A DNA stretch of 64,000 nucleotides from Acidobacteriota bacterium (GTDB taxonomy: Bacteria; Acidobacteriota; Vicinamibacteria; Fen-336). How positions within the stretch are numbered: the stretch's first letter is position 1; every line of letters begins with the position of its first letter. The stretch lies in the NCBI GenBank assembly GCA_003223555.1, contig QHVM01000082.1, positions 163,762 to 227,761 on the forward strand, in the 5' to 3' direction. The notes under the pieces are model-generated. The model saw only the letters and a program-made list of their open reading frames with translations. It had not been told where the DNA came from and ran no database searches. The translations under genes were made by a program, and so were the position numbers. This document shows positions 1-64,000 of the stretch, piece by piece.

Positions 1-1161
1 TCGAGGCTCGCCCCCGGCGCCTTGATCCTCACCGGCGCCGATCGCGCGGCGGTCGAGCGGGCGGCGAAGGATCTCTCGCTGACCGTGGTGGCGCTGGACG
101 CGGCGCCGAAGGTGAAGGCGCACCAGGTCGGCGTGCCGCGGGTCGCCATCGTCCACGACTGGCTGAACACGCAGAACGAAGGCTGGTGGCGGATCGCCTT
201 CGACCGCTACGCGGTGCCCTACGACTACGTCTCCGTCCACGTCGTGCGCGACACGCCGGACCTGCGCTCGCGGTGGGACGTCATCGTCTTCCCGCCCACC
301 GGGGGTGCTTCGGTGCAGCGCGAGATCGCGGGGATCCAGGCCTCCGACGCCGTCCCCTGGACGCCGAGCGACAGGTACCCGAACCTCGGCGGGCCGGACA
401 AGACGGACGACATGCGGGGCGGGATCGGGTTCGAAGGCCTCGCCCACCTGCGCCGCTTCGTCGAGCAGGGAGGCGCGCTCGTCGCCGCCGCCAGCTCGGC
501 CGTGCTGCCGGTGCGGACGGGCCTGGTGGAGGCGGTGGACGTGGCGGAGACCCGGGGCTTGCAGGCGCGCGGCAGCGTGGTGCGGGCGACGATCGTCGAT
601 CGTGCGAGCCCCATCGCGTACGGCTACGGCGAGACCCTCGCCGTCTATTTCAACCAGGCGCCCGCCTTCGAGGCCGGTCCGGCGGTGGCCCTCGGCGGCG
701 CCCAGCGCTTCGCCGAGATCTTCGGGCCGCCGACGCAAGGCCGCGTCTCCGGCCGCGGCGGGCCGAAGGACCCCGACATCCCGCAGGGCCGTCCCTATGT
801 GGCGCCTCCCGAGACGCCCAAGGGTCCGCCGCAGACGATCGCCGACATCCCGGAGGAGATCCTGGACTTCGTCCGCAACCAGCTCCCGCCCGAGGACCGC
901 CTGCCGCGCGTGGTCGCCCGGTTCGCCAAGAAGGACGACCTGTGGGTCTCGGGGATGCTCGACAAGGGCGAGGAGCTGGCCGAGAGGCCGGCCGTCATCG
1001 ACTGCCCGCTCGGCAAGGGGCACGTGGTCCTCTTCGCCAACAACCCGATGTGGCGCTGGCAGACCCACGGCAGCCACGCCCTCGTCTTCAACACGATCCT
1101 GAACTGGGACCATCTCGACGCCGGCCGGACGGCGGCGAAGCCGGCGCCTCCCCGGCCCTGA
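1..1161 (+). CDS. Hypothetical protein, probably 5'-truncated at the window edge (the frame is open back to position 1; first ATG at 22)
   Basis: 379-aa ORF with no stop between position 1 and 22 in the same frame. No family recognised by eye. Confidence 0.5.
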   Translation, partial: SRLAPGALILTGADRAAVERAAKDLSLTVVALDAAPKVKAHQVGVPRVAIVHDWLNTQNEGWWRIAFDRYAVPYDYVSVHVVRDTPDLRSRWDVIVFPPTGGASVQREIAGIQASDAVPWTPSDRYPNLGGPDKTDDMRGGIGFEGLAHLRRFVEQGGALVAAASSAVLPVRTGLVEAVDVAETRGLQARGSVVRATIVDRASPIAYGYGETLAVYFNQAPAFEAGPAVALGGAQRFAEIFGPPTQGRVSGRGGPKDPDIPQGRPYVAPPETPKGPPQTIADIPEEILDFVRNQLPPEDRLPRVVARFAKKDDLWVSGMLDKGEELAERPAVIDCPLGKGHVVLFANNPMWRWQTHGSHALVFNTILNWDHLDAGRTAAKPAPPRP

Positions 1162-1200
1162 GGGCGCGCCGCATCGCGCGGCCCATGTCATCCTGAAGCC

Positions 1201-4200
1201 GTGGGCTTCCACCCCGCGGTCGAGGACTGGTTCGCGGCGACGTTTCCCGGCCCGACGCGGGCCCAGCGGCTGGCCTGGCCGGAGATCGCGGCCGGCCACT
1301 CGACCCTCGTCCTCGCGCCGACCGGCTCGGGCAAGACGCTGGCCGCCTTCCTCGCCGCCATCGACCGGCTGATGTTCACGCCGGCACCGCCGGCGGCGGA
1401 GCGGTGCCGCGTCGTCTACGTCTCTCCGCTGCGCGCCCTGGCCTTCGACGTGGAGCGCAACCTCCGCGCGCCCCTGGCCGGCATCGCCCGCACCGCCGAG
1501 CGCCGGGGCATCGACTTCCACCGGCCCGAGATCGGTCTGCGCACGGGCGACACCCCCGCCGCCGAGCGGGCCCGCATGGCGCGCCATCCGCCCGACATCC
1601 TCATCACGACTCCGGAGTCGCTCTTCCTCGTCCTGACCTCGCGGGCGCGGGCCATGCTCCCCTCGGCCGAGCTGGTGATCGTGGATGAGATCCACGCCCT
1701 CGTCGGGAGCAAGCGGGGCGCGCACCTCGCCCTCTCGCTCGAGCGGATGGCGGAGCTGGCGCGCACGCCGCCGCAGAGGGTCGGCCTCTCCGCCACCCAG
1801 CGTCCGCTGGAAGAGGTTGCCCGTTACCTGGGTGGCGGCGAAGGAGTCCGCGCCTGGCGGCCCCGGCCGGTGTCGATCGTCGACGCGGCCGAGGGCAAGG
1901 CGTTCGACCTCAAGGTCGAGGTCCCGGTCGAGGACATGTCGCGGCTGGGGGAGGTGCTGCCGGCGACCGCTCCCGACGGCAGGCTAGCCGAGGCGGCCAG
2001 CCAACCCGCGGGCGCCGTCGCTCGCCGGTCCATCTGGCCCGCGATCCATCCCCGCCTGCTGGAGCTCGTGCGCGCCCACCGTTCCACCTTGATCTTCGTG
2101 AACAGCCGGCGGCTGGCCGAGCGGCTGGCCGCCGCTCTCAACGACCTGGCCGGCGAGGAGCTTGTCCGGGCCCACCACGGCTCGGTCGCCCGCGAGCAAC
2201 GGATCGCCATCGAGGACGCGCTCAAGGCGGGCCGCCTGCCCGCCATCGTGGCCACGTCGTCCCTGGAGCTGGGGATCGACATGGGGGCGATCGACCTGGT
2301 GGTGCAGATCGAGACCCCGCCTTCGGTGGCGGCGGGGATGCAGCGGATCGGGCGCGGCGGCCACCAGGCCGGGGCGGTCTCCCGCGGCGTGATCTTCCCC
2401 AAGTACCGCGGCGACCTGCTCTCCACCGCCGCCATCACCCGCGCCATGCAGCAAGGCGCCGTGGAAGCGACCCGCGTCCCCGCCAATCCCCTCGACGTCC
2501 TCGCCCAGCAGATCGTGGCCGTCTGCACGGAAGGCCCGCGCAGCGTGGACTCGCTGCTGGCTCTGGTGCGCCGGGCCGCCTCCTTCGCCAGGCTGCCCCG
2601 GGCCCAGTTCGAGGGCGTCCTCGACATGCTGGCCGGCCGCTACCCGTCCGACGAGTTCGCCGAGCTGCGCCCGCGTCTGGTGTGGGACCGGCTCCGTGGC
2701 ACGGTGAGGGCGCGCGAGGGCGCGGCCCGGCTCGCCATCGCCAACGCGGGCACGATCCCCGACCGCGGGCTCTACGGCGTCTTCCTGGCCGAGGGAGGCC
2801 AGGAGGCGCCGGGGAGCCGGAGGAGATGGTGTTCGAGAGCCGGGTGGGCGAGGTCTTCGTGCTCGGCGCGTCGAGCTGGCGCATCGCGGAGATCACACGC
2901 GACCGGGTCCTGGTCGTCCCCGCGCCCGGCGAGCCCGGCAAGATGCCTTTCTGGCACGGCGACCGGGAGCCGCGCCCGGTCGAGCTGGGCCGGACGGTCG
3001 GCGCGCTCACGCGCGAGCTCGCGGCGCACCCGCGCGATCAGGGCCGGCGCCGCCTGGTCGACGAGCACGCCCTGGCCCCGGTCGCGGCGGACAACCTCCT
3101 CGATTACCTCGAGGAGCAGCGCCAGGCGACCGGCGTCCTGCCCGACGACCGGACGCTGGTGCTGGAGCGCTCGCGGGACGAGATGGGCGACTGGCGGCTG
3201 TGCCTGCTGTCGCCGTGGGGTGGGCGTGTCCATGCCCCGTGGTCACTGGCCCTCCAGGCCGGGATGCGCGCGGCCGGGGAAGCGGAAGTGGAGACGCTGT
3301 GGAGCGACGACGGCATCGTCGTCCGCGTCCCCGACCGCGAGCGGCCGCCCGAGGCGACCGCGCTCGTCCCGCAACCCGAGGAGGTCGAGGACCTGGTGGT
3401 GGCCGAGCTGGGCCGGAGCGCGCTGTTCGCGGCGCGTTTCCGCGAGGCGGCGGCCCGGGCGCTGCTCCTGCCCCGGCGGCGGCCCGGGCTGCGCTCGCCC
3501 CTGTGGATGCAGCGCAAGCGCGCGGCCGACCTGCTCGCGGTGGCCGCTCGCTTCGGCTCGTTCCCGATCATCCTCGAGACGTACCGGGAGTGCCTGCAGG
3601 ACGTGTTCGACGTGCCGTCGCTGCTGGAGCTGTTGCGGCGGATCCGCCGCCGCGAGCTGCGCCTGGTGACGGTCGACACGGCCAGCCCCTCGCCCTTCTC
3701 CGCGTCGCTGCTCTTCGGCTACGTGGCCAACTACATCTACGACGGCGACGCGCCCCTGGCCGAGCGCCGGGCCCAGGCCCTCTCGGTCGACCAGGCCCAG
3801 CTGAGGGAACTGCTGGGCGAGGCCGAGCTGCGCGAGCTCATCGACCCCGCGGTCCTGGCCGAGGTGGAGCAGGAGCGGCAATGCCTGGACGAGCGGCGGC
3901 GCGCCCACGGAGCGGACGCCGTGCACGACCTGCTCGTCCGGCTCGGCGACCTCACCCGCGACGAGCTGGCCGCCCGCGTCGCTCCGCCCGCCCGGGGGGA
4001 CGAGGCCGACGCCGCTCCGCGGGAGCTGGCCGAGCGCTGGGCGGCCGCCCTGGTCGACGCGCGGCGCGCCTTCTTCGTGAGCCTGGCCGGAGACGAGCGC
4101 CTGGCGGCGGCCGAGGACGCCGGCCGCCTGCGCGACGCGTTCGGGGTGCCTCCGCCGCCAGGTCTGCCGGGGGCGTTCCTGGACCCGGCCCGGGACGCCC

Positions 4201-5813
4201 TGCGCGACGTGGTTGCCCGCTACGCCCGCACCCACGGGCCGTTCACGGGGACTGACATCGCGCGGCGTTACGCCACCGCCGAGCAAGGCGTGGAACAGGC
4301 CCTGCGCCGCCTGGCCGAGGCGGGCCGGGTGCTGGAAGGCGAGTTCCGTCCCGGCGGCATTGGCCGCGAGTGGTGCGACGCCGCGGTGCTGCAGGCGTTG
4401 CGGCGCCGCTCGCTCGCCCGACTCCGCCGGCAGGTCGAGCCGGCCGAGCCCGCCGCCCTGGCCCGGCTCCTCCTCGACTGGCAGGACGTGGCGACCGGCG
4501 AGCTGCGTCCGCTCCAGAGCGGATCGGAGGCCGTCCTGCAGGTCGTCGAGCAGCTCCAGGGCGCGGTCGTGCCCGCCTCGGTCCTCGAGCGCGACGTGAT
4601 GCTCGCCCGCATCCCCGGCTACCGCCCGGCCGACCTCGACGCACCCTGTGCGGCGGGCGAGGTCGTATGGGTGGGGATCGCTCCGCTCGGCGAGCGGGAC
4701 GGCAAGGTCGCGCTCTTCCTCGCCGAAGACCTCTGGCTGCTCCACTCGCCGCGGGCCGACAAGCCGAAGGGCGAGGTCCACGACCGCCTGCGGGAGCATC
4801 TGGCTCGTCACGGCGCGAGCTTCTTCGCCGACCTGCACCAGGCCGCCGGGGGCGGGCTCGTGCAGCCGGTGCTCGACGCCCTCTGGGACCTGGTGTGGGC
4901 GGGCGAGGTGACCAACGACACCCTGGGCGCGCTGCGGGCCTTCGCGCGCAGCCCCGGCCGCCGGCGCCGCCCCGCCCGCCCGTCCGCGCCGTTCCGCTCC
5001 CGGCGTCACGCGCCCCCGAGCGCGGGCGGGCGCTGGAGCCTGCTCCTCCCGCCTCCGGCCTCGCGCACGCCGACCCCCACCGAGCGCGCCAAGGCCCAGG
5101 CCGAGCAGCTGCTGTCTCGCCACGGCGTGCTCACCCGGGCCGCGGTGATCGCGGAGGGCGTCCCGGGCGGCTTCGCCGCGCTCTACCCGGTGCTGCGCGC
5201 GCTCGAGGAATCGGGTCGGGTGCGGCGCGGATACTTCGTCTCCGGGCTGGGGGGCTCCCAGTTCGCGCACCCGGGCGCGCTCGAGCGGCTGCGCGCGCGG
5301 CGCGAGCCGTCCTCCGCGCTCGCCGACGCGCCGCGTCTCTCGGTGGCGGTGCTGGCCGCGACCGACCCCGCAAGCCCGTACGGCGCCTCGCTGCCGTGGC
5401 CCAAGGCAGGGGCCGGCCGCCTGCAGCGGGCCGCCGGCTCCCACGTCGTCCTCGTCGACGGAGCCCTCGTCGCGCATCTCCGGCCGGGCGAAGGAGAGAT
5501 CACGACCTTCCTGCCTGCGGACGAGCCCGCCCGCTCGCGCTCGGCCGCGGCCCTGGCCGGAGCGGTGGGCGGCTGGTCCGCGGCCGGGCACGGCGCCGTC
5601 GTCTGGATGAGCGTCGACGGCGAGCCGGTCGCGCGGAGCGCGCTCGCTTCCACGCTGCGCGCGGCGGGCTTCGTCCCGTCGGGACCGGGCATGAGGATAC
5701 GACCCGAATATGCGGCGGCGGCCGCCGCGCAGTCCCGTGCCGAGCCGGGCCCCGGGCCAGCCGAGGACGCGGACGACGAGGCGGCCGGGACGGCGGGGGA
5801 GCCCGAAGGCTGA
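1201..5813 (+). CDS. lhr: ATP-dependent helicase Lhr (DEAD/DEAH-box, large helicase-related), full length ~1537 codons but interrupted by an apparent -1 frame change near 2809-2814
   Basis: N-terminus reads AAGHSTLVLAPTGSGKT (Walker A), with DEIH, RAHHGS and IFPKYRGD motifs. ORF 1201..3669 continues in ORF 2682..5813 after a frame switch: frame A reads ...FLAEGGQEAPG and frame B reads GEPEEMVFESRVGEVFVLGASSWRIAEITRDRVLVVPAPGEPGKMPFWHGD. Combined length matches E. coli Lhr (1538 aa). Confidence 0.85.
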
Positions 5814-5841
5814 TGCGCTAAGGCGACCGCCTGACGCGGCT

Positions 5842-6912
5842 TCAGGCCCGCACCAGCGTCGCCCCCCAGCTCATGCCGGCCCCGAAGGCCACCAGCAACA
5901 CCAGGTCCCCCGGCCGGATCCTTCCCCGCCGGGCGCACTCGTCCCACAGCAGGGGGATGGTGGCGGCGGTGGTGTTGCCGTACTTGTGGATGTTGTGGAC
6001 GACCTTGTCGTCGGGGACCCCCAGCGCCTTCTGGCAGTGCTCGTTGATCCGCCGGTTGGCCTGGTGCATGAGCACGAGCGCCACGTCGTCGATCCTCAAG
6101 CCGTTGCGGGCGAGGACCTGCTGCGCGACCTCCACCATGCGGGTGGCGGCGAGCTTGAAGACGTAGCGGCCGTCCATCACCGGGATGTGGTCGCCGCGGG
6201 CGAACTGCTCGGGGTCGGTGTAGGGCCGGTGCTTGAAGCCGGTGCCGGGCACGTAGAGCTTGTCGTAATCGGCCCCGTCGGTGCCGAGGACGGAATCGAC
6301 GATCCCGCGCGAGCCGTCCTCCTGCGCCTGCAGCACCACCGCCGCCCCCGCGTCGCCGAAGAGCACGGTCAGGTGACGGAAGCGGGAGTTCCAGGCGTGC
6401 TCGGCCGGGGTGGGCGGCACGTCCGACCGGCCGTAGAGATAATCCCAGTTGGCGGCCGAGTAGGGCATGAAGCCGCTGTGGACCTCGGCCCCCACCAGCA
6501 GCACGGTGCGGGCCAGGCCCGCCCTGACGTGGGCGTCCACGAGCTGGAGGCCGTAGAGGAAGCCCACGCACTGCTGCCGGATGTCGAAGCAGGGGACGTT
6601 CCGCAGGCCGAGCTTGGCCTGCAGCAGAGGGCCGGCGCCCGGGAAATAGTAGTCGGGGGTCATGGTGGCGAAGACCACCAGGTCCACGTCCTCCGGCGCG
6701 GTGGCCCCCTCGGCCAGGGCCCGGCGGGCGGCGGCCACTCCCAGGTCGGAGGTGGCCGTGCCGAGGTCCACGTAGTAGCGCGTCTCCACCCCGCTGCGCT
6801 CGCGGATCCACTCGTCGCTCGTGTCCATGATGCGGGCCAGCATCTGGTTGGTCACGGCATTGGGGGGGATCTCGGAGCCGCTGCCGACGATGACCGCCCG
6901 CATGAAGCGCAT
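5842..6912 (-). CDS. fabH: 3-oxoacyl-ACP synthase III (KAS III, FabH), copy 1
   Basis: N-terminus AVIVGSGSEIP...NQMLARIMDTSDEWIRERSGV; Cys/His/Asn thiolase-fold catalytic context (CSGF..., [21 protein letters not shown]). Confidence 0.88.
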   Translation of the reverse strand: MRFMRAVIVGSGSEIPPNAVTNQMLARIMDTSDEWIRERSGVETRYYVDLGTATSDLGVAAARRALAEGATAPEDVDLVVFATMTPDYYFPGAGPLLQAKLGLRNVPCFDIRQQCVGFLYGLQLVDAHVRAGLARTVLLVGAEVHSGFMPYSAANWDYLYGRSDVPPTPAEHAWNSRFRHLTVLFGDAGAAVVLQAQEDGSRGIVDSVLGTDGADYDKLYVPGTGFKHRPYTDPEQFARGDHIPVMDGRYVFKLAATRMVEVAQQVLARNGLRIDDVALVLMHQANRRINEHCQKALGVPDDKVVHNIHKYGNTTAATIPLLWDECARRGRIRPGDLVLLVAFGAGMSWGATLVRA

Positions 6913-6959
6913 TCTATCCGGTTGCGCCGGGGCCGGGCGCCGGACTATGGTGGAGGCAC

Positions 6960-7406
6960 ATGCTCAAGCGGGGCGAGACGGCGCCGGACTTCGCGGTGGG
7001 CGGCCGCACCCTCTACCAGATCCTCGACGAGCGCGCGGCGGTGGTCTTCTTCTTCCCCAAGGCGTTCACCGCCGGCTGAACGAAGGAGGCCGGCGGGTTC
7101 CGCCGGGAGTACGACAACCTCCAGGCGTCGGGCTGCGAGGTCATCGGCGTGTCCCGGGATTCCCAGGAGACGAACGACCGCTTCCGGGAGAGCCTGCGCC
7201 TGCCCTACTCGCTCGTCGGCGACCCGGAGGAGCGGATCGTCCGCGCCTACGACGTGCGCTGGCCGATCCTCGGCATGGTCCAGCGCGTCACCTACGTGGT
7301 CGGGCGCAACCGGAAGGTGCGTCTCGCCTTCCACAGCGAGTTGGACATGGACGCCCACTCGGCGCGGGCCTGCCGCGCCCTCGCCGAGCAGGCTCCCTCC
7401 GCCTGA
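6960..7406 (+). CDS. Peroxiredoxin (Bcp/PrxQ family) with in-frame TGA (7077-7079) at the peroxidatic Cys position. Candidate selenocysteine-containing peroxiredoxin, ~148 aa
   Basis: ATG at 6960 reads MLKRGETAPDFAVGGRTLYQILDERAAVVFFFPKAFTAG-TGA-TKEAGGF... The Bcp motif is (K)AFTPGCT, so the TGA replaces the catalytic Cys codon. The same frame continues as ORF 7149..7406 (…GVSRDSQETNDRFRESLRLPYSLVGDPEERIVRAYDV…), which is the Bcp C-terminal half. Confidence 0.72.
7090..7106 (+). promoter_or_regulatory. SECIS-like hairpin 10 nt downstream of the UGA: CCGGCGG-GUU-CCGCCGG (or a 6-bp stem with GGUUC loop)
   Basis: Perfect 7-bp inverted repeat read directly from the sequence. The apical loop contains GGUUC, like the GGUC loop of the E. 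coli fdhF SECIS. Confidence 0.55.
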
Positions 7407-7431
7407 GGGCGGAAGGCGTCTGCGCCGCGGC

Positions 7432-8130
7432 ATGCCGGCCTCCCTTTCCGTCGTCATCCCCATGTACAACGAGGAGGCCTACGTGGAGCGGGCGGTGGCC
7501 GCGGCCCGCGCGGTGCTGGAAGGGATGGGGGCCGAGTGGGAGCTGGTGCTCGTCGATGACGCCTCCACCGACGCCACGCCGGCCCTCGCCGAGCGTCTGG
7601 CCCGGACCGACCCGCGCATCCGCGTGGTCCACAACCCGGTCAACCGTCGCCTGGGCGGCGCCTTGAGAGCCGGCTACGCCGCGGCCTCGAAGGAGCTGGT
7701 CTTCTACACGGACGCCGACCTGCCGGTGGACCTCGGGCAGCTCCCCCGGGCCGTGGGCCTGCTGGAGGGCCAGCAAGCGGACCTGCTCGCCGGCTATCGC
7801 TTCGACCGGACGTCCGAGGGCCTGCGCCGCGCGCTGTACACGATCGGCTACCACCTGCTCGTGCGGCTGCTCTTCGGCCTCCGCATCCGCGACGTGAACT
7901 TCGCCTTCAAGCTCTTCCGCCGCTCGCTGCTCCAGCGGATCGAGCTGAAGAGCGAGGGCAGCTTCATCGACGCCGAGCTGCTGCTGCGGGCGCGCAAGGC
8001 GGGGGCGGTGATGATCCAGCTCGGCCTCGACTACTTCCCGCGCACGCGGGGTTCGTCCAAGCTCTCCTCGCTGGACGTCATCGCCGCGATCCTGCGCGAG
8101 ATGGCAGGGCAGTGGCGTGAGCTGCGCTAG
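7432..8130 (+). CDS. Family 2 glycosyltransferase (polyprenol-phosphate sugar synthase / DPM1-like)
   Basis: SVVIPMYNEE...LVLVDDASTD...YTDADL motifs typical of GT2 (GT-A fold). Overlaps the start of the downstream GT-C gene by 14 nt. Confidence 0.8.
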   Translation: MPASLSVVIPMYNEEAYVERAVAAARAVLEGMGAEWELVLVDDASTDATPALAERLARTDPRIRVVHNPVNRRLGGALRAGYAAASKELVFYTDADLPVDLGQLPRAVGLLEGQQADLLAGYRFDRTSEGLRRALYTIGYHLLVRLLFGLRIRDVNFAFKLFRRSLLQRIELKSEGSFIDAELLLRARKAGAVMIQLGLDYFPRTRGSSKLSSLDVIAAILREMAGQWRELR

Positions 8131-9940
8131 GCGCGCCGCCCTCCTGGCCACCCTGCTCCTCGCCGCCGCCCTGCGTTTCGCCGGGCTGGGATGGGGCCTG
8201 CGCCAGCCGCCGCATCCCGACGAGGCCGTGTTCCTCGACAACGTGGCCCTCATGATCCGCAGCGGCGACCTGGACCATCGCTACTACCAGTACCCCGGCC
8301 TCTTCTTCTACATGCTGTATCCGCTCGTCCGCCTCCTGCCCCACGATCCGCCCGGACCGGCGGCCTACCTGGCCGCCCGCGCCCTGGTGGCCGCCTTCGG
8401 CGTGGCTTCGTGTGCGCTGGCCGCTCGGCTGGCCCGGGAGGTGGCCTCCCCCCGGGCGGGGCTGCTGGCGGCCCTGCTGCTGGCCGTCTCGCCGGTGGCG
8501 GTGGAGACGGCCCACATGGTCCGTCCCGACGTGGTGCTGCAGGCCCTCTGCCTGGCCGTGCTCATCGCGCTCGTCCGGGTCGGCGTCACTCTTCGCGGCG
8601 ACCTGCTCTCCGGTCTCGGCCTCGGCCTGGCGGGGGCGGTGAAGTTCTCGGCGGTGTTCCTCGTGCCCTCCTACCTCGCCCGGCGCCTCGTCGCGCCCGG
8701 ACCCCGGTGGCGGGGCCTGCTCGCCACGGCGGGCGTGGCCCTGGCGGCTTTCGTCCTGGCCAGCCCCTACGCGGTCCTGCACATGGCCGACTTCGTCGCC
8801 GGGGTGAGGGCCCAGGTCGGCTACCACTACCAGGAGCGGGGCCTGAGCCCGGTGTCCTATCCGCGCATGCTGCTCTTCTACCTGGAGGTCTGGCCCAAGG
8901 CCCTCGGATGGCCGGCGGTGCTGCTGGTCCTGGCCGCGCTGCCGTCCGCGTTCCGCGCCTGGCGGATATGGATCCCTTTCCTGTTTCTTCCCGCGACGGC
9001 CACCGCGGTGCTGGCCACCTCGGACATCCGCCACGACCGCTTCCTGCTGCCTGCGCTCGGCGTGGGGTTCGTCCTGGCCGGCCTGGGGGCGGAGCGGCTG
9101 GCCGGCCCGTGGCGCTTCGCCTTCCGCGCCGTCGCCGCCGTGGCGGCGGCGGTGCCGCTCGTCTCGTCGGTCGCCTACTTGCGCGGCGTGGTCGCCCCCA
9201 GCACCCGCGACCGTGTGCTCGACGCCATGGAGCCGGCCGCGCCTCGGGGAAGCCTCGTCATCTCCAGCGTCGAGCGGCTCGGCCTCGACCCCTCACGAGT
9301 CGAGGTCATGGAGATGGACCACCTGGGGCCGAGCCAGCGCGCCCAGCTCCGGGAGGCGGACTTCGTCGTGAGCACGGAGCGCGATGACCCGGCTTCCCTG
9401 GCCGGCCTCGAGAAGCTGCTGGAAACCGCGCCCGTGAACGCCTGGAACGGGCCGCGCCTCACGGTGTGGCGGGTTCCTCCCGCCCAGCGTCCCCTCCGGC
9501 GGCGCGTCCGCCTCGACCCGGCATGGCTGTCCGCCCCCGAGAACCCCGCCGAGATGCCGCTGGCCTGCGACGGCCGCGACGACACCTGGTGGCGGACCGA
9601 GGGCGTCCAGCGGCCGGGCGATTGGCTCCAGGTCAGATTGCCCGCGCCGGTCCTCCTCGACCGGATCGAGCTGGACGTCGACGGCAACGGCCGCTTCGCC
9701 GCCCGCGAGCTGCAGCTGCTCGTGTCCGCCGACGGGCGCCGCTTCGACGAGGCCCCGACGCGTCCCGGGCGGCCTCCGCTCGACGACCAGCGCGTGGAAG
9801 GCAAGAGCCACAGCCAGGTGCTGTTGCTCACGCCGCCCGCGCCGTCCCGCGCCTTTCGCCTCGTCCTCACCCGGCCTGGCGCCCATCGCTGGGGGGTGGC
9901 CGAGCTGCGGGTGGACGAGAGGGTGCCGCCCGCGCCGTAG
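8117..9940 (+). CDS. Membrane GT-C glycosyltransferase (GT39/PMT- or ArnT-like) with C-terminal discoidin/F5-8 type C-like domain
   Basis: Multi-TM N-terminal region with a DE-containing first loop (HPDEAVFLDNV). C-terminus reads ...CDGRDDTWWRTEGVQRPGDWLQVRLPAPVLLDRIELDV..., which is galactose-binding-like. Operon partner of the GT2 gene. Confidence 0.65.
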   Translation: MSCARRAALLATLLLAAALRFAGLGWGLRQPPHPDEAVFLDNVALMIRSGDLDHRYYQYPGLFFYMLYPLVRLLPHDPPGPAAYLAARALVAAFGVASCALAARLAREVASPRAGLLAALLLAVSPVAVETAHMVRPDVVLQALCLAVLIALVRVGVTLRGDLLSGLGLGLAGAVKFSAVFLVPSYLARRLVAPGPRWRGLLATAGVALAAFVLASPYAVLHMADFVAGVRAQVGYHYQERGLSPVSYPRMLLFYLEVWPKALGWPAVLLVLAALPSAFRAWRIWIPFLFLPATATAVLATSDIRHDRFLLPALGVGFVLAGLGAERLAGPWRFAFRAVAAVAAAVPLVSSVAYLRGVVAPSTRDRVLDAMEPAAPRGSLVISSVERLGLDPSRVEVMEMDHLGPSQRAQLREADFVVSTERDDPASLAGLEKLLETAPVNAWNGPRLTVWRVPPAQRPLRRRVRLDPAWLSAPENPAEMPLACDGRDDTWWRTEGVQRPGDWLQVRLPAPVLLDRIELDVDGNGRFAARELQLLVSADGRRFDEAPTRPGRPPLDDQRVEGKSHSQVLLLTPPAPSRAFRLVLTRPGAHRWGVAELRVDERVPPAP

Positions 9941-9982
9941 GGTGATCAGCGTCGCCCCGGCGGTTGTCGGTCCCGGCCGGGC

Positions 9983-11524
9983 ATGGTATCAGGGACCCTC
10001 ATGCTGACCGACCTCGCGATCACTCCCATCAGCGAGACGCTGCGCAACCTGTCGATCGACCGGCGCAGCGGCGACCTCCAGGTCCAGTCGGGGCGCACCG
10101 TCAAGACGGTGTTCTTCGACCATGGCCGCATCGTCTTCGCGGCCAGCAACCTCAAGAAGGACCGGCTGGGGGAGTCGCTGGTGGCCCTGGGGCGGATCAC
10201 CGACGAGGAGTTCAACCGCGCCTCGGCGCTGCTCCGGGAAGAGGGTCGAAAGCGCCGCTTCGGGGACGCCCTCGTCCACGCGGGGGTCCTGGACAAGAAC
10301 GAGGTCGGGCGCTCGGTGGCCCGGCAGGTGGACCGCATCGTGCGCTCGCTGTTCGAGCTGACGGAAGGGGTGACCGCCTTCGAGGACCGCCGCTCGGCCA
10401 TCCCGCTCGAGTACATGGTGAGCCTCTCCGTCCACCGCATGCTCTACGACGGCATCCGCCTGATGACGAGCCCCGAGCTGGTAGCGGCCGGCCTCGGCGA
10501 CCTCGACCGCCGCGTGAGCATGGTGGCCATCACCCCCTTCGCCTTCGACATGAAGGGCTGCCCGCCCGAAGAGCGGGAGATCCTCGAGCAGGCGCGGCGC
10601 AAGGTGACGCTGCGGCGGCTGGCCTGGGAGCCGGGCGGCCTGTCCTTCGCCCGCCTGCGCGCCTGTTACGCGCTCCTCGCCTCGGGCGTCCTGGAGGACG
10701 CCGAGCGCGCCGCCGATCCCGCCGAGCAGCCGGTCGTGCAGATGGAGACGGGTACTTTCCTGCTGTCCGCGCTCCGCCTCCAGCCCGACCCCTCCTCGCG
10801 GGACGCCATCCGGCAGGAGCTGGACGACGAGCTGGAGCGCTCGGCCCACCTCGACCGGGAGATGTGGCTGAAGGTCTCCCGCAACGCGCCCCGCGAGGAG
10901 CTCATCAAGGCGCTCGAGGACAAGATGGAGCGCTACCACACGCTGCTCGACGCGGCCGGGGACGACGAGGCGCTGAAGACCGACCTCGAGGTGATCCTGG
11001 GCCGAGCCTCCGCGATGCTGCGCCTGGCCCGCCAGGCGCCCGCCCCCCCCGCGCCGGCCGCTTCCGCGGCGCCGTCCGAGCCGGTCCCGGCCAATGAGGC
11101 GCGGACCGCCGACGGCGCTTTCGCCGGCGCGGCCCAGCTCGAGCACCTGCTGCTCGAGGGCGAGGTGCGGATGACCGTGTCCGACTACGCCAACGCCGTC
11201 CGCGTCTATGAGAAGCTCGTCGACCTCGCCCCGCGCGTGGCCGCCCACCGGGTGAGGCTGGCCATCGCCATGGCCAGCTACCCGCGCACCGCCAAGCAGG
11301 CGGAGCGTGAGTTCCTCGACGCGCTGCGCCTGGAGCCGAACAACGCCGACATCCATTACCAGTTCGGCCTCTACTACAAGGTGATGAAGCAGCGGGCGCG
11401 GGCCCTGGCCGAGATGCAGGCGGCCGTGCGCCTCAACCCGCGCCACCGCCTGGCCCGGGCGGAGCTGGAGGTGCTGTCGCCCAAGGACAGTGCGCTCCTC
11501 AACCTGAAGAAGCTGTTCAAGTAA
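9983..11524 (+). CDS. DUF4388 (PATAN-like) domain protein with C-terminal TPR repeats
   Basis: N-terminus LTDLAITPISETLRNLSIDRRSGDLQVQSGRTVKTVFFDHGRIVFAASN is the DUF4388 signature. C-terminal TPR-like helices (RVAAHRVRLAIAMASYPRTAKQAEREFLDALRLEPNNADIHYQFGLYYKV...). Confidence 0.7.
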   Translation: MVSGTLMLTDLAITPISETLRNLSIDRRSGDLQVQSGRTVKTVFFDHGRIVFAASNLKKDRLGESLVALGRITDEEFNRASALLREEGRKRRFGDALVHAGVLDKNEVGRSVARQVDRIVRSLFELTEGVTAFEDRRSAIPLEYMVSLSVHRMLYDGIRLMTSPELVAAGLGDLDRRVSMVAITPFAFDMKGCPPEEREILEQARRKVTLRRLAWEPGGLSFARLRACYALLASGVLEDAERAADPAEQPVVQMETGTFLLSALRLQPDPSSRDAIRQELDDELERSAHLDREMWLKVSRNAPREELIKALEDKMERYHTLLDAAGDDEALKTDLEVILGRASAMLRLARQAPAPPAPAASAAPSEPVPANEARTADGAFAGAAQLEHLLLEGEVRMTVSDYANAVRVYEKLVDLAPRVAAHRVRLAIAMASYPRTAKQAEREFLDALRLEPNNADIHYQFGLYYKVMKQRARALAEMQAAVRLNPRHRLARAELEVLSPKDSALLNLKKLFK

Positions 11525-11533
11525 TCTCGAATG

Positions 11534-11900
11534 CGGGCGAGCTACGCTCCGCATGGGTCTTCGTCATGCGCGCTCGCGGGAATGAATCCCGCTGCGCGCG
11601 CTGAAGGAAATGCTCCGCTGCGCTCGCCCGAACGCCGGGGATCGAAGCGGTCTCGCCCTGCGGGCGAGCTACGCTCCGCATGGGTCTTCGTCATGCGCGC
11701 TCGCGGGAATGAATCCCGCGGCGCGCACTGAAGGAAATGCTCCGCTGCGCTCGCCCGAACGCCGGGGATCGAAGCGGTTTCGCCCTGCGGGCGAGCTACG
11801 CTCCGCATGGGTCTTCGTCATGCGCGCTCGCGGGAATGAATCCCGCGGCGCGCACTGAAGGAAATGCTCCGCTGCGCTCGCCCGAACGCCAGGGAACGGG
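11534..11900. repeat. Tandem array of ~127-bp repeat units (2 full + 1 partial) belonging to the dispersed GCTCCGCT-core repeat family
   Basis: Unit starts (GCGGGCGAGCTACGCTCCGCATGG...) at 11534, 11660 and 11787. Each unit carries the hairpin CGCGGG-AATGAAT-CCCGCG and the right-end motif GAAATGCTCCGCTGCGCTCGCCCGAACGCC. The small ORFs 11531..11982 are repeat artefacts. Confidence 0.85.
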
Positions 11901-11932
11901 CGAAGCGGCGCTTCCTCGCTTTGCTTGCTGCG

Positions 11933-12775
11933 CTACCGGACCGCGAAGAGCAGCAGGCCGAACGGGGCCACGGCGGCCATGATCAGTACCGGGTCGGCGA
12001 GCAGCAGAGCCTGGACGAGGAACGGAAAGGCCACCACCAGGAGGACGATCCCCGGAAGGGGTCCGGCAACCGACCCCAGCCGGCCGGCCAGCGTCTCGCG
12101 GTTTCCGGCCACGCCGCTCCTGCGCGCGACGATGGCGGCGCCGAGCAACATCGCTCCCCAGGCGATCCACGCCCGGCGAGCCGTGAAGAGCGCTTCGGCG
12201 GAGGTGGCTCGCCAGAGGACGCCCACCGCGAGCAGGGCCAGGACCGAGCCCAGGGCGAGGCCGCCGCGGCGCAGCGCCTCCCGGGTCGGGCGGCCCGATC
12301 CCGCCCACCACTCGGCGCCGAGCGTGTACGAGCCGACGATGACCGCCCAGCCCACGAAGTTGCCGACGGGCACGCCGAGCCACGCGGCCGGTGGCGTCCA
12401 CCGCCAGAGCCCGTCCCGCACCGCCACCGGCTCCATGGCCAGGTCCACCGCGATCGCGAGAAGGGCGGCCGCGAGTGCTCGTCGGGCCGGCGTGGCGCTC
12501 CCGCGGCGGACGGCCACCGCCATGGCGCACGAGATGACGGCCGCCCATACCGCTACCACGGCCAGGGGCACGCCGCCGGGGGCGACCCGCCAGGACGATG
12601 GGTACTCGTGCGCGGCGAAGGCCGCGATGGCGGCGATCTCCAGCGCGTATCCATAGGCGGCGAGGGCGAGAAGCTCTCCCGCGGCCCGCCGTCCGCCGAG
12701 GGCGCGGCGGGCGTGGATGAAGGCGAGGGCCAGTGCCGCCGGCGCGACGAGAAGCTCGTAGGCTCCCGCCGGCAA
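11933..12775 (-). CDS. Polytopic integral membrane protein (~281 aa, probable TTG start at 12775), translationally coupled to the upstream PEP-utilising enzyme gene. Possibly carotenoid-biosynthesis-associated/DUF422-like
   Basis: Hydrophobic throughout (…NFVGWAVIVGSYTLGAEWW…, …LLVVAFPFLVQALLLADPVLIMAAVAPFGLLLFAVR). In-frame TTG 5 nt after the upstream stop. Family assignment is tentative. Confidence 0.5.
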   Translation of the reverse strand: MPAGAYELLVAPAALALAFIHARRALGGRRAAGELLALAAYGYALEIAAIAAFAAHEYPSSWRVAPGGVPLAVVAVWAAVISCAMAVAVRRGSATPARRALAAALLAIAVDLAMEPVAVRDGLWRWTPPAAWLGVPVGNFVGWAVIVGSYTLGAEWWAGSGRPTREALRRGGLALGSVLALLAVGVLWRATSAEALFTARRAWIAWGAMLLGAAIVARRSGVAGNRETLAGRLGSVAGPLPGIVLLVVAFPFLVQALLLADPVLIMAAVAPFGLLLFAVR

Positions 12776-12780
12776 CCGGC

Positions 12781-15700
12781 TCAACGCCGAGCCCGTTCGG
12801 CGATCCCGAAGCCGCTCCGGCCGGCGCCCTCGTACCGGGTGAAGCTCTCGTCGAGGACCAGCCGCCAGGGCCGGCCGGCGAGATGGCGGCCGGGGCGGCT
12901 CTCGGGCTGGACGGGCACGCTCAGCGTCGAGACGACCGTGCCCCTGACGTGCAGGGCGGGACCGGCGTCGGTCGTCACCTCGAGCTCGACCGAGCGGGGC
13001 CGGCCGGCGTCCTCGACCCAGGCGTGCTCCACGCGCGTGACCCGCTCGAGCGCTCCTCCGCGCCAGAGGAAGCCCCCCTCCACCATCCGGCCGCGCAGGC
13101 ACACCGCCAGCGCGTGCAGCGCGACGTCCTCGCCCAGGCGCACGGTGAAGAGGCCCCAGTGGTCGGCGGCGTCCCAGTCGCGGCGGCCGGCGGAGTGGTC
13201 GCGGCTCCCCGTTCCCACGAAGGTGAAGCGCCGCCCGTCCACCACGACCTCGCCCTCCGCCGTCCCCGACTGCTCGACGTGATGGGCGCCGAGCGGCTCC
13301 AGGAAGCGTCGGGTGTCCTCGTCGACGATGGCGCACAGGTCGACGGCCGGGGTCGTCGGCCGGAAGGCGAGGTCGATCGTCGCCTCCACGGTGCGCGGCG
13401 CGAGCAGCACCGGGAGGGGGCCGGGCGGGAAGGCGTCGGCCTCGTGCTCGGCGAGGCGCGTCGCCGCCCGCAGGCGCGGCGGCCTCCAGCCCCCGGCCAG
13501 GCCCGCCACGGCCAGCGCGCCCTCGTCCCGGCGGCCGTCGCCGCGCTCCAGCGCGAAGAGAAGCTTCCCGTCGGGCAGGAGAAGGGCGAGGACCCCCTCG
13601 CCCCGTCCGCCCGCCTTGAGCCCGAGAGAGCACACGATGCCGAGACGGCTCGTGGGGTCGAAGAGGTTGAAGTACACGCTCTCCCGCGCCAGGGGGTGAT
13701 CGTCCAGCGCGGGGAAGTCCTCTCCGGGCGCCGGAGGCCAGGCGAGGGCCCCGCGCGCGCTCGCGCCCGCTTCGGCCGGCCACGGCACGATCCGTCCCGC
13801 GCCGCCGTCGACCAGGATGCGCTGGCCGCCGCGGATGCGGCGCGTGGCATCGCGCACGTCCACGACGCACGGCACGCCCAGCTCCCGGGCCACGACCGCG
13901 CCGTGCGAAAGCAGGCCCCCCATCTCGGCCACCGCCCCGGCGGCGGAGGCGAGCAAGGGGCCGAGGGCCGCGTCGAGCACCGGCGCCACCAGCACCTCGC
14001 CCGGCTCGATCCGCGCCGTCTCGCCCTGGCGCACCACGCGCGCGGGCCCGACGCCGATGCCCGCGCTCACGCCGAGGCCGGCCAGGTCGCCTTCCGCCGG
14101 GGGCGCCGCCCCGGGGGCCGAGAAGTCGACCTCCCGCGGCGCGGCCAACGCGGCTTCGCGCTCCCAGCGGCGCCGGCGGCGCGCGACCGCCGGCCGGGAC
14201 ACGGCCGCCCCCCGCAGGGCCGCGCCCAGCTCGCCCGCGGTCAGGAAGAAGACGTCGTCCTCGGCCGCCAGCGCGCCGGTGGCGGCCAGCCGGCTCGCCG
14301 CCGCGCGCGCGATGTCCCGGCCGTGCTGGACGAGGACGACGGCGAGCGACTTCGTCGCTTCCCGCCGGGTCACCCATTCCCGCGCCGAGGCCAGGCCGCG
14401 CCGGAAGAGGGCCGCCCGCAGCGGCCCCAGCCGCGAGGCGATGGCCGCCTCGTCCGCGCGTCCGAGCTGCCCGGCGGCCCGGGCCCGGAACCCCGGCGGC
14501 CGCGCCGAGGACAGCCGCGCCTGCAAGGCGGCGAGCAGCGGCGAAGGATCGTCCTCCCAGGTGGGCGAGCGCAGCTCTCCTTCGGAGAGGCCGCGATGGC
14601 CCCACCGGCGCAGGAGATCGGCCAGGCGGGCGCGCAGCGCGGGCGGCGCGTCGCCCCGGCGCAGCGCCGCGGTGGCTCGAGCCGTCGGCTGGGCGAGCCA
14701 GGCCACCCATTCCAGATGCGCGGGCGCCTCCCCGGCGAGGACTTCCAGCGCCGCGACCGGGGCCGCGCTGTCGAGGCCGGCCAGGCCGGTCACGAGGCGG
14801 TTCACGCGAGGCGCGGCCTCGCCCGGCGCGAGGAGCGCGAGCAGCCGGGCCAGCAGCGCCAGCCGCACGCCGCACGCGCCCGAAGTGGCGACGTGGGCGG
14901 TGGCGACGAGGAGGCCGGTCCGCTCGAGGCCTTCGAGCATTGCGGCGAGCTCGTCCGCGCGGGCGGCCGCGACCGCTGCCCGTGACGGCCGGCGGGCGAG
15001 GGCCTGCTGCGCAGAGGCGATCTCTTCGGGCAGCCCTCGCGCCATCACCCGCAGCCGGGCCAGCACCCTGGCCAGCCGCGGCCAGGCGCTGACGGGCAGA
15101 CGGACCCGCTGCGCGGCGCCGCCGCCGAGGACCAGGCGCTCGACGTCGTCGCTCGCGAGGCCGGGCAGGCCGCGGCCGATCTCGAGGCAGAGGGAGAGGT
15201 TGAGGTAGACGCGCTCGCGGTGCAGCACCAGGAACGGTGGAGCATCGGCGGGAAGCAGCCCGGCTCGGCTCGCCACGTCGCGGAAGGCCTGCTCGAGGAG
15301 CGCCACCACCGTCGAGGCGGTCAGGGGGGTCACCGGATCGGGCAGCACCTCGCCGACGTTGGCGCGCGTGAGGCGCCGCAGGCGAGGGTCGCGGGGCGCC
15401 TCGCCCCCGGCGGTGATGGGCCGGGACTGCAGCAGCACGACGCCGCCCGAGCTGACCGCCCATTCCACGTCCTGGGGTCCGCCCAGCAGATCCTCGACCC
15501 GGCGCGCCAGGCGGAAGACGGTCGCCAGGTCGGGCGCGGGGAGGCTTCCCGTGGCCGGTCCCTCCCGTAGCGCTCCCGTCTCGCGGTCGAGGACGTATCG
15601 GTCGGGTCGCACCGAGCCCGATACCACCGCCTCGCCCCGGCCCGGGTGGGACTCGACGAGCATCGCGTCCGGCTCGGCGGGATGGCGGGTGAAGACGACC

Positions 15701-16119
15701 CCGGCCGCGCGCGGCTCTACGAAGCGCTGGACGAGGACGGCCGGGACGGTCAGGCTGCCGTCGACGGCCAGCCCCATGACGCGCGCGTAACCGGCCGCCG
15801 CTTCCGCCGAGCGACGCACCGCTTCGACGGCCGGGACGAGCACCTCGGCGCTCACGTCGAGCAGCGTGCGGTACTGGCCGGCGAAGCTGGCTTCGGCGGT
15901 GTCCTCGACGAGAGCCGACGAGCGTACGGCCACCCGCCCGCCGAGGCGGGCGGCGGCGGAGAGGAGGGCCGTCTCGCCGCCCTCGCCGATGACCTCGTCC
16001 GCGGCGACGACGAAACCGTCGGGGACGGGCAGGCCCGCTTGCCGGAGGCGGGCGAGGACGAACGCCTTGCCTCCGACGTGGAGGCGGTCAGCTTCGCCGA
16101 TCTCGTCCAGCCAGATCAC
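12781..16119 (-). CDS. Multidomain PEP-utilising enzyme (1112 aa): N-terminal PPDK/PEP-synthase-type ATP-grasp nucleotide-binding domain, central phosphohistidine swivel (mobile) domain, and ~300-aa C-terminal domain of unknown function (rifampin-phosphotransferase-like architecture plus extension)
   Basis: N-terminus IGEADRLHVGGKAFVLARLRQAGLPVPDGFVV (the PPDK_N hallmark). Swivel-domain signature GGLLSHGAVVARELGVPCVVDV near residue 760. No TIM-barrel PEP-utilizer C-domain recognised. Confidence 0.7.
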   Translation of the reverse strand: MIWLDEIGEADRLHVGGKAFVLARLRQAGLPVPDGFVVAADEVIGEGGETALLSAAARLGGRVAVRSSALVEDTAEASFAGQYRTLLDVSAEVLVPAVEAVRRSAEAAAGYARVMGLAVDGSLTVPAVLVQRFVEPRAAGVVFTRHPAEPDAMLVESHPGRGEAVVSGSVRPDRYVLDRETGALREGPATGSLPAPDLATVFRLARRVEDLLGGPQDVEWAVSSGGVVLLQSRPITAGGEAPRDPRLRRLTRANVGEVLPDPVTPLTASTVVALLEQAFRDVASRAGLLPADAPPFLVLHRERVYLNLSLCLEIGRGLPGLASDDVERLVLGGGAAQRVRLPVSAWPRLARVLARLRVMARGLPEEIASAQQALARRPSRAAVAAARADELAAMLEGLERTGLLVATAHVATSGACGVRLALLARLLALLAPGEAAPRVNRLVTGLAGLDSAAPVAALEVLAGEAPAHLEWVAWLAQPTARATAALRRGDAPPALRARLADLLRRWGHRGLSEGELRSPTWEDDPSPLLAALQARLSSARPPGFRARAAGQLGRADEAAIASRLGPLRAALFRRGLASAREWVTRREATKSLAVVLVQHGRDIARAAASRLAATGALAAEDDVFFLTAGELGAALRGAAVSRPAVARRRRRWEREAALAAPREVDFSAPGAAPPAEGDLAGLGVSAGIGVGPARVVRQGETARIEPGEVLVAPVLDAALGPLLASAAGAVAEMGGLLSHGAVVARELGVPCVVDVRDATRRIRGGQRILVDGGAGRIVPWPAEAGASARGALAWPPAPGEDFPALDDHPLARESVYFNLFDPTSRLGIVCSLGLKAGGRGEGVLALLLPDGKLLFALERGDGRRDEGALAVAGLAGGWRPPRLRAATRLAEHEADAFPPGPLPVLLAPRTVEATIDLAFRPTTPAVDLCAIVDEDTRRFLEPLGAHHVEQSGTAEGEVVVDGRRFTFVGTGSRDHSAGRRDWDAADHWGLFTVRLGEDVALHALAVCLRGRMVEGGFLWRGGALERVTRVEHAWVEDAGRPRSVELEVTTDAGPALHVRGTVVSTLSVPVQPESRPGRHLAGRPWRLVLDESFTRYEGAGRSGFGIAERARR

Positions 16120-16143
16120 GCCGGGGCCGGGCGTACCGGCTCT

Positions 16144-16659
16144 CTAGCGGGGACTCGACGGGGCGGCAGGGCTTCCGGAGGGCGTGATGGTGAAGGTCTT
16201 CTCTCCCGCCTTCGCCCCTCCGGCCCAGATCTCCACGCGATGGGTGCCGGCCGGCCAGGCCGACGTGTCCTTGGCTCGGAAATTGACCACGTTGGCCCCG
16301 GGCGGGACCACCAGCTGGTCGTCTCCTTCTCCGGCCCCGGTGGGGGAATACCAGGAGAGCTTGACCTCGGTCCCGGGGGAGATCGCGCTCACCTTCAGGG
16401 AGACGAAGAGGGGGTTGCCCTGGGCGAAAGCGGCGCCGGCCGCGGACACGCTTCCATCGGGAGCGAGGCTGTGGCCGAGCACGACCGAATCCATGAGCAC
16501 AGTCCGCGCCGCCTCGGCCACGCCGCCTGCGGGCGCCCCGGCCGGGACGGCGGACGCCGCCGGCGCCGGCGTGGGGGCGGGCTCGTTGCGGGAGCAGCCG
16601 CCCGAGCCGGCGAGCGTGGCAAGGCCCAGGGCGGCAACGCCGATTCTTGCGTTCATCAT
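16144..16659 (-). CDS. Small secreted lipoprotein (signal peptide + lipobox-like LAGSGGC)
   Basis: MMNARIGVAALGLATLAGSGGCSRNEP..., then an Ala/Pro-rich linker and a beta-rich C-terminal domain. Confidence 0.6.
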   Translation of the reverse strand: MMNARIGVAALGLATLAGSGGCSRNEPAPTPAPAASAVPAGAPAGGVAEAARTVLMDSVVLGHSLAPDGSVSAAGAAFAQGNPLFVSLKVSAISPGTEVKLSWYSPTGAGEGDDQLVVPPGANVVNFRAKDTSAWPAGTHRVEIWAGGAKAGEKTFTITPSGSPAAPSSPR

Positions 16660-16740
16660 GAGGCTCCTCCCTCCGATTCTATGCTCTCGGGGACGGCGCC
16701 GGCAGCCCTGCGCACGCTCGGCGCGGGCCGCGGTCCCCGC

Positions 16741-17634
16741 TCAGCTCATCGGCCCCTGCGCGATGCGCTCCAGGATCGCGATCGGGGCCTTGTCGGGCAG
16801 GACCAGGGTGGCCCGCGCCACGAGGAACGTCTGCTCGAGGGCGTAGCGTCCCCTCAGCACGGCGTGGGAGACCATGTCGGTGAACACCATCCACGTCGAG
16901 CCGGCCGGGAACTCCACCTGGCGCTTCTCGACCGAGCGCTGGAACTCCGCGCTCTCCTTCAGGTGATGATGGAAGGAGAGCATGAAGCGGTCGTAGGGGG
17001 AGCGCACGGACACGTCCAGCCCCGCCCATCGCGCCAGCCTGCGCAGCCGGTCGGCGAGGCCGTCCCGCCGTGCCCGCTCAACCAGGGCCGGCGGCGCGAA
17101 GCGGGGCGCGATCTGCTCGAAGGTGCCCCCCGTGAGCCATACCCGCGCCTCGGCCGGGTTGACGTTGGTGAAGAGGCGCAGGATCCGGTCGCCCCGGGTC
17201 GGCCGGGTGGGGAAGGCGTCGACGTGCAGCAGGTCGTTGCGCGACCGGCGCGGCAGCTCCCGCCCCTCCTCCTCCTCGGGCCGGAAGCTCGCCAAGTCGA
17301 CCCTCCAGCTCCGCGCGTAACGCGGCAGGAGCCACGCCGCGAACTCCGTGGCCCGCCGCGAATAGAGCCGGAGGGCGCCGCGCAGCCGCTCGGCGTCGGC
17401 GCTCGTTCCGCGGGCGAACCCGGTCACCCGGTCCTGGGCCGGGCGGTAGGCGATGTTCTTGTGGTAGCCCGCCCCGCTCTGGCGCTGAGCGAGGAGGACC
17501 GCGCGTTCCGCCTCCGGCAGCTCGAACGGCGATCCAGGGAAGAAGAGGATCCGTCCCTCCTCGAGGGCCCGGCAGTAGTCGATCTCACGCGCCGGTGAAG
17601 GATCGGCCACCGTCTCCACGAGGGGAAGGACCAT
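16741..17634 (-). CDS. Kdo hydroxylase-like protein (KdoO family Fe(II)/2-oxoglutarate dioxygenase)
   Basis: Motifs RILFFPGSPF, LLHVDAFPTRPTRGDRILRLFTNVNP and WMVFTDMVSHAVL resemble the Kdo_hydroxy family. Assigned from memory of the family, not from a search. Confidence 0.5.
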   Translation of the reverse strand: MVLPLVETVADPSPAREIDYCRALEEGRILFFPGSPFELPEAERAVLLAQRQSGAGYHKNIAYRPAQDRVTGFARGTSADAERLRGALRLYSRRATEFAAWLLPRYARSWRVDLASFRPEEEEGRELPRRSRNDLLHVDAFPTRPTRGDRILRLFTNVNPAEARVWLTGGTFEQIAPRFAPPALVERARRDGLADRLRRLARWAGLDVSVRSPYDRFMLSFHHHLKESAEFQRSVEKRQVEFPAGSTWMVFTDMVSHAVLRGRYALEQTFLVARATLVLPDKAPIAILERIAQGPMS

Positions 17635-17644
17635 CGCGGCGAGC

Positions 17645-18694
17645 CTACCACGGCCGGGTGAGGAACTCCCAGACGAAGGCCACCGTGAGGAAGGAGAGCA
17701 GCACCTGCGCCGACTGCGGGGAGCGGACCTTCAGGCGGTGCCAGGCTCCGGCGGCCAGCAGCAGCACCGGGAGCATCAGCAGCAGTACGCCGCCGGCGGC
17801 GCCGAAGCCGAGCCGGTCGGCCCACGGCGCCAGGGGCGCCGCCCGGAGCACTCCGCCGTAGAGCAGCTGGAGATGCAGCACGTAGACGAGCAGCGTCTCG
17901 TGCCCGATGAGGGCGAGCGCCGCGATGCCCGGCCACTCTCGCCGGGCCGCCGTTTCCATCCCGAGCAGGAGCAGCAGCAGGCCGCCGAGACGGAGCAGCG
18001 CGTAGCCGGGCGACGGCCCCCAGAAATCGACCCGGCCTCTCAGCGCCAACGAGATGGCGGCGCCGGCGACGAGCAGCCCGCCGCCCCAGACGAGAGCCCG
18101 GCGGGCGCGCGTGGCCGCGCCCTGCCGGCCCAGGGCCGAGCCGGCGACCGTCCCCGCCAGCACGAAGGCGGAGAAGGGGAACACCGGGAAGGGCGAGGGG
18201 GCGGCCTGGGCGTCGAAGTAGGCGCCGGCGGCCAGGGGCAGCCGGCGCGACAGGTCCGAGGCCCACACGAAGGGAGTGGCGGCGAGCACGGCCAGCGTCA
18301 GCGCGCCCGCCGCTCCCACCCAGCGCCGGCCGGCCACCCATTGCAGGGCGAGGACGAAGAGCTGGCTCACCGCGATCACGTGCAGGGCGTTGCACGAGAG
18401 GGCATGGGCCTTCTCGGCCGGGGTGCCCTGCAGCACCGTCTTCCACAGCGACAGGTAGGGAAGGTTCAGGGCGTAGCCGACGCCGAGGATGAAGAACAGC
18501 CGGCGTGCGCGCCGGAGGCTGGCCCGGGCCGACAGGGGAGCGCGGGGCAGGCCGGCCACGAACCCGGAGGCAAACAGGAACCCCGGCGCGGTCGAGCCAT
18601 GGAAGAGGAGCTGGAGCTGGTAGAGGGGATCCGCGCGGGCGGCCGGGGACAGCAGCGTCTCGGCGAGGTGGCCCTGGACCATGACGAGGGCCAC
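17645..18694 (-). CDS. DUF1624 / acyltransferase-3-like polytopic membrane protein (HGSNAT-like). The true start may lie upstream of the first canonical start codon
   Basis: Multi-TM protein. The conserved N-terminal motif (R-x-I-x-ID-x-FRG) is encoded in-frame just upstream (…RREIYIDAFRGLVALVM…) with no ATG/GTG/TTG. Confidence 0.55.
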   Translation of the reverse strand: MALVMVQGHLAETLLSPAARADPLYQLQLLFHGSTAPGFLFASGFVAGLPRAPLSARASLRRARRLFFILGVGYALNLPYLSLWKTVLQGTPAEKAHALSCNALHVIAVSQLFVLALQWVAGRRWVGAAGALTLAVLAATPFVWASDLSRRLPLAAGAYFDAQAAPSPFPVFPFSAFVLAGTVAGSALGRQGAATRARRALVWGGGLLVAGAAISLALRGRVDFWGPSPGYALLRLGGLLLLLLGMETAARREWPGIAALALIGHETLLVYVLHLQLLYGGVLRAAPLAPWADRLGFGAAGGVLLLMLPVLLLAAGAWHRLKVRSPQSAQVLLSFLTVAFVWEFLTRPW

Positions 18695-18771
18695 CAGCCC
18701 CCGGAACGCATCGATGTAGATCTCGCGGCGGGCGCGGGGGCGCGCGCGCCGCTCAGGCCCGACCCACTGCC

Positions 18772-19467
18772 TCAGACTACCAGAGTGCTCCCGCCCGCCG
18801 CCTGCTGCACGTGCTTCAGCAGCAGCGACTCCGGGGCCGCGCCCACGAACTCGACGGTCTCGCCGACGACCGTCTTCGGCACCGACGAGACGCCGTACTT
18901 CTGGGCCAGCTCGGGATAGCCCGTCACCTCCACGCCGTCGGCGGTGATCTTGTCGCTCTCGATCGCGAAGCGGATGGCCAGGCGGACCGCCCGGGGACAG
19001 TAGGGTCAGGTCGGGGTCGAGAAGACCTGGAGGTGCACGGGGCGCGGCAGCTCCATGAGGGCGGCCCGTGTCTCGTCGGACAGGCCGCTGTCGCCCCGGG
19101 ACACGTCCAGGATCGCCTCGACGAGCGTCCCGAACTCGTAGCCGGACGGCAGGCCGTAGAGGCGGATGCCGTAGTCCTTGTCCTTCCCCATCACCGCGAT
19201 GGCGGGGATGCGCGCGATGCCGAGCGACTCGACCTTCTCCTTGTCGAGGACGAAATTGTACGACTCGACCGTCAGCCGGGGGTCGATGGCGGCCAGCTCC
19301 TCGACGAGGCGCCGCACCTGCTCGGACTCGGGATCGGCCAGGGCCTGGGAGAACACCGCCAGCCGCACGGGCTCGACGAGCCGGGCGAACTCCTCCTTGA
19401 GCTGGGAGGCGACGTCGTCGGTCATCAGCGGCATGCGCGAAACGTCCTCCGCCATCGAGTATAGCAA
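18772..19467 (-). CDS. Two-domain glutaredoxin-like / protein-disulfide-oxidoreductase (PDO)-like thioredoxin-fold protein with in-frame TGA (19006-19008) at the first Cys of the CPYC motif. Candidate selenoprotein (U-P-Y-C), ~231 aa
   Basis: ORF 19006..19467 ends …LQVFSTPT-TGA. The same frame continues PYCPRAVRLAIRFAIESDKITADGVEVTGYPELAQKYGVSSVPKTVVGETVEFVGAAPESLLLKHVQQAAGGSTLVV and stops at 18772. TPTCPYCP is the canonical Grx/Trx active site. The N-terminal Trx-like unit lacks CxxC, as in the glutaredoxin-like two-domain family. Confidence 0.72.
18978..18994 (-). promoter_or_regulatory. SECIS-like hairpin 11 nt downstream of the UGA: CCGGGCG-GUC-CGCCUGG (one G-U pair), or a 6-bp stem with GGUCC loop
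   Basis: Read from the sequence. Loop GGUCC compared with GGUUC in the peroxiredoxin element. The similar stems (CCGGCGG / CCGGGCG) and identical spacing support a shared function. Confidence 0.5.
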
Positions 19468-19474
19468 ACGGCCG

Positions 19475-20674
19475 TCAGCGCACCAGGACGAGCCCGGCGG
19501 CCAGCGTCAGCAGCGTCACCGGCACCCCGACCTTCAGGTACTCGGCGAAGCCGAGCGGCGAGAGCTTGCGCGCGCCCTCGGCCACGATGAGGTTGGCGAT
19601 GGAGCCGACGAGCGTGAGGTTGCCGGCCAGCGTGGAGGCCATGGCCAGCGTGATCCACGCCCGATGGGGCTGGGGCAGGTCGGGCACGAGATGGGTGAAG
19701 AGCATGACCGCGGGAACGTTCGAGACCAGGTTCGACAGCACCGCGACGGACGCGGCGAGGGAGACCACCCCGTGGGCCTCCCGGGCGTGGAGGGCATCGA
19801 ACAGGGCATCCGTGACGCCGGCCGCCCTGGCCGCTCCGACCACCACGAACAGGCCGGCGAAGAGCGTCAGCAGGTTCCAGTTGATCTCCAGGAACACCTT
19901 CTCCGGCTTCACGCGCCGGGTGAGCAGCAGGGCGGCCCCCGCGGTGAAGGCGACCATCGAGACGTTGGCCCCCGCGAAGAACCACGCGATCATGGCCACC
20001 GAGGCGGCGAGGCTCTTCAGGGTCAGGAACGGATGGAGCCTCGCCCGCGGCTCGGCGCGGGCGGCGAACGGCCGGGCCAGCTCCCGCCGGTACACGAGCG
20101 CGATCACCGCGAAGTCGACGAGGAGACCCACCACCGCCACGGGAGCCAGGGCGGCGAAGAAGGCGCGGTAGTGCATCCCGGAGGCGACCCCGATGAGCAT
20201 GTTCTGCGGGTTGCCGGTGAGGGTGGCGGTGGAGCCGATGTTGCTGGCGGTGGCGAGCGCGATCAGGTACGGCGTCGCCCGCACGCCGAGGCCGGCGGCC
20301 ACCTCCAGCACCAGCGGGGTGAGCGCCAGGCAGACGGTGTCGTTGACGAAGACGGCCGAGAGCACGCCGGCCACCGCCACCAGCCCCGCCAGCAGCCCCC
20401 GCGGGGAGGCGGCCCGCCGCGCCACCGCCGCGGCCACCCAGCGGAAGAACCCGGCCAGGCGGAGGTGCCCGACGATCACCATGGTCCCGAAGAGGAGCAC
20501 CAGCGTGCCGAGGTCCACCATGCCGTAGGCCTGCTCGGGGGTGACGACGTGGAAGGCGACCATGAACGCCGCCCCCACCACCGCCGCTCCCGTGCGGTCG
20601 AGGCGGATGCCGGGCGCGCGGCCCAGGGCCACCACCAGGTAGGTGGCGGTGAAGATGGTCGCGGCGGTCAGCAA
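19475..20674 (-). CDS. ArsB/NhaD-superfamily anion permease (arsenite/citrate-transporter-like)
   Basis: 399-aa polytopic membrane protein with TLTGNPQNMLIG and SNIGSTATL motifs typical of the ArsB/NhaD/SLC13 fold. Its stop is 8 nt upstream of the Sec-PDO start. Confidence 0.65.
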   Translation of the reverse strand: MLTAATIFTATYLVVALGRAPGIRLDRTGAAVVGAAFMVAFHVVTPEQAYGMVDLGTLVLLFGTMVIVGHLRLAGFFRWVAAAVARRAASPRGLLAGLVAVAGVLSAVFVNDTVCLALTPLVLEVAAGLGVRATPYLIALATASNIGSTATLTGNPQNMLIGVASGMHYRAFFAALAPVAVVGLLVDFAVIALVYRRELARPFAARAEPRARLHPFLTLKSLAASVAMIAWFFAGANVSMVAFTAGAALLLTRRVKPEKVFLEINWNLLTLFAGLFVVVGAARAAGVTDALFDALHAREAHGVVSLAASVAVLSNLVSNVPAVMLFTHLVPDLPQPHRAWITLAMASTLAGNLTLVGSIANLIVAEGARKLSPLGFAEYLKVGVPVTLLTLAAGLVLVR

Positions 20675-20684
20675 GCCTTCCGCT

Positions 20685-21941
20685 TCAGACCCACTTCGGG
20701 AACCACGTCCACGGCCGGAGCCCGCCGCCGAGATCGTGGAAGTACCAGCCGGCCGGGACGGGCAGCGCGATCAGGAAGGGCAGGAAGAAGAAGAAGAGCA
20801 CGACCACGAGCGCGACGTAGCCGCGGGCCAGCGGCGCCCATCTTCCCTCCCATCCGCGGTCGAGGAGTCCCCCCAGGCTGAGGCAGGCGTACGGGATGGC
20901 CTCGAAGAGGTAGTGGCCGTAGTTGAGCGTGCGGGGCGAGATCCCCCACGGCAGGTACAGGAGGCAGAAGCCGAGGCCCGAGAACAGCCGGCGGGGATCC
21001 CGCTCGCGCGCACCCGTGCCAAGCGCCCACAGCGTGACCGGCACCGAGGCCCACCACAGCGCGGGGTTCCCGATGGCCACGATGCCGCGGATCGTCTCCC
21101 CGGTCTGCTTGAAGTGATACCAGGTCGGCCGGTACAGCCACGGCCAGGTGTACCACTTGCTGAAGTAGGGATGCGTCGCGCGGAGGTCGGAGTGGTAGCG
21201 CCAGATCGCCTGCTGCAGGGGCCACAGCTCCTTGAGCGAGTGCCCCTGCCCCTGCCGCAGCCAGGGGACGTAGCTGAGGACGTAGACCGCCACCGGCAGC
21301 ACGACGAAGGCGAGCAGGGCCAGCGCCAGCTCGCGGGGCTTGATGAGGCGCAGCCGCCGCACCGCGAGCAGCACGAGGCCCAGGAAGGAGGCCGCCCACA
21401 GGCTCGTCCAGCGCGTGGAGAGCGCGAGGCCCAGGAAGACGCCCGCCAGCGCCATGTCGGGAGCGGAGAGGCGCGGGCGGAGGGCCGCCCGCAGGATGAA
21501 CAGCGCGGCCGCCACCTGGAACAGCACCGCGAAGATGTTGGTCATCGCGATGCGGCTCTGCACGAGATAGACGCCGTCGCACAGCAGCAGCACCGAGGCG
21601 AGCACCGCGGCGCGCTCGCCGGCGGTCGCCCGCCGGGCCAGCGCATAGAACACCGGGGCCAGGGCGACCCCGGCCAGCGCGGGAAGCAGCCGCCACGCCC
21701 AGGGCACGTAACCGAACAGCCACACGCCGACCGCGATGAGGAGCTTGGCCGTCGGGGGATGCACCCACTCGGTGGGCGGCTCGCCCTTCAGGTACTGGAG
21801 GGCGGTCTTGGCGTGGTACACCTCGTCGAAGACCTCCTCGTCCGGAACGCCCAGCCGGGGGAGCCGGAAGAGCGCCGCGGCGAGGGCGAGCAGGAGCGCG
21901 ATGGCGAGGTCCCGCCGCGGCCCGGATGGGGGCAGCCTCAT
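20685..21941 (-). CDS. Dolichyl-phosphate-mannose protein mannosyltransferase-like (PMT/GT39) membrane glycosyltransferase
   Basis: LPRLGVPDEEVFDEVYHAKTA (DE motif in the first periplasmic loop); multi-TM; 418 aa. Confidence 0.7.
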   Translation of the reverse strand: MRLPPSGPRRDLAIALLLALAAALFRLPRLGVPDEEVFDEVYHAKTALQYLKGEPPTEWVHPPTAKLLIAVGVWLFGYVPWAWRLLPALAGVALAPVFYALARRATAGERAAVLASVLLLCDGVYLVQSRIAMTNIFAVLFQVAAALFILRAALRPRLSAPDMALAGVFLGLALSTRWTSLWAASFLGLVLLAVRRLRLIKPRELALALLAFVVLPVAVYVLSYVPWLRQGQGHSLKELWPLQQAIWRYHSDLRATHPYFSKWYTWPWLYRPTWYHFKQTGETIRGIVAIGNPALWWASVPVTLWALGTGARERDPRRLFSGLGFCLLYLPWGISPRTLNYGHYLFEAIPYACLSLGGLLDRGWEGRWAPLARGYVALVVVLFFFFLPFLIALPVPAGWYFHDLGGGLRPWTWFPKWV

Positions 21942-21960
21942 CGGCGGAAGAGTATAGCGC

Positions 21961-23529
21961 TCAGTCCGCCGCGGACTTCTTCCGGAGCGCGGAGCGCGGC
22001 TCGAGCAGCTCGAGCGCGTAGGTCACGGGCACGCCGAAGGAGTTGCCGCCGAACTTCGGAAGCACCGCATACTCCACCGCGATCACCTGACCGTTCTTGT
22101 TGAAGATCGGCCCCCCGCTGCCGCCCTGGGTGGTGGGAGCGTCGAACACGATGTCGCTGCGCGTGATGTCGCCGATATGGCCCTGGGTGGTGGAGGGGCG
22201 GATGAGGCCCCGCACGCTGAGCGCCTCGGTCACCCGCTCCGAGTTGGTGCCGTGAGACTCCAGGATCTGCTTCACCACCACCGTCTCGGCCTTGGCCAGG
22301 ATGGCCTCCAGTCCCGCCGGGTAGCCCACGACCACCACCGGCTGACCGGCCACCGACCCGGTGCGCGAGCGGTCGAGGGGGAGCACGGGGATCCTCCTTC
22401 CCCCCAGCTCCACCCTCAGCAGGGCCAGGTCGACGGTGTCCGACCGTCTCTCCAGGGCCAGCTCGAAGGGCTGCTTCTGCTGGGGGAAGAACCCGCGGAG
22501 GTAGCTGAGGCGGGGCCGATAGCCCGCCTTCTGCAGCTTCTCGGCCTCGTCGTCGTTCCACCAGGGCTCGGCCAGGTGGCGGTTGGTGAGGATGAGACCC
22601 CTCGCGTCCACCAGGAAGCCGGTTCCGTAATACTCGACGGTGTGCACCGACCCGGTGCCCTCGGGGTCCAGGGCCGCCCCACCGTCGCTGTCCCGGACCG
22701 GCTCCCCGGACTCGTCCTGCCGGTACCGCAGCGGCCGGCCGGAGGCGTCGGCGAAGGCGTAGGCGCCCTGGATGAGCGCCACTCCCGCCCCGAACTCCCG
22801 GATGATGCGCTCGCCGGCCGCGCGCTCCGACTCCAGGGCCTGGAGACGCTCGCGCGTCGAGCCGAGCTCGTCCCGCAGGACCTGCACCTCGCCGCGGGCG
22901 GGATCCGTGAGCCGGCGCAGCAGCTCCGCCTCCCTTGCGCGAACCTGCTCCAGCTTCAGCCGGTCGGCGTCGCCGCGCCGGCGCTCGGCCTCGACGCGGG
23001 CCTCGAACGCGCGCCGCTCGGTGTCCGCCTGCTGCACCGCGCGGCGGAGGGTCGCCACCTCGCGGCCGAGCCGCCGCGACTGGAGATAGCTCCAGGACAG
23101 CAGGGCGAGGGCCACGATCAGCACCGCGGCCAGCGCGCGACGGAAGCTGCGGCTCGTCTGATGGACCATCCGGAAGGCCATGGTCTCGGACAGCCGCGGC
23201 GCCGCCGGCCTCCTCTCCGCCACGCGGCGAGGGGCGTCGGGGAGGCGGAAGCGGAGGCGGGGACCACCCCGGCCCAGCTCCACCGTGTCGCCGTCGCGCA
23301 GCACGGCTTCCTGGATCTCGTGGCCGGCGAGGAAGGTCCCGAGCGCCGAGCCGCTGTCGACCAGGACGACGTCCGCGTCGCGTTGGTGGAGGACGGCGTG
23401 GCGCGGGGCGAGGCCGGCGATGACCACGTCCGCCGCGGGGTCGGCCCCGATCGTGGCCGGCAGGCGGGGGACGGAAACCGAGCGGCCCTGGTCCGGGCCG
23501 CTCAGGTGCTCGAAGGCGATGCGGGTCAT
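21961..23529 (-). CDS. FHA-domain protein fused to trypsin-like (S1/Trypsin_2) serine protease domain, single TM between them. Start taken at ATG 23529 (MTRIAFEHL…)
   Basis: FHA region (VPRLPATIGADPAADVVIAGLAPRHAVLHQRDADVVLVDSGSALGTFL); coiled-coil; C-terminal protease motifs (GTGFLVDARGLILTNRHL, GGSGGPIF). The upstream 77 codons of the longer ORF are low complexity. Confidence 0.65.
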   Translation of the reverse strand: MTRIAFEHLSGPDQGRSVSVPRLPATIGADPAADVVIAGLAPRHAVLHQRDADVVLVDSGSALGTFLAGHEIQEAVLRDGDTVELGRGGPRLRFRLPDAPRRVAERRPAAPRLSETMAFRMVHQTSRSFRRALAAVLIVALALLSWSYLQSRRLGREVATLRRAVQQADTERRAFEARVEAERRRGDADRLKLEQVRAREAELLRRLTDPARGEVQVLRDELGSTRERLQALESERAAGERIIREFGAGVALIQGAYAFADASGRPLRYRQDESGEPVRDSDGGAALDPEGTGSVHTVEYYGTGFLVDARGLILTNRHLAEPWWNDDEAEKLQKAGYRPRLSYLRGFFPQQKQPFELALERRSDTVDLALLRVELGGRRIPVLPLDRSRTGSVAGQPVVVVGYPAGLEAILAKAETVVVKQILESHGTNSERVTEALSVRGLIRPSTTQGHIGDITRSDIVFDAPTTQGGSGGPIFNKNGQVIAVEYAVLPKFGGNSFGVPVTYALELLEPRSALRKKSAAD

Positions 23530-23530
23530 C

Positions 23531-24046
23531 TCAGTGGCCGGCCGCCTGGACGCTGCGCGCGCCGATGCGCCGCTCCACGTCGGCGGTGGCGAACCGGGTC
23601 CACCGGGAGGATCCGATGCGCAGGAAGACCTCCACCGTGGCATCGCGGAACCTCTCGTGCCGGAACATGCTTTCGGGAGGCCCGGTGGAGAAGTAGCGGC
23701 CCTCCCCCTCGGGCTTGAGCACGACGAGCGCCCGGCTGCCGGCGGGGAGGAGCTTGTCACCGGGCGCGGCCACCCTCCGCCAGGCCGAGCTCCAGATGGC
23801 GTCCTCCCCCTTGCGCCGGAAGGTCACCTGGGCCTCGACGGTGCGCTGGTCCCGGGTCCCGTTGTTGTGGACCTCGAAGCGGACGACGGGGGCGATGTAC
23901 TGCGTGTCGCCCTGCGCGGGGTCGATCGCCCAGTAGGTCTCCACGTCAGTGACCTCGAGCACGGTCCGGGGATCGGGAGAGCGGCACGCACCCGGCAGGG
24001 CGGCGAGGACGAGCACGGCCGTTCCCGTGGGTCGCTTGAGCCGCAC
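23531..24046 (-). CDS. Secreted hypothetical protein (signal peptide), translationally coupled to the FHA-protease gene (1-nt spacer)
   Basis: MRLKRPTGTAVLVLAALPGAC…; the stop TGA is followed by G then ATG of the next gene. Confidence 0.5.
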   Translation of the reverse strand: MRLKRPTGTAVLVLAALPGACRSPDPRTVLEVTDVETYWAIDPAQGDTQYIAPVVRFEVHNNGTRDQRTVEAQVTFRRKGEDAIWSSAWRRVAAPGDKLLPAGSRALVVLKPEGEGRYFSTGPPESMFRHERFRDATVEVFLRIGSSRWTRFATADVERRIGARSVQAAGH

Positions 24047-24057
24047 CGGCCATCATT

Positions 24058-25218
24058 CTACCGCCGGGCCGCCTCCTCCTGCCGCGGCGGGGGCGCGGCG
24101 ACCGGCATCGCGATCCGGAAGCGCGCCCCCGGACCCTCGGGCAGCAGCTCGAGGGTGCCGCCATGGTCCTCGACGAAGCGCCGGGCGACGGCCAGGCCGA
24201 GGCCGGTGCCGCCCTTCTTGCCCCGGGTGACGAAGGGCTCGAAGAGCCGGTCGCGGATCTCGGGGGGCACGCCGGGACCCTCGTCGGCCAGGGTGAGGAC
24301 GAGGCGCGGCCCGCCGTCGGCGGGCGGAGCGGGCACGAGCTCGGCCCCGAGGTGGAACCGGCCCCGGCCGCCCATGGCGTCGCGGGCGTTGGCGGCGATA
24401 TTGCTCACCACGCGGCGCAGCTTGTCGACGTCGACGGCGGCCACCACGTCCCGGGGCACGCGGAAGTCGCGCACCAGCTCCAGCGTCGGCTGCTCGGCCT
24501 GCACGCCGGCCGCCAGCTCGTCGAGTATCGCGCCGAGGGCCAGCGGGCGGCGGGCGAGGCGCCGCCCCCCGCGCGCGAAGTCCAGCGTCTCCGTCGTCAT
24601 GCGGTCCAGGCGGTCCACCATCCGGGTGATGAGCCGGGCGCGGTCGCGCACCTCCGCCGAGGATCCAGGGTCGTCGGCCAGCGATTCCGCGTAGCCGCGG
24701 ATCACCGTCATGGGGCCGCGGAAATCGTGGGCGAGCATGCCGGCCATCGTCCCGAGGGCCGCCATGCGCTCGGAGGCGATGAGCTCCCGCTGGTAGAGGT
24801 GGTTCTCGAGGGCGAGGGCGGCCCGCGCGGCGAGCGAGGACAGCTCCCGGGCCTCCACCGCGCGCAGCGGACGCCGCCGCCGCCCCCGCCGCGCCCCGAG
24901 GACCAGCATCCCCACCAGGCCGCTGCGGGCGAGCAGGGGCACCAGGACCCCGTCCCGGCTCCGCCCGGGAGGCCGGGTCGGAGTCTCGAGGAGCAAGCCG
25001 TCGGAGAGCAGGAAGCGGGCCTCCGGCGCGTCCACCATCTGGCCCGGCGCCAGGGCCTGCCCGGCCGCGCCGCCCGAGGAAAGCACCTGGAAGGAGTCGA
25101 GCTTGCGGTCCCAGAGCAGCAGCGTCGCGTCGGGCACGTCCAGGGCGGCCGGCAGCTCGCGGGTCAGCAGGCGGGCGAGGCCGTCGAGGTCCGGGACCTC
25201 CAGGACGCGGTCGGCCAT
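24058..25218 (-). CDS. Cytoplasmic sensor histidine kinase with N-terminal GAF-like domain (HisKA + HATPase_c)
   Basis: H-box MAALGTMAGMLAHDFRGPMTVIRGYAESL. The HATPase domain has N, G1 (DEGPGVP) and G2 (GGTGLGLAV) boxes. Confidence 0.8.
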   Translation of the reverse strand: MADRVLEVPDLDGLARLLTRELPAALDVPDATLLLWDRKLDSFQVLSSGGAAGQALAPGQMVDAPEARFLLSDGLLLETPTRPPGRSRDGVLVPLLARSGLVGMLVLGARRGRRRRPLRAVEARELSSLAARAALALENHLYQRELIASERMAALGTMAGMLAHDFRGPMTVIRGYAESLADDPGSSAEVRDRARLITRMVDRLDRMTTETLDFARGGRRLARRPLALGAILDELAAGVQAEQPTLELVRDFRVPRDVVAAVDVDKLRRVVSNIAANARDAMGGRGRFHLGAELVPAPPADGGPRLVLTLADEGPGVPPEIRDRLFEPFVTRGKKGGTGLGLAVARRFVEDHGGTLELLPEGPGARFRIAMPVAAPPPRQEEAARR

Positions 25219-25259
25219 CCGCCGCAGCTCGGCGGCGTGGGTGGAGAAGCGGCGCTCGT

Positions 25260-25289
25260 TTGACAGCTCGAAACCCCGCTCGTTATCAT
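25260..25289 (+). promoter_or_regulatory. Sigma70-like promoter candidate: TTGACA – 18 nt – TATCAT, ~200 nt upstream of the ABC transporter operon
   Basis: Consensus -35 hexamer and near-consensus -10 stand out in a ~70% GC background, in the divergent intergenic region. Confidence 0.4.
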
Positions 25290-25494
25290 ACGATTCCTCG
25301 CCTCGCGCCCGGCGGCAAGCCGGAGCGCGCGGGCGCCCCCGGGACTCCAGGCCTCATGGCCCCGGGTCACCCAGGATGCACCGCAGCGACTACCGGCTCT
25401 CACCGAAATTGACTGGCTCGCGGACGGCCCGCCCGGCCGCCGAACGTGCTCGCTCCGCTTCCGGGCGCCGTCCCTTTCATAAGGCTGGATTGAA

Positions 25495-26481
25495 ATGATC
25501 GAGGTCGAGAACCTCACCAAACGCTACGGCCGCACGACCGCGGTGGACGGGATCTCCTTCCGCGTGCGGAAGGGGGAGATCCTCGGCTTCCTCGGCCCCA
25601 ACGGGGCGGGGAAGACCACCACCATGCGCATCCTCACCGGCTACCTGCCGCCCACCGAGGGCACGGCCCGCGTGGCCGGCTACGACGTCTTCGAGGCGCC
25701 GATCGAGGTGAAGAAGCGCGTGGGCTACATCCCGGAGACGCCGCCCCTCTATCCGGACATGGAGGTGGACGAGTTCCTGGACTTCTGCGCGAAGATCAAG
25801 GGCATCCCCGGCCCGTCGCGCAAGGGCAAGATCGACGAGGCGGTCGACAAGACCCGCGTCGGCGACGTCCGCGGCCGGCTCATCGGCCGGCTGTCCAAGG
25901 GCTACCGCCAGCGGGTGGGCCTGGCCCAGGCCATCCTGAACAACCCCGACGTCCTCATCCTCGACGAGCCGACCGCGGGCCTCGATCCCAAGCAGATCAT
26001 CGAGACCCGCGAGCTCATCAAGGGGCTGGGGGGCGACCACACGATCGTGCTCTCCACGCACATCCTGCCCGAGGTCTCCATGACCTGCGGTCGGGTGGTG
26101 ATCATCAACAAGGGCAAGGTGGTGGCCGAGGACACGCCGGAGAACCTCACCCGCCGCCTGCGCGGCGCGGGAGCGCTGCGCGTCGACGTGCGGGGCGAGG
26201 CGACCGCGGCCGCCGAGGCGGTCCGCTCGGTACCCGGGGTGGTCTCGGTCCGTCCCCGTCCCGAGTCGGCGGGGGTGGCGACGCTGGAGGTGGAGGCGGA
26301 GCCGGGACGGGACGTGCGGCCGGACATCGCGCGCGCGGTGGTCTCGCGCGGCCTCGACCTGCTCGCCCTGCACCAGGTGGGCATGAGCCTGGAGGAGATC
26401 TTCCTCCACCTCACCACCACCGACGCCGCCCGCGCCGAAGCCCCCCCGGCCGCCCCGCGCTCCGCGGAGGTGACGGCATGA
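25495..26481 (+). CDS. ABC transporter ATP-binding protein (ABC-2 type, GldA-like)
   Basis: Walker A GPNGAGKTT, signature LSKGYRQRV, Walker B ILILDEPT. Confidence 0.85.
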   Translation: MIEVENLTKRYGRTTAVDGISFRVRKGEILGFLGPNGAGKTTTMRILTGYLPPTEGTARVAGYDVFEAPIEVKKRVGYIPETPPLYPDMEVDEFLDFCAKIKGIPGPSRKGKIDEAVDKTRVGDVRGRLIGRLSKGYRQRVGLAQAILNNPDVLILDEPTAGLDPKQIIETRELIKGLGGDHTIVLSTHILPEVSMTCGRVVIINKGKVVAEDTPENLTRRLRGAGALRVDVRGEATAAAEAVRSVPGVVSVRPRPESAGVATLEVEAEPGRDVRPDIARAVVSRGLDLLALHQVGMSLEEIFLHLTTTDAARAEAPPAAPRSAEVTA

Positions 26482-27269
26482 CCTCGCTCCGCAACGTGGC
26501 GGCGATCGTCGAGAAGGAGTGGCGCCACTACTTCGGCAGCCCGATCGCCTACGTCTCGCTGACCGTGTGGGCGCTGCTGTTCGGCATCTTCTTCTACTTC
26601 GCGTTCTCGTTCTTCCTGCGGGAGTCCATGATGGCCGCCCAGCAGATGGAGTTCGGGGGCGGCCCCAAGATGTCCCTGAACGAGCTGCTGATCCGTCCCG
26701 TGATGCACAACATGGCGGTGGTGGCCCTGTTCCTGGCCCCGATGCTCACGATGCGGCTGTTCGCCGAGGAGAAGCGGCAGGGGACGATCGAGCTGCTCGC
26801 CACCGCGCCCCTGACCGACCTCCAGATCGTCCTCGGCAAGTTCCTGGCCGCGGCCGGCCTCTACGGCCTCATGATCCTGGCCGGCCTGGTCGACCTGGCC
26901 CTCATCTGGCACTACGCGTCGACGCCCCCCGAGTGGAAGCCCGTGCTGACCGGCGCTCTCGCCCTGCTGCTCTTCGGGTCGTGCTTCCTCGCCCTGGGGG
27001 TGTTCGTCTCCACCCTCACCCGCAACCAGATCGTGGCCGGCATCCTGTCGTTCTGCCTCTTCCTCGGCGTGTGGACGCTGGGCTGGGCCGACGATCCCGG
27101 GGCGGGGCCGGTCATGAAGGCGATCGCCTACCTCGGGGTGACCACGCACATGGAAGACATGGTCAAAGGGGTGGTGGACCTGAAGGACGTCGTCTTCTAC
27201 CTGAGCTTCATCGCCTTCGGCCTGTTCCTGGCCCACCAATCGGTGCAGAGCCAGCGGTGGAGGGCATGA
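26478..27269 (+). CDS. ABC-2 type transporter permease (GldF-like)
   Basis: 6-TM permease. ATGA overlaps with flanking genes on both sides. Confidence 0.75.
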   Translation: MTSLRNVAAIVEKEWRHYFGSPIAYVSLTVWALLFGIFFYFAFSFFLRESMMAAQQMEFGGGPKMSLNELLIRPVMHNMAVVALFLAPMLTMRLFAEEKRQGTIELLATAPLTDLQIVLGKFLAAAGLYGLMILAGLVDLALIWHYASTPPEWKPVLTGALALLLFGSCFLALGVFVSTLTRNQIVAGILSFCLFLGVWTLGWADDPGAGPVMKAIAYLGVTTHMEDMVKGVVDLKDVVFYLSFIAFGLFLAHQSVQSQRWRA

Positions 27270-28882
27270 TGAAGAGGGCCATCGACCTGCTCGCTCCCCT
27301 CGGCCTGGCCGTCATCGTCGGGTCCGAGGCGTGGCAGCGCTCCGGCCACGCGCTGCCCGGCAAGCCCGACGCCTACCTCATCGCGGGGGCCGCCCTGATC
27401 CTCGCCCACCTGCTGCTGCGCTGGGAGGACGTCTCGAAACGGGTGGGCCGCCGGCAGATGAAGTACGGGGCCAACACCGCCGTGCTGGTGGTGGCCGTCG
27501 TCGGCATCCTCGGCTTCGTCAACTACCTCGTCTACCGCCACACCAAGCGGTGGGACCTCACGAAGAACAAGCGTTACAGCCTCTCCGACCAGACGAAGAA
27601 GGTGCTGGCCGGGCTCAAGGAGGACGTCAAGATCACCTACTTCCAGCGCTCGGCGGAGAGGACGGCGGCCCAGGACCGCATGAAGGAGTATCAGGCCGCT
27701 TCCCCGAGGGTGAAGGTCGAGTTCGTGGACCCGGTGGCGAGCCCGGCCAAGGCCCAGGCCTACGAGGTGCGCGGCCCGTGGCCGATCCTGGTGGTGGAGC
27801 GGGGCGGCAAGCGCGAGAAGGCCACCAACGATTCCGAGCAGGACCTCACCAACGCCTTCATCAAGGTGACCCGCGAGAAGAAGAAGACGGTCTGCTTCGT
27901 GGAGGGCGAGGGCGAGCGGGACATGGACGACGGCGCCGACGGCGGCTTCTCGGCCGTCAAGACCGCCCTCGGCAAGAGCCAGTACGAGACGAAGAAGGTG
28001 CTGCTGGCCCGCGAGCCCGCCGTCCCCGCCGACTGCACGGTGATGGTGGTGGCCGGGCCCCAGCGCGACCTGCTGCCGACCGAGATCGACGCCCTGCGCC
28101 GCTACGCGAAGGGCGGCGGGAAACTGCTCGTGATGTCGGAGCCGGAGGTGAAGTTCCCCACGCCCAACCTGGACGCGCTGGCCAAGGAGTTCAACATCGA
28201 GCTCAGCAAGGACATCGTGGTGGACGTCTCCCCGGTGGGGCAGATCTTCGGGACGGGGGCCCTCACGCCCATCGCCGCCTCGTATCCCTTCCACGAGATC
28301 ACCAAGGACTTCCGGGTCATGACGGTCTTCCATACCGCGCGGAGCGCCGAGGCCGGCAAGGGCACCGTGGAGGGCGTGACCGTGCAGAACCTCCTCCAGA
28401 CCTCTCCCGCGTCGTGGGCGGAGACCGACCTCACCCTGAAGGAGCCGGTGGAGATGAACGAGGGCAAGGACCGCAAGGGACCGATCTCTCTCGGCGCGGT
28501 GGCCACCGTCAAGGCCAGCCCTCCGGCCCCACCGGCGCCGGCCTCGCCGCCCTCTTCGCCGTCGCCCGCCGCGTCGGTGTCTCCTTCCCCCGCCGAGGAG
28601 CCGCCGGCGCCCGCCGAGGGCCGGGTGGTCGTCCTCGGCGACAGCGACTTCGCCACCAACGCGCTGCTCGGCTTCCAGGGCAACCAGGACTTCTTCCTCA
28701 ACACGGTGGCCTGGCTGGCCCAGGACGTCGACCTCATCTCCATCCGGGCCAAGGAACCCGAGGACCAGCGGCTGTTCGTCACCCGGCAGCAGCAGCAGAA
28801 CGTGCTTCTCGTCTCGCTGCTCCTCGTGCCGGGCGCTTTCGTGGTCATGGGCATCGCCGCCTGGTGGAAGCGCCGCGGATGA
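27266..28882 (+). CDS. GldG-like ABC-transport auxiliary component (large periplasmic protein with N- and C-terminal TM anchors)
   Basis: Begins MMKRAIDLLAPLGLAVIVG…; the C-terminal TM is LLVSLLLVPGAFVVMGIAAWWKRRG. Architecture matches GldG/ABC_transp_aux. The upstream part of ORF 26519..28882 is an alternative-frame artefact. Confidence 0.7.
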   Translation: MMKRAIDLLAPLGLAVIVGSEAWQRSGHALPGKPDAYLIAGAALILAHLLLRWEDVSKRVGRRQMKYGANTAVLVVAVVGILGFVNYLVYRHTKRWDLTKNKRYSLSDQTKKVLAGLKEDVKITYFQRSAERTAAQDRMKEYQAASPRVKVEFVDPVASPAKAQAYEVRGPWPILVVERGGKREKATNDSEQDLTNAFIKVTREKKKTVCFVEGEGERDMDDGADGGFSAVKTALGKSQYETKKVLLAREPAVPADCTVMVVAGPQRDLLPTEIDALRRYAKGGGKLLVMSEPEVKFPTPNLDALAKEFNIELSKDIVVDVSPVGQIFGTGALTPIAASYPFHEITKDFRVMTVFHTARSAEAGKGTVEGVTVQNLLQTSPASWAETDLTLKEPVEMNEGKDRKGPISLGAVATVKASPPAPPAPASPPSSPSPAASVSPSPAEEPPAPAEGRVVVLGDSDFATNALLGFQGNQDFFLNTVAWLAQDVDLISIRAKEPEDQRLFVTRQQQQNVLLVSLLLVPGAFVVMGIAAWWKRRG

Positions 28883-30231
28883 AGCTGCCCGATTTCTGGA
28901 AGACCTACGCGGTCCTGGCCGTGCTGGGCGGCCTGGGAGCCTACGTCTACTTCGTCGAGTCCAAGAAGGAGGGGAAGCCGGAGAAGTCGAAGGAGAAGGT
29001 CGTCAGCCTCGACAAGGCAAAGGTCAAGGAGCTGAGCCTGGCTGGAGCGGGCAAGGAAGAGGTGAAGCTCGTCAAGGACGGGACGAGCTGGCGCCTCACC
29101 GCTCCCCAGGCCGCCCCCGCCGACGCGCAGGAGGCCGAGTCGGTGCTCTCCAGCCTGGAGGGGCTGGAGATCGACGAGGTCGTCTCGGAGACGCCGGGCA
29201 AGCTCTCCGAGTTCGGCCTCGACCCTCCGAAGACGAAGGTGACCGTCGTCCAGCAGGGTGGTCCCGCCCAGGAGGTGCTCTTCGGCAACAAGACGCCGGA
29301 CGAAGGCTCGGTCTACGCCAAGCAGCCGAACCGGCCGCGCGTGTTCACGGTGGCCGCCTACAGCGCGAACACGTTCGACAAGAAGCCGTTCGACCTGCGC
29401 GACCGCGACCTCCTGCACGTCCAGCGCGACGCGGTGCGGAAGCTGGAGGTCACGGGCCCCGACGGCGGCTACGCCCTCGCCCGCGACGAGCGAGGCGAAT
29501 GGGGATTCACCGCGCCGCTCGCCACCCGGGCCGGACGGTGGTCGGTCGACGGCCTGCTCGGCAACGTGGAGACGCTGCGCATGGAATCGGTGGCGGCCGA
29601 GGAGCCCGGCGACCTCAAGCCCTACGGCCTCGACAAGCCGGCGCGCGTCGTGAGGCTCGGCCTCGCCGACGGCAACACGAAGACGCTGGAGATCGGCGGG
29701 GCCACCGGGGACAAGAAGCACTACGCCCGCGCGGGCGGGCGGAGCCTGGTGGCGGTGATCCCCGACGCGATCGTCGACGAGCTGGGCAAGGGCAAGGACG
29801 CGCTGCGGGCCAAGCGGCTGCTCGAGGTGTCGAGCTTCGACGTGGAGGGCTTCAACGTCGAGGCCGGCGGCGCGAAGAAGGCCTACGGCCGCACGGCGTC
29901 GAAGGACAAGGACGGCGTCGAGACGTCCAAGTGGAAGCGCACGGTCCCCGACGGCAAGGACCTCGACACCACCAAGGTCCAGGACGCTCTGTTCCTCGTC
30001 GGCGGGGTGGAGGTGCAGGAGTTCCTGGACAAGCCCGCGGGCGCCGAGACCTACGGCCTCGACCACCCTGCCCTGAAGGTGACGATCCGGGAGAAGGACA
30101 AGCCCGAGAGCTTCTTCGAGGTGGGGGAGAAGGGGGGGGCCTACTACGCGCGGCGCGCCGGAGACGAGGCCGTCCTGAAGCTCGACGCGACCAAGGCCGC
30201 CGACCTCGTCAAGAAGTTCTCCGAGCTTTGA
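28879..30231 (+). CDS. DUF4340-like protein (signal-anchor plus repetitive beta-rich periplasmic domain), typical fourth gene of GldA/F/G-type clusters
   Basis: MKLPDFWKTYAVLAVLGGLGAYVYFV… ATGA overlap with the preceding gene. Family call by architecture and context. Confidence 0.55.
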   Translation: MKLPDFWKTYAVLAVLGGLGAYVYFVESKKEGKPEKSKEKVVSLDKAKVKELSLAGAGKEEVKLVKDGTSWRLTAPQAAPADAQEAESVLSSLEGLEIDEVVSETPGKLSEFGLDPPKTKVTVVQQGGPAQEVLFGNKTPDEGSVYAKQPNRPRVFTVAAYSANTFDKKPFDLRDRDLLHVQRDAVRKLEVTGPDGGYALARDERGEWGFTAPLATRAGRWSVDGLLGNVETLRMESVAAEEPGDLKPYGLDKPARVVRLGLADGNTKTLEIGGATGDKKHYARAGGRSLVAVIPDAIVDELGKGKDALRAKRLLEVSSFDVEGFNVEAGGAKKAYGRTASKDKDGVETSKWKRTVPDGKDLDTTKVQDALFLVGGVEVQEFLDKPAGAETYGLDHPALKVTIREKDKPESFFEVGEKGGAYYARRAGDEAVLKLDATKAADLVKKFSEL

Positions 30232-30412
30232 TGAAGCAGTTGGCCGGGCGCGCGGTGTCCACTCCGCGCGCTCCGTCCTGATCGACCGCGGTCAGAGGAC
30301 GGCGCGGTCGATATCGGATCCATCAACGAGTCGCGCGCTCCGGGACACGCGCGCCTTCGTTGCACTTGTTCTTGCTTCTCTGCGTTCCTCGGCGGCCTCT
30401 GCGTTTAATTCG

Positions 30413-30850
30413 TTAGCGATTTGGTGAGGGCGGCGGGAGGGCTAGCGTACGGACGAAGAGGACCACCTTCCAGCGGTCCTCATCGGCGGGGATCTCCCGC
30501 TTGTAGGCCGGCATGATCACGTCCGCGCCGTCCCGCAGCCCGGTCGAGACCTTCCAGAAGATCTCGCCGTCGGTCAGCTTGGCCTGCTTGGCCGGGTTCG
30601 TCAGGTCCTCGGGCGGCTTGACGCCGTAGCGGCCGGAGGGGCCGTCGCCCTTGCCCTTCTCCCCGTGGCACCGCTGGCAGTTCTTGCGGTAGAGGAAGCG
30701 GCCCTTCTGCAGCGCGTCGGCCGAGACGGCGATCGGATTGAGGCGGGTCCGCTCCTCGGGCGGGGCCACCCAGTCCTGGGCCGCCAGCGGCAGGACGGCC
30801 GAGCAGGCCGCGGCCACGGCCAGCGATCCCCAACGGCCGGCGCCGCTCAC
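30413..30850 (-). CDS. Class I c-type cytochrome (monohaem, CxxCH)
   Basis: Signal peptide, CQRCHG haem-binding motif, and a distal Met (IMPAYK). Confidence 0.8.
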
Positions 30851-31512
30851 GGCTTCGGCGTGGCCTGGGGGCCGGGCGACGCCCGCCGGGCCGGGGTCCG
30901 GGTCGAGCGCGAGGCCGAGGGCTTCGCGGCCGCCGGCCTGGCCGCGGCGCCTTCGACGCGCGCGCTCTTGATCACGACCGGGGTGACCGGCACGTTTTCA
31001 TAGGGCCCCTTGGTGGTCGTGGACACGGCCACGATCCGGTCCACGACGTCCATGCCCTCCAAGACCTGGCCGAAGACGGCATATCCGGCGCCGCGGATGC
31101 CGAAGTCCAGGGAGGGGTTGTCCTTCACGTTGATGAAGAACTGCGCGGTCGCGCTGTTGGGATCGCTCGTGCGGGCCATGGCGATCGTGCCGCGCAGGTT
31201 GCGCAGTCCGTTGCGCGACTCGTTGCGGATGGGAGGGCTGGTGGGCTTCTCCTTCAGCTCGGCGTTCATGCCCCCGCCCTGGATCATGAAGCCCGGTATG
31301 ACACGGTGGAAGACCGTGCCCGCATAGTGTCCGGCCCGCACGTACTTCAGGAAGTTGGCGACCGAGATGGGCGCCTTCGCCTGGTCGAGGGCGACCCGGA
31401 TCCGGCCCAGGCTCGTCTCCAGCACCACCACGGGTCCGGCGGGTGCGGAGGGGCTGGGGGAGGGGGAGGCAGCGGCCTGGGCGAGCAGAAGCGCGGCAGT
31501 CGTCAAGAGCAT
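30847..31512 (-). CDS. ppiA: Peptidyl-prolyl cis-trans isomerase, cyclophilin type (periplasmic)
   Basis: [14 protein letters not shown]…GTIAMAR…QFFIN…[13 protein letters not shown] are cyclophilin signatures. Signal peptide present. Confidence 0.85.
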
Positions 31513-31584
31513 GCGGGAATTCTACCAAGGTTGATCCGGTCCGGGCCCGGGCCTTAGAATGCCAGGGTTGCCTTCCTGAGCGGC

Positions 31585-33003
31585 ATGGTCCTCTTCAACT
31601 ACTCCACGAAGGAGCTGACGGCCAAGGTCGTGTATTACGGCCCCGGCCTCTGCGGCAAGACCACGAACCTCCAGTGGATCCACGAGAAACTCCCCATCAA
31701 GAACAAGGGGAAGATGCTGTCGCTCGCCACCGAGGCCGACCGGACGCTGTTCTTCGACTTCCTGCCCATCGAGCTGGGCACGATCCGCGGCATGAAGACC
31801 CGGATCCAGCTCTACACCGTGCCCGGCCAGGTCTTCTACAACGCCACCCGGCGGATGGTGCTGAAGGGGGCCGACTGCGTGGTGTTCGTGGCCGACAGCC
31901 AGGAGCCGATGCTGGACGCGAACCTGGACTCGGTGGCCAACCTCAAGGAGAACCTGGAGGCCAACGAGATCGACGCCGACGAGATCCCGACCGTCCTGCA
32001 GTACAACAAGCGTGACCTGCCCAACGCGCTGCCCATCGAGATCCTGAACGAGAAGCTGAACCCGAAGGGGCTGCCCTACTTCGAGGCGGTGGCCATGAAG
32101 GGCATCGGCGTCGAGGAGACGCTGAAGGGGGCGACGACTCTGGTCTTCCGCACCCTCGCCACCAAGTACGGCGGCGCCGAAGGACCGGCCGCCTCAGCCA
32201 CGGCCACCGCTCCCGTCAAGCCGGCCGCGGCGGCCGCCCCGGCCTCCTCGGTGCCCTCGGCCGGCCCGGCCTCGGCCGTCTCCGCGTCCCCGGCATCGGC
32301 CCGCGGGCCGGTCTCGACGCTGCCGCCGGGCGCCCGGGCCGCGGCGGTGACCGGGGATGCGGACATCGAGCTGGAGCTGCCGGCCGGCATGGAAGGCGAG
32401 GAGATCCAGCTGCCGACCAGCGAGGCCGAGGAGATCTCGCTGACGGTGGACGAGGAGCCGGTCCTGATGGCGGCGGCCGAGACGACCGCTCCTCGCGTCG
32501 ACACCAAGAGCACGCTGGTGCGCGGGGCGAACGATGCGGCGGACCTGCGCCGGCGGATCAGCCAGCCGATCGTGGAGCCGGAGCTGAGCCTGGAGGCGAT
32601 CGACGAGGAGGAGGCGGAGATCGAGGAGATCAGCCTGGAGAGCCCGCCGCCCCGCTCCGCTCCCCCGCGCCCGCCAATCCGCCCGGCGGTCGCGCCCGCG
32701 GCCGTCGCCGCACCCCCGGTGCGGCCGGTGGCGGTCGCCCCGACGCGCCCGGCGCCGGCGGTCCCCACGCCTCGCTCCGCACCGGCACCCCCTCCGCGCG
32801 GACCGGTCCCTCGTCCTGCACCCGCCGCTTCCTCTGCGGTGTCGGCGTCGTCCTCCATCTCCACGGCCCCGGTGTCGGTGCAGCTCAGCGGCGCGCCGGG
32901 GCAGACCGACATCTCGATCCCGGTGGAGGTCATCCTGAACAACGGCACCGCCCAGGTGAACATCCACCTGCGCCTGACGCTGAACCTCAAGCTCCAGGAG
33001 TAG
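31585..33003 (+). CDS. MglA/SofG-family Ras-like small GTPase with ~280-aa low-complexity (Ala/Pro/Ser/Glu-rich) C-terminal extension
   Basis: The first ~195 aa are near-identical in pattern to M. xanthus MglA (YYGPGLCGKTTNL, TIRGMKTRIQLYTVPGQ, QYNKRDL). The remainder is disordered and ends in a short beta-like segment. No mglB-like neighbour. Confidence 0.8.
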   Translation: MVLFNYSTKELTAKVVYYGPGLCGKTTNLQWIHEKLPIKNKGKMLSLATEADRTLFFDFLPIELGTIRGMKTRIQLYTVPGQVFYNATRRMVLKGADCVVFVADSQEPMLDANLDSVANLKENLEANEIDADEIPTVLQYNKRDLPNALPIEILNEKLNPKGLPYFEAVAMKGIGVEETLKGATTLVFRTLATKYGGAEGPAASATATAPVKPAAAAAPASSVPSAGPASAVSASPASARGPVSTLPPGARAAAVTGDADIELELPAGMEGEEIQLPTSEAEEISLTVDEEPVLMAAAETTAPRVDTKSTLVRGANDAADLRRRISQPIVEPELSLEAIDEEEAEIEEISLESPPPRSAPPRPPIRPAVAPAAVAAPPVRPVAVAPTRPAPAVPTPRSAPAPPPRGPVPRPAPAASSAVSASSSISTAPVSVQLSGAPGQTDISIPVEVILNNGTAQVNIHLRLTLNLKLQE

Positions 33004-33167
33004 CCGGGAACAGCTCCGGCGCCCGGCTCCTGGTCTTTTGACGCAGAGGTCGCAGAGAACAGAAAGAGGCCGCGGAGAACAGATAGGGGTCTCTTTCCAG
33101 CGCCGAGCCGGCGTTTTCTTTCCCCTCTGCGTCCTCTGCGTTAAAGAGCCGGTCGGGCCGGGGCGGG

Positions 33168-34073
33168 CTACTCCGCGGCGGGGATGGCCATGAGCGCGCT
33201 GCGCTGGACGTCCTGGTAGCGCACCGCGGCGACGTCGAAGGCCTCGATGGCGGCGAGCAGCTTCTCGAAGGTCGCGTCGAAGGAGGGCAGCGTCTTCCGG
33301 GCCCGGGACAGCGGCGTCGTGCGGGCGAGCACGTAGTTCTTCACGAACGGATGCCGGATGCCGCGCTTCTTGAGCTCGGCGACGACCCGGCCCAGGGCCT
33401 CGTCCGCCGCCCGCACCGCCTCCGCCCTCGCCTCGCGCTGGGGCAGCGTCTTGGCGAAGGTCCCGGGCAGGAAGGCATCCACCCGGCGCAGGATGGGCGC
33501 GAAGGCTCCCCCGGCGAAGCGCTTGTTGGCCTCGTAGAGCAGCCCGAGAGTGATGAGGTGGGCCGCCTCGAACTGGAAGGCATAGTCCTGCTCGCCCTTC
33601 CTGGGCTCGGCCTCGAGCAGGCCGCGGTACATCCGGATCACCTCCAGCGACTTCTCCTTGAGGTTGTGGGCCTTCTCGGTATTGAGGGCCAGGATCTGGA
33701 AGGCGACCTCGGTCTCGGGGATCACGATCGCCGGCACCCAGTCCGCCTTCAGCTTCTGGAGGGCCTTCAATCGGTGGTGGCCGTTCGGCGTCCAGTACAC
33801 CCCGGGCTGCGGCGAGACGAGCACGATCGGGTCCACGAAGCGGTCGATCTTCTTGACCATCTCCTGCAGCCGCTTGGCGTGGGTGGGAGAGAGGTCGCGC
33901 TGGTAGGGGGTGGGGGCGACCTTGTCGATGGGCAGGAGCGCGAAGAGCTGCCAATGGCCGCCCACGGGCTCGCGGTAGGCGGCCAGCGGCCGGCCGCCGT
34001 CGGCCTGGACCTGGGCGGCCAGCGCCGCGACGGCCGGCGCCGGCCGCTCGTCGGGATGCACGGCGAGAGCCAT
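33168..34073 (-). CDS. ParB/sulfiredoxin-like N-terminal domain protein (ParB-like nuclease domain family)
   Basis: VLVSPQPGVYWTPNGHHRLKALQKL is a ParB/Srx-fold motif. Start chosen at MALAVHPDE (34073); the longer ORF N-terminus is low complexity. Confidence 0.55.
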   Translation of the reverse strand: MALAVHPDERPAPAVAALAAQVQADGGRPLAAYREPVGGHWQLFALLPIDKVAPTPYQRDLSPTHAKRLQEMVKKIDRFVDPIVLVSPQPGVYWTPNGHHRLKALQKLKADWVPAIVIPETEVAFQILALNTEKAHNLKEKSLEVIRMYRGLLEAEPRKGEQDYAFQFEAAHLITLGLLYEANKRFAGGAFAPILRRVDAFLPGTFAKTLPQREARAEAVRAADEALGRVVAELKKRGIRHPFVKNYVLARTTPLSRARKTLPSFDATFEKLLAAIEAFDVAAVRYQDVQRSALMAIPAAE

Positions 34074-34137
34074 CGAGCGCGCTCCGGAGGAAAAGCTTAG
34101 CAGGCTTTGCCGCGGCGGAAGGTAGAATCGCCACGAC

Positions 34138-36921
34138 ATGAGGGTCACGCGGCTCCGCGACTTCGGCGTCGTCCGCTCTCTTCTCGTCCTCTGCGCGCTC
34201 TGCCTCGTCGCCGTCGTCCCCCTCCACGCCCAGCTCACGCCGATCCCGCAGGCCCAGGGAGGAGCGGGCCTGGGCCTCGCCCTTCGGCGGCTCGGGGTGA
34301 CCGGACGCGTCCTCTACGTCACGGCCCATCCCGACGACGAGCACAATGGCGTCCTCGTCGCGCTCTCCCGCGGCCGCGGGATCCGCACCGGCCTGCTGAC
34401 CCTGACCCGGGGCGACGGCGGCCAGAACGCGATCGGCCCCGAGCTGTTCGAGGCCCTGGGCGTCCTCCGCACGGAGGAGCTCGCCACGCTGCACCGCTAC
34501 GATGGCGTCGAGCAGTACTTCTCGCTCGCCTACGAGTTCGGTTACTCGTTCAGCGTCGACGAGACCTTCCGCAAGTGGGGCCACGACGAGACCCTCGGCG
34601 ACGTGGTGCAGCGGATCCGGGCCTTCGAGCCCGACGTGATCCTGACCCTTTCCCTCGAGTCGAAGGGCGGCGGACAGCACCACCAGGCCTCGGCCCGGCT
34701 GGCCGTGGAGGCGTTCCGGGCCGCCGCCGATCCGGCGCGCTACCCGGAGCAGGTCCGTTCGGGGCTGTCTCCCTGGCAGGCGCGCAAGATCTACCAGGGT
34801 GGCGTCGGGGGCGGGCGCGAGCCGATCGCCGGGCCGCCTCCGGTCACGGTGCCGACGGGCGTGTACGATCCCCTGCTCGGGATGTCGTGGCAGGAGCTGG
34901 GGAGCATCGCCCGCGCGTCGCACCGCTGCCAGGGGGCGAGCCAGCTCAAGGCCGAGCCCGGCCCCGGTGAAGGCGTCTACTACCTCGTCGACAGCGCACC
35001 CGCCGTGACGGCCAAGGAGAGCGACATCCTGGACGGCATCGACGTGTCCCTCAAGGGGCTGCGACGCTTCGTGGCCGGACAGGAGGCCAGCGTGCCGTTC
35101 CTCGACGGCGATCTGGACCTCCTCCAGCGCCGCATCGACGACGTCCACGCCACCTTCGACGTCCAGGCGCCCGAGAAGACGCTGCCCCCGCTGCGGATCG
35201 CGGTGGACGGCCTGCGTGCGCTGCGCCGCCGGGTGGACCAGAGCGGGCTCGACGGGCCGGCCCGCCGGCGCATGACCGACCGGCTGGCCGACGAGGAGGC
35301 CGCCGCCGCCGCCGCGCTGGAGCTGGCCCAGGGCCTCTCCTTCGAGGTGCGGGCCGAAGACGGCCAGGTCGTGCCCGGCCAGACCTTCGGCGTGACGGCG
35401 CGGGTCTTCAACCAGGGGCCGGTCCCGCTCGCCGTCGACGGCCTCGCGCTGCGGGTCCCCGAAGGCTGGTCGGCCCGGAACGTCTCCGGAGGGCCGAAGG
35501 AGCTGGGGGCCTGGCACGGGCTGGAGGTGAAGTTCGCGGTTACCGCCTCGGACAGCGCCCGGCCCTCCCAGCCCTACTGGCACCGCCGCAACGGCCGCGA
35601 CCGCTACGAGGTGGACGATCCCCGGCTCACGGGGCTGCCGTGGGCTCCGCCCGACGTGGTGGCCGAGCTCGACTGGCGCACGGGCGGCGCCGCCGCCCGC
35701 ACGCGCGCTCCCGCCCTCTGGCGCTACGAAGGGCCGTGGGTGGGAGGCGAGAAGCAGAAGGTCGTGAACGTCGTGCCCCTGCTCTCCGTCCGCCTGGCCC
35801 CCGACGTCGCGGTCGCGCCGCTCTCCGCCTCCGGCGCGCGCAAGGAGTTCCGCGTCGGTGTGCTGAACGGCGCTTCCGGCCCCGCCTCCGCGACGGTGCG
35901 GCTGGAGGTTCCCCGGGGCTGGCGAGCCGAGCCGGCCGAGACTCCGCTGAGCTTCCGCTTCGAGGGCGAGGAGATCGCGGCGCGCTTCTTCGTCAGCCCT
36001 CCCGCCGCGCTGGAGGCCGGAAACTACGAGGTCCGGGCGGTCGCCTCCGCCGGCGGCCGGGAATATCGCGAGGGCTACCAGGTGATCGCCTACGACCACG
36101 TGCAGGAGCGCCACCTCTTCCATCCCGCCTCCGCCCGCGTGGAAGCCTTCGACGTGCGGGTCGCCCCCGGCGTATCGGTTGGATACGTGATGGGGTCCGG
36201 AGACGACGTGCCGGAGGCCCTGCGCCAGATCGGCGTCCCGGTCACGATGCTGGGTGTGGACGAGCTGGCCTACGGCGACCTCTCGCGCTACACGACGATC
36301 GTCCTCGGCATCCGCGCGTACGGCGCGCGGCCCGACCTGCGCTCGTACCAGCAGCGCCTGATGGACTACGTGCGCGGCGGCGGCCACCTCGTCGTCCAGT
36401 ACAACCGGGCCGACTTCAACGTCCTGGCCGCCCCGGCGCGGCGCACCGGACCGGCCGGGGGAGGGGAGGCCCTGCCCGAGAGCCCCTTCGCGCCCTACCC
36501 CGCCTCGATCGCCGTCATCCGCATCGTGGACGACAGCTCGCGCACGCCGGACGGCAAGCCCCGCGTGATCGAGGAGACGGCGCGGATCACCGACGAGGAC
36601 GCGCCCGTCACCGTGCTGGTGCCCGCCGACCCGGTCTTCACCACTCCCAACCGGATCGGCCCCGGGGACTGGCAGGGCTGGGTGCAGGAGCGCGGCACCT
36701 ATTTCCTGGACGCCCGCGATCCGCGCTACGTCGACCTGGTCTCGATGACCGACCCGTTTCCGCTGAACCCGGGCGTGAGGAAGGGAGCGCTCGTCGAGGC
36801 GCCGGTCGGCCAGGGGACATGGACCTACGTGGGGCTGGGTCTGTTCCGCCAGGTCACGGCCGGGACCCCGGGGGCTTACAGGCTGCTGGCCAACCTCGTC
36901 AGCCGACCGGCGGGTCGGTAG
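34138..36921 (+). CDS. Large secreted PIG-L/LmbE-family deacetylase domain protein (927 aa) with extended C-terminal beta-rich domains
   Basis: Signal peptide, then VTAHPDDEHNGVLVALSRGRGIRTGLLTLTRGDGGQN (HPDDE zinc-binding motif of PIG-L). Confidence 0.7.
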   Translation: MRVTRLRDFGVVRSLLVLCALCLVAVVPLHAQLTPIPQAQGGAGLGLALRRLGVTGRVLYVTAHPDDEHNGVLVALSRGRGIRTGLLTLTRGDGGQNAIGPELFEALGVLRTEELATLHRYDGVEQYFSLAYEFGYSFSVDETFRKWGHDETLGDVVQRIRAFEPDVILTLSLESKGGGQHHQASARLAVEAFRAAADPARYPEQVRSGLSPWQARKIYQGGVGGGREPIAGPPPVTVPTGVYDPLLGMSWQELGSIARASHRCQGASQLKAEPGPGEGVYYLVDSAPAVTAKESDILDGIDVSLKGLRRFVAGQEASVPFLDGDLDLLQRRIDDVHATFDVQAPEKTLPPLRIAVDGLRALRRRVDQSGLDGPARRRMTDRLADEEAAAAAALELAQGLSFEVRAEDGQVVPGQTFGVTARVFNQGPVPLAVDGLALRVPEGWSARNVSGGPKELGAWHGLEVKFAVTASDSARPSQPYWHRRNGRDRYEVDDPRLTGLPWAPPDVVAELDWRTGGAAARTRAPALWRYEGPWVGGEKQKVVNVVPLLSVRLAPDVAVAPLSASGARKEFRVGVLNGASGPASATVRLEVPRGWRAEPAETPLSFRFEGEEIAARFFVSPPAALEAGNYEVRAVASAGGREYREGYQVIAYDHVQERHLFHPASARVEAFDVRVAPGVSVGYVMGSGDDVPEALRQIGVPVTMLGVDELAYGDLSRYTTIVLGIRAYGARPDLRSYQQRLMDYVRGGGHLVVQYNRADFNVLAAPARRTGPAGGGEALPESPFAPYPASIAVIRIVDDSSRTPDGKPRVIEETARITDEDAPVTVLVPADPVFTTPNRIGPGDWQGWVQERGTYFLDARDPRYVDLVSMTDPFPLNPGVRKGALVEAPVGQGTWTYVGLGLFRQVTAGTPGAYRLLANLVSRPAGR

Positions 36922-37168
36922 CGGCATGCGCCTTGCAGATTCCCACCGCGAAGGGACCGCGTCCTCCTCATCCGACGGACACGGCTGGTTCACGGTGGCT
37001 GAAGTCTCCTTCGTGCTCAACGAGCTGCGCGATCGTTGGAGCCGGGAGTTTCCCCCGTTGTCAGTCGACACCCCGCCGATGGCGGTGGGGCTGACCATGA
37101 CTCGCTCGCTCCGGCGTGACGTCCGGCCTGAGGCGGCCGGCGTGACCCGGCCAATCAGGAGGTAGTCG

Positions 37169-37624
37169 ATGGCGGAATCCGACAACAAGGGCATCGTGGG
37201 GACAGTGACCTCAGGCGTGGGCTCGGCGGCCAGCACCGTCGCCTCGGGCGTGGGGTCGGCCGCGAGCACGGTGGCGTCGGGCGTCGGCACGGCGGCGCAG
37301 AAGGTCGGCTCCGTGGTGGGCACCGCGGTCGGCAGCGCGGCCGGGGCGGTGGCCGGTGTGGCCAAGAAGGCGGTCCACGCGGTCGGAGTCGGTGGGTCCG
37401 AGAAGCCCGCATCCTCGACGGCGGCTCCTCGCAAGCCGCCGCGCGCCCGTTCCCGCGCCCGCGGCACGCGCGCCACCACTTCGCGCAAGGTGCGGGGAAG
37501 CCGCTCGCGCGGGCGGCCGGCGAGGGGACGCAAGGCCGGCGGCCGCGCCTCTGCGTCGCGCCGTATACGGGGCCGGGCGCGGAGCAAGCCGCGCGCCCGC
37601 CGGCGCACGACGCGCAAGAAGTAG
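37169..37624 (+). CDS. Small repetitive basic protein: Gly/Ala/Ser/Val-rich tandem-repeat N-half and Arg/Lys-rich C-terminal tail (histone-H1/AlgP-like charge pattern)
   Basis: Strong RBS (CAGGAGG then 7 nt then ATG). 33-nt in-frame nucleotide repeats encode SGVGSAASTVA x2. The C-terminal 70 aa are >40% Arg/Lys. Confidence 0.5.
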   Translation: MAESDNKGIVGTVTSGVGSAASTVASGVGSAASTVASGVGTAAQKVGSVVGTAVGSAAGAVAGVAKKAVHAVGVGGSEKPASSTAAPRKPPRARSRARGTRATTSRKVRGSRSRGRPARGRKAGGRASASRRIRGRARSKPRARRRTTRKK

Positions 37625-37629
37625 CCCAG

Positions 37630-38850
37630 CTAGCGCCGCAGGCGCCGGCTGCCCCGGCGGTCCCGCGTGTGCCGGCGCTCCGGGTACACCATCAGGCTGG
37701 CTCGGGTCAGCGTGCCCTCGCCGAAGCGCCGGTCGACGGCGTCGCGCACCTGGTCGGCCGCGCTGGCGGCCGCCGCGAACAGATCGAGCTGCGTCCCGGC
37801 CCCGAAGCCGGAGGTGTAGATCCCGAGCAGGCGCACCCGCCGCTCGCCATGCACGCCTTCGAAGAGCCGCCAGACGACGCGGAAGAGGACGTCGCCGGCG
37901 TCGGTCGGCTCGGGCAGCGTCTCCGCGCGGGTGAGGGTGCGGAAGCCCTCGTCGCGGTACTTGAGCGTCAGCGTGCGCGCGCGCAGGCCGTGGCCACGCA
38001 GGCGGCGGGCGACCGCATCGGCCAGGTCGAGGAGCGTCCCGCGCAGCGCGGCGAGGTCCGAGACGTCCTTGTCGAAGGTATGCTCCTGGCCCAGGCTCTT
38101 GGTCTCGCCCGGGTCGGCCACCACGGGGCGATCGTCTTCCCCCCGCGCCAGCCGCATCAGGTCGTGCCCGTGCGTGCCGAGCCTCCGGGCCAGGCGGCCG
38201 GGGTCGAGGGCGGCCAGGGCGCCGATCGTGTGGACGCCGAGCCGCGTCAGCTCCTCCTCGGTCTTCGGTCCCACCCCCCACAGGCGCCGGATCGGCAGCG
38301 GAGCCAGGAAGGCCGCCTCGGCGCCGGGCCGCACCACCACGAGACCGTCGGGCTTGCGCATGTCGGAGGCGACCTTGGCCACGAGCTTCGACGTCGCGAC
38401 GCCGACCGAGGCGGTGAGGGCGGTCCGCTCGCGAACCGCCTCCTTGAGCCGCCGGGCCACCGTCTCGCCGTCGCCGAAAGCGCGGCGGCTGCCGGTGACG
38501 TCGAGGAATGCCTCGTCGATCGAGACCGGCTCCACGCAGTCGCTGAAGCCGCCCACGACCTCCATCACCTCCTTCGAGACTGCCGCGTACTTGTCCATGT
38601 CGGGGTGGACGTATACGCCGTGGGGGCAGCGCTTCCAGGCCTGTGAGATCGGCATCGCGCTGGAGATCCCGAACGCCCGCGCCTCGTAGGAGGCGGTCGC
38701 GACGACGCCCCGCCCTCGCCCGCCTCGGGGGTCGGCGCCCACGACGACCGGCCGGCCCTTCAGCTCCGGGCGGTCGCGCTGCTCGATGGCGGCGTAGAAG
38801 GCGTCCATGTCCACGTGCAGGATCGTCCGGACGCCCGCCATGGAAGGCAT
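37630..38850 (-). CDS. dinB: DNA polymerase IV (DinB, Y-family translesion polymerase)
   Basis: ILHVDMDAFYAAIEQRDRPELKGRPVVVG… is the canonical DinB N-terminus. Start taken at MPSMAGVRT (38850); 38841 is also possible. Confidence 0.88.
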   Translation of the reverse strand: MPSMAGVRTILHVDMDAFYAAIEQRDRPELKGRPVVVGADPRGGRGRGVVATASYEARAFGISSAMPISQAWKRCPHGVYVHPDMDKYAAVSKEVMEVVGGFSDCVEPVSIDEAFLDVTGSRRAFGDGETVARRLKEAVRERTALTASVGVATSKLVAKVASDMRKPDGLVVVRPGAEAAFLAPLPIRRLWGVGPKTEEELTRLGVHTIGALAALDPGRLARRLGTHGHDLMRLARGEDDRPVVADPGETKSLGQEHTFDKDVSDLAALRGTLLDLADAVARRLRGHGLRARTLTLKYRDEGFRTLTRAETLPEPTDAGDVLFRVVWRLFEGVHGERRVRLLGIYTSGFGAGTQLDLFAAAASAADQVRDAVDRRFGEGTLTRASLMVYPERRHTRDRRGSRRLRR

Positions 38851-38885
38851 TCTACCGGGCTGGGGTGCCGGCTTCGGCCCGGTGG

Positions 38886-39170
38886 TCAGTGACCGAGCGT
38901 GCGGCAGGACCCGCTGCTGACGCACGGCTTGTCGGGCTCCATGATGCAGCGGTCGGAGCCGCCCGGGACGCTCAGCAGCTGGAGGCTGGGATGCGTGTGG
39001 ACGTGGACCGCGGCCGGCGCCGCCGTCCGGAGGCGGCCGGCCTGGAGCCGGGCCACCGCTTCCTCGAGGGCGGACACCCGCGACTCGAGGTCCGCCGTGG
39101 CCGGCGTCCCGCCCTCGCGGATCTGGGAGAGCACCTCCTCGGTCAGCTCGCGGATGCGATTGTCGTCCAC
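38886..39170 (-). CDS. Small BMC-operon protein (94 aa): N-terminal amphipathic encapsulation-peptide-like helix plus C-terminal His/Cys-rich tail
   Basis: MDDNRIRELTEEVLSQIREGG (amphipathic helix) … HVHTHPSLQLLSVPGGSDRCIMEPDKPCVSSGSCRTLGH. Last gene of the coupled BMC operon. Confidence 0.5.
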   Translation of the reverse strand: MDDNRIRELTEEVLSQIREGGTPATADLESRVSALEEAVARLQAGRLRTAAPAAVHVHTHPSLQLLSVPGGSDRCIMEPDKPCVSSGSCRTLGH

Positions 39171-39194
39171 CAGGCGATTCTAGCGCCGGCCGGG

Positions 39195-39467
39195 CTAGCC
39201 CGCGATCTCGACGGAGTCCACGATCCCCACGATGGCCGCGTCTACCCCGGCCAGGCCGCGGTCGAGCGCCATCATCGCCGCCTTGCCGTCGAGGACCAGG
39301 AGCACGCGGTCGCCGACCCCGGCGTCGACCGCGTCGATGGCCATCACCGCGGGGCCGCGGTCCTGGCCGTCGAGGTCGAGCGGCTGGGCGAGGAGGAGCT
39401 TGGCTCCTTCGAGCTTGCCGTTCTTCTGCGTGGAGACGACGCTGCCCACGACGCGCGCGATCAGCAT
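39195..39467 (-). CDS. BMC vertex protein (BMC-P, EutN/CcmL/PduN family), copy 1
   Basis: MLIARVVGSVVSTQKNGKLEGAKLLLAQPLD… is the EutN/CcmL signature. 90 aa. Confidence 0.88.
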   Translation of the reverse strand: MLIARVVGSVVSTQKNGKLEGAKLLLAQPLDLDGQDRGPAVMAIDAVDAGVGDRVLLVLDGKAAMMALDRGLAGVDAAIVGIVDSVEIAG

Positions 39468-39733
39468 CAGGACGTGCTCCAGTGGTCGACGATGCCCACG
39501 ATGGCGGCGTCGGTCGGGACCTCGGCGGGCAGGAAGGGCAGGGCGGCCTCGCGCCCGCGAACGTAGAAGACCTCCTCCGCCGCTCCCGCGCCCACCGAGT
39601 CGACCGCGACCAGTGGCCGGCCGCTCGGGGCGCGGTCCGGGCGCAAGGGCTGGATGACGAGCAGCTTCGTTCCGGCGAGGCCGGGGTCCTTGCGGGTGGC
39701 GACGACGGTGCCGATGACGCGGGCCAGGAACAC
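39467..39733 (-). CDS. BMC vertex protein (BMC-P, EutN/CcmL family), copy 2
   Basis: MFLARVIGTVVATRKDPGLAGTKLLVIQPL…; its stop overlaps the next start by 1 nt (TGATG). Confidence 0.85.
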   Translation of the reverse strand: MFLARVIGTVVATRKDPGLAGTKLLVIQPLRPDRAPSGRPLVAVDSVGAGAAEEVFYVRGREAALPFLPAEVPTDAAIVGIVDHWSTS

Positions 39734-39736
39734 GGC

Positions 39737-40006
39737 TCAGTCCTTCACTTCGACGGTGTCGACGACGCCCACGATGGCCGCGTCCACCGGACAGTCCTTG
39801 AGGCCGGAAGCCATGCGGGCCGAGGAGCCGCTCACGACGAGGACGCGGTCGCCGAGGCCGGCGTCCACCGTGTCCACCGTGACCACGTATCCGGCCTCGT
39901 CCTTGCCGCGGGGGTCGATCATCCGCACGAGGAGGAACTTCGAGCCCAGCAGGCGCTCGTCCTTCCGCGTGGCGACCACCGTGCCGACCACCCGCGCGAG
40001 GATCAT
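39737..40006 (-). CDS. BMC vertex protein (BMC-P, EutN/CcmL family), copy 3
   Basis: MILARVVGTVVATRKDERLLGSKFLLVRMID…. Confidence 0.85.
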   Translation of the reverse strand: MILARVVGTVVATRKDERLLGSKFLLVRMIDPRGKDEAGYVVTVDTVDAGLGDRVLVVSGSSARMASGLKDCPVDAAIVGVVDTVEVKD

Positions 40007-40033
40007 GAGGGAGAGCCGGGGCCGGGAGGGGGT

Positions 40034-40318
40034 CTACTTCGCCGCCTTGCCGATGGGCAGCACGTCCTCGAGGTTGGCGTGCGGCCGGGGGATCACGTGC
40101 ACGGAGACCAGCTCGCCCACCCGCCGGGCGGCCGCCGCGCCCGCGTCGGTGGCGGCCTTGACCGCCGCCACGTCGCCGCGCACCAGGGCGGTCACATAGC
40201 CGGACCCGATCTTCTCGTAGCCGACGAGGGTGACCTTCGCCGCCTTCACCATGGCGTCGGCGGCCTCGATCATCGCCACCAGCCCCCGGGTCTCGATCAT
40301 GCCCAGCGCTTCACCCAT
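40034..40318 (-). CDS. BMC hexamer shell protein (BMC-H, PduA/CcmK/EutM family, Pfam00936)
   Basis: [77 protein letters not shown] is the near-consensus BMC-H sequence. Confidence 0.92.
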
Positions 40319-40375
40319 GCTGCCTCCCCTGAACGGCCAATGCGGTCAGACTCTGGACCGGCGCGTGGCCGGAAG

Positions 40376-41149
40376 TCAAGTACGGAAGCGCTCGATCGCT
40401 TCCGCCAGCAGGCGCACCAGCTCCTCGCGGCTGAGGCTGAACCGCGCGGGCCCGCCCTCCGCGCCGGCGGCCAGCGTCGGCGAGGGCCGCGGCTCCGGCG
40501 CGCACACCGGCGGAGGGTAGCCGGCCGGCTCGCGCATCGCCGCCAGCCGCTCGACGTCGGCGGCCGGGAGGTGGCCCTCTCGACCCAGCAGCCGCGCCAC
40601 CAGCGCCACGCGCGCCACCTGCTCGAGGGTCTCCATGCGCTCCCAGGCCTGGTAGAGGTCGACCCCGACGGAGAGGGCGCCGTGGTTGGCGAGCAGGAGC
40701 GTCTGGGCTTCGCAGATCGCGCGGCCGACGTTGTCGGCCAGCTCGGAGGTCGAAGGCGTGCCGTAGGGGATCACGGGCACCACGCCGAGCGTCACCACCG
40801 CCTCCGCGGTCAGCGGCCGGTCGAGCGGGATCCCGGCCACCGCGAAGCCGGTGGCGGTCGGGGGGTGGGCGTGCACGACCGCGCCCACGTCGCTCCGGCG
40901 GCGGTAGACCGCGGTGTGCATGAGGACCTCGGTCGAGGCGCGCCCCCCGTCGAGGGGCCGGCCCTCGAGGTCGGTCCTCACGATGCATTCGGGCGCGAGG
41001 AAGCCCTTGCAGACCGCGGCGGGCGTCACGTAGAGGACGCTTCCGTCACGGACCGAGATGTTGCCCTCGTTGCCGCCGATGAGCCGGCGGGCGTAGAGCC
41101 GCCGGCCGACCTCGACCATATCGGCCCGGATCCGGTCGCTGCCGTTCAC
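40376..41149 (-). CDS. Class II aldolase/adducin-family enzyme (fuculose-/rhamnulose-phosphate aldolase-like) with Pro-rich linker and C-terminal encapsulation-peptide-like amphipathic helix
   Basis: GNEGNISVRDGSVLYVTPAAVCKG…, VVHAHPPTATGFA and LANHGALSVG are class II aldolase motifs. C-terminus PAGYPPPVCAPEPRPSPTLAAGAEGGPARFSLSREELVRLLAEAIERFRT. Confidence 0.85.
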   Translation of the reverse strand: MNGSDRIRADMVEVGRRLYARRLIGGNEGNISVRDGSVLYVTPAAVCKGFLAPECIVRTDLEGRPLDGGRASTEVLMHTAVYRRRSDVGAVVHAHPPTATGFAVAGIPLDRPLTAEAVVTLGVVPVIPYGTPSTSELADNVGRAICEAQTLLLANHGALSVGVDLYQAWERMETLEQVARVALVARLLGREGHLPAADVERLAAMREPAGYPPPVCAPEPRPSPTLAAGAEGGPARFSLSREELVRLLAEAIERFRT

Positions 41150-41412
41150 GGGCCGGGGGGCAGGGCCAGGGCGCGGTCGCGGCAGGCCGGCGAGCAGAAG
41201 TGCATCTGGCGGCCGCCGACGACCGCGCTCACCGCGCGCTCCCGGGGGAGGAAGGTGTTGCAGATGCGGTCCCGCACCATGTCGACGCCGGGGGCGGGCG
41301 TGGCGGCCGGCGGCTCGCGCAGGCCCTCGACCAGGCCGGCCACGAACCGCAGCCCGATCCGGACGAGGAAGAGCGCGACCAGGAAGCGGACGAAGGCGAC
41401 GATGAGGATCAC
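41146..41412 (-). CDS. Membrane-anchored YHS/TRASH-domain (metal-binding zinc-ribbon-like) protein. Start taken at GTG 41412, which gives a GTGA overlap with the upstream TPR gene
   Basis: One TM helix (VILIVAFVRFLVALFLVRIGLRFVAGL), then VRDRICNTFLPRERAVSAVVGGRQMHFCSPACRDRA (YHS pattern C-x2-…-FCS-x2-C). GGAGG lies 5 nt upstream of the GTG. The longer ATG-41505 ORF would overlap the TPR gene by 97 nt. Confidence 0.55.
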   Translation of the reverse strand: MILIVAFVRFLVALFLVRIGLRFVAGLVEGLREPPAATPAPGVDMVRDRICNTFLPRERAVSAVVGGRQMHFCSPACRDRALALPPGP

Positions 41413-42026
41413 GACGGCCTCCGGCTGGCGCGCACCTGGTCGATCTGCTCGCGCAGGCCCCGGAGCTGCGGATCGTCCGGATAGCGCTTGATCAGCCCTT
41501 CCCACACCGCCACCGCGTCCTTGGGCCGGCCGGTCTGCATGAGCGCGATACCCTTGTTGTAGAGCGCCTTCTTGTGGCCGGGGTCGCTGGCCAGGGCCCG
41601 GTCGAACTCGGCCAGCGCCTCGCCGGCCTTGCCGGCGCTGACGAGGCAGGCCCCCAGGTCGACCCGCACGTCGTTGTTGTCGGGCGCGAGCGCGAGAGCC
41701 TCCCGGTACCAGCGGGCCGCCTCGTCGAACTGGCTGTGATCCATGAGCAGGTTGCCCAGCTCGATCCGGGCCTGGACGTTTGCCTTCTCGCGCGCGGCCA
41801 GGGACTCAAGCGCCCGCACCTCGTTGGGGTCCGGGGTCGCGGCCGCGCCGGCTCGGGCGCGTCCGGCCGCCGGCGCCGGCGCCACCTCGGCCTCGGCCGT
41901 CGGCGCGCCCGCGCCCGGCGGCGGCACGCGCGACTCCGCGTGGTCGCCGAGGCCCGCCGCCATGTAGCCGAGCACGAAGCCGAAGACGATGCCGGCCACC
42001 GCGTAGATCATCGGGTCTTTATTCAT
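41409..42026 (-). CDS. N-terminally membrane-anchored TPR-repeat protein, first gene of the BMC operon
   Basis: TM helix MIYAVAGIVFGFVLGYMAAGL, an Ala/Pro linker, then TPR helices (ARIELGNLLMDHSQFDEAARWYREALALAPDNNDVRVDLGACLVSAGKAGEALAEFDRALASDPGHKKALYNKGIALMQTG…). Confidence 0.7.
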   Translation of the reverse strand: MNKDPMIYAVAGIVFGFVLGYMAAGLGDHAESRVPPPGAGAPTAEAEVAPAPAAGRARAGAAATPDPNEVRALESLAAREKANVQARIELGNLLMDHSQFDEAARWYREALALAPDNNDVRVDLGACLVSAGKAGEALAEFDRALASDPGHKKALYNKGIALMQTGRPKDAVAVWEGLIKRYPDDPQLRGLREQIDQVRASRRPS

Positions 42027-42425
42027 GCGGATGCGGCGCGCTCCGCTCCGCGCATGAAGTCATCAAGCGCACGCGGCCGGGGTGAACCCGTCCGCGTGCG
42101 GCAGAGGAAACGCTCCGCTGCGCGCGCCGGACGTTCATGCCGGACATGCTCCGGTCCACGGCATGCGGATGCGGCGCGCTCCGCTCCGCGCATGAAGTCA
42201 TCAAGCGCACGCGGCCGGGGTGAACCCGTCCGCGTGCGGCAGAGGAAACGCTCCGCTGCGCGCGCCGGACGCTCGCGCCGGAGAGGTGTGAATGCGCGCA
42301 CTTCGCTCCGCGTAATCCGAATGCGGCACGCTCCGCTTCGCGCGCCGGACGCTCACAATCAAGATGCTGCTCGCCCTGCGCTGCGCGCGCCGAGCGTTCA
42401 TGCCGGAAGCGTCTCCTGTCCACGG
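42024..42425. repeat. Repeat array filling the ~400-nt spacer upstream of the BMC operon: two tandem 118-bp units plus 1-2 degenerate units of the GCTCCGCT-core family
   Basis: Units begin CATGCGGATGCGGCGCGCTCCGCTCCGCGCATGA at 42024 and 42142. Each has the hairpin GCACGCGG-CCGGGGTGAACCCGTC-CCGCGTGC and the right-end motif GAAACGCTCCGCTGCGCGCGCCGGACG. Further partial copies run to 42425. ORFs 42023..42301 and 42201..42401 are repeat artefacts. Confidence 0.85.
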
Positions 42426-43553
42426 CTACCGGCGGTCTAGGGGGACGTACACGACGTCGCGCGGGCCGGTGTACTCGCTCTCCGGGCGGATGAGGCGGTT
42501 GTTGGCGAGCTGCTCGAGGACGTGGGCCGTCCAGCCGGCGATGCGGGACACGGCGAAGACGGGCGTGAAGAGGTCGGTGGCGATCCCGAGGCTGTGGTAG
42601 ACGGAAGCGGAGTAGAAGTCGACGTTGGCGTTCAGGCCCTTCTGGGCGCGCATGAGGCCTTCGATCTTCTCCGAGAGCTCGAACCACCGCCGGTCCGCCC
42701 CTGCTTCCCCGAGCTGGCGCGACATCCGCCGCAGGTGGGTCGCCCGGGGGTCTTCCGTCCGGTAGACCGCGTGGCCGAAGCCCATGATCTTCTTCTTCGC
42801 CCCGAGGGCCTCGCGCAGCCACGGCTCGGCCCGCTCGGGCGAGGCGATCTCCTCCAGCATCTTCATCACCGCCTCGTTGGCCCCGCCGTGAAGCGGGCCC
42901 TTGAGGGTGGCCAGGGCGGAGGTGATGGCGCCGTGCAGGTCGCCCAGGGTGGAGGCGGCGACGCGGGCGGCGAAGGTCGAGGCGTTGAACTCGTGGTCGG
43001 CGTGCAGGACGAGGGCCATGTCCATGGCCCGCTCGGCGGTGGCGGGCGGCCTCTCCCCGGTGAGCATGAACAGGAAGTTGGCGGCGTGGGAGAGCGCGGG
43101 ATCGGGAGGCAGGACCGGCTGGCCTTTCCTGACCCGCTCGACCAGCGCGACGAGGGTGGCCATCTGGGCGGTGAGCCGCAGCGCCTTGCGCGCGTTGGCG
43201 GCCGGGGTCTCGTTGCCCGCGTCGGGATCGAAGGCTCCCAGGGCGGAGACGAGCGTCCGCAGCGACGTCATCGGGTGCGTGGCCGGGGGCAGCAGGCGGA
43301 GGAGGGCCGGCACGGGCGCGGGCACGGCGCGCTCCCGCACCAGCTCGGAGGTGAAGGCGGCCAGCTCCGCCCGGCGGGGAAGCTGGCCCCGGTGGAGCAG
43401 GAAGGCGACCTCCTCGAAGGTGGAATGCTCGGCCAGCGCGTGGATGTCGATGCCCCGGTAGGCGAGGAGGCCCCGCTCCCCTTCGATGGAGCAGATGGCG
43501 CTCTCGCCCGCCACGACGTTGCGCAGCCCGGTGCCCGGCTTCACGGTGTCCAC
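42426..43553 (-). CDS. Citrate synthase (~376 aa, probable GTG start at 43553 preceded by GGAGG)
   Basis: GLRNVVAGESAICSIEG…, GHAVYRTEDPRA and …DFYSASVYHSLGI are citrate synthase signatures. The longer ORF N-terminus (to 43709) is not conserved. Confidence 0.85.
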   Translation of the reverse strand: MDTVKPGTGLRNVVAGESAICSIEGERGLLAYRGIDIHALAEHSTFEEVAFLLHRGQLPRRAELAAFTSELVRERAVPAPVPALLRLLPPATHPMTSLRTLVSALGAFDPDAGNETPAANARKALRLTAQMATLVALVERVRKGQPVLPPDPALSHAANFLFMLTGERPPATAERAMDMALVLHADHEFNASTFAARVAASTLGDLHGAITSALATLKGPLHGGANEAVMKMLEEIASPERAEPWLREALGAKKKIMGFGHAVYRTEDPRATHLRRMSRQLGEAGADRRWFELSEKIEGLMRAQKGLNANVDFYSASVYHSLGIATDLFTPVFAVSRIAGWTAHVLEQLANNRLIRPESEYTGPRDVVYVPLDRR

Positions 43554-43677
43554 TCGCGGCCTCCGCGCGATAAGTGAACCATTATTCAGTCGCGCCGCGG
43601 GCGGCGTCAAGGCGCGCGGTCTGGGCGCCCGGATCGGCCAGCGGTAAGATGCGGCAGCGTCCGGGAGGAGGCCCGCC

Positions 43678-44142
43678 ATGATCAAGCTCGAGCGCATCCT
43701 CGTCCCCACCGACTTCTCGGAGAGCGCCCGCCACGCCCTCAGCTACGGGATCTCCTTCGCCGAGGAGTTCGAGGCCGAGCTGCTCCTGCTCCACGTCGTG
43801 GAGACGATCCCGGTCGGCTACGCGAGCGACCTCTTCCCGGTGCCGATGGCCGAGGTTTTCCAGGAGATGTCCGGCTACGCCAAGGCCGAGCTGGCCAAGC
43901 TGGCCGCCCTGGCCCGGGAAAGGAAGGTCGCGGTGCGCGAGATGGTGACCCAGGGCAAGCCCTCGGCCGAGATCGTCCGCGTGGCCCGGGAGGAGACCGC
44001 GGACATGATCGTCCTCGGCACCCACGGCACCGGAATCCTGGACAAGGCGCTCTTCGGGTCGACCACCGAGCGGGTGGTGCGCAAGGCGCCCTGCCCGGTC
44101 CTCACCTGCCGCCTCTCCGAGCACGAATTCGTTAACGGGTGA
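43678..44142 (+). CDS. Universal stress protein (UspA family)
   Basis: MIKLERILVPTDFSESARHAL…LLLLHVVE…MIVLGTHGTGILDKALFGSTTERVVRKAPCPVLT. Confidence 0.85.
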   Translation: MIKLERILVPTDFSESARHALSYGISFAEEFEAELLLLHVVETIPVGYASDLFPVPMAEVFQEMSGYAKAELAKLAALARERKVAVREMVTQGKPSAEIVRVAREETADMIVLGTHGTGILDKALFGSTTERVVRKAPCPVLTCRLSEHEFVNG

Positions 44143-44283
44143 ATGCGGCGCGCTCCGCTACGCACTCTTCGTCATCCAGCGTCTCGCCTCGGAGTGAATC
44201 CTCGGCGAGACGACCAGCGAAATGCTCCGCTCCGCGCGCCGGACGCTTCATGCCCGAGGACGTGACTCGCGACGCGCCGGTCG
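44143..44283. repeat. Single copy of the GCTCCGCT-core intergenic repeat family
   Basis: GAATGCGGCGCGCTCCGCTACGC…CTTCGTCATC…hairpin CTCGCC-TCGGAGTGAATCCTCG-GCGAG…GAAATGCTCCGCTCCGCGCGCCGGACGCTTCATGCC. Confidence 0.8.
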
Positions 44284-45294
44284 CTAGTCCCAGGCCAGGC
44301 CGGACCAGCGCGCGAGCACGGTGCCCACCGTGAATCCCGCCCCCACCGAGGCCATGAGGACGAGGTCCCCGCGGCGCAGCCGGCCCTCGTCGAGCGCGGT
44401 GCCGAGCGCGAGGGGGATGGTGGCGGCGGTCGTGTTGCCGTAACGGTGGATGTTCTTCAGCACCTTCGACTCGGGGAAGCCCAGCCGCTCGCTGGCCCCG
44501 TCGATGATGCGGACGTTGGCCTGGTGGGCCACGAAGAGGTCGACGTCGGCGGGGACGAGCCCGTTGCGGTCGAGCAGGTGCTTGGTGGCCTCGGCGAACT
44601 TCCGCACCGCGTACTTGAAGACGTGGGCGCCGTCCTGGCGGACGTAATGCAGCCGCTTCTCCACCGTCTCGTGGGAGGGCGGCTGGGCGCTGCCGCCGGC
44701 CGGCATGTAGAGGTGGCAGCTTCCCGCCCCGTCCACCTCGTTGTAGAAGTCGATGATGCCGGTGTCGTCCGCGGACGGCTCGACCAGCACCGCCCCCGCG
44801 CCGTCGCCGAAGAGCACGCAGGTGGTGCGGTCCTGCATGTCCAGGATCGAGGTCATCACGTCGGCCCCGACCACGAGGACCTTGTCGTGGGCGCCGGTCT
44901 CGACGAACTGCGCCCCCAGGGTCAGGGCGTAGAGGAAGCCGGAGCAGGCGGCCGAGATGTCGAAGCCCCACGCCCGGGTGGCCTTGAGCTTGTCCTGGAG
45001 GACGCAGGCGGTGGCGGGGAAGACGGTGTCGGGGGTCACCGTCGCCACCACGATGAGGTCCAGCTCGGCCGCGTCGAGCCCCCGGCGTTCGAGGCACTCC
45101 CGGACCGCCTTCGTGGCCAGCTCGCTCGTCGGCGTGCCCGGCTCGGCCCACCGCCGCTGCTCGATGCCGGTCCGGGTCCGGATCCACTCGTCGTTGGTGT
45201 TGACGATCTTCTCGAGGTCGGCGTTGGTGACCACGCGCTCGGGGACGTAGCGCCCCAGCGACGTGATGCGCGCCCGGCGGTTCGCCCGCGGCAT
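44284..45294 (-). CDS. fabH: 3-oxoacyl-ACP synthase III (FabH), copy 2
   Basis: [35 protein letters not shown]…, [18 protein letters not shown] and [14 protein letters not shown]. Confidence 0.88.
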
Positions 45295-45383
45295 TTCGGG
45301 AAGGCTATTAGAGCCGAGCCGCCGGGGTCAAGCACGCGGCGGTTGTCAGCGTGCGGGAGGACGTGGCAGGCTAGGCGCCCGGC

Positions 45384-45800
45384 ATGCAGACCCCCGAGCA
45401 GCTCCTGAGGATCATGGCCGAGCAGGTGCCGTTCAACCGCCTGCTGGGCATGCACGGCGAATCGGTGGCGGCCGGCTCGTGCGTTCTGGTGCTGCCGGTG
45501 CGGCCCGATTTCGTGGGCGACTTCCGGCGTCCAGCCTTGCACGGCGGCGTGCTCTCCTCGCTCATCGACACCGCGGGCGGGGTCGCGGCCTGGTCCGCCC
45601 TCGGCCCGGGCGAGTCCGTCTCCACGGTGGACCTGCGGGTGGACTTCCTGGAGCCGGCGGGGCTGGGCGGTCCGCTGCGGGCCGACGCCCAGCTCGTGCG
45701 CAAGGGCAACCGCGTCTGCCACGTGCGGATCGCGGTCACCCAGGACGGCCTGCTCGTCGCCGAGGGCCGGGGCGTCTACAACATCCACAAGCGGAGCTGA
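45384..45800 (+). CDS. Hotdog-fold thioesterase (PaaI/YbgC-like, 'uncharacterized domain 1' family)
   Basis: …MHGESVAAGSCVLVLPVRPDFVGDFRRPALHGGVLSSLIDTAGGVAAW… is the PaaI-type pattern. Confidence 0.7.
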   Translation: MQTPEQLLRIMAEQVPFNRLLGMHGESVAAGSCVLVLPVRPDFVGDFRRPALHGGVLSSLIDTAGGVAAWSALGPGESVSTVDLRVDFLEPAGLGGPLRADAQLVRKGNRVCHVRIAVTQDGLLVAEGRGVYNIHKRS

Positions 45801-45803
45801 CGG

Positions 45804-46811
45804 GTGCGCGTCCTCGTCGTGGGCGGGACGCGCTTCGTCGGCTACGAGCTCGTCTGGCGCCTGCTCGCCGGCGGGCACCGGCTGACCCTCTTCAACCGCG
45901 GCACCCGTCCCGACCCGTTCGGGGAGCGGGTGGAGCGGCTGCGGGGGGACCGTACCGCGGGCGACCTGGCTCGCCTGGTGGCCGGGCGCCGTTTCGACGC
46001 GGCGGTCGACTTCGCTGTCTTCAACGGTGATGAAGCCGCGGAAGCGGTCGGGGTGTTGCGAGGTCACGTCGGCCACTACGTGATGATCTCCTCCGGCCAG
46101 GTGTACCTGGTGCGCGAGCCGCGGCCCACGCCGGCCCGGGAGGACGACTACGACGGTCCCCTCATGGCGGCTCCCGCTCTTGCCAGGGAGAAGGAAGAGT
46201 GGGACTACGGCATGGGCAAGCGCGCGGCGGAGGACGTCCTGGCCCGCGCATGGCAGGCGGAGCGGTTCCCGTCGACCCGCCTGCGCCTGCCGATGGTCAA
46301 CGGCGAGCGCGACCACCACCGCCGCCTGGAGGGTTACCTCTGGCGCCTGCTCGACGGCGGCCCGGTCGTCCTGCCCGACGGCGGGATGCGCCCGATGAGG
46401 CACGTCTACTCCGGCGCCGTGGCGCGGGCCACGGCGGCGCTGCTCGGCCGGAGCGACACGTTTGGCCAGGCCTACAACCTCGCCCAGGACGAGACGCCCA
46501 CGCTGCGGGAGGCGCTGACGGTGGTCGCCGAACGGCTCGGCGCCTCGCCGCGCCTCGTCACCGTGCCATCGTCGCAGATCGAGACCGCCGGCCTGGACGT
46601 CGTGGCCGTCTCGCCCTTCAGCGGCCGGTGGATGTCCTTCCTCGACCCGTCGCGAGCCAAGACCGAGCTGGGCTTCCGCCACGAGCCGCTGGCCGAATAC
46701 CTCGGCCGGATCGTGGCCGCCTTCCTGGCCCAGCCGCCGGCGTCGCCGCCCGAGAGCCTCTCCCATCGGGCCGACGAGATCGCCCTCGCCGGGTCCGCCG
46801 GGAGACACTAG
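45804..46811 (+). CDS. NAD-dependent epimerase/dehydratase family protein (extended SDR)
   Basis: MRVLVVGGTRFVGYELVWRLLAGGHRLTLFNRG is an N-terminal Rossmann GxxGxxG. Confidence 0.75.
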   Translation: MRVLVVGGTRFVGYELVWRLLAGGHRLTLFNRGTRPDPFGERVERLRGDRTAGDLARLVAGRRFDAAVDFAVFNGDEAAEAVGVLRGHVGHYVMISSGQVYLVREPRPTPAREDDYDGPLMAAPALAREKEEWDYGMGKRAAEDVLARAWQAERFPSTRLRLPMVNGERDHHRRLEGYLWRLLDGGPVVLPDGGMRPMRHVYSGAVARATAALLGRSDTFGQAYNLAQDETPTLREALTVVAERLGASPRLVTVPSSQIETAGLDVVAVSPFSGRWMSFLDPSRAKTELGFRHEPLAEYLGRIVAAFLAQPPASPPESLSHRADEIALAGSAGRH

Positions 46812-47686
46812 ATCCTCGCTTCCTCTCCCTCGAGCATCTTCCGGGCCGCGTCCAGCTCGCGCCGTTTGTCCTCGGTCACGGTCGGGTACTCGAGCTTCAA
46901 GGCCTCGAGGGCCTCGACGATGACGTCGGCCACCGCCATCCGCATGAACCACTTGTGGTCGGCGGGGACGACGTACCACGGGGCGCGCTCGGTGCTGGTC
47001 GCTTCCAGCATGTCCTCGTAGGCGGCCATGTACTCGTCCCAGTGCTCGCGCTCCTTCACGTCGCTCACCGAGAACTTCCAGTTCTTCTGCGGCTCGTCGA
47101 GCCGGGCCAGGAAGCGCCGGCGCTGCTCCTCCTTGGAGACGTGGAGGAAGAACTTCAGGATCACGGTGCCGTTGCGGGCCAGGTAGCGCTCGAGGGCGTT
47201 GATGTCCTTGAAGCGCTGCTTCCAGATGCCCACGTCCACCAGCTCGGCGGGCAGCTTCTCGGCGGCGAGGATGCCGGGGTGGACTCGCACGACCAGCACC
47301 TCTTCGTAATACGAGCGGTTGAAGACGCCGATCCGGCCGCGCTCGGGCAGGCAGCGGTTCGTGCGCCACAGGAAGTCGTGATCCAGCTCCTCGGCCGAGG
47401 GCGCCTTGAACGAGTAGACCTGGCATCCCTGGGGGTTGACCCCCGACATGACGTGCTCGATCGTGCTGTCCTTGCCCGCAGCGTCCATGGCCTGGAAGAT
47501 CAAGAGCAGCGCGTAGCGGTCGCTCGCGTAGAGCCGCTCTTGAAGCTCCCGGAGGCGCTCGATGCCCTGGACCAGGCGGTCCTTGGCTTCCTTCTTGGAC
47601 TCGAACCCCGCGGTGTGGGCGGGGTCGCGGTCCTTCAGCCGGAACTTCCCGCCCGGCGGGACGCGCAGCTCTTCGAAGACACTCAC
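46808..47686 (-). CDS. Polyphosphate kinase 2 (PPK2 family), GTG start overlapping the upstream stop (GTGA)
   Basis: …LYASDRYALLLIFQAMDAAGKDSTIEHVMSGVNPQGCQVYSFKAPSAEELDHDFLWR… is the PPK2 Walker A/lid pattern. 293 aa. Confidence 0.85.
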   Translation of the reverse strand: MSVFEELRVPPGGKFRLKDRDPAHTAGFESKKEAKDRLVQGIERLRELQERLYASDRYALLLIFQAMDAAGKDSTIEHVMSGVNPQGCQVYSFKAPSAEELDHDFLWRTNRCLPERGRIGVFNRSYYEEVLVVRVHPGILAAEKLPAELVDVGIWKQRFKDINALERYLARNGTVILKFFLHVSKEEQRRRFLARLDEPQKNWKFSVSDVKEREHWDEYMAAYEDMLEATSTERAPWYVVPADHKWFMRMAVADVIVEALEALKLEYPTVTEDKRRELDAARKMLEGEEARI

Positions 47687-48606
47687 CGCAGCATGAGGTC
47701 CCGGAAGTCCGGTGGCCGGGGCGTGCTTTCGCCGGACAACGCCTTCTCCACCGCGAACTCGGCCATCTTCTCCACCGCCCAGGGGAAGTGGGCGTCCTTC
47801 AAGCTGCGGTAGTCGAGGTCGGGCGTGTAGTTGGTGAGGTCGATGCCGTAGTACTCGCCGTCCCGGATCGCGAACTCGAGCGCGTTCATGTCGTAGCCGA
47901 GGGCCTGGTTGAAGCGCAGCGACAGCTCCTCCGCCCTGTCGCGCACCGCCGGCGGCAGCGCGTCGTAGTCCTGGTTGTAGCCGCCCCGGCCGAGGGGAGC
48001 GGGATCGTAGCGGATCGCGCGGGCGTGGCGGCGGCCGATCGTCGGTACGCGCACGTACGTGTCCCAGGCGATGAACTCCTGCAGCATCATCGTCTTCTGT
48101 CCCGACGCGTTGTAATGGAAGATCAGCTCGTCCACGTTGTGGATCTTGTTGACGTCCTTCCATCCCCCGCCGAAGGCCGGTTTCATGATGCAGGGCGCCC
48201 CCACGAAGGAGAGGTACATCTCGAAGTCGGTCGGCCAGAGGTTGCGCAGGCTCTCGTCGTTGACGTCCTCGACGTAGGCGCGATTGGGCAGGACGACCGT
48301 CTTCGGCTCGCGGATCCCCAGCTTCTCGGCCGCGGCGTAGCCGAAGAACTTGTCGTCGGCGCTCCGCCAGAAGATGTTGTTGATCACGTAGGTCCCCTGC
48401 AGCGCGGCCATCTTCAGGTAGACGGCGTAGTAGGGCACCTCGTGGCTCATCCGATCCAGGACCACCCGGTAGGGGACCCGCTCGTTGAGCTTGGTGCCTC
48501 CGAGCTGGACGAACTCGGCGGCGACCCCCTTGTCCATCGAGTTGACGCGGGCGACGAACGCGTCGGGGAACGAGTTCTCGCGGCCGCGCAGGACGCCGAT
48601 ACGCAT
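47683..48606 (-). CDS. ATP-grasp fold ligase-like protein (family not assigned), translationally coupled to PPK2
   Basis: ATP-grasp hallmarks: Lys in PCIMKPAFGGGWKDV, hinge MLQEFI, EYYGIDLTN. Falls in the same frame as the upper half of artefactual ORF 46808..48697. Confidence 0.6.
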   Translation of the reverse strand: MRIGVLRGRENSFPDAFVARVNSMDKGVAAEFVQLGGTKLNERVPYRVVLDRMSHEVPYYAVYLKMAALQGTYVINNIFWRSADDKFFGYAAAEKLGIREPKTVVLPNRAYVEDVNDESLRNLWPTDFEMYLSFVGAPCIMKPAFGGGWKDVNKIHNVDELIFHYNASGQKTMMLQEFIAWDTYVRVPTIGRRHARAIRYDPAPLGRGGYNQDYDALPPAVRDRAEELSLRFNQALGYDMNALEFAIRDGEYYGIDLTNYTPDLDYRSLKDAHFPWAVEKMAEFAVEKALSGESTPRPPDFRDLMLR

Positions 48607-48730
48607 GGCTGGCTTCTCCTCGGAGACCCGGCCGGTCCGGGGGTCGGGGATGATAGCACGCGCTCCGGCGCCGGCCGGTCTCGTGGGACACGCTCACCGG
48701 CTTGGGCTTCCGCCCGGCCTTCGAAAGACG

Positions 48731-49183
48731 CTAGGGCTGGAGCGCGGTCTCCACCGCGCAGGTGGCGGAGGCCTCGTCGCGCACCTCGGCGCGGCGGTCG
48801 CGAGAGACGTCGCGGGGCCACTGCCGCCGGTCGAGCGCCATCCGCCGGCGCTCGACGGCGTGGCCGGCCAGGCGGTCCACCAGCTCGACCAGCGCTTCGG
48901 CGTCGAGGGGCTTGGCGAGGTGGCCCGTGATGGCCGGGACCTGGCCGCCCTTCTCGGGGGACAGCGAGCGGATCGCGCGGACCAGACCGATCCCGTGCTG
49001 GCCGGGCATGTCGAGGTCCACCACCATCACGTCCGGGACGACGCCGATGACCGTCGCGAGCGCGCAGCCGGGGCTCGATACCGTGATCACCTGCGCGCCC
49101 CGGCCGCGGAGCAGCCTGGCCACCGCCTCCAACGATTCCACGTCGTCGTCCACCACGAGCACCCGCGCCCCCCGGATTCCCAT
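48731..49183 (-). CDS. Single-domain response regulator (CheY-like receiver)
   Basis: VLVVDDDVESLEAV…VMVVDLDMPGQHG…AITGHLAKP (REC motifs: acidic pocket, phosphoacceptor Asp, conserved Lys). Confidence 0.8.
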   Translation of the reverse strand: MGIRGARVLVVDDDVESLEAVARLLRGRGAQVITVSSPGCALATVIGVVPDVMVVDLDMPGQHGIGLVRAIRSLSPEKGGQVPAITGHLAKPLDAEALVELVDRLAGHAVERRRMALDRRQWPRDVSRDRRAEVRDEASATCAVETALQP

Positions 49184-49330
49184 CGCCCCGTCCCCCCGGA
49201 TCGTTCGGCACCGCGAGGTTCCTTTGCAACCGCCGAGCCAGACGCAAACCGCGTGTTTGCGGCCCGGCCGGCGGGGACGATGGACGGGGTGTCTACCGAA
49301 GAGGTCAGGCGGCTGTCCCCGGCCGCGCCG

Positions 49331-50122
49331 TTACCGGAGGCCGTCGAGGAACGACCGCACCTGGCGGTTGAACTCGGCCGGATTTTCCATGCTCGTCAGG
49401 TGGCCGGCTTTCGGGACGACGGCCAGCCGGCTCCCGGCAATGCCGCGCTGGAGGAACTGCGCTTCCGCGACCGGGGTGATCTCGTCCTCGTCCCCGACCA
49501 CGATCAGGCACGGGACCTGGATCTCCCGCAGGGTGGGGCTGGAATCGGCGCGGGCGGCCAGGCCGGCCAGCGCGTCGACGATGCCGCGGGGGGGATTGGA
49601 CTCGATCATCCGCCGGACGCTCGCCACGAGATCCGGCCGATCCCGGTGGCTGGTCGCCCCCAGCAGCTTGGGCAGCACGGCGCCGGCTATCGCGGGCGTC
49701 CCGTCCCGGAGGACCTGCTGCGCCTGCGCAGCCCGGACCGCCCGCGTCTCCACCGAGTCGGCTCCCGCCTTCGTGTCCGCCAGGACGAGGGCGCGGAGGC
49801 GCTGGGGGTGGCGGCGGACGAGGGCGAAGGCCGCATAGCCCCCCATCGAGAGGCCGCCCACGGCCGCGCTCGCCAGGCCGAGCCGGTCCAGCACGCCCAC
49901 CGCGTCGTCCGCGATCCGTTCCATGGTGAGCAGGCCGTCGCCGGGCGGCGACGCGCCGAAGCCCCGGCAGTCGAACCGCACGACCCGGTAGCCGTCGGCC
50001 AGCGCCGCCGCCTGCTCGTCCCACATCGCGAGCCCGAGAGGGAATGCGTGGAGGAGCAGCACCGCCGGTCCGGTGCCCGCCACTTCGCAGGCCAGCTCCG
50101 CCCCGGCCACCTTGAGCTTCAC
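49331..50122 (-). CDS. Alpha/beta hydrolase (3-oxoadipate enol-lactonase/esterase-like), probable GTG start at 50122
   Basis: VLLLHAFPLGLAMWDEQ…GLSMGGYAAF (nucleophile elbow GxSxG) …GHLTSMENP. The N-terminal 97 aa of ORF 49331..50416 are low complexity. Confidence 0.75.
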   Translation of the reverse strand: MKLKVAGAELACEVAGTGPAVLLLHAFPLGLAMWDEQAAALADGYRVVRFDCRGFGASPPGDGLLTMERIADDAVGVLDRLGLASAAVGGLSMGGYAAFALVRRHPQRLRALVLADTKAGADSVETRAVRAAQAQQVLRDGTPAIAGAVLPKLLGATSHRDRPDLVASVRRMIESNPPRGIVDALAGLAARADSSPTLREIQVPCLIVVGDEDEITPVAEAQFLQRGIAGSRLAVVPKAGHLTSMENPAEFNRQVRSFLDGLR

Positions 50123-51159
50123 CGAGCCCGCCTCGCCGCCGCCAGGCGCTCCTCGGCGATGCGGTCGGCCAGGCGGTGGGGCGCCACGCCTTCCTCCCGC
50201 GCCCGCCGCCACAGCGCGGCCAGCCGCTCGCCGATCTGCTCGACGCGTCGCGTGACGCCGGCCTCGTCCGTCTCGCCCTGCTCGTAGAGGAGGCTCAGCA
50301 GCCCGCCCGCGTTGACGACGTAGTCGGGGCCGTAGAGGATGCCGCGCTCGTGCAGCGCGTCGCCGTGGCGCGGCTCGGCGAGCTGATCGTTGGCCGCCCC
50401 CACCACCGCCCGGCACCGCAGGCGGGGCAGCGCGGCGTCGTCGATGACGCCGCCGGCGGCGTTGGGTGAGAGCACGTCCGCCTCGAGGTCGCAGATCGCC
50501 TCCGGCGGCGCGACCTCCGCCTTCAGCTCCGCCGCCGCCCGCTCGGTCCGGGACGGGTCGACGTCGGCCACCGTGAGCCGCACCGCCGCCCGGGCCAGCA
50601 TCCGCGCCAGGCGGTAGCCGACCTGCCCCAGGCCCTGCACGGCGACGTGCAGGCCACGGAGGGGCCGGCCGAGCTCCGCGGCGGCGGCTCGGATCGACGA
50701 GAAGACGCCGAGCGCGGCCAGCTCGGCCGTGTCGAGCTTCGCCCCCGGCGGGGTGTGGCTCACGTGGCGGGTGAGCCGGGACATCACCGCGATGTCGCGG
50801 CCGTCGATCCCCATGTCGGCCCCGGTCTGGAAGCGGCCGCCCAGGCGGTCGATCGCGCGCGCGTAGGCGGCGAGGAGCGCGCGGGTCTTGTCGCGGCCGG
50901 GATCGCCGAGGATGACCGCCTTGCCGCCGCCCCGCGGCATCTCGGCCAGCGCCGCCTTGTACGTCATGGCGCGGGAGAGGCGTAGCGCGTCGATCGCCGC
51001 CTCCTCGAGGCCGGGGTACGGGCGCATCCGGGTCCCGCCCACGGCCGGCCCCAGCGCCGTGTCGTGGATGGCGATCACGGCCCGGAGCCCGGCCTCGGCG
51101 TCCTGGACGAGGATGACTTCCTCGTGGCCCATCTCCCGGGCCAGCGCGAGGGCGGTCAT
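50119..51159 (-). CDS. Glu/Leu/Phe/Val-family amino-acid dehydrogenase (leucine/valine dehydrogenase-like)
   Basis: EVILVQDAEAGLRAVIAIHDTALGPAVGGTRMRPY…GGGKAVILG…VQGLGQVGYRLARML. Start at ATG 51159; the rest of ORF 50119..52062 is artefactual. Confidence 0.8.
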   Translation of the reverse strand: MTALALAREMGHEEVILVQDAEAGLRAVIAIHDTALGPAVGGTRMRPYPGLEEAAIDALRLSRAMTYKAALAEMPRGGGKAVILGDPGRDKTRALLAAYARAIDRLGGRFQTGADMGIDGRDIAVMSRLTRHVSHTPPGAKLDTAELAALGVFSSIRAAAAELGRPLRGLHVAVQGLGQVGYRLARMLARAAVRLTVADVDPSRTERAAAELKAEVAPPEAICDLEADVLSPNAAGGVIDDAALPRLRCRAVVGAANDQLAEPRHGDALHERGILYGPDYVVNAGGLLSLLYEQGETDEAGVTRRVEQIGERLAALWRRAREEGVAPHRLADRIAEERLAAARRAR

Positions 51160-51207
51160 GGAAGCCACGGAGTATACTCTGCCGTTCCCTTGCCCTGGAG
51201 GCTCGCG

Positions 51208-51921
51208 GTGAAGGGAAGCCTGTCCCAGGGTGCGCTCCCGGTCGTCCTGGGCCGCCTCTACGTCGAGCGCCGCTCCGGCCTGCTCCACCTCAAGCGCGGT
51301 GCGGAACGGCGGAGCGCCCGCTTCCGCAAGGGACACATCGTCCACGCCGACACCAACGCTGCCGAGGACCACATGGGCGAGGTGCTGGTGCGGACCGGGC
51401 TGCTCAGCCAGGCCGACCTCGACCGGGCCACCGCCCGCGTGCTGCGCGAGCGAAAGCGGCTGGGCCAGGTACTTCAGGAGCTGCGGATCCTCGACGAGCA
51501 CCTGCTCGAGGACGCCCTCGCCCTGCACGTGCAGGAGGTCCTGCGCAAGGCGTTCCGGTGGGAGGACGGCGAATGGTCCTTCGAAGAGCAGGAGGTGGAG
51601 ACCCCGCTGCAGGAGGACGCGACGCTGAAGGTCTTCACCGGCGACGTGATCCTGGAGGCGGCCCGCAGCGTGGCCGACCCCGCCGCGGTGCGGCACGCGC
51701 TCGGCGACCCCGACCGACCGGTCGTGCTGAGCGCCGACCCGGTGCTGCGCTTCCAGCAGATCGCCCTCAACGAAGCCGAGAGCGAGGTGCTGGGCCGGGT
51801 GGACGGCACGCGGACCGTACGGCAGCTCGTCTCGGCGCTCTCCCTGCCGGCGGAGGAGACCGAGCGGAGCCTGCTCGGACTCGTCTGCCTCGGCATGGTG
51901 GAGCCTTCGCCCGGAACCTGA
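51208..51921 (+). CDS. DUF4388 (PATAN-like) domain protein, GTG start preceded by GGAGG
   Basis: LSQGALPVVLGRLYVERRSGLLHLKRGAERRSARFRKGHIVHADTN… is homologous in pattern to the N-terminus of 9983..11524. Confidence 0.6.
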   Translation: MKGSLSQGALPVVLGRLYVERRSGLLHLKRGAERRSARFRKGHIVHADTNAAEDHMGEVLVRTGLLSQADLDRATARVLRERKRLGQVLQELRILDEHLLEDALALHVQEVLRKAFRWEDGEWSFEEQEVETPLQEDATLKVFTGDVILEAARSVADPAAVRHALGDPDRPVVLSADPVLRFQQIALNEAESEVLGRVDGTRTVRQLVSALSLPAEETERSLLGLVCLGMVEPSPGT

Positions 51922-51924
51922 GGT

Positions 51925-52040
51925 GTTGACGGGGCAGCGTTCGGCGAGCGAAGCGGAGCATCTCCCTGACCGCGCGAAGCGGGATCCACTCCCGCAAGCG
52001 CGCATGGGCGAAGCTTCGTGCGGAGCGAAGCTCGCCGCAT
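51925..52040. repeat. Single inverted-orientation copy of the GCTCCGCT-core repeat family
   Basis: Reverse complement reads GAATGCGGCGAGCTTCGCTCCGCACG…CTTCGCCCATGCGCGC…hairpin GCGGG-AGTGGAT-CCCGC…GAGATGCTCCGCTTCGCTCGCCGAACGC. Confidence 0.75.
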
Positions 52041-52060
52041 TCGAGCACGAGGAGCCTGAC

Positions 52061-52399
52061 ATGGAGAGACTGAGGACGTTCGAGGAGTTCTGGCCCTTCT
52101 ACGTGTCCGAGCACAGCCGGAGGACCACCCGGGCCCTCCACTTCGCGGGGACGACGCTGGTGCTGGGGGCGGTGGTGGCGGCGGCGCTGCGCTCGCCGTG
52201 GTGGCTGGCCGCGGCGCCCGTCCTCGGCTACGGGCCGGCCTGGATCGCACATTTCTTCGTCGAGAAGAACCGTCCGGCCACCTTCACCTACCCGCTGTGG
52301 TCGCTGCGCGGGGACTTCCGGATGTGGCGGCTGATGCTGCTGGGACGGATGGAGCCGGAGGTGGAGCGAGCGGTGCGGCTCTATCCCCGTGCCGGCTGA
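52061..52399 (+). CDS. DUF962 (Mpo1/YGL010w-like) small membrane protein
   Basis: MERLRTFEEFWPFYVSEHSRRTTRALHFAGTTLVLG…WIAHFFVEKNRPATF (DUF962 pattern). Confidence 0.65.
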   Translation: MERLRTFEEFWPFYVSEHSRRTTRALHFAGTTLVLGAVVAAALRSPWWLAAAPVLGYGPAWIAHFFVEKNRPATFTYPLWSLRGDFRMWRLMLLGRMEPEVERAVRLYPRAG

Positions 52400-52836
52400 G
52401 ACCGCGCCGGCCAGCGCATGAGGGTGGAGCTGGACGGGCAGCCGGCGCGGAACTCCCACGACTGTCGAACCGCCTCCGGGGCCTTGTCCCGGGGCAGGTC
52501 CTCGAAGCCATGCCGGCGGAAGAAGTCGGCCGCCGTCGTGGTGAGCAGGTAGAGGCCCTCGAGCTTGAGCTTGCGGGCCAGCCCTTGCGCGCCCGCGACG
52601 AGGAGGCCGCCGATGCCCTCGCCGCGATAGTCGGGGTCGACCGCCACGCTGCGCAGCAGGCCGTCGTCGCCGCACACCTCCACGCCGCAGAGCCCCACCA
52701 GCCGGCTGGCGTCGCGCACGACCAGGTAGTTGCCGAAGTGGTCGACCACCCCCTCCTCGGGCAGCTCTACGCGGTGGAGCAGCTCGCGCGCGGGGCCGAT
52801 GTCGTGGGCCTGGGCCGGCTCGGCGCTAAACGGCAT
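52381..52836 (-). CDS. GNAT-family N-acetyltransferase (start at ATG 52836)
   Basis: …VAVDPDYRGEGIGGLLVAGAQGLARKLKLEGLYLLTT… (acetyl-CoA binding motif A). Confidence 0.75.
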   Translation of the reverse strand: MPFSAEPAQAHDIGPARELLHRVELPEEGVVDHFGNYLVVRDASRLVGLCGVEVCGDDGLLRSVAVDPDYRGEGIGGLLVAGAQGLARKLKLEGLYLLTTTAADFFRRHGFEDLPRDKAPEAVRQSWEFRAGCPSSSTLMRWPARSQPARG

Positions 52837-52895
52837 GGGCCATTCTAAGCCCGGCCGCCGACGCGGAGCCGGGTTAGAATCTGGGTTCCGGGGTC

Positions 52896-55010
52896 TTGAT
52901 GCCACTGAGGAAGAGCGCCGTCTTTCTGTGGCTCCTGTATGCGCCGGTCGTCTGCGCGCAGACGAGCCCATCTCCATCGCCGAGCCCCTCTCCGTCGCGG
53001 TCGGAATACGTCGAGGTCGTCGCCACCCGCATTCCCGAGACGCCGGCCGACGTGCCGGCGGCCATCGACGTGCTCACCGGCGACGAGCTGCGGGACCGGG
53101 GCGCGACCGACCTGCACGAGGCGCTGGCTCTCCTCGCGGGCGTCGACGTGGCCCCCGGGGGCGACAACGGCCCGGCGGCCTCCGTGCCGGAGTTCTGGGG
53201 TCTCAAGGAGTTCGACGCCTTCCTGCTGGTCGTCGACGGCGTGCCGTGGGGCGGCGCGTTCAATCCCGCCCTGGCCAGCCTGAGCCTGGACGACGTGGAA
53301 CGGATCGAGGTGCTGCGCGGCCCGGCGCCCGTCATGTACGGGGCCACGTCGTTCGTGGGGGTCGTGCACGTCGTGCGGCGCAGCCCGGCCGACCGTCGAG
53401 GCAGCGCCGGCGTGTCCGGAGGAAGCTACGGCAGCGGGGCGATCCGGGGCGAGGTCGGTCTTCCGAGGTGGCTCGGCTTCGACTCGCGCCTCTCCGCCGA
53501 CGTCGGTCGCGAGCGCTACCGCGACGACCGCTCGGGCGCCGACCGCGGGCACGTCCTCTGGCGGGGGAGCCGCGCTGTCGGAAGCGGCCGGCTGCGCCTC
53601 GACCTCGACGGCACGTGGCTGGACCAGGATCCGGCCAGCCCGCATCCCCGGCAAGGCGGCGCGCTCTCCGACCGCGTCCCGCTCGACGCGAACCACAACC
53701 CGGACGGCGCTTTCCTCAACGAGCGTCGGTTCTTCGCCGCCGCCGGCTACGACCACGGCTTGGGCCGGGGAACCTGGTCCACGACGCTGTCCTTCACGCG
53801 CTCGAGCCAGGACGTCTTCCGCGGGTTCCTGGCCGACCTCGGCGGCGCGGCGCCCGACGCCCGCGGCCAGCGGGGCACGATCGGCGTGAGCGACCTCTAC
53901 TTCGACACCCACCTGGCGTGGGCAGCGGCCGAGCGCTGGAAGCTCGTGGCCGGCGTCGACCACCTGCATGGGGGGGCGGAGGGGCACGGCGCCGCCTTCG
54001 ATTACTTCGCGCCGCTCGACGGCTCGTTCGCGCCGGTGGTCGCCGAGCCGACCGTGTTCGACAAGGACATCGGCGACCGGCGGGAGTTCTCGGGGCTCTA
54101 CGCCTTCGGCGAGTGGAATCCTTCGCCGGTCTGGCGGCTGCAGGCGGGCGCCCGGCTCAACCGGACCGCCGAGAGCCGCGAAGAGGGAGAGCCGAACGCC
54201 TCCCGCGGCGCCGGGGAGGAATCCGGCCGGGAGCGCGAGGACCTGCGCCTGAGCGGCAGCGCCGGGCTGGCCTGGACGCCCTGGCAGCGGGGATCCGACC
54301 GCGTCCGGCTCTTCGCCAGCTACAGCGACACGTTCAAGCCGGCCGCCCTCGACTTGAACTTCGCCGCGAGCGAGCCCGCGGGCGGCGAGCGCATCCTGGA
54401 GCCCGAGACGTCGCAGGCGCTCGAGGCCGGGATCAAGTCGCGCCTGGCCGGCGGCCGGCTGGACGTCGAGCTGAGCGGGTTCCTGATGGGCTTCCGCAAC
54501 CTCGTCGTGGCCCAGGCGATCGGCGGGCTGCCGGCGCTGGCCAACGCGGGCCGCGAGCGCTTCAAGGGGATCGAAGCCACCGCCGTCTGGCGCCTGGCCG
54601 GCCATCTCAGCGGGCGGGCGTCCTACTCGTTCCACGACGCGCGCTTCCGCGACTACCTGACCGAGTTCGACGGCGTCCCGACCCAGCTCGCCGGCAAGCG
54701 GCTGGAGATGTCGGCCCGGCACATGGGCTCGGCGGGACTCGCGTACGCCCCTCCCCGCGGACTGGTGGCCACGGCCGAGCTGAGGCTGGTGGGCAGCCGC
54801 TACTTCGACAAGCGCAACACCGCCCTGGCTCCCGGCTACGCGGAGGTATCGACCGGCCTCGGCTGGCGGACGGGGAAGTGGGAGGCGCGCGTGGCCGGCC
54901 GCAACCTCGGCGACGAGCGGGCGCCGGTGTCGGAAAGCGAGCTGGGCGATTCGCAGTATTACCGCCTGCCGGCCCGCCGCGTGGAGCTGAGCATCCTGCG
55001 GCGCTTCTGA
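52896..55010 (+). CDS. TonB-dependent outer-membrane receptor
   Basis: Signal peptide, plug-domain motifs (IDVLTGDELR…IEVLRGPAPVMYGATSFVGVVHVV), and a C-terminal …SILRRF aromatic terminus. Confidence 0.85.
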   Translation: MMPLRKSAVFLWLLYAPVVCAQTSPSPSPSPSPSRSEYVEVVATRIPETPADVPAAIDVLTGDELRDRGATDLHEALALLAGVDVAPGGDNGPAASVPEFWGLKEFDAFLLVVDGVPWGGAFNPALASLSLDDVERIEVLRGPAPVMYGATSFVGVVHVVRRSPADRRGSAGVSGGSYGSGAIRGEVGLPRWLGFDSRLSADVGRERYRDDRSGADRGHVLWRGSRAVGSGRLRLDLDGTWLDQDPASPHPRQGGALSDRVPLDANHNPDGAFLNERRFFAAAGYDHGLGRGTWSTTLSFTRSSQDVFRGFLADLGGAAPDARGQRGTIGVSDLYFDTHLAWAAAERWKLVAGVDHLHGGAEGHGAAFDYFAPLDGSFAPVVAEPTVFDKDIGDRREFSGLYAFGEWNPSPVWRLQAGARLNRTAESREEGEPNASRGAGEESGREREDLRLSGSAGLAWTPWQRGSDRVRLFASYSDTFKPAALDLNFAASEPAGGERILEPETSQALEAGIKSRLAGGRLDVELSGFLMGFRNLVVAQAIGGLPALANAGRERFKGIEATAVWRLAGHLSGRASYSFHDARFRDYLTEFDGVPTQLAGKRLEMSARHMGSAGLAYAPPRGLVATAELRLVGSRYFDKRNTALAPGYAEVSTGLGWRTGKWEARVAGRNLGDERAPVSESELGDSQYYRLPARRVELSILRRF

Positions 55011-55012
55011 TG

Positions 55013-55110
55013 CCGAATGCGGCGCGCTCCGCTTCGCGCGCCGAACACTCAGAATCGAGAGATTGCGCGCCAGTGCTTCGCTTCGCGCGCCGAACGCCCG
55101 TTTGACGCGC
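55013..55110. repeat. Degenerate copy of the GCTCCGCT-core repeat (both end motifs present, hairpin absent)
   Basis: GAATGCGGCGCGCTCCGCTTCGCGCGCCGAACACTC…GCTTCGCTTCGCGCGCCGAACGCCC. Confidence 0.65.
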
Positions 55111-55296
55111 ATCGCCCGACCGGATAGGATTCTCCTGGTCGTCCTTCCGATCCGGTGCGAGACATGAACCGGGAATTCTTCCTCAAGCCGTCGGCCGCCT
55201 CTCCTCGACTCCGCGACACCTAGCCTCCGCTCCGCCTCGCCGCAGGGGAGCCGCCAGAAGCCGCAACGGAGTCGCTCCATCCACCGAGAGGTCGCC

Positions 55297-56739
55297 ATGC
55301 CGAAGGCCGAGATCGTTCCCATCAAGGATCAGACCGAAAAGCCCCGCCGGCGGCGCAGCGACCGGGTGCGGGTGATGCCCCGGGTCCCCCGGCCGGGCAT
55401 GTCGCGCAAGAAGATCATCGAGGAATCCCGCCGCTGGCTGAGCCTCATCAACGCCCACAAGCTCAACGACTACAAGCGGCGCAAGATCGTGACCGAGACG
55501 ATCGACAACTTCCGTTACTACTACAACCGCGGCTTCCTCGAGTACCGCAAGGCGGTGACCGAGAGCGGCGAGTACGCGGCCGTCGAGTGGAGCGGCCGGG
55601 GCAGCCATTTCGAGGACGTCACCGGCCGACGTTTCATCGACTGCCTGGGCGGGTACGGCATCTACTCGGCCGGGATCAACCACCCGAAGATCGTGCGGGC
55701 GGTGAAGTCGCAGCTCGACCGCATGCCGCTCAGCTCGCAGGAGCTGCTCGACCCGCTGCGAGGCGCGCTCGCGCGCCTGCTCGGCGAGCTGGCCCCCGGC
55801 GACCTCCAGGACTGCTTCTTCATCTCCAACGGCACCGACGCGGTCGAAGGAGCGATGAAGCTGGCCCGGCTCTACACGGGCAAGCCCGGCTTCATCTCCT
55901 GCATCCGCGGCTTCCACGGCAAGAGCTACGGCTCGCTCTCCCTCATGGGCAAGGCCGAGTACCGCCTCGCCTTCGAGCCGCTGCTGCAGGACGTGTACTT
56001 CGTCCCCTTCGGCGACGCCCAGGCGGTGGAGAACGAGCTGCGGAAGGCGGAGGCGGTGGGCATGGCGATCGCCGGGGTGGTGGTGGAGCCGGTGCAGGGC
56101 GAGGCGGGCGCCATCGTCCCCTCGCCCGACTTCTGGCCGCGGGTGCGCGAGGTCTGCACCCGCTACGGCGTGCTGCTCATCGCCGACGAGGTCCAGACCG
56201 GCATGGGCCGCACCGGCAAGATGTTCGCGGTCGAGCACTGGGACGTGGTGCCCGACATCATGTGCCTGGGCAAGGCGCTCGGCGGCGGGGTGATGCCGCT
56301 CTCGGCCTTCATGTCCACCCCCGAGATCTGGAAGGTGCTCGAGCCCAACCCCTTCATCCATTCCTCGACCTTCGGCGGGAACCCGCTCGCGTGCGCGGCC
56401 GGCATCGCCGCCGTCAACGTGACGCTGGAGGAGGACCTGCCGGGCCAGGCCGCCGCGACCGGCGAGTACCTGATGGGCGAGCTGCGCCGGCTCCAGCGGC
56501 GCTACCCGGAGCACCTGATGGAGGTGCGGGGGCTCGGCCTGCTCATCGGCGTCGAGTTCGTCGACACCGAGTTCGGCTACTCGGTGGCGGCGGGGTTGTT
56601 CAAGCGGGGGGTGCTCGTGGCAGGGACGCTGCTCAACGCCAAGACCCTCCGCGTCGAGCCGGCCCTCAACATCCCGCGGCCGCTCGTGGACGAGCTGCTC
56701 GACAAGCTCGACGACACGCTGCAAGAATTGACGGCTTAG
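55297..56739 (+). CDS. patA: Putrescine aminotransferase (class III PLP aminotransferase, PatA/YgjG type)
   Basis: High positional similarity to E. coli YgjG along the whole length: GFLEYRK…FIDCLGG…LSSQELLDPLR…DEVQTGMGRTGKMFA…HSSTFGGNPLACAA…GTLLNAKTLRVEP. Confidence 0.85.
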   Translation: MPKAEIVPIKDQTEKPRRRRSDRVRVMPRVPRPGMSRKKIIEESRRWLSLINAHKLNDYKRRKIVTETIDNFRYYYNRGFLEYRKAVTESGEYAAVEWSGRGSHFEDVTGRRFIDCLGGYGIYSAGINHPKIVRAVKSQLDRMPLSSQELLDPLRGALARLLGELAPGDLQDCFFISNGTDAVEGAMKLARLYTGKPGFISCIRGFHGKSYGSLSLMGKAEYRLAFEPLLQDVYFVPFGDAQAVENELRKAEAVGMAIAGVVVEPVQGEAGAIVPSPDFWPRVREVCTRYGVLLIADEVQTGMGRTGKMFAVEHWDVVPDIMCLGKALGGGVMPLSAFMSTPEIWKVLEPNPFIHSSTFGGNPLACAAGIAAVNVTLEEDLPGQAAATGEYLMGELRRLQRRYPEHLMEVRGLGLLIGVEFVDTEFGYSVAAGLFKRGVLVAGTLLNAKTLRVEPALNIPRPLVDELLDKLDDTLQELTA

Positions 56740-56768
56740 CCCGTCCGCTCGGCTAAACTCCCCGGGAA

Positions 56769-57874
<1,106 letters not shown>

Positions 57875-57878
<4 letters not shown>

Positions 57879-58714
57879 CCACGCGGCGCGCCGCGCTCCT
57901 GCTCCTGCTGCCGGGCCTGGCCGTGCTCGCCGCGCTCTTCCTCGCGCCCCAGATCCTCATGCTCGAGTCCTCGCTCGGGCGGCGGTCGGTCTACGGCGGC
58001 GTGATCCACGAGTGGGGCCTCGGCAACTACCGCCGGGCCCTGGAGCCGCTCTACCTCGTCATCCTCGCCCGCAGCGTGGCTCTCGCCCTGGCCACCACGC
58101 TGCTGTGCCTGCTCCTCGCCTACCCGGTCGCCTACTGGCTGGGAAGGAAGGCCCCCCCGCGCGTCCGCAGCGCGCTGCTGGTGCTCGTGATCCTTCCCTT
58201 CTGGACGAGCTTCCTCGTGCGCATGTACGCCTGGATCTTCATGCTGCGCACCGAAGGTGTCGTGAACCTGCTCCTGGCCCACGTGGGCCTCGGCCCGCTC
58301 AACCTCCTCTACAACGACGCCGCGGTGCTGCTGGGGCAGGTCTACGGGGAGCTGCCGTTCATGATCCTTCCCCTCTACGCTTCGCTCGAGAAGCTCGACC
58401 GCGCGCTGCTGGAGGCGGCGGCCGACCTCGGCGCGGGGCCGGCCCGGGCGCTCTGGCGCGTGACCGTTCCCCTGAGCCGCCCCGGGATCGTAGCCGGCGC
58501 GGTGCTCGTCTTGATCCCCTCACTGGGGGCGTACCTGGCGCCCGACCTGCTGGGCGGCGCCCGTACGATGTACATGGGCACGCTCATCCAGAGCCAGTTC
58601 GCCGTCGTCCGTGACGCGCCCTTCGGGGCCGCGCTCTCGTTCCTGCTCTCGCTCGTCGTCCTGCTGCTGCTGGCCGTCTTCCGCCGCCCGCTGCGCGAGG
58701 CGGGGGGCGCGTGA
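57875..58714 (+). CDS. potB: Spermidine/putrescine ABC importer permease (PotB-like)
   Basis: 6-TM BPD_transp_1 permease with EAA-like loop (LEKLDRALLEAAADLGAGPARALWRVTVPL). Confidence 0.8.
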
Positions 58715-60528
58715 GGTCCGGCGGCGGAGCGCTCGCCGCGGTGAGCGCGGGCGTGTACCTGTTCCTCTACGCGCCGATCCTGGTGCTCGTCGCCTTCTCG
58801 TTCAACGCCGGCCGGCTCACCGCGGCCTGGACCGGCTTCACCCTGGACTGGTACGCCCGGGCCGCGCAGGACCCCCAGATCCTGGCCGCGCTGCGCAACA
58901 GCCTCAAGGTGGCCGTCACGGCGACGGCGATCGCGACCGCCGTCGGGACGGCGGCCGCGGTCGCGTTCCACCGCTGGCGCTTCCGCCGCCAGCCGGCGCT
59001 CGACACCCTGGTCACGCTGCCCATCGTGGTTCCCGAGATCGTGATGGCCTCCTCGCTGCTGCTGCTCTTCGCCGCCCTGCGCCTCCGGCTCGGCTTCCTG
59101 ACCGTGATCCTCGCCCACGTCGGCTTCTCCGTGTCCTACGCGGTGGTGGTCGTGCGCGCGCGGCTGGCCGGCTTCGACCGCAGCCTGGAGGAGGCCGCCG
59201 CCGACCTGGGCGCGACGCCGCTCCGGGCCTTCTTCCGGGTCACCCTGCCGCTCATCGCGCCCGGCGTGCTGGCCGCGGCGCTGCTGGTCTTCTCGCTGTC
59301 GATCGACGACTACGTGATCACCTCGTTCGTGGCCGGGGTCGGGTCCACGACGCTCCCCATCCAGATCTACTCCATGGTCAAGAGCGGGGTGTCGCCGGAG
59401 ATCAACGCCGTCTCGACCCTGCTCCTCGTGGCGACCAGCCTCCTCCTGTGGGCCGCTTCGCGGCTGGAGCGGGGCCGGCGGGGCTGGGGCACCGCGGTGC
59501 CGGTGGGGGCGGCCCTGGCCGTGCTCGGCGCGCCCTTCCTCCTGGGGCGTGGCCCGGCGGGCGGCGAGCGCGTCCTGAACCTCTACATCTGGTCGGCCTA
59601 CATCTCGCCCGAGACGCTGGCGAAGTTCGAGCGGCGGCAGGGCGCCCGCGTCAACGTGGACCTCTACGACAGCAACGAGGCCCTGATGGCCAAGGTGCAG
59701 GCGGGCAACGCCGGCTACGACGTCATCTGCCCCTCGAACTACGTGGTGCAGATCCTCCAGAAGCAGTCGCTGCTGCGCGCGCTCGACCACTCCGCCGTGC
59801 CGCACCTCCCGAACGTCGACCCGCGCTTCCTCGACCGCGACTTCGACCCCGGCAACCGCTACTCGGTCCCCTATTTCTGGGGCACGACCGGGATCGGCTA
59901 CGACAAGACGAAGACCGGGCCGGTCGATTCCTGGGGCGCCCTGTGGGACCCGCGCTTCAGGGGCCGCATCCTGATGCTCGACGACGGGCGGGAGGCGCTG
60001 GGAGCGGCGCTCAAGTGGAAGGGCTTCAGCCTCAACGCCACCGATCCCGCCTCCGTGCGCGCCGCCGAGCAGCTCCTGATCGTCCAGAAGCCGCTCGTGC
60101 GCACCTACAACTCGTCGAGCTTCGAGGACATCCTGCTCTCCCGCGACGTCTGGCTCGCCCAGGGCTGGAACGGCCAGTTCGCCAAGATCATGGGGATCGA
60201 CCCTCGCCTGGACTACGTCGTGCCCCGGGAGGGCTCGGGCCTGTTCATCGACAGCCTGGCCATCCCCGCCGGCGCCCCCCATCCCGAGCTGGCCCATGCG
60301 TTCATCGACTTCACGCTGGAGGCGGACATCGCGGCCGAGATCTGCCGCACGATGGGCTACTCGACGCCCAACCGGGCGGCGATGCCGCTGCTGCCGGAGT
60401 CGATGCGGCGCAACCCGGCCATCTTCCCGCCCGGCGACGTGCTCGCGCGGACCGAGACGATCCAGGACGTCGGCGAGGCCACGCTGCTCTACGACCGGGC
60501 CTGGACCGAGGTCAAGACCAGCCGCTGA
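58711..60528 (+). CDS. Fusion protein: PotC-like ABC permease (N-terminal ~270 aa) + PotD/PotF-like periplasmic polyamine-binding protein (C-terminal ~330 aa)
   Basis: N-half: LEEAAADLGATPLRAFFRVTLPLIAPGV (EAA loop). Then a TM linker, then LNLYIWSAYISPETLAKFERRQGARVNVDLYDSNEALMAKVQAGNAGYDVICPSNY… (PotD/PotF fold). Confidence 0.75.
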   Translation: MRSGGGALAAVSAGVYLFLYAPILVLVAFSFNAGRLTAAWTGFTLDWYARAAQDPQILAALRNSLKVAVTATAIATAVGTAAAVAFHRWRFRRQPALDTLVTLPIVVPEIVMASSLLLLFAALRLRLGFLTVILAHVGFSVSYAVVVVRARLAGFDRSLEEAAADLGATPLRAFFRVTLPLIAPGVLAAALLVFSLSIDDYVITSFVAGVGSTTLPIQIYSMVKSGVSPEINAVSTLLLVATSLLLWAASRLERGRRGWGTAVPVGAALAVLGAPFLLGRGPAGGERVLNLYIWSAYISPETLAKFERRQGARVNVDLYDSNEALMAKVQAGNAGYDVICPSNYVVQILQKQSLLRALDHSAVPHLPNVDPRFLDRDFDPGNRYSVPYFWGTTGIGYDKTKTGPVDSWGALWDPRFRGRILMLDDGREALGAALKWKGFSLNATDPASVRAAEQLLIVQKPLVRTYNSSSFEDILLSRDVWLAQGWNGQFAKIMGIDPRLDYVVPREGSGLFIDSLAIPAGAPHPELAHAFIDFTLEADIAAEICRTMGYSTPNRAAMPLLPESMRRNPAIFPPGDVLARTETIQDVGEATLLYDRAWTEVKTSR

Positions 60529-62633
60529 GCGGCGACGAGCGCCATCGCCCACAGCAGCGCCAGCCCGTAGAGCTCCCGCGAGAGCAGGAGCGCGGTGAGC
60601 CCGGGACGGGGCCCGCCGTCGTAGAAGGTCCACTGGTTGCCATAGGCGACGAGACCGAAGGCGAGCGCCAGGGCGAAGGCAGAGCCGGCGGAAAGGGGAC
60701 GCTGGGCGGCGCTGGCGACGAGGGCCAGGAACGTGATGGCGGTGACCGTCTCGTAGTGGATCCAGGCCGCCGGGACGGCCATCACCATCACGACGAGGAA
60801 GAGGCCGAAATGGAGGGCGGCGGCCGTCGAGCCTCGCTGGGGGCAGCGGCTCGCCGCGATCGCCGACGCGCCGGCGGCGAGCGCGAAACCCGCCCACGTC
60901 AGCAGGTCGATCGTGCGGTCGTGGACCGGCTCCGGCCGGCGCGCGGAGAGCAGCAGCCGGGCCAGGAAGCCGTTCCAGGTCTGGTTCTCCACCCACCCGG
61001 TGCCGCCGCCGATGCGGGGCAGGACCTCCGTCGCGTAGACGACGTGCTCGGGTCCGCCCAGGGCGGCGACGGCGACCGCATTCAGGACCACGAGCCAGGC
61101 CCCCGTCCAGGCCACGGCCTTCCATTCGCGCCGCGCGGCGAGGAACAGCGCCAGCACCAGCGGGTAGAGCTTGAGCAGCGTGGCCAGGGCGAGGGCGAGG
61201 CCGAGGAGGCCGTGGCGGCCGCGCTGGAACGCGACGAGCGCGAGCGTCCCGAGGAGCAGGATGACGATGTCGATCTGGCCGTAGGCGATCGTGTCGAAGG
61301 CCGGCTGCATGAGGCCGAGGACGGCGGCCACCCCGGCGACCGCGACGCCGGTCCCCACCCGGGCCCGGAGCCACGCGAAGAGGACGGCCGCCGCGGCGAG
61401 GTAGAGCACGACGTCGATCGCGCGGTCGATGCCGAGGGCGGTGCGCACCTCGAGCCGGGAGAACGGGAGCAGCAGCATGCCGTAGAACGGCGGCACCTTG
61501 AAGACGGCGCCGAAGTGGTTGGCCGCGACCTCGGCCGGCTTGTAGAGCGAGCCGCCCAGCGTGAAGTCGCGGGCGGCGGTCCACAGTGTCGTGAAGTCCA
61601 CCGCCGGCCGGTGGAAGGCCAGGACGGCGGCGCCGACCGCCTGCGCCGCGGCGCCGAGAGCGACGACGAGCAGGGCCGGCCTTTCCCGGGCCCGTGTCGC
61701 CGGCCAGGCGGCGACCACGGCCAGGCTGCCGAGCACGATGAGGCCGACCGTCCCCGCGACCACGGTCGGACAGAAGCGGTGCGTCTCCCAGCAGAGCGCG
61801 CCGTGATAGGCGACGAGCATCTGGTAGCCCACCACCATCAAGAGGACGAGCGCGCCCGGCGCGGCTTCTCCGGGCGGCTCCCACCAGCGACGGCCCGGGG
61901 AGCGGACGAGCGCCGCCCAGAGCAGCACCGCCGCGTGGGCGAGGACCACCCCGATCAGGAGCCGGTGGGTGAACGGCGCGACCTCGAGCGGCCGCCCGGC
62001 CGCGGCGATGGCCAGCAGCCCTCCGGCGACCGCGGGCCCCAGCCGTCCCGCCCGCGACGAGACGCGCAAGCGCCCGAGCAGCAGCGCGAGGGCGGCGGCG
62101 AAGGAGGGCAGCACGAAGAGCTGCCGCACCGGGGGCAGCGCCCACCCCGAGGGGGTCCACCCCACGCGCTCGACCGCGACCCCGCGCGCCCGGGCATCCC
62201 GGCCCCTCGTCCAGGCCGGCGAAGAGAGCACGACGCGCAGGTCCCCGCCCTCGAGCGCGGAGCGGGGGATCGTGGCCGACAACGTGCTCCGGCCGTGGAC
62301 GTCCGCGGCGAGCAGCGTCCGTCCACCGGCGCTCAGGCTGAGCGGGACCGGCGGCGCGTCCTCCGGCGTCCGCACCTGGAGCTGCAACACGCCGCCGCCG
62401 CGTCCGACCTGGGGAAGCGCGATCACGCTCGCGCGCTCGTCACGGCGGTGGCCGCCCTTGCTCCAGCGGTAAGGCACTCCGCCCCGCGTCTCGAGCTCGT
62501 GGAAGTTCTGGAAGACGACCGGGTCCTGCTCGCCGGCGGCGCGGCTCACGCCGGGGGTGAACGCATAGGCGGCGAGGAGCGTGGCGAGCGTGACCAGGCC
62601 CGCCGCCCCCGCGCTCGAGCGCAGGCGGCTCAC
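60489..62633 (-). CDS. DUF2029 / GT87-like (PimE-type) GT-C membrane glycosyltransferase with N-terminal secreted domain
   Basis: Signal peptide, ~170-aa soluble region, then a multi-TM core with LKLYPLVLALFL (DUF2029 signature). Confidence 0.6.
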   Translation of the reverse strand: MSRLRSSAGAAGLVTLATLLAAYAFTPGVSRAAGEQDPVVFQNFHELETRGGVPYRWSKGGHRRDERASVIALPQVGRGGGVLQLQVRTPEDAPPVPLSLSAGGRTLLAADVHGRSTLSATIPRSALEGGDLRVVLSSPAWTRGRDARARGVAVERVGWTPSGWALPPVRQLFVLPSFAAALALLLGRLRVSSRAGRLGPAVAGGLLAIAAAGRPLEVAPFTHRLLIGVVLAHAAVLLWAALVRSPGRRWWEPPGEAAPGALVLLMVVGYQMLVAYHGALCWETHRFCPTVVAGTVGLIVLGSLAVVAAWPATRARERPALLVVALGAAAQAVGAAVLAFHRPAVDFTTLWTAARDFTLGGSLYKPAEVAANHFGAVFKVPPFYGMLLLPFSRLEVRTALGIDRAIDVVLYLAAAAVLFAWLRARVGTGVAVAGVAAVLGLMQPAFDTIAYGQIDIVILLLGTLALVAFQRGRHGLLGLALALATLLKLYPLVLALFLAARREWKAVAWTGAWLVVLNAVAVAALGGPEHVVYATEVLPRIGGGTGWVENQTWNGFLARLLLSARRPEPVHDRTIDLLTWAGFALAAGASAIAASRCPQRGSTAAALHFGLFLVVMVMAVPAAWIHYETVTAITFLALVASAAQRPLSAGSAFALALAFGLVAYGNQWTFYDGGPRPGLTALLLSRELYGLALLWAMALVAAQRLVLTSVQARS

Positions 62634-62637
62634 CGCA

Positions 62638-63996
62638 CTAGCGGCCGCTGACCGTCATCCGGCGGATGCGCAGGGTGGGGGAGGCGGAAGAGCCCCGGAA
62701 GACGAGGTCGCGGCCGACCGCGTCGACCTCCAGCAGCATCTCCTTGAGGTTGCCGGCAATGGTCACCTCGTGCACGGGATGGGCGAAGCGGCCCTTGTCG
62801 ATCCACTGTCCGACCGCGCCTTGCGAGTAGTCGCCGGAGACGAGGTCGACGCCGAAGCCGATGAGGTCGGTGACGTAGAGGCCGCTCTCGACCCCGGCCA
62901 CGATCTCCGCGGGCGGCGTCTCGCCGGCGGCGAAGCAGAGGTTGGCCGGGCCGACCGTGGGCGCGCCGCCGACGCTGCGGCGGGCGCTGCCCGTGGGGCG
63001 CGCGCCGATCTTGCGCGCGGCGTAGCTGTCGCAGAGGTAGAAGCGCAGCACGCCCGCGTCGAGGGGAACGTTCCGGCGGGTGGGCAGGCCTTCTCCGTCG
63101 AAGGGCCGCGACCCCAGGCCGCGGAACGCCCGCCCCTCGTCGACGACCGTGAGCAGGGGGGAGGCGACCTGCTGGCCGAGACGGTCCTTCAGGAACGTGG
63201 CGTTGCGGAAGACGGAGTAGCCCGACAGCGCCCGGAAGACCTGGCCCAGCAGCTCCGCCGCGGTCTCGGGGTCGAAGACGACCGGCACCTCGCAGGTGGC
63301 GGCCTTGCGCGCGCCCAGCCGCCGCAGGGTGCGCGCCGCGGCCTCGCGCCCGACCTCCTCCGGCGCCTGCAGGTCACCCAGCCCGCGGCCGGTCGTGTAC
63401 CAGTAGTCGCGCTCCATCGCCCCGTCCCGCTCGGCCACCGGGACGACGGAGAGCGACACGCTGGAGGTGCGGTACTGGCCGGCGAAGCCGAGGCTGTTGG
63501 CGAGCACGACCGTGTCCTCGCCGGAGCCGTAGGTGGCGCCCTGGGAGTTGGTGATCTCGGGCGAGGCGGCCAGGGCGGCCGCCTCGGCCCGGCGGGCCCA
63601 CTCGATCCGCTCCGCGGTCGGCAGCGCGGCGGGAGACGGATCGAAAAGACCCAGCTCCAGCTCTTCCGGAGGTGCGACCTCGTCGGGCAGCCCCGCCGCG
63701 GGGTCCTCGCCGGTGACGCGGGCCATCTCGACGGTCTCCGCGACCAGGGCCGCGAGGGCCGAAGGGGAGAAGTCGGACGTGTAGCTGGTGGCGCTGCGCC
63801 GGCCCACGAAGGCGCGCAGCCCCAGCGCCTTGCTCCCTGCTTCCTTGAGGGTCTCCACCTCCCCCTTGCGCACCGTCACCGTGAAGTCCGTCCCCTCGCC
63901 GACGAGCACGTCGGCGGCGTCGGCGCCCTGGGCGCGCGCCTTGCGCAGCAGGTCGGCCGCGAGGTCGCGGTAGTCCATCCGCCGCGATTCTGCCAC
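62638..63996 (-). CDS. pmbA: PmbA/TldD-family metalloprotease
   Basis: …GDYSQGAVGQWIDKGRFAHPVHEVTIAGNLKEML… and overall collinearity with E. coli PmbA. 452 aa. Confidence 0.8.
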   Translation of the reverse strand: MAESRRMDYRDLAADLLRKARAQGADAADVLVGEGTDFTVTVRKGEVETLKEAGSKALGLRAFVGRRSATSYTSDFSPSALAALVAETVEMARVTGEDPAAGLPDEVAPPEELELGLFDPSPAALPTAERIEWARRAEAAALAASPEITNSQGATYGSGEDTVVLANSLGFAGQYRTSSVSLSVVPVAERDGAMERDYWYTTGRGLGDLQAPEEVGREAAARTLRRLGARKAATCEVPVVFDPETAAELLGQVFRALSGYSVFRNATFLKDRLGQQVASPLLTVVDEGRAFRGLGSRPFDGEGLPTRRNVPLDAGVLRFYLCDSYAARKIGARPTGSARRSVGGAPTVGPANLCFAAGETPPAEIVAGVESGLYVTDLIGFGVDLVSGDYSQGAVGQWIDKGRFAHPVHEVTIAGNLKEMLLEVDAVGRDLVFRGSSASPTLRIRRMTVSGR

Positions 63997-64000
63997 GGTC

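What the first reader, a model, noticed from the sequence alone, without database searches (positions are those of the whole stretch)
6960..7406. Peroxiredoxin gene with in-frame UGA at the peroxidatic cysteine: candidate selenoprotein
The Bcp/PrxQ reading frame reads …FFFPKAFTAG-TGA-TKEAGGF… (TGA at 7077-7079). The Bcp active site is AFTPGCT, so the stop codon sits exactly where the catalytic Cys codon should be, and the frame continues for ~110 more codons of recognisable Bcp sequence. A GC-rich hairpin (CCGGCGG-GUU-CCGCCGG, with GGUUC in the loop) starts 10 nt downstream, the position and loop type expected for a bacterial SECIS. A TGA at exactly the redox-residue position is unlikely to be a chance nonsense mutation. 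A second such gene lies 12 kb away.
Basis: partly seen in the sequence, partly recalled or inferred. Interest (0 to 1): 0.8.

Follow-up and report, generated by a model that had tools for sequence, protein, structure and literature searches.

The report
Selenocysteine peroxiredoxin gene with SECIS hairpin
This is very probably a real selenoprotein gene: a small peroxide-detoxifying enzyme whose catalytic cysteine is replaced by selenocysteine, encoded by a recoded UGA "stop" and a conserved RNA hairpin. It belongs to an already known class of bacterial selenoproteins, so it is a sound but ordinary finding.

Summary
ORF 6960-7406 (+) is an AhpC/TSA (Bcp/PrxQ-like) peroxiredoxin with an in-frame TGA at 7077-7079. 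That codon sits exactly at the peroxidatic Cys of the PxxxTxxC motif.

- **Conservation:** of 158 related loci, 61 carry TGA at this codon, 97 carry TGC/TGT, and none carry TAA or TAG. All keep an open frame.
- **Hairpin:** CCGGCGG-GUU-CCGCCGG (7090-7106) starts 10 nt after the UGA and meets all four published bacterial SECIS criteria. At least 6 bp are present at this site in 85% of TGA forms and 0 of 91 Cys forms. It shows compensatory changes and frozen synonymous sites.
- **Second gene:** 12 kb away on the minus strand lies a second selenoprotein gene. It is not a peroxiredoxin but an AhpF-N-terminal/PDO homologue (TIGR02187 "PDO_seleno_TRX", motif UPYC, TGA at 19006-19008). It has a near-identical hairpin and the same conservation in relatives.

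Both families (Prx TxxU; AhpF-N-terminal homologue UxxC) are already listed as prokaryotic selenoprotein families. This is therefore a new, currently mis-annotated member of a known kind, probably from a soil Acidobacteriota (Vicinamibacteria-like) genome.

selA/selB/selC/selD are absent from the 64-kb window and could not be checked in the rest of the genome.

The parts
6960..7406 (+). Selenoprotein peroxiredoxin gene (148 codons including U40, plus stop). AhpC/TSA family, Bcp/PrxQ-like. Active-site residues are P33, T37, U40 and R109.
   Evidence: P33, T37, C/U40, R109 and H133 are invariant in 158 relatives.
6952..6956 (+). Shine-Dalgarno-like GGAGG, 3 nt upstream of the ATG at 6960.
   Evidence: Read directly from the sequence. 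Not tested further.
7077..7079 (+). In-frame UGA read as selenocysteine (U40), at the peroxidatic Cys position.
   Evidence: (61 TGA / 97 TGY / 0 TAA or TAG at the homologous codon).
7090..7106 (+). Bacterial SECIS-type hairpin CCGGCGG-GUU-CCGCCGG. It has a 7-bp stem and a 3-nt loop, with 17 nt between the UGA and the apical loop.
18772..19455 (-). Second selenoprotein gene: protein disulfide oxidoreductase / homologue of the AhpF N-terminal domain, with redox motif UPYC. The start is ATG 19455, or ATG 19434 as called in relatives.
   Evidence: TIGR02187 PDO_seleno_TRX, 243 bits against cutoff 185..
19006..19008 (-). In-frame UGA (Sec) at the first Cys of the CxxC motif of the PDO gene.
   Evidence: TGA at the same codon in seven related contigs.
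18978..18994 (-). SECIS-type hairpin CCGGGCG-GUC-CGCCUGG, starting 11 nt after the PDO UGA.
   Evidence: -10.8 kcal/mol; identical in relatives.

Best explanation
The gene at 6960-7406 encodes a Bcp/PrxQ-like peroxiredoxin whose peroxidatic residue is selenocysteine.

Inferred from the established bacterial mechanism: during translation, the mRNA hairpin at 7090-7106, lying inside the coding sequence 10 nt after UGA-40, is bound by the elongation factor SelB carrying Sec-tRNA(Sec). This places the complex at the ribosomal A site, so UGA is read as Sec rather than stop, and the full 148-residue enzyme is made.

Inferred from peroxiredoxin chemistry: the selenolate of U40 is activated by T37 and R109 in the PxxxTxxU pocket. 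It attacks a peroxide and is oxidised to a selenenic acid. It is then recycled either through a selenenylsulfide with the clade-specific C138 or directly by a thioredoxin-fold reductant.

The same organism encodes a second selenoprotein 12 kb away, a PDO/AhpF-N-terminal-domain homologue with a UPYC motif and a near-identical SECIS hairpin. That shows the lineage recodes UGA at redox cysteines.

Shown here: the reading frame, the active-site alignment, conservation of TGA, and the conservation, covariation and TGA-specificity of the hairpin. Inferred: SelB binding, Se incorporation, peroxidase activity and the recycling route.
For: - **Active-site position:** the TGA sits exactly at the peroxidatic Cys of the PxxxTxxC motif.
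- **TGA conservation:** at the homologous codon of 158 loci there are 61 TGA, 97 TGC/TGT and 0 TAA/TAG. All TGA forms keep an open frame of 122-148 residues.
- **Database signature:** about 50 of the 120 best database hits are 83-98-aa C-terminal fragments, meaning relatives are split by gene callers at the same place. This was verified in DNA for L001-L003 with conserved FabH|Prx|GT2|PMT_2 synteny.
- **Hairpin versus the consensus:** it meets all four bSECIS consensus criteria quoted. It has a 3-nt loop beginning GU, a 7-bp stem, 17 nt from UGA to loop, and -12.7 kcal/mol.
- **Hairpin is specific to TGA forms:** mean 48-nt MFE is -17.0 versus -10.5 kcal/mol, p=2e-15. A stem of at least 6 contiguous bp at the site occurs in 85% of TGA forms and 0 of 91 Cys forms.
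- **Covariation:** 90.5% of cells pair, 3 of 7 pairs show double changes (12 cells), 0 of 500 shuffles reach this, and slid controls give 31-54%. A second clade has a different stem sequence and a shifted register, and is also 90.6% paired.
- **Synonymous sites are frozen in the hairpin:** GCC 39/42, GGC 41/41, GGG 29/29, CGC 42/43. Entropy is 0.46 against 0.98 elsewhere, p=0.007.
- **Window-wide scan:** of five in-frame TGAs flanked by coding sequence, only the two at redox-Cys positions have a hairpin. The chance rate of such a hairpin is 0.4-0.8% per TGA.
- **Second gene:** it passes the TIGR02187 PDO_seleno_TRX equivalog cutoff. The TGA and hairpin are conserved in seven related contigs.
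- **Standard code:** TGA is the ordinary stop codon of most genes in the window, so the genetic code is standard.
- **Precedent:** Prx (PF00578, TxxU) and the AhpF-N-terminal homologue (TIGR02187, UxxC) are listed prokaryotic selenoprotein families, and Acidobacteria are recorded Sec users.
Against: - No selA, selB, selD or tRNA-Sec is present in the 64-kb window or in 1.6 Mb of fetched flanks of relatives. The rest of the source genome could not be searched.
- Single-sequence folding energies are not better than dinucleotide shuffles in this GC-rich context.
- No Rfam family matches the hairpin.
- The protein reaches no NCBIfam equivalog cutoff (best is Bcp PRK09437, 60 bits against 140; PrxU 20.8 against 270). 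It is therefore outside the curated Sec-Prx model.
- Sequences are phylogenetically related, so the TGA-versus-Cys contrasts are not independent samples.
- There is no experimental evidence of Se incorporation.
Confidence: 0.9

Rival explanations
1. The gene is a pseudogene. A chance nonsense mutation inactivated a Cys-peroxiredoxin, and only a 39-residue peptide, or nothing, is made.
For: Gene callers in public databases treat it this way, calling a 39-aa ORF plus an 85-88-aa ORF. No Sec machinery was found in the window.
Against: The same TGA recurs in 61 loci across Acidobacteriota, Polyangia, Chloroflexota and Dehalococcoidia, and is never TAA or TAG. Both halves stay open, keep coding statistics (GC3 1.0) and keep invariant catalytic residues downstream (R109, H133). 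The hairpin covaries.
Confidence: 0.02
2. The TGA is a sequencing or assembly error for TGC/TGT.
For: One close relative (L167, 81% amino-acid identity) has TGC at this codon with an otherwise identical hairpin. A single-base difference is therefore all that separates the two states.
Against: TGA is found in dozens of independent assemblies from different projects and samples. These include a 98%-identical contig (L164) and an NCBI MAG (L003).
Confidence: 0.01
3. The UGA is read through, but not as selenocysteine. It could be suppressed by near-cognate tRNA (Trp or Cys), or the Sec machinery could insert Cys, with the hairpin acting only as a read-through stimulator.
For: Sec machinery is not demonstrated for this genome. 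A Cys at position 40 would also give an active peroxiredoxin, as 97 natural Cys forms show.
Against: The hairpin meets the SelB-type bSECIS consensus in position, loop and stem. A second gene of a curated selenoprotein family (TIGR02187 PDO_seleno_TRX) has the same type of element. TGA is the normal stop codon of neighbouring genes. Sec use by Acidobacteria and by this protein family has precedent.
Confidence: 0.05
4. The hairpin is only a by-product of the conserved peptide EAGGFRRE in a GC-rich genome and has no RNA function.
For: It lies in coding sequence. The folding z-score is not significant. Close Cys forms encode a similar peptide, and one keeps the hairpin.
Against: Synonymous sites inside the hairpin are frozen while the same amino acids elsewhere use several codons. 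Other clades change the peptide (EASRFRDA, EAREFREQ) with compensatory base changes that keep the stem. 0 of 91 Cys forms have at least 6 bp at the site. The unrelated PDO gene has the same element at the same distance.
Confidence: 0.02

Closest known systems
Sec-containing peroxiredoxins ('Prx, PF00578, TxxU' selenoprotein family). Examples are PrxU of Eubacterium acidaminophilum (Sohling et al. 2001, cited in PMC13188914) and the computationally identified Sec-Prx of Geobacter, Anaeromyxobacter, Syntrophus and others (PMC1794560).
   Same: AhpC/TSA fold. Sec replaces the peroxidatic Cys in the PxxxTxxC motif. The UGA is followed by an in-ORF hairpin. Cys-containing homologues coexist with the Sec forms.
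   Different: It does not match the curated PrxU model (NF040737: 20.8 bits against cutoff 270). It belongs to a Bcp/PrxQ-like clade of high-GC soil Acidobacteriota (Vicinamibacteria-like), in which Sec is the majority state (47 Sec and 6 Cys among fetched loci). It lacks the alpha2 and alpha3 resolving Cys and has a clade-specific C138.
Cys-type BCP/PrxQ peroxiredoxins with solved structures: 5epf, 5enu, 3drn (Sulfolobus Bcp1) and 3gkk (Xanthomonas BCP).
   Same: The closest solved relatives by sequence (E=6e-18 to 3e-11). The active-site segment P-x-x-x-T-P-G-C-T-x-E aligns residue for residue.
   Different: Sec replaces Cys. It scores below the NCBIfam equivalog cutoffs for E. coli-type Bcp and Deinococcus PrxQ. 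There is no Cys at CP+5.
Bacterial SECIS elements (the bSECISearch consensus; the E. coli fdhF SECIS is the archetype).
   Same: A stem-loop immediately downstream of the UGA inside the ORF. It has a small apical loop beginning G-U, 17-18 nt from UGA to loop, and a stable GC-rich upper stem. From my own knowledge, the fdhF minimal element also sits 11 nt after the UGA and has a GGUC loop.
   Different: No bulged U is evident. The loop is only 3 nt if the closing G-C pair forms. There is no match to any Rfam model. SelB binding is untested.
Selenoprotein homologues of the AhpF N-terminal domain / protein disulfide oxidoreductase (TIGR02187 'PDO_seleno_TRX', UxxC; for example in Carboxydothermus hydrogenoformans).
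   Same: The second gene (18772-19455, minus strand) passes the equivalog cutoff and has the UxxC motif with a SECIS-type hairpin.
   Different: It comes from an acidobacterial lineage. Public gene calls truncate it to 142 aa.

Membership tests
Peroxiredoxin, AhpC/TSA family (PF00578) | Pfam PF00578 score above the gathering threshold. | tested here: met
   92.5 bits against 26, E=2.4e-26, covering residues 6-121.
Peroxiredoxin, AhpC/TSA family (PF00578) | Universal active-site motif PxxxTxxC plus the conserved catalytic Arg. | tested here: met
   P33, T37, U40 (C in Cys forms) and R109 are invariant in 158 relatives. The motif aligns to solved Prx active sites.
BCP/PrxQ subfamily (E. coli Bcp or Deinococcus PrxQ equivalogs) | NCBIfam equivalog cutoff reached (NF006960 Bcp; NF053650 PrxQ). 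| tested here: not met
   60.4 bits against 140, and 56 against 260. These are the closest families, but the protein is not an equivalog, so it is described as Bcp/PrxQ-like.
BCP/PrxQ subfamily | Resolving Cys at CP+5 (helix alpha2) or in helix alpha3. This is typical but not universal, since 1-Cys members exist. | tested here: not met
   Position 45 is Gly. The alpha3 Cys (column 73) is 98% conserved in the other clade's Cys forms but absent here. C138 is conserved in 91% of the acidobacterial clade.
PrxU-type Sec-peroxiredoxin (NF040737) | Equivalog cutoff reached. | tested here: not met
   20.8 bits against 270.
Prokaryotic selenoprotein family 'Prx (TxxU)' | In-frame UGA aligned with a catalytic Cys of Cys-containing homologues (a Sec/Cys pair). 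| tested here: met
Prokaryotic selenoprotein family 'Prx (TxxU)' | TGA-containing orthologues in other organisms, with the frame intact on both sides. | tested here: met
   61 loci from at least four phylum-level groups, with 0 TAA or TAG. Lengths are 122-148 aa.
Prokaryotic selenoprotein family 'Prx (TxxU)' | The genome encodes selA, selB, selC (tRNA-Sec) and selD. | not testable with these tools
   None in the 64-kb window or in the fetched flanks.
Prokaryotic selenoprotein family 'Prx (TxxU)' | Selenium is incorporated into the protein. | not testable with these tools
   This requires 75Se labelling or mass spectrometry.
Bacterial SECIS (bSECISearch consensus, quoted in PMC13188914) | Apical loop of 3-9 nt and upper stem of 4-16 bp. 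| tested here: met
   Loop GUU (3 nt) and a 7-bp stem.
Bacterial SECIS (bSECISearch consensus) | G in one of the first two loop positions, mostly followed by G or U. | tested here: met
   The loop begins G-U. In 24 distinct clade sequences, G21 is at least 90% conserved and U22 and U23 are invariant.
Bacterial SECIS (bSECISearch consensus) | [quoted passage not shown] | tested here: met
   17 nt for Prx and 18 nt for PDO.
Bacterial SECIS (bSECISearch consensus) | MFE of -7.5 kcal/mol or lower. | tested here: met
   -12.7 kcal/mol (Prx) and -10.8 kcal/mol (PDO) for the hairpins alone.
Bacterial SECIS | Binds SelB and is required for Sec insertion. | not testable with these tools
   Only indirect support is available: covariation, specificity to TGA forms and synonymous constraint.
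PDO_seleno_TRX (TIGR02187), for the second gene | Equivalog cutoff reached, with UxxC at the second thioredoxin fold. | tested here: met
   243.1 bits against 185. The motif is T-U-P-Y-C. The TGA is conserved in L168-L174.

The most novel reading that the evidence does not exclude
The most novel reading not excluded is this. The Vicinamibacteria-like clade is an uncurated, Sec-dominant Bcp subfamily that has swapped the usual alpha3 resolving Cys for a C-terminal Cys (C138) and cycles through a selenenylsulfide. The neighbouring Sec-containing AhpF-N-terminal-domain homologue would be its dedicated reductant. Together they would form a two-selenoprotein peroxide-reduction relay in largely aerobic soil Acidobacteriota. 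Sec and Cys would switch frequently between close strains, as suggested by a TGC form that still carries the SECIS.
Probability: 0.15. Interest if true: 0.45.

Novelty: new member of a known kind. Interest (0 to 1): 0.3.

Why it matters
- **Annotation:** both genes are split or truncated in public gene calls. Examples are an 88-aa 'hypothetical protein', 85-88-aa 'peroxiredoxin Q/BCP' fragments and 142-aa 'AhpF' fragments. No curated NCBIfam model captures this Sec-Prx clade, so a common soil-acidobacterial antioxidant enzyme is systematically mis-annotated.
- **Biology:** this adds a well-populated Sec-dominant Bcp-like clade to the known Sec-peroxiredoxins. It also offers natural Sec/Cys pairs at more than 80% identity for comparing the two catalytic residues.
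- **Limits:** it does not change what is known about selenocysteine decoding.

Tried and rejected
- **Rfam:** the gathering scan of the whole window and permissive scans of both hairpin regions gave no SECIS or other meaningful hit.
- **Single-sequence folding significance:** uninformative in 73% GC sequence. I replaced it with comparative tests and a base-rate count.
- **Search for Sec machinery:** ARAGORN on the window, on 20 related loci and on all 164 sequences then held found no tRNA-Sec. Pfam on about 50 window ORFs found no SelA/SelB/SelD.
- **Other same-frame ORF pairs separated by TGA:** 39737-39739 (two EutN genes) and 45798-45800 (thioesterase and epimerase) are adjacent genes without hairpins, not selenoproteins. 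The TGA ending at 14985 lies in a non-coding frame of the PPDK region.
- **PDO orthologues in the Prx-locus flanks:** none found.
- **Further selenoprotein genes in the acidobacterial flanks:** none found.
- **One failed call:** a Pfam call with wrong coordinates.
- **Structure prediction:** not run, because the sequence evidence for the fold was already strong and the tool returns no coordinates for measuring the U40-C138 distance.

Full report
**Observation.** The window is 72.7% GC. ORF 6960-7406 (+) starts at ATG 6960, which is preceded by GGAGG at 6952-6956. It reads MLKRGETAPDFAVGGRTLYQILDERAAVVFFFPKAFTAG-TGA-TKEAGGFRREYDNL... and ends at TGA 7404-7406. The in-frame TGA is at 7077-7079, with 39 codons before it and 108 after. 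With Cys substituted at that position, the protein matches Pfam AhpC-TSA (PF00578) at 92.5 bits and E=2.4e-26, and Redoxin (PF08534) at E=2.5e-10. The hairpin is CCGGCGG (7090-7096), GUU (7097-7099), CCGCCGG (7100-7106). It starts 10 nt after the UGA and is the predicted local structure.

**Position of the stop.** In an alignment with 19 full-length homologues, the stop falls in the column of the Cys of ..FFFPKAFTPGCT... Against solved structures the same segment aligns to the peroxidatic-Cys segment of Bcp/PrxQ enzymes: 5epf 'paamtpgctkea', 5enu 'pkdntpgctte', and 3drn with Ser at that residue. E-values are 6e-18 to 6e-17. P33, T37, C/U40, R109 and H133 are invariant in all 158 relatives analysed. 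This gives the PxxxTxxC(U) motif plus the catalytic Arg.

**Is the TGA an accident?** No.
- About 50 of the 120 best database hits are 83-98-residue fragments covering only the part downstream of the TGA. That is what gene callers produce when relatives are interrupted at the same place.
- DNA from three such contigs, including NCBI Acidobacteria MAG QHVK01000175.1, shows the in-frame stop at the same codon with conserved FabH | Prx | GT2 | PMT_2 synteny.
- Across 160 loci fetched from GTDB genomes and JGI/ENA metagenomes, plus L001-L003 and the window, 158 sites could be scored. The homologous codon is TGA in 61, TGC in 92, TGT in 5, and never TAA or TAG.
- TGA forms occur in Acidobacteriota/Vicinamibacteria MAGs, Polyangia, Chloroflexota and Dehalococcoidia. 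All keep an open frame of 122-148 residues.
- TGA is also the ordinary stop of most neighbouring genes, so the genetic code is standard.

**The hairpin.** Taken alone, the 64-nt segment does not fold better than dinucleotide shuffles (z=-0.54), as expected at 73% GC. Comparative evidence is decisive instead.
- *Specificity to TGA forms.* The 48 nt from the codon onward fold at a mean of -17.0 kcal/mol in 58 distinct TGA forms and -10.5 kcal/mol in 93 Cys forms (Mann-Whitney p=2e-15). A stem of at least 6 contiguous pairs at the homologous position is present in 85% of TGA forms and in 0 of 91 Cys forms.
- *Covariation in the window's clade.* In 24 distinct sequences, 90.5% of cells pair. Three of seven pairs show changes on both sides (C-G to U-A or A-U, G-C to C-G, G-C to A-U; 12 cells). 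None of 500 shuffles reaches this, and slid controls pair at only 31-54%.
- *A second clade.* A Polyangia-type clade encodes a different peptide (EASRFRDA) with a different 8-bp stem (GCGUCGCG/CGCGACGC) shifted by one register. It is also 90.6% paired.
- *Synonymous constraint.* Codon choice is frozen within the hairpin: Ala GCC 39/42, Gly GGC 41/41, Gly GGG 29/29, Arg CGC 42/43. The same amino acids elsewhere in the gene use 3-4 codons. Mean synonymous entropy is 0.46 against 0.98, p=0.007.
- *Match to the published consensus.* The element meets all four criteria of the bacterial SECIS consensus as quoted in PMC13188914. These are a 3-9 nt loop (GUU), a 4-16 bp stem (7 bp), G followed by G/U at the loop start (GU), 16-37 nt from UGA to loop (17 nt), and MFE of -7.5 or lower (-12.7).
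- *Base rate.* Only 0.8% of the 955 TGA trinucleotides in the window have a stem of at least 7 bp with such a loop at +7 to +16. Only 0.4% have one at +10 or +11.

**Second gene.** On the minus strand, 19455 (or 19434) to 18772 reads ...VHLQVFSTPT-TGA-PYCPRAV..., with TGA at 19006-19008.
- It is not a peroxiredoxin. It passes the NCBIfam equivalog TIGR02187 'PDO_seleno_TRX' (protein disulfide oxidoreductase, a homologue of the AhpF N-terminal domain) at 243 bits against a cutoff of 185.
- Eleven nt after its UGA lies CCGGGCG-GUC-CGCCUGG (18978-18994), at -10.8 kcal/mol. It has the same stem length, loop type and distance as the Prx element.
- Dozens of database relatives are 142-residue N-terminal fragments ending exactly at this codon.
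- Seven contigs with conserved synteny (CitMHS | PDO | HGSNAT | Kdo hydroxylase | PPDK) all show TGA, the identical hairpin and an open frame to the normal C-terminus.
- A window-wide scan found five in-frame TGAs flanked by coding-like sequence. Only these two have a downstream hairpin, and the other three are gene junctions or a non-coding frame.

**Mechanism.** By analogy with the established bacterial system, SelB carrying Sec-tRNA(Sec) binds the hairpin as the ribosome reaches UGA-40 and inserts Sec. The product is a 148-residue peroxiredoxin with a selenolate at the peroxidatic position, activated by T37 and R109. The window's clade lacks the usual Bcp resolving Cys at CP+5 (Gly45). It also lacks the alpha3 position, which is 98% Cys in the other clade's Cys forms. 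It has C138 in the C-terminal helix in 91% of members. Recycling therefore goes either through a U40-C138 selenenylsulfide or directly through an external thioredoxin-fold reductant. The AhpF N-terminal domain is the module that reduces AhpC in AhpF (established knowledge). The co-resident Sec-PDO is thus a plausible but untested partner. SelB binding, Se incorporation, peroxidase activity and the recycling path are all inferences.

**What could not be shown.**
- The window contains only tRNA-Pro(CGG).
- Pfam annotation of about 50 ORFs found no SelA, SelB or SelD.
- No tRNA-Sec or SelD-like gene occurs in 1.6 Mb of fetched flanks.
- Indirect support comes from the two independent SECIS-bearing genes, and from the literature record that Acidobacteria include Sec users (3 families and 4 selenoproteins already in 2006, PMC1794560).

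**Comparison with what is known.** 'Peroxiredoxin (Prx), PF00578, TxxU' is listed among experimentally verified prokaryotic selenoproteins (E. acidaminophilum PrxU, 2001). [quoted passage not shown] Twelve Sec-Prx with five independent Cys-to-Sec conversions were reported in 2006. The present gene is therefore a member of a known selenoprotein family. It differs in four respects:
- It does not match the curated PrxU model (20.8 bits against 270) or any other NCBIfam equivalog.
- It belongs to a Bcp/PrxQ-like clade of soil Acidobacteriota in which Sec is the majority state (47 Sec and 6 Cys among fetched loci).
- It has an unusual candidate resolving Cys (C138).
- The closest Cys form (L167, 81% identity, TGC) keeps the whole hairpin. 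This suggests a very recent Sec-to-Cys switch, a direction not recorded for Prx in the 2006 survey.

The likely source is a Vicinamibacteria-like acidobacterium. The best matches are an NCBI 'Acidobacteria bacterium' MAG at 87% identity, and MAGs labelled Vicinamibacteria at 62-63%.

**Verdict.** Novelty is that of a new member of a known kind. The main practical value is correcting a systematic annotation error. Interest is 0.3.

Noticed in passing
window 18772-19455 (-), TGA 19006-19008, hairpin 18978-18994: A second selenoprotein gene. It is a PDO / AhpF-N-terminal-domain homologue (TIGR02187 PDO_seleno_TRX) with a UPYC motif and a SECIS-type hairpin almost identical in form to the Prx one. 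The TGA and hairpin are conserved in seven related contigs.
   Followed up: yes
L167:462-908 (JGI Ga0683568_0374284): A Cys form (TGC) 81% identical to the window's Prx still carries the complete hairpin GCCGGCGGGTTCCGCCGG. This looks like a 'fossil' SECIS and implies a very recent single-base Sec/Cys switch between close strains.
   Followed up: partly
L036, L060, L069, L073, L122, L125, L129, L146 (Polyangia-type); L076, L080 (Chloroflexota/Dehalococcoidia): Sec forms outside Acidobacteriota use a different stem sequence. The Polyangia type also uses a register shifted by one nucleotide with a GUUU/AGUUYC loop, and the Chloroflexota forms have a CUU loop. These forms are interspersed with Cys forms, suggesting several independent Cys/Sec conversions.
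   Followed up: partly
window residue C138 (codon 7371-7373) against alignment column 73: The acidobacterial clade has lost the alpha3 Cys that is 98% conserved in the other clade's Cys forms. It has a C-terminal Cys (C138) conserved in 91% of members, which is a possible relocated resolving residue. H133 is invariant in nearly all 158 sequences.
   Followed up: partly
window 39467-41491 (-): A bacterial microcompartment shell gene cluster. It has one BMC-H gene (PF00936, 40037-40345) and two EutN/CcmL pentamer genes (PF03319, 39740-40033 and 39470-39736), directly downstream of a class II aldolase gene (40376-41491). The two EutN genes are in the same frame, separated only by a TGA. That mimics read-through, but there is no hairpin.
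   Followed up: partly
window 45375-46811 (+): A 4HBT thioesterase gene and an NAD-dependent epimerase gene lie in the same frame, separated only by TGA 45798-45800. This is another look-alike of a recoded stop, with no hairpin and no homology across the junction.
   Followed up: yes
public database entries P0057-P0120 (Prx) and P0205-P0240 (PDO): Both selenoprotein genes are systematically truncated by gene callers. Examples are the NCBI 'hypothetical protein DMF82_09590' (88 aa), JGI 'peroxiredoxin Q/BCP' fragments of 85-88 aa, and JGI 'alkyl hydroperoxide reductase subunit AhpF' fragments of 142 aa.
   Followed up: yes
window 38988-39063 (-): ARAGORN finds tRNA-Pro(CGG), but the Rfam gathering-threshold scan of the whole window reported no hit at all, not even the tRNA family.
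   Followed up: no
window 26474-30231 (+): The genes for an ABC_transp_aux/DUF7088 protein and a DUF4340 protein have clearly lower third-position GC (0.68-0.78) than the rest of the window (0.9-0.97).
   Followed up: no
window 5842-6912 (-) and 44284-45327 (-): There are two FabH-type (ACP_syn_III) paralogues in one 64-kb window, plus several glycosyltransferase genes (GT2, two PMT/PMT_2, GT87) and a Kdo hydroxylase. This suggests envelope glycolipid biosynthesis. The Prx gene sits between FabH and the GT2-PMT_2 genes in all close relatives.
   Followed up: no

Follow-up and report, generated by a model that had tools for sequence, protein, structure and literature searches.

Two in-frame UGA codons in an acidobacterial contig are each followed by a probable minimal bacterial SECIS hairpin

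The stretch of DNA analysed here, 64 kb in length and referred to below as the window, contains two 17-nt hairpins that are very probably bacterial selenocysteine insertion sequences (bSECIS). One lies in a gene for a peroxiredoxin and the other in a gene for a protein disulfide oxidoreductase (PDO), in both cases within the coding region shortly after a UGA. The elements are ordinary, in that they are additional cases of a known bacterial signal in recognised selenoprotein families. The positions and sequences of the hairpins, and their distances of 10 and 11 nt from the UGA, agree in a direct sequence check with those given in a preliminary description of the window. The features are as follows.

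6960..7406, plus strand: predicted selenoprotein gene A, Bcp/PrxQ-type peroxiredoxin of 148 aa (read-through translation; Pfam AhpC-TSA).
7077..7079, plus strand: predicted Sec-encoding UGA of gene A at the peroxidatic Cys position (in frame; aligned to TGC of Cys-type loci).
7080..7089, plus strand: 10-nt spacer between UGA and hairpin, ACGAAGGAGG (alignment of 31 distinct Sec-type sequences).
7090..7106, plus strand: probable SECIS hairpin 1, CCGGCGG-GUU-CCGCCGG (7-bp stem, GUU triloop closed by G-C).
18772..19434, minus strand: predicted selenoprotein gene B, protein disulfide oxidoreductase / AhpF-N-terminal-like thioredoxin-fold protein of 220 aa (read-through translation; NCBIfam TIGR02187).
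19006..19008, minus strand: predicted Sec-encoding UGA of gene B at the first Cys of CxxC (in frame; aligned to TGC/TGT of Cys-type loci).
18978..18994, minus strand: probable SECIS hairpin 2, CCGGGCG-GUC-CGCCUGG (7-bp stem, GUC triloop closed by G-C).

Hairpin 1 begins 10 nt after the UGA at 7077-7079 and is closed by seven G-C pairs. Its loop G and U are located at +21 and +22 (the U of UGA being +1), and the distance from UGA to loop is 17 nt. Hairpin 2 begins 11 nt after the UGA at 19008-19006, has seven pairs including one G-U, and places its loop G and U at +22 and +23, with a UGA-to-loop distance of 18 nt. Folding of ~60-nt contexts with RNAfold, a check proposed in the preliminary description, returned both hairpins as the local minimum-energy structure. 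The bSECIS consensus of bSECISearch (Zhang & Gladyshev 2005), in the form given in Fig. 2A of PMC13188914, specifies a loop of 3-9 nt, an upper stem of 4-16 bp, a UGA-to-loop distance of 16-37 nt and a free energy not above -7.5 kcal/mol. At the apex, this form of the consensus has a G within the first two positions of the loop, N1-G-[G/U]-N-N2 with N1 and N2 paired. Both hairpins pass all of these limits, with loops of 3 nt, stems of 7 bp, distances of 17 and 18 nt, and energies for the isolated hairpins of -12.7 kcal/mol (hairpin 1) and -10.5 kcal/mol (hairpin 2). Their apices are G-GUU-C and G-GUC-C, respectively, with no variation at the loop G and U among the 70 peroxiredoxin and 13 PDO loci of the Sec type. 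Both hairpins also agree with PMC4605307, in which bacterial SECIS elements are described as having a stem of 6-8 bp and, ~20 nt away from the UGA, a conserved G in the loop.

The preliminary description regarded the two hairpins as one common element with a shared stem sequence. The common geometry is borne out with respect to stem length, closing pair, G-GUY-C apex and spacing; the shared stem sequence is not. The hairpins are identical at 11 of 17 positions overall and at 9 of 14 in the stems, and ~10% of the hairpins in the window with a 7-bp stem and a 3-nt loop equal the likeness of hairpin 2 to hairpin 1, which places the match at about the 90th percentile. A covariance model (R1) derived from 16 distinct SECIS variants of the peroxiredoxin gene and run over the window with filters off recovered hairpin 1 (36.9 bits); the PDO hairpin was not among its 173 hits at E <= 10, and the shared-sequence model was abandoned. 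The two hairpins are not related by descent. Their likeness would instead follow from recognition of both by the same SelB. The coding sequences had also been called unrelated, which applies to the hairpin-encoded peptides (EAGGFRR and CPRAVRLA) but not wholly to the proteins, both of which have a thioredoxin fold.

The two apices share one further property. Each apex is Watson-Crick complementary to the UGA plus the two bases after it, exactly 15 nt upstream, as GAAC/GUUC in the peroxiredoxin gene and as GACC/GGUC in the PDO gene. In a more sweeping version of the bSECIS assignment, the selenoprotein genes of this Vicinamibacteria-like lineage would all use a single uniform and unusually minimal, bulge-free SECIS of 17 nt (7 bp, G-U-Y triloop, 10-11 nt from the UGA) with the apex complementarity just described, possibly forming a switch that is resolved by the ribosome and keeps the UGA or the apex hidden ahead of decoding. 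This version is considered improbable.

The bSECIS assignment itself begins with the UGAs. The GC content of the window is 73%, and TGA is the commonest ordinary stop among its coding-like ORFs; thus, the UGA codon is not reassigned. A scan blind to hairpins identified four sites in the window at which a TGA is flanked in frame, before and after, by coding-like sequence, comprising the two Sec sites and two gene junctions. The in-frame junctions, at 39739 (minus strand) and 45798 (plus strand), are ordinary stops followed by GTG starts and were rejected as Sec codons. Both UGAs of genes A and B are in frame, and every full-length homolog carries Cys at the corresponding column. In gene A, the predicted Sec is residue 40 in the motif PKAFTAG-U-T (PxxxTxxU), where full-length homologs read PKAFTPG-C-T, and Pfam AhpC-TSA (PF00578) matches the product with E = 2.4e-26. 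A TGA occupies this codon in 70 of 80 related metagenome loci, and TGC stands opposite it in the Cys-type loci L036, L038, L045 and others. The predicted Sec of gene B is residue 143 in the motif TPT-U-PYC (UxxC), located in the second of two thioredoxin-fold units, and the product scores 243.1 bits with NCBIfam TIGR02187 'PDO_seleno_TRX' against a curated cut-off of 185. Homologs of gene B comprise Cys-type proteins of ~220 aa and fragments of 142 aa cut off at the UGA, and Sec- and Cys-type orthologs have the same neighbours, CitMHS/ArsB upstream and HGSNAT_cat downstream. GC3 is similarly high on the two sides of each UGA (1.00 upstream and 0.97 downstream in gene A; 0.97 and 0.94 in gene B).

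The hairpins follow the Sec or Cys status of the loci. Hairpin 1 is kept in 70/70 Sec-type peroxiredoxin loci and is absent from most Cys-type loci. The mean number of pairs formed in register is 6.6 of 7 in the 70 Sec-type loci versus 3.6 of 7 in the 10 Cys-type loci, and the mean hairpin energies are -13.1 and -6.8 kcal/mol, respectively. Compensatory double changes occur at two pairs, G-C to A-U at one and G-C to C-G at the other, and all 13 hairpin 1 variants fold, with energies of -9.0 to -15.5 kcal/mol. The length of the spacer is conserved among the 31 distinct Sec-type sequences while its synonymous sites vary. An alternative hairpin seen in a 101-nt fold (7069-7077/7088-7096) was discarded as not conserved, its upstream complement being perfect in 3 of 56 distinct orthologous sequences.

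In the PDO gene, the 17 nt of hairpin 2 are identical in 13 Sec-type loci (the window and 12 others) that span 71-99% amino-acid identity. All six codons lying wholly within the hairpin are invariant in these loci, compared with 23 of 66 elsewhere in the gene. Across the 13 loci the PDO hairpin exhibits invariance only, with no covariation, so that the conservation expected among Sec-type orthologs is seen in the peroxiredoxin with covariation and in the PDO by synonymous-site invariance alone. A more distant Sec-type PDO (L006, 48% identity) has a different structure downstream of its UGA.

Selection on the encoded peptide, with the RNA irrelevant, was considered as the cause of this conservation. 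The hairpins encode a functionally important segment just after the catalytic residue, AGGFRR and PRAVRLA forming the start of the helix that follows the active site, and much of the stem is kept in four Cys-type loci (L036, L091, L106 and L108). However, four distinct Cys-type PDO sequences encode the identical PRAVRLA with other codons, differing at 1-5 synonymous sites, where the Sec forms never vary; the loop Val codon is always GUC in Sec forms, and GUG and GUA occur in Cys forms. The peroxiredoxin hairpin peptide is nearly fixed in Sec forms but variable in Cys forms (ATAFRR, ANGFRR, ADEFRR, AKAFRE and others), and in the Sec-type locus L064 one of the compensatory double changes alters two amino acids, AGGFRR to AGRFGR, with base pairing preserved. 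Synonymous choices, GGG/GGC and CGC/CGG, track Sec/Cys status. In particular, the first loop G of hairpin 1 is a synonymous site, with GGG/GAG in Sec forms and GGC in two Cys forms. A purely protein-level constraint is therefore very unlikely. The hairpins of both genes are under selection at the RNA level. The suggestion in the preliminary description that the structure is selected for is supported by the compensatory changes in the peroxiredoxin and the fixed synonymous codons in the PDO, and its SECIS-like reading by the bSECIS limits, the location of the UGAs at the catalytic Cys and the Sec-type conservation.

It could also be proposed that the UGAs are true stops, the genes being split genes or pseudogenes and the hairpins terminators, attenuators or translational-coupling structures. 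The pieces are annotated publicly as separate short ORFs, and TGA is the usual stop in the window. Nonetheless, in two different families the break coincides exactly with the catalytic Cys, a peroxiredoxin cut there would have an N-terminal piece of only 39 aa that lacks an active site, and the TGA is kept in dozens of independent contigs with the downstream frames intact. Furthermore, neither hairpin is followed by a T-run, and TIGR02187 is curated as a selenoprotein-containing family. The chance that the UGAs act as genuine stops is accordingly very small.

Hairpins produced by codon usage at 73% GC, two of which happen to follow a TGA, are extremely unlikely to account for the observations. 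The window does contain 231 hairpins with a 7-bp stem and a 3-nt loop, the broad bSECIS consensus alone is passed by 16.5% of its TGAs, and the covariance model returns 173 hits at E < 10. The whole-segment folding z-scores, -0.58 and +0.19, are not significant, because any sequence of 73% GC folds well, and folding energy alone is thus no evidence here. The specific class is nevertheless small. On both strands (128 kb) there are five hairpins that combine a 3-nt loop and a G-GUY-C apex with a stem of 7 bp or more, and both Sec hairpins are among them. The preliminary description had named frequent genome-wide occurrence of the motif at in-frame positions that lack an upstream TGA as the mark of a GC-rich coincidence; in the window the motif is rare, which speaks against such a coincidence, and the other copies, at 2899, 29338 and 41354, were set aside because they do not follow a Sec-like TGA within a coding frame. 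Of 955 TGA triplets, three, including both Sec sites, have a GUN-triloop hairpin with 7 or more stem pairs 8-13 nt downstream; the third site, at 24294 on the plus strand, is antisense to a histidine-kinase gene and was excluded. For a descriptor tuned to the lineage (TGA, 10-11 nt, 7-bp stem, G-GUY-C apex), the background is about 0.1%. Against coincidence there is also the placement of both hairpins on the only two genuine in-frame TGAs of the window, together with the conservation of the structure over 70 and 13 loci and the compensatory changes.

The helix between UGA and apex could itself be the functional structure, covering the UGA or the apex up to the arrival of the ribosome, in which case the 7-bp hairpin would be secondary. 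Default RNAalifold on 30 peroxiredoxin Sec sequences returns GGCUGAAC paired with GUUCCGCC, 4-bp complementarity at 15 nt is found at 4 of 955 TGAs including both Sec sites, and the PDO loop Val codon is GUC in every Sec form. Yet this helix is weaker than the hairpin by direct evaluation of the same alignment (-7.2 versus -11.4 kcal/mol), shows no compensatory changes, must melt once the UGA occupies the A site, was noticed after the fact, and is partly forced, since a G-U-C apex complements the G-A of UGA and the next bases are set by conserved Thr and Pro codons. The competing helix was dropped on its energy and its lack of compensatory pairs, and the probability that it is the functional structure is close to nil.

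The bSECIS assignment draws on features computed here, namely where the UGAs lie, the Cys carried by homologs, and the geometry and rarity of the hairpins together with their conservation, covariation and loss from Cys forms. That SelB binds the hairpins, that the spacing plays a role and that Sec is in fact incorporated are taken from established knowledge of such elements. By that knowledge, with the in-frame UGA in the ribosomal A site the ~10-11 nt of mRNA downstream would lie inside the entry channel and the 17-nt hairpin would be positioned just outside it. Sec-tRNA(Sec) would then be brought by SelB, so that the UGA would be decoded as selenocysteine rather than as a stop. The predicted products are a peroxiredoxin that uses Sec as its peroxidatic residue and a disulfide oxidoreductase of the PDO / AhpF-N-terminal-like kind that carries Sec in a UxxC motif. 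A search of the 64-kb window with ARAGORN, together with Pfam scans of ~40 of its ORFs, found no selA, selB, selD or tRNA-Sec, the sole tRNA of which (ARAGORN) is a tRNA-Pro; thus, the machinery is presumed to be encoded elsewhere in the genome. Selenoprotein-bearing Acidobacteria are on record (PMC1794560). A scan of the whole window against Rfam 15 at gathering thresholds gave zero matches, and no curated RNA family could be assigned. In 322 kb of related loci, a scan for in-frame TGAs found no further selenoprotein genes besides the peroxiredoxin and the PDO.

If the assignment is correct, the two redox genes of the window are real selenoprotein genes that standard gene callers cut at the UGA, and dozens of public Sec-form orthologs are indeed stored as fragments of 142 aa and 85-88 aa. 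The generic bSECIS consensus is nearly useless for very GC-rich genomes, and a lineage-tuned descriptor could serve to list the selenoproteome of soil Acidobacteriota. The Sec/Cys pairs with kept or lost hairpins form a clean natural series on Sec-to-Cys conversion. The understanding of Sec decoding is unchanged, and the value of the two elements is mostly practical.

Compared with the bSECIS consensus, both hairpins share the location within the coding region right after the Sec-UGA and the small loop on a GC-rich upper stem. They differ in standing at the minimal end, as perfect 17-nt hairpins without a bulge, an internal loop or a conserved lower stem. The consensus is unspecific at 73% GC, whereas the lineage-specific version is highly specific. 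SECIS-like structures are known to persist as 'fossils' in selenoprotein descendants that carry Cys (PMC1794560, Fig. 4). Some Cys-type orthologs here (L036, L091, L106 and L108) likewise keep the stem wholly or for the most part, so that part of it may be a cheap product of codon bias or a relic. Of these, the Cys-type peroxiredoxin locus L036 resembles the fossil structures in retaining the complete hairpin, and the Cys-type PDO locus L091 in retaining the stem with a GCG loop.

The Prx selenoprotein family (TxxU), the first description of which is credited in PMC13188914 to work on Eubacterium acidaminophilum, comprises 12 members in PMC1794560 and is also listed in PMC13188914. Gene A resembles the Sec-peroxiredoxins in its AhpC/TSA fold, its PxxxTxxU motif and the predicted Sec at the peroxidatic position. 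It is, however, a short Bcp/PrxQ-type protein from Acidobacteriota that matches NCBIfam PrxU weakly (20.8 bits against a cut-off of 270), which places it in a Prx subfamily other than PrxU. Gene B resembles TIGR02187 'PDO_seleno_TRX' in having two thioredoxin-fold units with UxxC in the second and in scoring above the curated cut-off, and differs from known members in its host lineage, soil Vicinamibacteria-like Acidobacteriota.

The preliminary description had likened the distance between UGA and loop to that of E. coli fdhF, and this comparison is accurate. The apical stems of the fdhF and fdnG/fdoG elements start 11 nt after the UGA, where the spacers here are 10 and 11 nt, and their loop G23 and U24 (+23/+24 in fdhF) correspond to +21/+22 in hairpin 1 and +22/+23 in hairpin 2. 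The architectures differ. In the E. coli elements the apical stem is shorter, contains AU and has a bulged U17, and a lower helix takes in the UGA, whereas the hairpins of the window have an uninterrupted 7-bp G/C stem with no bulge and no conserved lower helix. The fdhF loop is a GGUC tetraloop and both window hairpins are triloops; the fdhF-specific combination of bulged U17 and GGUC tetraloop is thus found in neither. The elements of E. coli fdnG and fdoG, on the other hand, form a GUC triloop on folding, as does the PDO hairpin.

The two hairpins lie downstream of in-frame UGA codons in two genes, and the features are as follows.

6960-7406, plus strand: Bcp/PrxQ-type peroxiredoxin, 148 aa on read-through (Pfam AhpC-TSA, E = 2.4e-26)
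7090-7106, plus strand: hairpin 1, CCGGCGG-GUU-CCGCCGG, with a 10-nt spacer after the UGA at 7077-7079
19434-18772, minus strand: protein disulfide oxidoreductase (PDO), AhpF-N-terminal-like, 220 aa on read-through (TIGR02187)
18994-18978, minus strand: hairpin 2, CCGGGCG-GUC-CGCCUGG with one G-U pair, and an 11-nt spacer after the UGA at 19008-19006

Read-through translation places the UGA at the catalytic Cys position of both enzymes. In the peroxiredoxin it occupies the PxxxTxxC/U peroxidatic site (PKAFTAG-U-T), and in the PDO, which matches the NCBIfam model 'PDO_seleno_TRX' with 243 bits (cut-off 185), it is the first residue of a U-PY-C motif. Database searches with both genes returned two groups of homologs. 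The first are full length with Cys at the exact UGA column; the second are pieces cut at the UGA, namely the N-terminal 142 aa of the PDO (...FSTPT) and the C-terminal 85-88 aa of the peroxiredoxin. Dozens of clusters in JGI, ENA and NCBI, comprising 142-aa 'AhpF' and 85-88-aa 'peroxiredoxin' entries, are selenoprotein halves split at the Sec-UGA, including one NCBI 'hypothetical protein' from an Acidobacteria MAG. Apart from the Sec sites, TGA is the commonest stop among the coding-like ORFs of the window, and thus the codon is not reassigned. Both elements are canonical bacterial SECIS in two known selenoprotein families, here in an acidobacterial lineage in which public gene calls cut these genes short. 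Their practical use is twofold: annotation, and a SECIS descriptor for GC-rich genomes that is tuned to the lineage.

Folding of the downstream regions with RNAfold returned both hairpins as the local minimum-energy structures (-12.7 kcal/mol for hairpin 1 alone and -10.5 kcal/mol for hairpin 2 alone); together with the sequence, this upholds the positions, stems, loops and spacings reported in the preliminary description. The heptamer CCGCCGG occurs twice around hairpin 1, directly 5' of the UGA (7069-7075, plus strand) and as the 3' arm (7100-7106, plus strand), so the 5' arm can pair with either copy. In a 101-nt fold it pairs with the upstream copy and the UGA lies in the loop. Among 56 distinct orthologous sequences only 3 carry a perfect upstream complement, and this pairing is therefore probably incidental.

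The published bacterial SECIS (bSECIS) consensus requires a 3-9 nt loop, a 4-16 bp stem, N1-G-[G/U]-N-N2 with N1 and N2 paired, a UGA-to-loop distance of 16-37 nt and an energy of -7.5 kcal/mol or lower (PMC13188914, Fig. 2A). Both hairpins satisfy every constraint, as do 16.5% of the 955 TGA triplets in the window. The folding energy of the surrounding segments (z = -0.58 and +0.19) is uninformative at the 72.7% GC of the window. A stricter class is defined by a G-GUY-C apex, a 3-nt loop and 7 or more stem pairs; both strands of the window together hold only five such hairpins. Only three of the 955 TGAs are followed, 8-13 nt downstream, by a GUN-triloop hairpin whose stem likewise has 7 bp or more: two precede hairpins 1 and 2, and the third lies opposite a histidine-kinase gene, in antisense orientation. 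A hairpin-blind scan for TGAs with in-frame coding-like sequence on either side yielded four sites, the two Sec UGAs and two ordinary gene junctions with GTG starts after them. Within the window the motif is thus not the common GC-rich feature, free of upstream TGAs, that would mark it as coincidence.

Comparison with related loci from MAGs and metagenomes separates Sec-type (TGA) from Cys-type (TGC or TGT) forms. Scanning metagenomes for the peroxiredoxin yielded 80 related loci; the active-site codon is TGA in 70 of them and TGC in the other 10. On average, 6.6 of the 7 register pairs persist in Sec-type loci, at -13.1 kcal/mol, versus 3.6 of 7 and -6.8 kcal/mol in Cys-type loci. Pairing in the helix reaches 90% across 31 distinct Sec sequences, compared with 28-57% if the 3' arm is shifted along. 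Compensatory double changes occur at two pairs in the Sec-type alignment: the closing G-C pair becomes A-U in five distinct sequences (e.g. locus L040), and a G-C is flipped to C-G in locus L064, where the peptide AGGFRR becomes AGRFGR. A third variant bulges one A and retains a 7-bp stem. All 13 hairpin 1 variants fold (-9.0 to -15.5 kcal/mol). The first loop G falls at a synonymous site, where the Sec forms have GGG or GAG and the Cys-type loci L045 and L070 have GGC. For the first Arg, Sec forms have CGC or CGU, and CGG predominates among Cys forms. Synonymous sites flanking the hairpin vary freely. One Cys-type ortholog (L036, TGC) carries a complete SECIS hairpin.

For the PDO, TGA and an identical 17-nt hairpin are found in five MAG loci (Acidobacteria/Vicinamibacteria, 71-86% aa identity) and seven metagenome loci. 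No covariation appears across the compared Sec-type loci, where the hairpin shows invariance alone: codons wholly inside it are invariant in 6 of 6 cases, versus 23 of 66 for comparable codons in the rest of the gene. Four distinct Cys-type sequences (L101, L103, L106 and L108) encode the identical peptide PRAVRLA with 1-5 synonymous differences from the Sec forms. The Cys-type loci L090 and L092 have slightly different peptides and have lost the hairpin, and L091 (TGC) keeps the stem with a GCG loop. The hairpins of L036 and L091 have the appearance of remnants left by a recent Sec-to-Cys switch, or of a pre-adapted state. Peroxiredoxin covariation and PDO codon invariance, set against the Cys-type synonymous changes, bear out the proposal that the structure is selected, beyond codon-usage noise.

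A PMT-type glycosyltransferase or CitMHS-ArsB-type permease, the PDO and an HGSNAT_cat acyltransferase follow one another in that order at 18772-22022 (minus strand) and in loci L091-L108. The order is kept beside Sec- and Cys-type PDO genes on many soil contigs; Cys-type orthologs share these neighbours, with CitMHS/ArsB or PMT on the upstream side and HGSNAT_cat on the downstream side. Such a conserved order suggests that the functional neighbourhood is stable. In a Sec-type PDO homolog from an Acidobacteria gp13 MAG (L006, 48% identity, TPT-U-PHC), the RNA past the UGA folds differently, into a stem-loop with a UGCA apex that begins only 1 nt after the UGA. Another class of Acidobacteria may therefore use a SECIS of a different style.

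The stem sequence, described as shared, is identical at only 9 of 14 stem bases (11 of 17 overall), a degree of match to hairpin 1 that about 10% of all 7-bp hairpins in the window reach. A covariance model built from peroxiredoxin SECIS variants only did not recover the PDO hairpin among its 173 hits at E <= 10 in the window. The common element therefore consists of geometry, apex and spacing, not of sequence, as recognition by a single SelB would predict; the claim that the stems share a sequence lacks support. The two coding sequences had been called unrelated; this holds for the hairpin-encoded peptides, but both proteins are thioredoxin-fold enzymes. Each hairpin is canonical, rare, conserved and at fixed spacing, covaries in the peroxiredoxin gene and is mostly lost in Cys-type forms. 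We are highly confident that the original observation stands and that its SECIS interpretation is sound.

The top non-self match of the peroxiredoxin model (19.8 bits, E = 0.015) is a palindromic hairpin, AGCCGGCGG...CCGCCGGCC, at 41082-41107 on both strands, inside an aldolase ORF. It has the arms of hairpin 1 around a longer loop of 7-8 nt. The TGA-anchored scan found no preceding TGA at SECIS spacing, and the hairpin thus looks like a chance GC palindrome. The aldolase belongs to a bacterial-microcompartment cluster (39467-41491, minus strand):

40379-41491, minus strand: class II aldolase, upstream of the shell and vertex genes
40037-40345, minus strand: BMC-H shell gene, one copy
39740-40033 and 39470-39736, minus strand: two consecutive EutN/CcmL vertex genes, in frame

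To our knowledge, it is unusual for an acidobacterium to combine such a locus with an aldolase. A tRNA-Pro(CGG) was located by ARAGORN at 38988-39063 (minus strand). A gathering-threshold Rfam scan of the whole window returned no match, tRNA family included, probably as a filter artefact; since it missed this tRNA, the blank is no proof that structured RNA is absent.

At each Sec site, the last two bases of the UGA (G-A) and the two bases that follow can form Watson-Crick pairs with the apex 4-mer exactly 15 nt downstream (GAAC/GUUC, 7077-7081 with 7097-7100, plus strand; GACC/GGUC, 19007-19004 with 18988-18985, minus strand). Such 4-bp complementarity at 15 nt is found at only 4 of the 955 TGAs, default RNAalifold on the peroxiredoxin alignment returns this helix, and a 3-bp form of it (GAC/GUC) exists in E. 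coli fdhF, fdnG and fdoG. It deserves little weight because in that alignment it is weaker than the hairpin and lacks covariation, is impossible while the UGA is decoded, and was noticed post hoc. The complementarity is also partly forced, since a G-U-C apex complements G-A and conserved Thr/Pro codons set the next bases.

By analogy with the SelB-SECIS complexes of E. coli and Moorella, the 10-11-nt spacer would fill the mRNA channel once the UGA occupies the A site, and the apex would be presented to the SelB winged-helix domains for delivery of Sec-tRNA(Sec). None of selA, selB, selC and selD was found within the window. Selenoproteins have been recorded in Acidobacteria, and the hairpin-retaining Cys-type loci L036 and L091 resemble fossil SECIS structures (PMC1794560). 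A published description of bacterial SECIS gives a 6-8 bp stem and a conserved G in the loop, some 20 nt past the UGA (PMC4605307), and both hairpins fit. The E. coli fdhF SECIS sequence is present in 5,419 of 5,426 genomes. When folded here, fdhF, fdnG and fdoG start the apical stem 11 nt after the UGA and have G23 and U24 in the loop, with a GUC triloop and an A-U closing pair in fdnG and fdoG. The loop G and U thus fall at +23/+24 in E. coli, compared with +21/+22 in hairpin 1 and +22/+23 in hairpin 2. Unlike the E. coli elements, both hairpins have an uninterrupted 7-bp G/C stem, without the bulged U and the conserved lower helix.

Follow-up and report, generated by a model that had tools for sequence, protein, structure and literature searches.

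A PDO-family gene with an in-frame UGA at the catalytic cysteine, a predicted selenoprotein gene of a soil Vicinamibacteria-like Acidobacteriota

The catalogued family closest to the gene described here is that of the PDO/AhpF N-terminal-domain homologues (PMC1794560; PMC9312934; PMC13188914), which is given as a predicted UxxC selenoprotein (PMC9312934; PMC13188914), the first organisms for which it was predicted being Carboxydothermus hydrogenoformans and Symbiobacterium thermophilum (PMC1794560; PMC9312934; PMC13188914). Its catalogued hosts are thermophilic Firmicutes or Actinobacteria, together with Asgard archaea, whereas the host is here a soil Vicinamibacteria-like Acidobacteriota. The first selenoprotein prediction for this family is said to go back to Kryukov and Gladyshev, in 2004. 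The protein described here is, like the catalogued ones, a predicted selenoprotein, and it shares with them a TIGR02187 score above cutoff, a UxxC motif with Sec in first position, two thioredoxin folds in a single chain and a bSECIS immediately 3' of the UGA. The gene is a new member of this already catalogued selenoprotein family and not a new kind of selenoprotein; unlike in the catalogued family, Sec and Cys orthologues alternate here inside the same synteny.

The archaeal and Aquifex PDOs of known structure, 1A8L (P. furiosus), 1J08 (P. horikoshii), 2AYT/2YWM (A. aeolicus) and 2HLS (A. pernix), are homologous to the protein over its full length (E 3e-43 to 8e-30, TM 0.85-0.92). Like them, it has a CPYC-type site in the C-terminal unit, but with a predicted Sec instead of Cys as first residue, and whereas P. 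furiosus PDO has two CXXC sites, one per unit, only the C-terminal one is found here, the N-terminal unit having ADPE. The AhpF N-terminal domain likewise consists of two thioredoxin folds placed one directly after the other, and its only CxxC is in the second fold. The TM scores to such domains are 0.76-0.85 (1ZYN/1HYU of S. typhimurium, 4O5Q of E. coli and 5H29 of E. faecalis, the latter at 0.85 and another of these domains at 0.78), at an identity of only 19-25%. AhpF, however, has a fused FAD/NADH reductase module, whereas the protein here is stand-alone, with 220 residues, and the AhpF model TIGR03140 gives 62.8 bits against a cutoff of 502.9, over profile positions 2-199 only. Finally, the Sec thioredoxins and glutaredoxins (UxxC; Treponema denticola, Clostridium oremlandii) rely on the same chemistry, a Sec taking the place of the nucleophilic Cys in the CxxC of a thioredoxin fold, but they are single-domain proteins (PF00085/PF00462), and Pfam Glutaredoxin is only a weak secondary match here (30 bits, 6e-7, on the C-terminal unit).

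A two-thioredoxin-fold protein of the PDO family

The gene lies on the minus strand of the window, i.e. the whole 64-kb stretch of DNA that was analysed. The frame from 19467 to 18772 is translated as ...LQVFSTPT-stop-PYCPRAVRLAIRFAIESDK...STLVV-stop, the TGA at 18774-18772 being the terminal stop of the gene. Its features are the following:

18772-19434, minus strand: PDO gene with predicted Sec, 220 codons including Sec143, plus TGA stop (translation, homologue starts)
19445-19450, minus strand: Shine-Dalgarno-like GGAGGA, 10 nt upstream of ATG 19434 (read from the sequence)
19096-19434, minus strand: N-terminal thioredoxin-like unit, devoid of a redox motif, about residues 1-113 (AF2, 1a8l alignment)
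18775-19053, minus strand: C-terminal thioredoxin/glutaredoxin-like unit with UPYC, about residues 128-220 (Pfam, AF2)
19006-19008, minus strand: UGA predicted to be read as selenocysteine, residue 143, first position of U-P-Y-C (Cys in homologues)
18997-18999, minus strand: TGT codon of Cys146, putative resolving Cys of U-P-Y-C (C146 invariant in alignment A3)
18877-18879, minus strand: CCG codon of Pro186, in a V-P-K-T motif (V185, P186 and T188 invariant in A3)

The gene most likely extends from 19434 to 18772 and starts at ATG 19434 (MPLMTDD...), because all homologues and all public gene calls begin there; the TTG at 19467, which had been taken as the start, is too far upstream by 11 codons.

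The product is a two-thioredoxin-fold PDO of the 'homologue of AhpF N-terminal domain' family. When Sec is written as Cys in the query, it scores 243.1 bits with TIGR02187 ('PDO_seleno_TRX') against a cutoff of 185, residues 13-219 covering positions 2-209 of the 209 of the profile. It matches 1a8l in the PDB over its full length (E 3e-43), and its AF2 model (pLDDT 93.8) is close to the PDOs 1a8l, 2ywm and 2ayt according to Foldseek (TM 0.89-0.92). Within the C-terminal unit, residues 141-210 match Pfam Thioredoxin_3 (4e-17), and Pro186 is probably, by analogy, the conserved cis-proline of thioredoxin folds. In the N-terminal unit, A-D-P-E stands opposite the CQYC of P. furiosus PDO in the 1a8l alignment. 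The TIGR02187 match, this replacement and the AF2/Foldseek results are all in agreement with the original prediction of a two-unit PDO architecture whose N-terminal unit is devoid of CxxC.

The in-frame UGA and the coding sequence beyond it

In about 90 full-length homologues, an invariant Cys stands where the gene has the TGA at 19008-19006 (STPT-C-PYCP against STPT-[TGA]-PYCP), and the UGA therefore takes the place of the first Cys of CPYC, as had been proposed. The closest database products (83-99% identical) are 142 aa long and end exactly at STPT, before the TGA. Among 80 genome loci, the codon at residue 143 is TGA in 28, which span Acidobacteriota, Chloroflexota, Ignavibacteria and others, and TGC or TGT in the remaining 52; all 14 Vicinamibacteria/Acidobacteriota loci of this set carry TGA. 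At least nine Sec/Cys switches among orthologues are counted on a rough tree (NJ and Fitch estimate), and the alternation of TGA with TGC/TGT is, at the codon level, the signature of Sec/Cys exchange.

The UGA could alternatively be a true stop, in a decayed or truncated gene giving only the 142-residue, redox-inactive N-terminal unit. This would be consistent with the automated public calls, which split the gene of four near-identical metagenome contigs into a 142-aa product and a separate 53-aa fragment, with the absence of visible Sec machinery from the window and from the sequences flanking related loci (see below), and with TGA being the commonest ordinary stop in the window, where it ends 20 of the 36 other well-supported ORFs. 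Two public metagenome sequences, ERZ28573530 scaffold_2285 and JGI 3300009012 Ga0066710_100004638, differ by 0-2 nt only. The same count, together with the terminal TGA of the PDO gene itself, led us to reject a global reassignment of UGA. The coding sequence beyond the TGA nevertheless argues strongly against a true stop. The 77 codons that follow are in frame and 69-85% identical over 14 Vicinamibacteria species, the C-terminal unit is found in frame after residue 143 in all 80 loci, and the frameshifts and extra stops expected of a pseudogene are not seen. Furthermore, dN/dS downstream of the UGA, as calculated against 13 relatives, is 0.12-0.53, i.e. similar to or below the upstream value. 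These results show that purifying selection acts beyond the TGA. As, in addition, 28 genomes of several phyla have the TGA precisely in place of the catalytic Cys, a true stop is very improbable, and the truncated-remnant and pseudogene scenarios, which had been named as possible refutations and were tested here, are rejected.

Another possibility would be that two polypeptides are made, the N-terminal unit ending at the UGA and a C-terminal thioredoxin-like protein being re-initiated downstream, for instance at GTG 18933. The 53-aa ORF starting from this GTG is indeed the one that is publicly called, and it has a weak Thioredoxin_3 match. However, such a fragment would be deprived of the PYC active site and of the first helix, conservation in the protein is highest over the 24 codons that separate the TGA from this GTG, and no start codon is present between the TGA and PYC. 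As, moreover, each of the 52 Cys forms and every solved structure of the family is single-chain, re-initiation appears extremely improbable.

A SECIS-type hairpin and the decoding of the UGA

Bacterial SECIS hairpins recruit SelB with Sec-tRNA(Sec). One candidate of this type is located just downstream of the UGA:

18978-18994, minus strand: bSECIS-type hairpin CCGGGCG-GUC-CGCCUGG, within codons P147-R-A-V-R-L-A153

It begins 11 nt after the UGA and has a 7 bp stem, a GUC loop, a UGA-to-loop distance of 18 nt and a free energy of -11.2 kcal/mol. The published bSECIS model has an apical loop of 3-9 nt and an upper stem of 4-16 bp, with a G in the first two loop positions, a UGA-to-loop distance of 16-37 nt and an MFE of at most -7.5 kcal/mol (PMC13188914). 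The PDO hairpin lies within all four published bacterial SECIS criteria of this model, including the G-U apical loop, which answers positively the SECIS check that had been suggested for this gene. With a TGA at the nucleophilic Cys in 28 of 80 genomes and a SECIS-like hairpin at canonical spacing, the gene stands as the selenoprotein candidate that it was originally thought to be.

The stem is constrained at the RNA level. In the 14 Vicinamibacteria Sec loci, the stem codons +4, +5, +8 and +9 are invariant at their synonymous sites throughout, whereas the other conserved 4/6-fold codons vary in 15 of 15 cases (Fisher, about 3e-4, phylogeny being ignored). The stem is lost in three of the four close Cys orthologues of the same synteny, whose stem codons have drifted, and the hairpins of Sec forms are longer (p 8e-6) and more stable (p 1e-3) than their counterparts in Cys forms. 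A similar stem is retained in one Cys form (L014) and in one Cys orthologue (L086).

By itself, the hairpin is not significant, and it becomes so only when taken together with the Cys/TGA alignment and the conservation. A loose SECIS rule is satisfied after about 2% of the TGA triplets of this 73% GC window (19 of 956), the hairpin coincides with a conserved peptide, PRAVRLA, and its shuffle z-scores are weak (-0.02 over 60 nt, -1.3 over 21 nt), because GC-rich sequence folds anyway. Column-wise covariation over the 28 Sec loci is not significant, as 19 of 500 shuffles reach the score and slid registers give similar values, and RNAalifold does not recover the hairpin on the Sec loci. The register of the hairpin moves by one or more nt between phyla, in a region that is coding. 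The search of the window with Rfam at gathering thresholds gives no match, so that none of its curated models for bacterial SECIS elements or tRNA-Sec is hit.

Twelve kb from the PDO gene, the window contains a second TGA-interrupted gene, encoding a BCP-type peroxiredoxin (6960-7406, TGA 7077-7079). Its hairpin, CCGGCGG-GUU-CCGCCGG, is found 10 nt after the UGA (-14.1 kcal/mol), and the resemblance between the two elements that had been pointed out is confirmed, in stem and loop (CCGGGCG-GUC-CGCCUGG in the PDO gene) as well as in spacing (11 nt against 10 nt). Other pairs of contiguous, same-frame ORFs with high GC3 were screened as Sec genes (39467-40345, 45375-46811 and 8015-11524); they are ordinary neighbours, in which TAG or TGA stops are followed by new starts.

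The 64-kb window and the flanks retrieved for related loci contain no selA, selB, selD or tRNA-Sec gene, and neither the window nor any of the 80 loci is matched by tblastn with E. coli SelA/SelB/SelD queries (approximate sequences). A 95-nt ARAGORN 'tRNA-???' located near a Sec-form PDO gene (L024) was considered as a tRNA-Sec and discarded, as it has no tRNA-like Rfam match. The Sec machinery of the genome is thus only presumed, which could leave room for a read-through of the UGA by a near-cognate Trp, Cys or Arg tRNA, or for a SelB-independent local recoding, the hairpin then acting as a generic read-through stimulator. Several observations speak against it: (i) in the CxxC redox centre, this position is that of the nucleophilic Cys, where only Cys or Sec would be functional, (ii) TGA alternates with TGC/TGT, with the repeated switches mentioned above, (iii) the hairpin fits the SelB-type bSECIS model, down to its G-U apical loop, and (iv) the family is a recognised selenoprotein family, a second Sec-type gene being present in the same window. 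Non-Sec read-through is in our view highly unlikely. Judging from the sequence, the window organism very probably decodes UGA as selenocysteine, and this bears on the annotation of every TGA-interrupted redox gene in its genome.

Putative function and gene neighbourhood

The following mechanism can be proposed. The UGA at 19008-19006 would be recoded to Sec by means of the bSECIS hairpin located in the coding sequence (18994-18978, 11 nt downstream), which would recruit SelB with Sec-tRNA(Sec). The product would be cytoplasmic, with its active site U143-P-Y-C146 in the C-terminal unit and a redox-inactive N-terminal unit. The selenolate of U143 would attack substrate disulfides and Cys146 would then resolve the selenenylsulfide. 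The protein would itself be reduced by a thioredoxin-reductase-type flavoenzyme and in turn deliver electrons to peroxiredoxins or to other substrates with disulfides, a candidate being the Sec-containing BCP-type peroxiredoxin encoded 12 kb away.

A donor of the thioredoxin reductase type is the most likely one, because of the analogy with archaeal PDOs and AhpF and of the gene neighbourhoods in other lineages. A trxB-like gene directly adjoins the PDO gene, on the same strand, in 14 of the 80 loci, the two together being reminiscent of a 'split AhpF', and a BCP peroxiredoxin adjoins it in two of the 80. The adjacent trxB is found in none of the 28 Sec-form loci, and this donor is therefore deduced only from Cys forms, in other phyla; in the window, neither ahpC nor trxB adjoins the PDO gene. 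Taken as a whole, a Sec-recoded UGA with its bSECIS, a UPYC PDO, a thioredoxin-reductase-type donor and peroxiredoxins or other disulfides as substrates form a reading that we hold to be very probable.

More tentatively, and with considerable doubt on our part, repeated Sec/Cys switching in one synteny might go together with an all-selenium peroxide-reducing relay, made of the Sec PDO and the Sec BCP peroxiredoxin, in an aerobic soil bacterium. In that case, this clade would offer a natural experiment showing when thiol peroxidase systems benefit from selenium, and the selenoproteomes of soil Acidobacteriota would be under-annotated, because public gene calls split the PDO gene in two, leaving it as a 142-aa orphan and a 53-aa fragment. 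Beyond this, the gene is what one would expect of a catalogued selenoprotein family, and it opens no new mechanism. The densely sampled Sec and Cys orthologues of the same synteny constitute a clean comparative set, in which one can follow how Sec and Cys are exchanged and how SECIS elements arise and decay.

The upstream neighbour of the PDO gene is a permease:

19475-20674, minus strand: permease of the CitMHS / ArsB-NhaD superfamily (Pfam, NCBIfam scores, synteny)

The permease had been assigned to the ArsB family, and the PDO was speculated to be a redox partner of a transporter, possibly for arsenate. The ArsB models give only 50-87 bits against cutoffs of 415-760 (NF011980, 86.7/457; TIGR00935, 64.8/415; NF033877, 49.7/760), the best Pfam match being CitMHS (218 bits), and the protein is a generic member of the superfamily only. 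A PDO dedicated to this permease, for instance in arsenate or oxyanion handling, and co-transcribed with it, would account for the shared strand, for the short gaps (10 nt and 40 nt), for the lack of a terminator-like site between the two genes in a promoter and terminator scan of 17.5-24 kb, and for the same adjacency being found in L013 and in the P0004 and P0010 contigs. Co-transcription alone would however not imply a functional coupling, the permease fails every ArsB model widely, and no arsC or arsR is present among the genes annotated nearby (12.8-23.8 kb). A dedicated partnership is unlikely because the permease adjoins the PDO gene in only four of 13 syntenic loci, i.e. in the window and these three others; in the other nine (L001-L006, L009 and the P0003 and P0021 contigs), it is missing and the GT39 gene is directly followed by the PDO gene. 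In more distant loci, the permease occurs only as non-adjacent copies.

The gene order itself, from the GT39-like gene to the permease and then the PDO gene, is as originally described, with 10 nt between the first two. The distance from the permease stop to TTG 19467, given earlier as 8 nt, is 7 nt when measured, and it amounts to 40 nt when counted to ATG 19434.

The in-frame TGA of the PDO gene

The minus-strand frame 19467..18772 of the window translates as ...LQVFSTPT*PYCPRAVRLAIRFAIESDK...GGSTLVV*, with a TGA as its internal stop, and both halves of this frame look coding, since third-position GC is 0.95-0.96 in each (window G+C, ~73%). The frame and its TGA are as described in the original prediction. 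The start given there, TTG 19467, is probably placed 11 codons upstream of the real one, since homologues and public gene calls without exception start at M-P-L-M-T-D-D (ATG 19434), an ATG preceded by GGAGGA at 19450-19445 (minus strand). The protein disulfide oxidoreductase (PDO) gene thus probably comprises 220 codons and a stop, its ATG lying 40 nt downstream of the stop codon (19477-19475) of a permease gene.

Features of the PDO region
19434-18772, minus strand: PDO gene, with the start common to homologues and public gene calls
19008-19006, minus strand: in-frame TGA of the PDO gene, from translation of the frame
18994-18978, minus strand: SECIS-like hairpin, from folding and comparative codon data
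19475-20674, minus strand: permease of the CitMHS/ArsB-NhaD superfamily (Pfam CitMHS, 218 bits)

A homologue search among 5.8 billion proteins returned two populations of products, either full-length (~220 aa, 54-86% identical) and reading STPT-C-[PG]-[YFH]-C, or of 142 aa (83-99% identical) and ending exactly at STPT, which places the TGA, as proposed, at the first Cys of CPYC. When this codon was surveyed in 80 species-representative genomes, it was TGA in 28 (Sec forms) and TGC or TGT in 52 (Cys forms), the latter including every archaeal locus. TGA was found at 14/14 Vicinamibacteria/Acidobacteriota loci, at eight loci of Chloroflexota lineage (six Anaerolineae, one Chloroflexota, one Caldilineae), and in two Terriglobia, one Ignavibacterium and three unclassified bacteria.

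A truncated remnant, or a gene decayed in close relatives, had been envisaged as the alternative. At all 80 loci the C-terminal unit continues in frame, and the 47 ungapped codons that follow the TGA give dN/dS values of 0.12-0.53 when the window is compared with 13 Vicinamibacteria relatives, equal to or below the value for the 30 codons before the TGA. A split gene would need a start of its own: none occurs from the TGA to the conserved P-Y-C, and the sole downstream start, GTG 18933, yields a fragment devoid of the active site. As to a genome-wide reassignment of TGA, this triplet is the commonest true stop in the window, where it ends 20 of 36 other well-supported ORFs, and it also terminates the PDO gene itself. 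Taken jointly, the Sec/Cys pairing, its distribution, the selection on the downstream frame, the normal use of TGA as a stop and the lack of an internal start exclude a pseudogene, a split gene and a code change; the selenoprotein reading is strongly supported.

The hairpin after the UGA and probable Sec decoding by the organism

A hairpin with a 7-bp stem, CCGGGCG-GUC-CGCCUGG, begins 11 nt after the UGA (-11.2 kcal/mol), as originally noted, and agrees with all the constraints of a published bacterial SECIS model (PMC13188914, Fig. 2A).

Constraints of the bacterial SECIS model (PMC13188914) and values for the PDO-gene hairpin
Apical loop: model, 3-9 nt; hairpin, 3 nt (GUC)
Upper stem: model, 4-16 bp; hairpin, 7 bp
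G in the first two loop positions: model, required; hairpin, G then U
UGA-to-loop distance: model, 16-37 nt; hairpin, 18 nt
MFE: model, -7.5 kcal/mol or lower; hairpin, -11.2 kcal/mol

Taken alone, the hairpin is weak evidence: a loose form of the SECIS rule is satisfied after 19 of the 956 TGA triplets of the window, the shuffle z-scores are weak, and the element overlaps a conserved stretch of the protein, P-R-A-V-R-L-A. In E. coli fdhF, the loop of the SECIS element carries a GGUC motif at a nearly equal distance from the UGA. The comparative data are more telling. Stem codons +4 (CCC), +5 (CGG), +8 (CGC) and +9 (CUG) show zero variation in the 14 Vicinamibacteria Sec loci, while the other fully conserved four- or six-fold degenerate codons of the compared stretch all (15/15) use 2-4 synonymous codons; Arg +5 is always CGG, although Arg is usually encoded by CGC in the rest of the gene. 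Among four Cys-form orthologues with the same synteny, three have lost the stem through codon changes and one has kept it without the G-U loop. Over all loci, the hairpin is longer (stem length, p 8e-6) and more stable (energy, p 1e-3) in Sec than in Cys forms (Mann-Whitney). Across phyla, formal covariation between columns falls short of significance, and the hairpin register shifts between lineages. An equivalent stem is present in two Cys-form genes, L014:6442-6486 (CCAGGCG-GUC-CGCCUGG) and L086:4001-4663 (CCGGGCG-GCG-CGCCUGG), where either a recent switch from Sec to Cys or a chance agreement of codons within PxAVRLA may account for it.

A BCP/PrxQ-type peroxiredoxin gene (6960-7406, plus strand) has a TGA (7077-7079) at the codon of the peroxidatic Cys (FFFPKAFTAG-U-TKEA), and the Pfam AhpC-TSA match runs across it. 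Its hairpin, CCGGCGG-GUU-CCGCCGG, 10 nt after the UGA (-14.1 kcal/mol, z -2.4), is near-identical to that of the PDO gene, in line with the resemblance first reported. This gene is a second, independent sign of Sec decoding, which we strongly infer for the organism from sequence. Neither selA, selB, selD nor tRNA-Sec was found within the 64-kb window or the fetched flanks of related loci; a 95-nt 'tRNA-???' called by ARAGORN upstream of a Sec-form PDO and BCP gene (L024:2364-2458) has no Rfam tRNA or tRNA-Sec match and is probably a false positive.

Fold and proposed function of the PDO protein

Translated with Cys for the TGA, the gene product matches NCBIfam TIGR02187 ('PDO_seleno_TRX, protein disulfide oxidoreductase') end to end and above cutoff (243 vs 185 bits); Pfam Thioredoxin_3 and Glutaredoxin matches are confined to its C-terminal third. 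Its best solved relatives are the PDOs of P. furiosus (1a8l, E 3e-43), P. horikoshii, A. aeolicus and A. pernix, followed by AhpF N-terminal domains. AlphaFold2, given 38 sequences, yields a model with a mean pLDDT of 93.8; its TM-scores are 0.85-0.92 against these solved PDOs and 0.76-0.85 against AhpF N-terminal domains. The two-domain architecture with a CxxC-less N-unit is thus borne out: A-D-P-E stands opposite the CQYC of the 1a8l N-unit in the alignment, so that, unlike the P. furiosus protein, this one has a single redox centre, located in its second thioredoxin fold, the same arrangement as in the AhpF N-terminal domain. As it has no hydrophobic N-terminus, the protein is presumably cytoplasmic.

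A trxB-like thioredoxin reductase gene directly adjoins the PDO gene on the same strand at 14 of the 80 loci, all Cys forms (L020, L021, L036-L038, L042, L045, L046, L051, L068, L070, L071, L073, L074) and none of the 28 Sec-form loci. This is a 'split AhpF' arrangement, AhpF having reductase and N-terminal domain in one chain. A BCP-type peroxiredoxin gene adjoins it at two loci, one being the Sec-form L024. The AhpF N-terminal domain carries electrons from its own reductase module to AhpC, and thioredoxin reductase serves as reductant of archaeal PDOs, which can in turn reduce Bcp peroxiredoxins. Because of these neighbours and of the behaviour of AhpF and archaeal PDOs, the protein would most likely be a TrxR-dependent disulfide reductase: thioredoxin reductase would reduce it, Sec143 would be the attacking nucleophile on the disulfide and Cys146 the resolving residue, and electrons would pass to peroxiredoxins and other disulfide substrates. 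The peroxiredoxin encoded at 6960-7406 is a possible client.

Family history and gene neighbourhood

Existing catalogues list the family among those of selenoproteins, and its NCBIfam model name itself includes 'seleno'. Two bacterial members, from C. hydrogenoformans and S. thermophilum, were counted in 2006, by which time selenoproteins were known from Acidobacteria (PMC1794560). What is new is modest. The predicted Sec form is the rule among the 14 sampled Vicinamibacteria/Acidobacteriota genomes. On a rough NJ tree, without support values and with biased sampling, Sec and Cys orthologues are interleaved (at least 9 changes by parsimony), and one Cys form is nested in the window's otherwise all-Sec clade. 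Finally, on four soil-metagenome contigs (L081-L084), which differ from the window by 0-2 nt over the gene region, public gene calls divide the gene into a 142-aa product without Pfam match and a 53-aa fragment that begins with GTG and matches Thioredoxin_3 weakly, a systematic mis-annotation of the Sec form.

The closest named relatives of the window are Vicinamibacteria MAGs. The block conserved in this clade encodes an FHA-trypsin-like protease, a GT39/PMT-like glycosyltransferase, the PDO, an HGSNAT-like membrane acyltransferase and a PPDK-like enzyme, and both Sec and Cys orthologues occur in it. The order GT39-like gene, permease, PDO gene, read initially from the window, is found there, and the permease was then called ArsB-family, with a speculative role for the PDO as transporter or arsenate partner. 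This idea is unsupported, because the permease lies between GT39 and PDO genes in only 4 of 13 syntenic loci (the window, L013 and the contigs P0004 and P0010) and scores below cutoff with all ArsB models (50-87 bits vs 415-760).

The PPDK-like gene, which belongs to the PDO gene's syntenic block in several Vicinamibacteria, encodes in the window a 1112-aa PPDK_N/PEP-utilizer protein with C-terminal DUF7064/DUF7065 domains (12781-16119, minus strand), near a Kdo hydroxylase homologue (16741-17634, minus strand). An intergenic tandem repeat (127-nt unit, 2.9 copies, 98% identity) occupies 11532-11895. Three consecutive small genes at 39467-40345 (minus strand) encode bacterial microcompartment shell proteins, one with a BMC domain (PF00936, 108 bits) and two EutN/CcmL pentamer proteins (PF03319, 102 and 95 bits), and this succession points to a microcompartment locus in a Vicinamibacteria-like genome.
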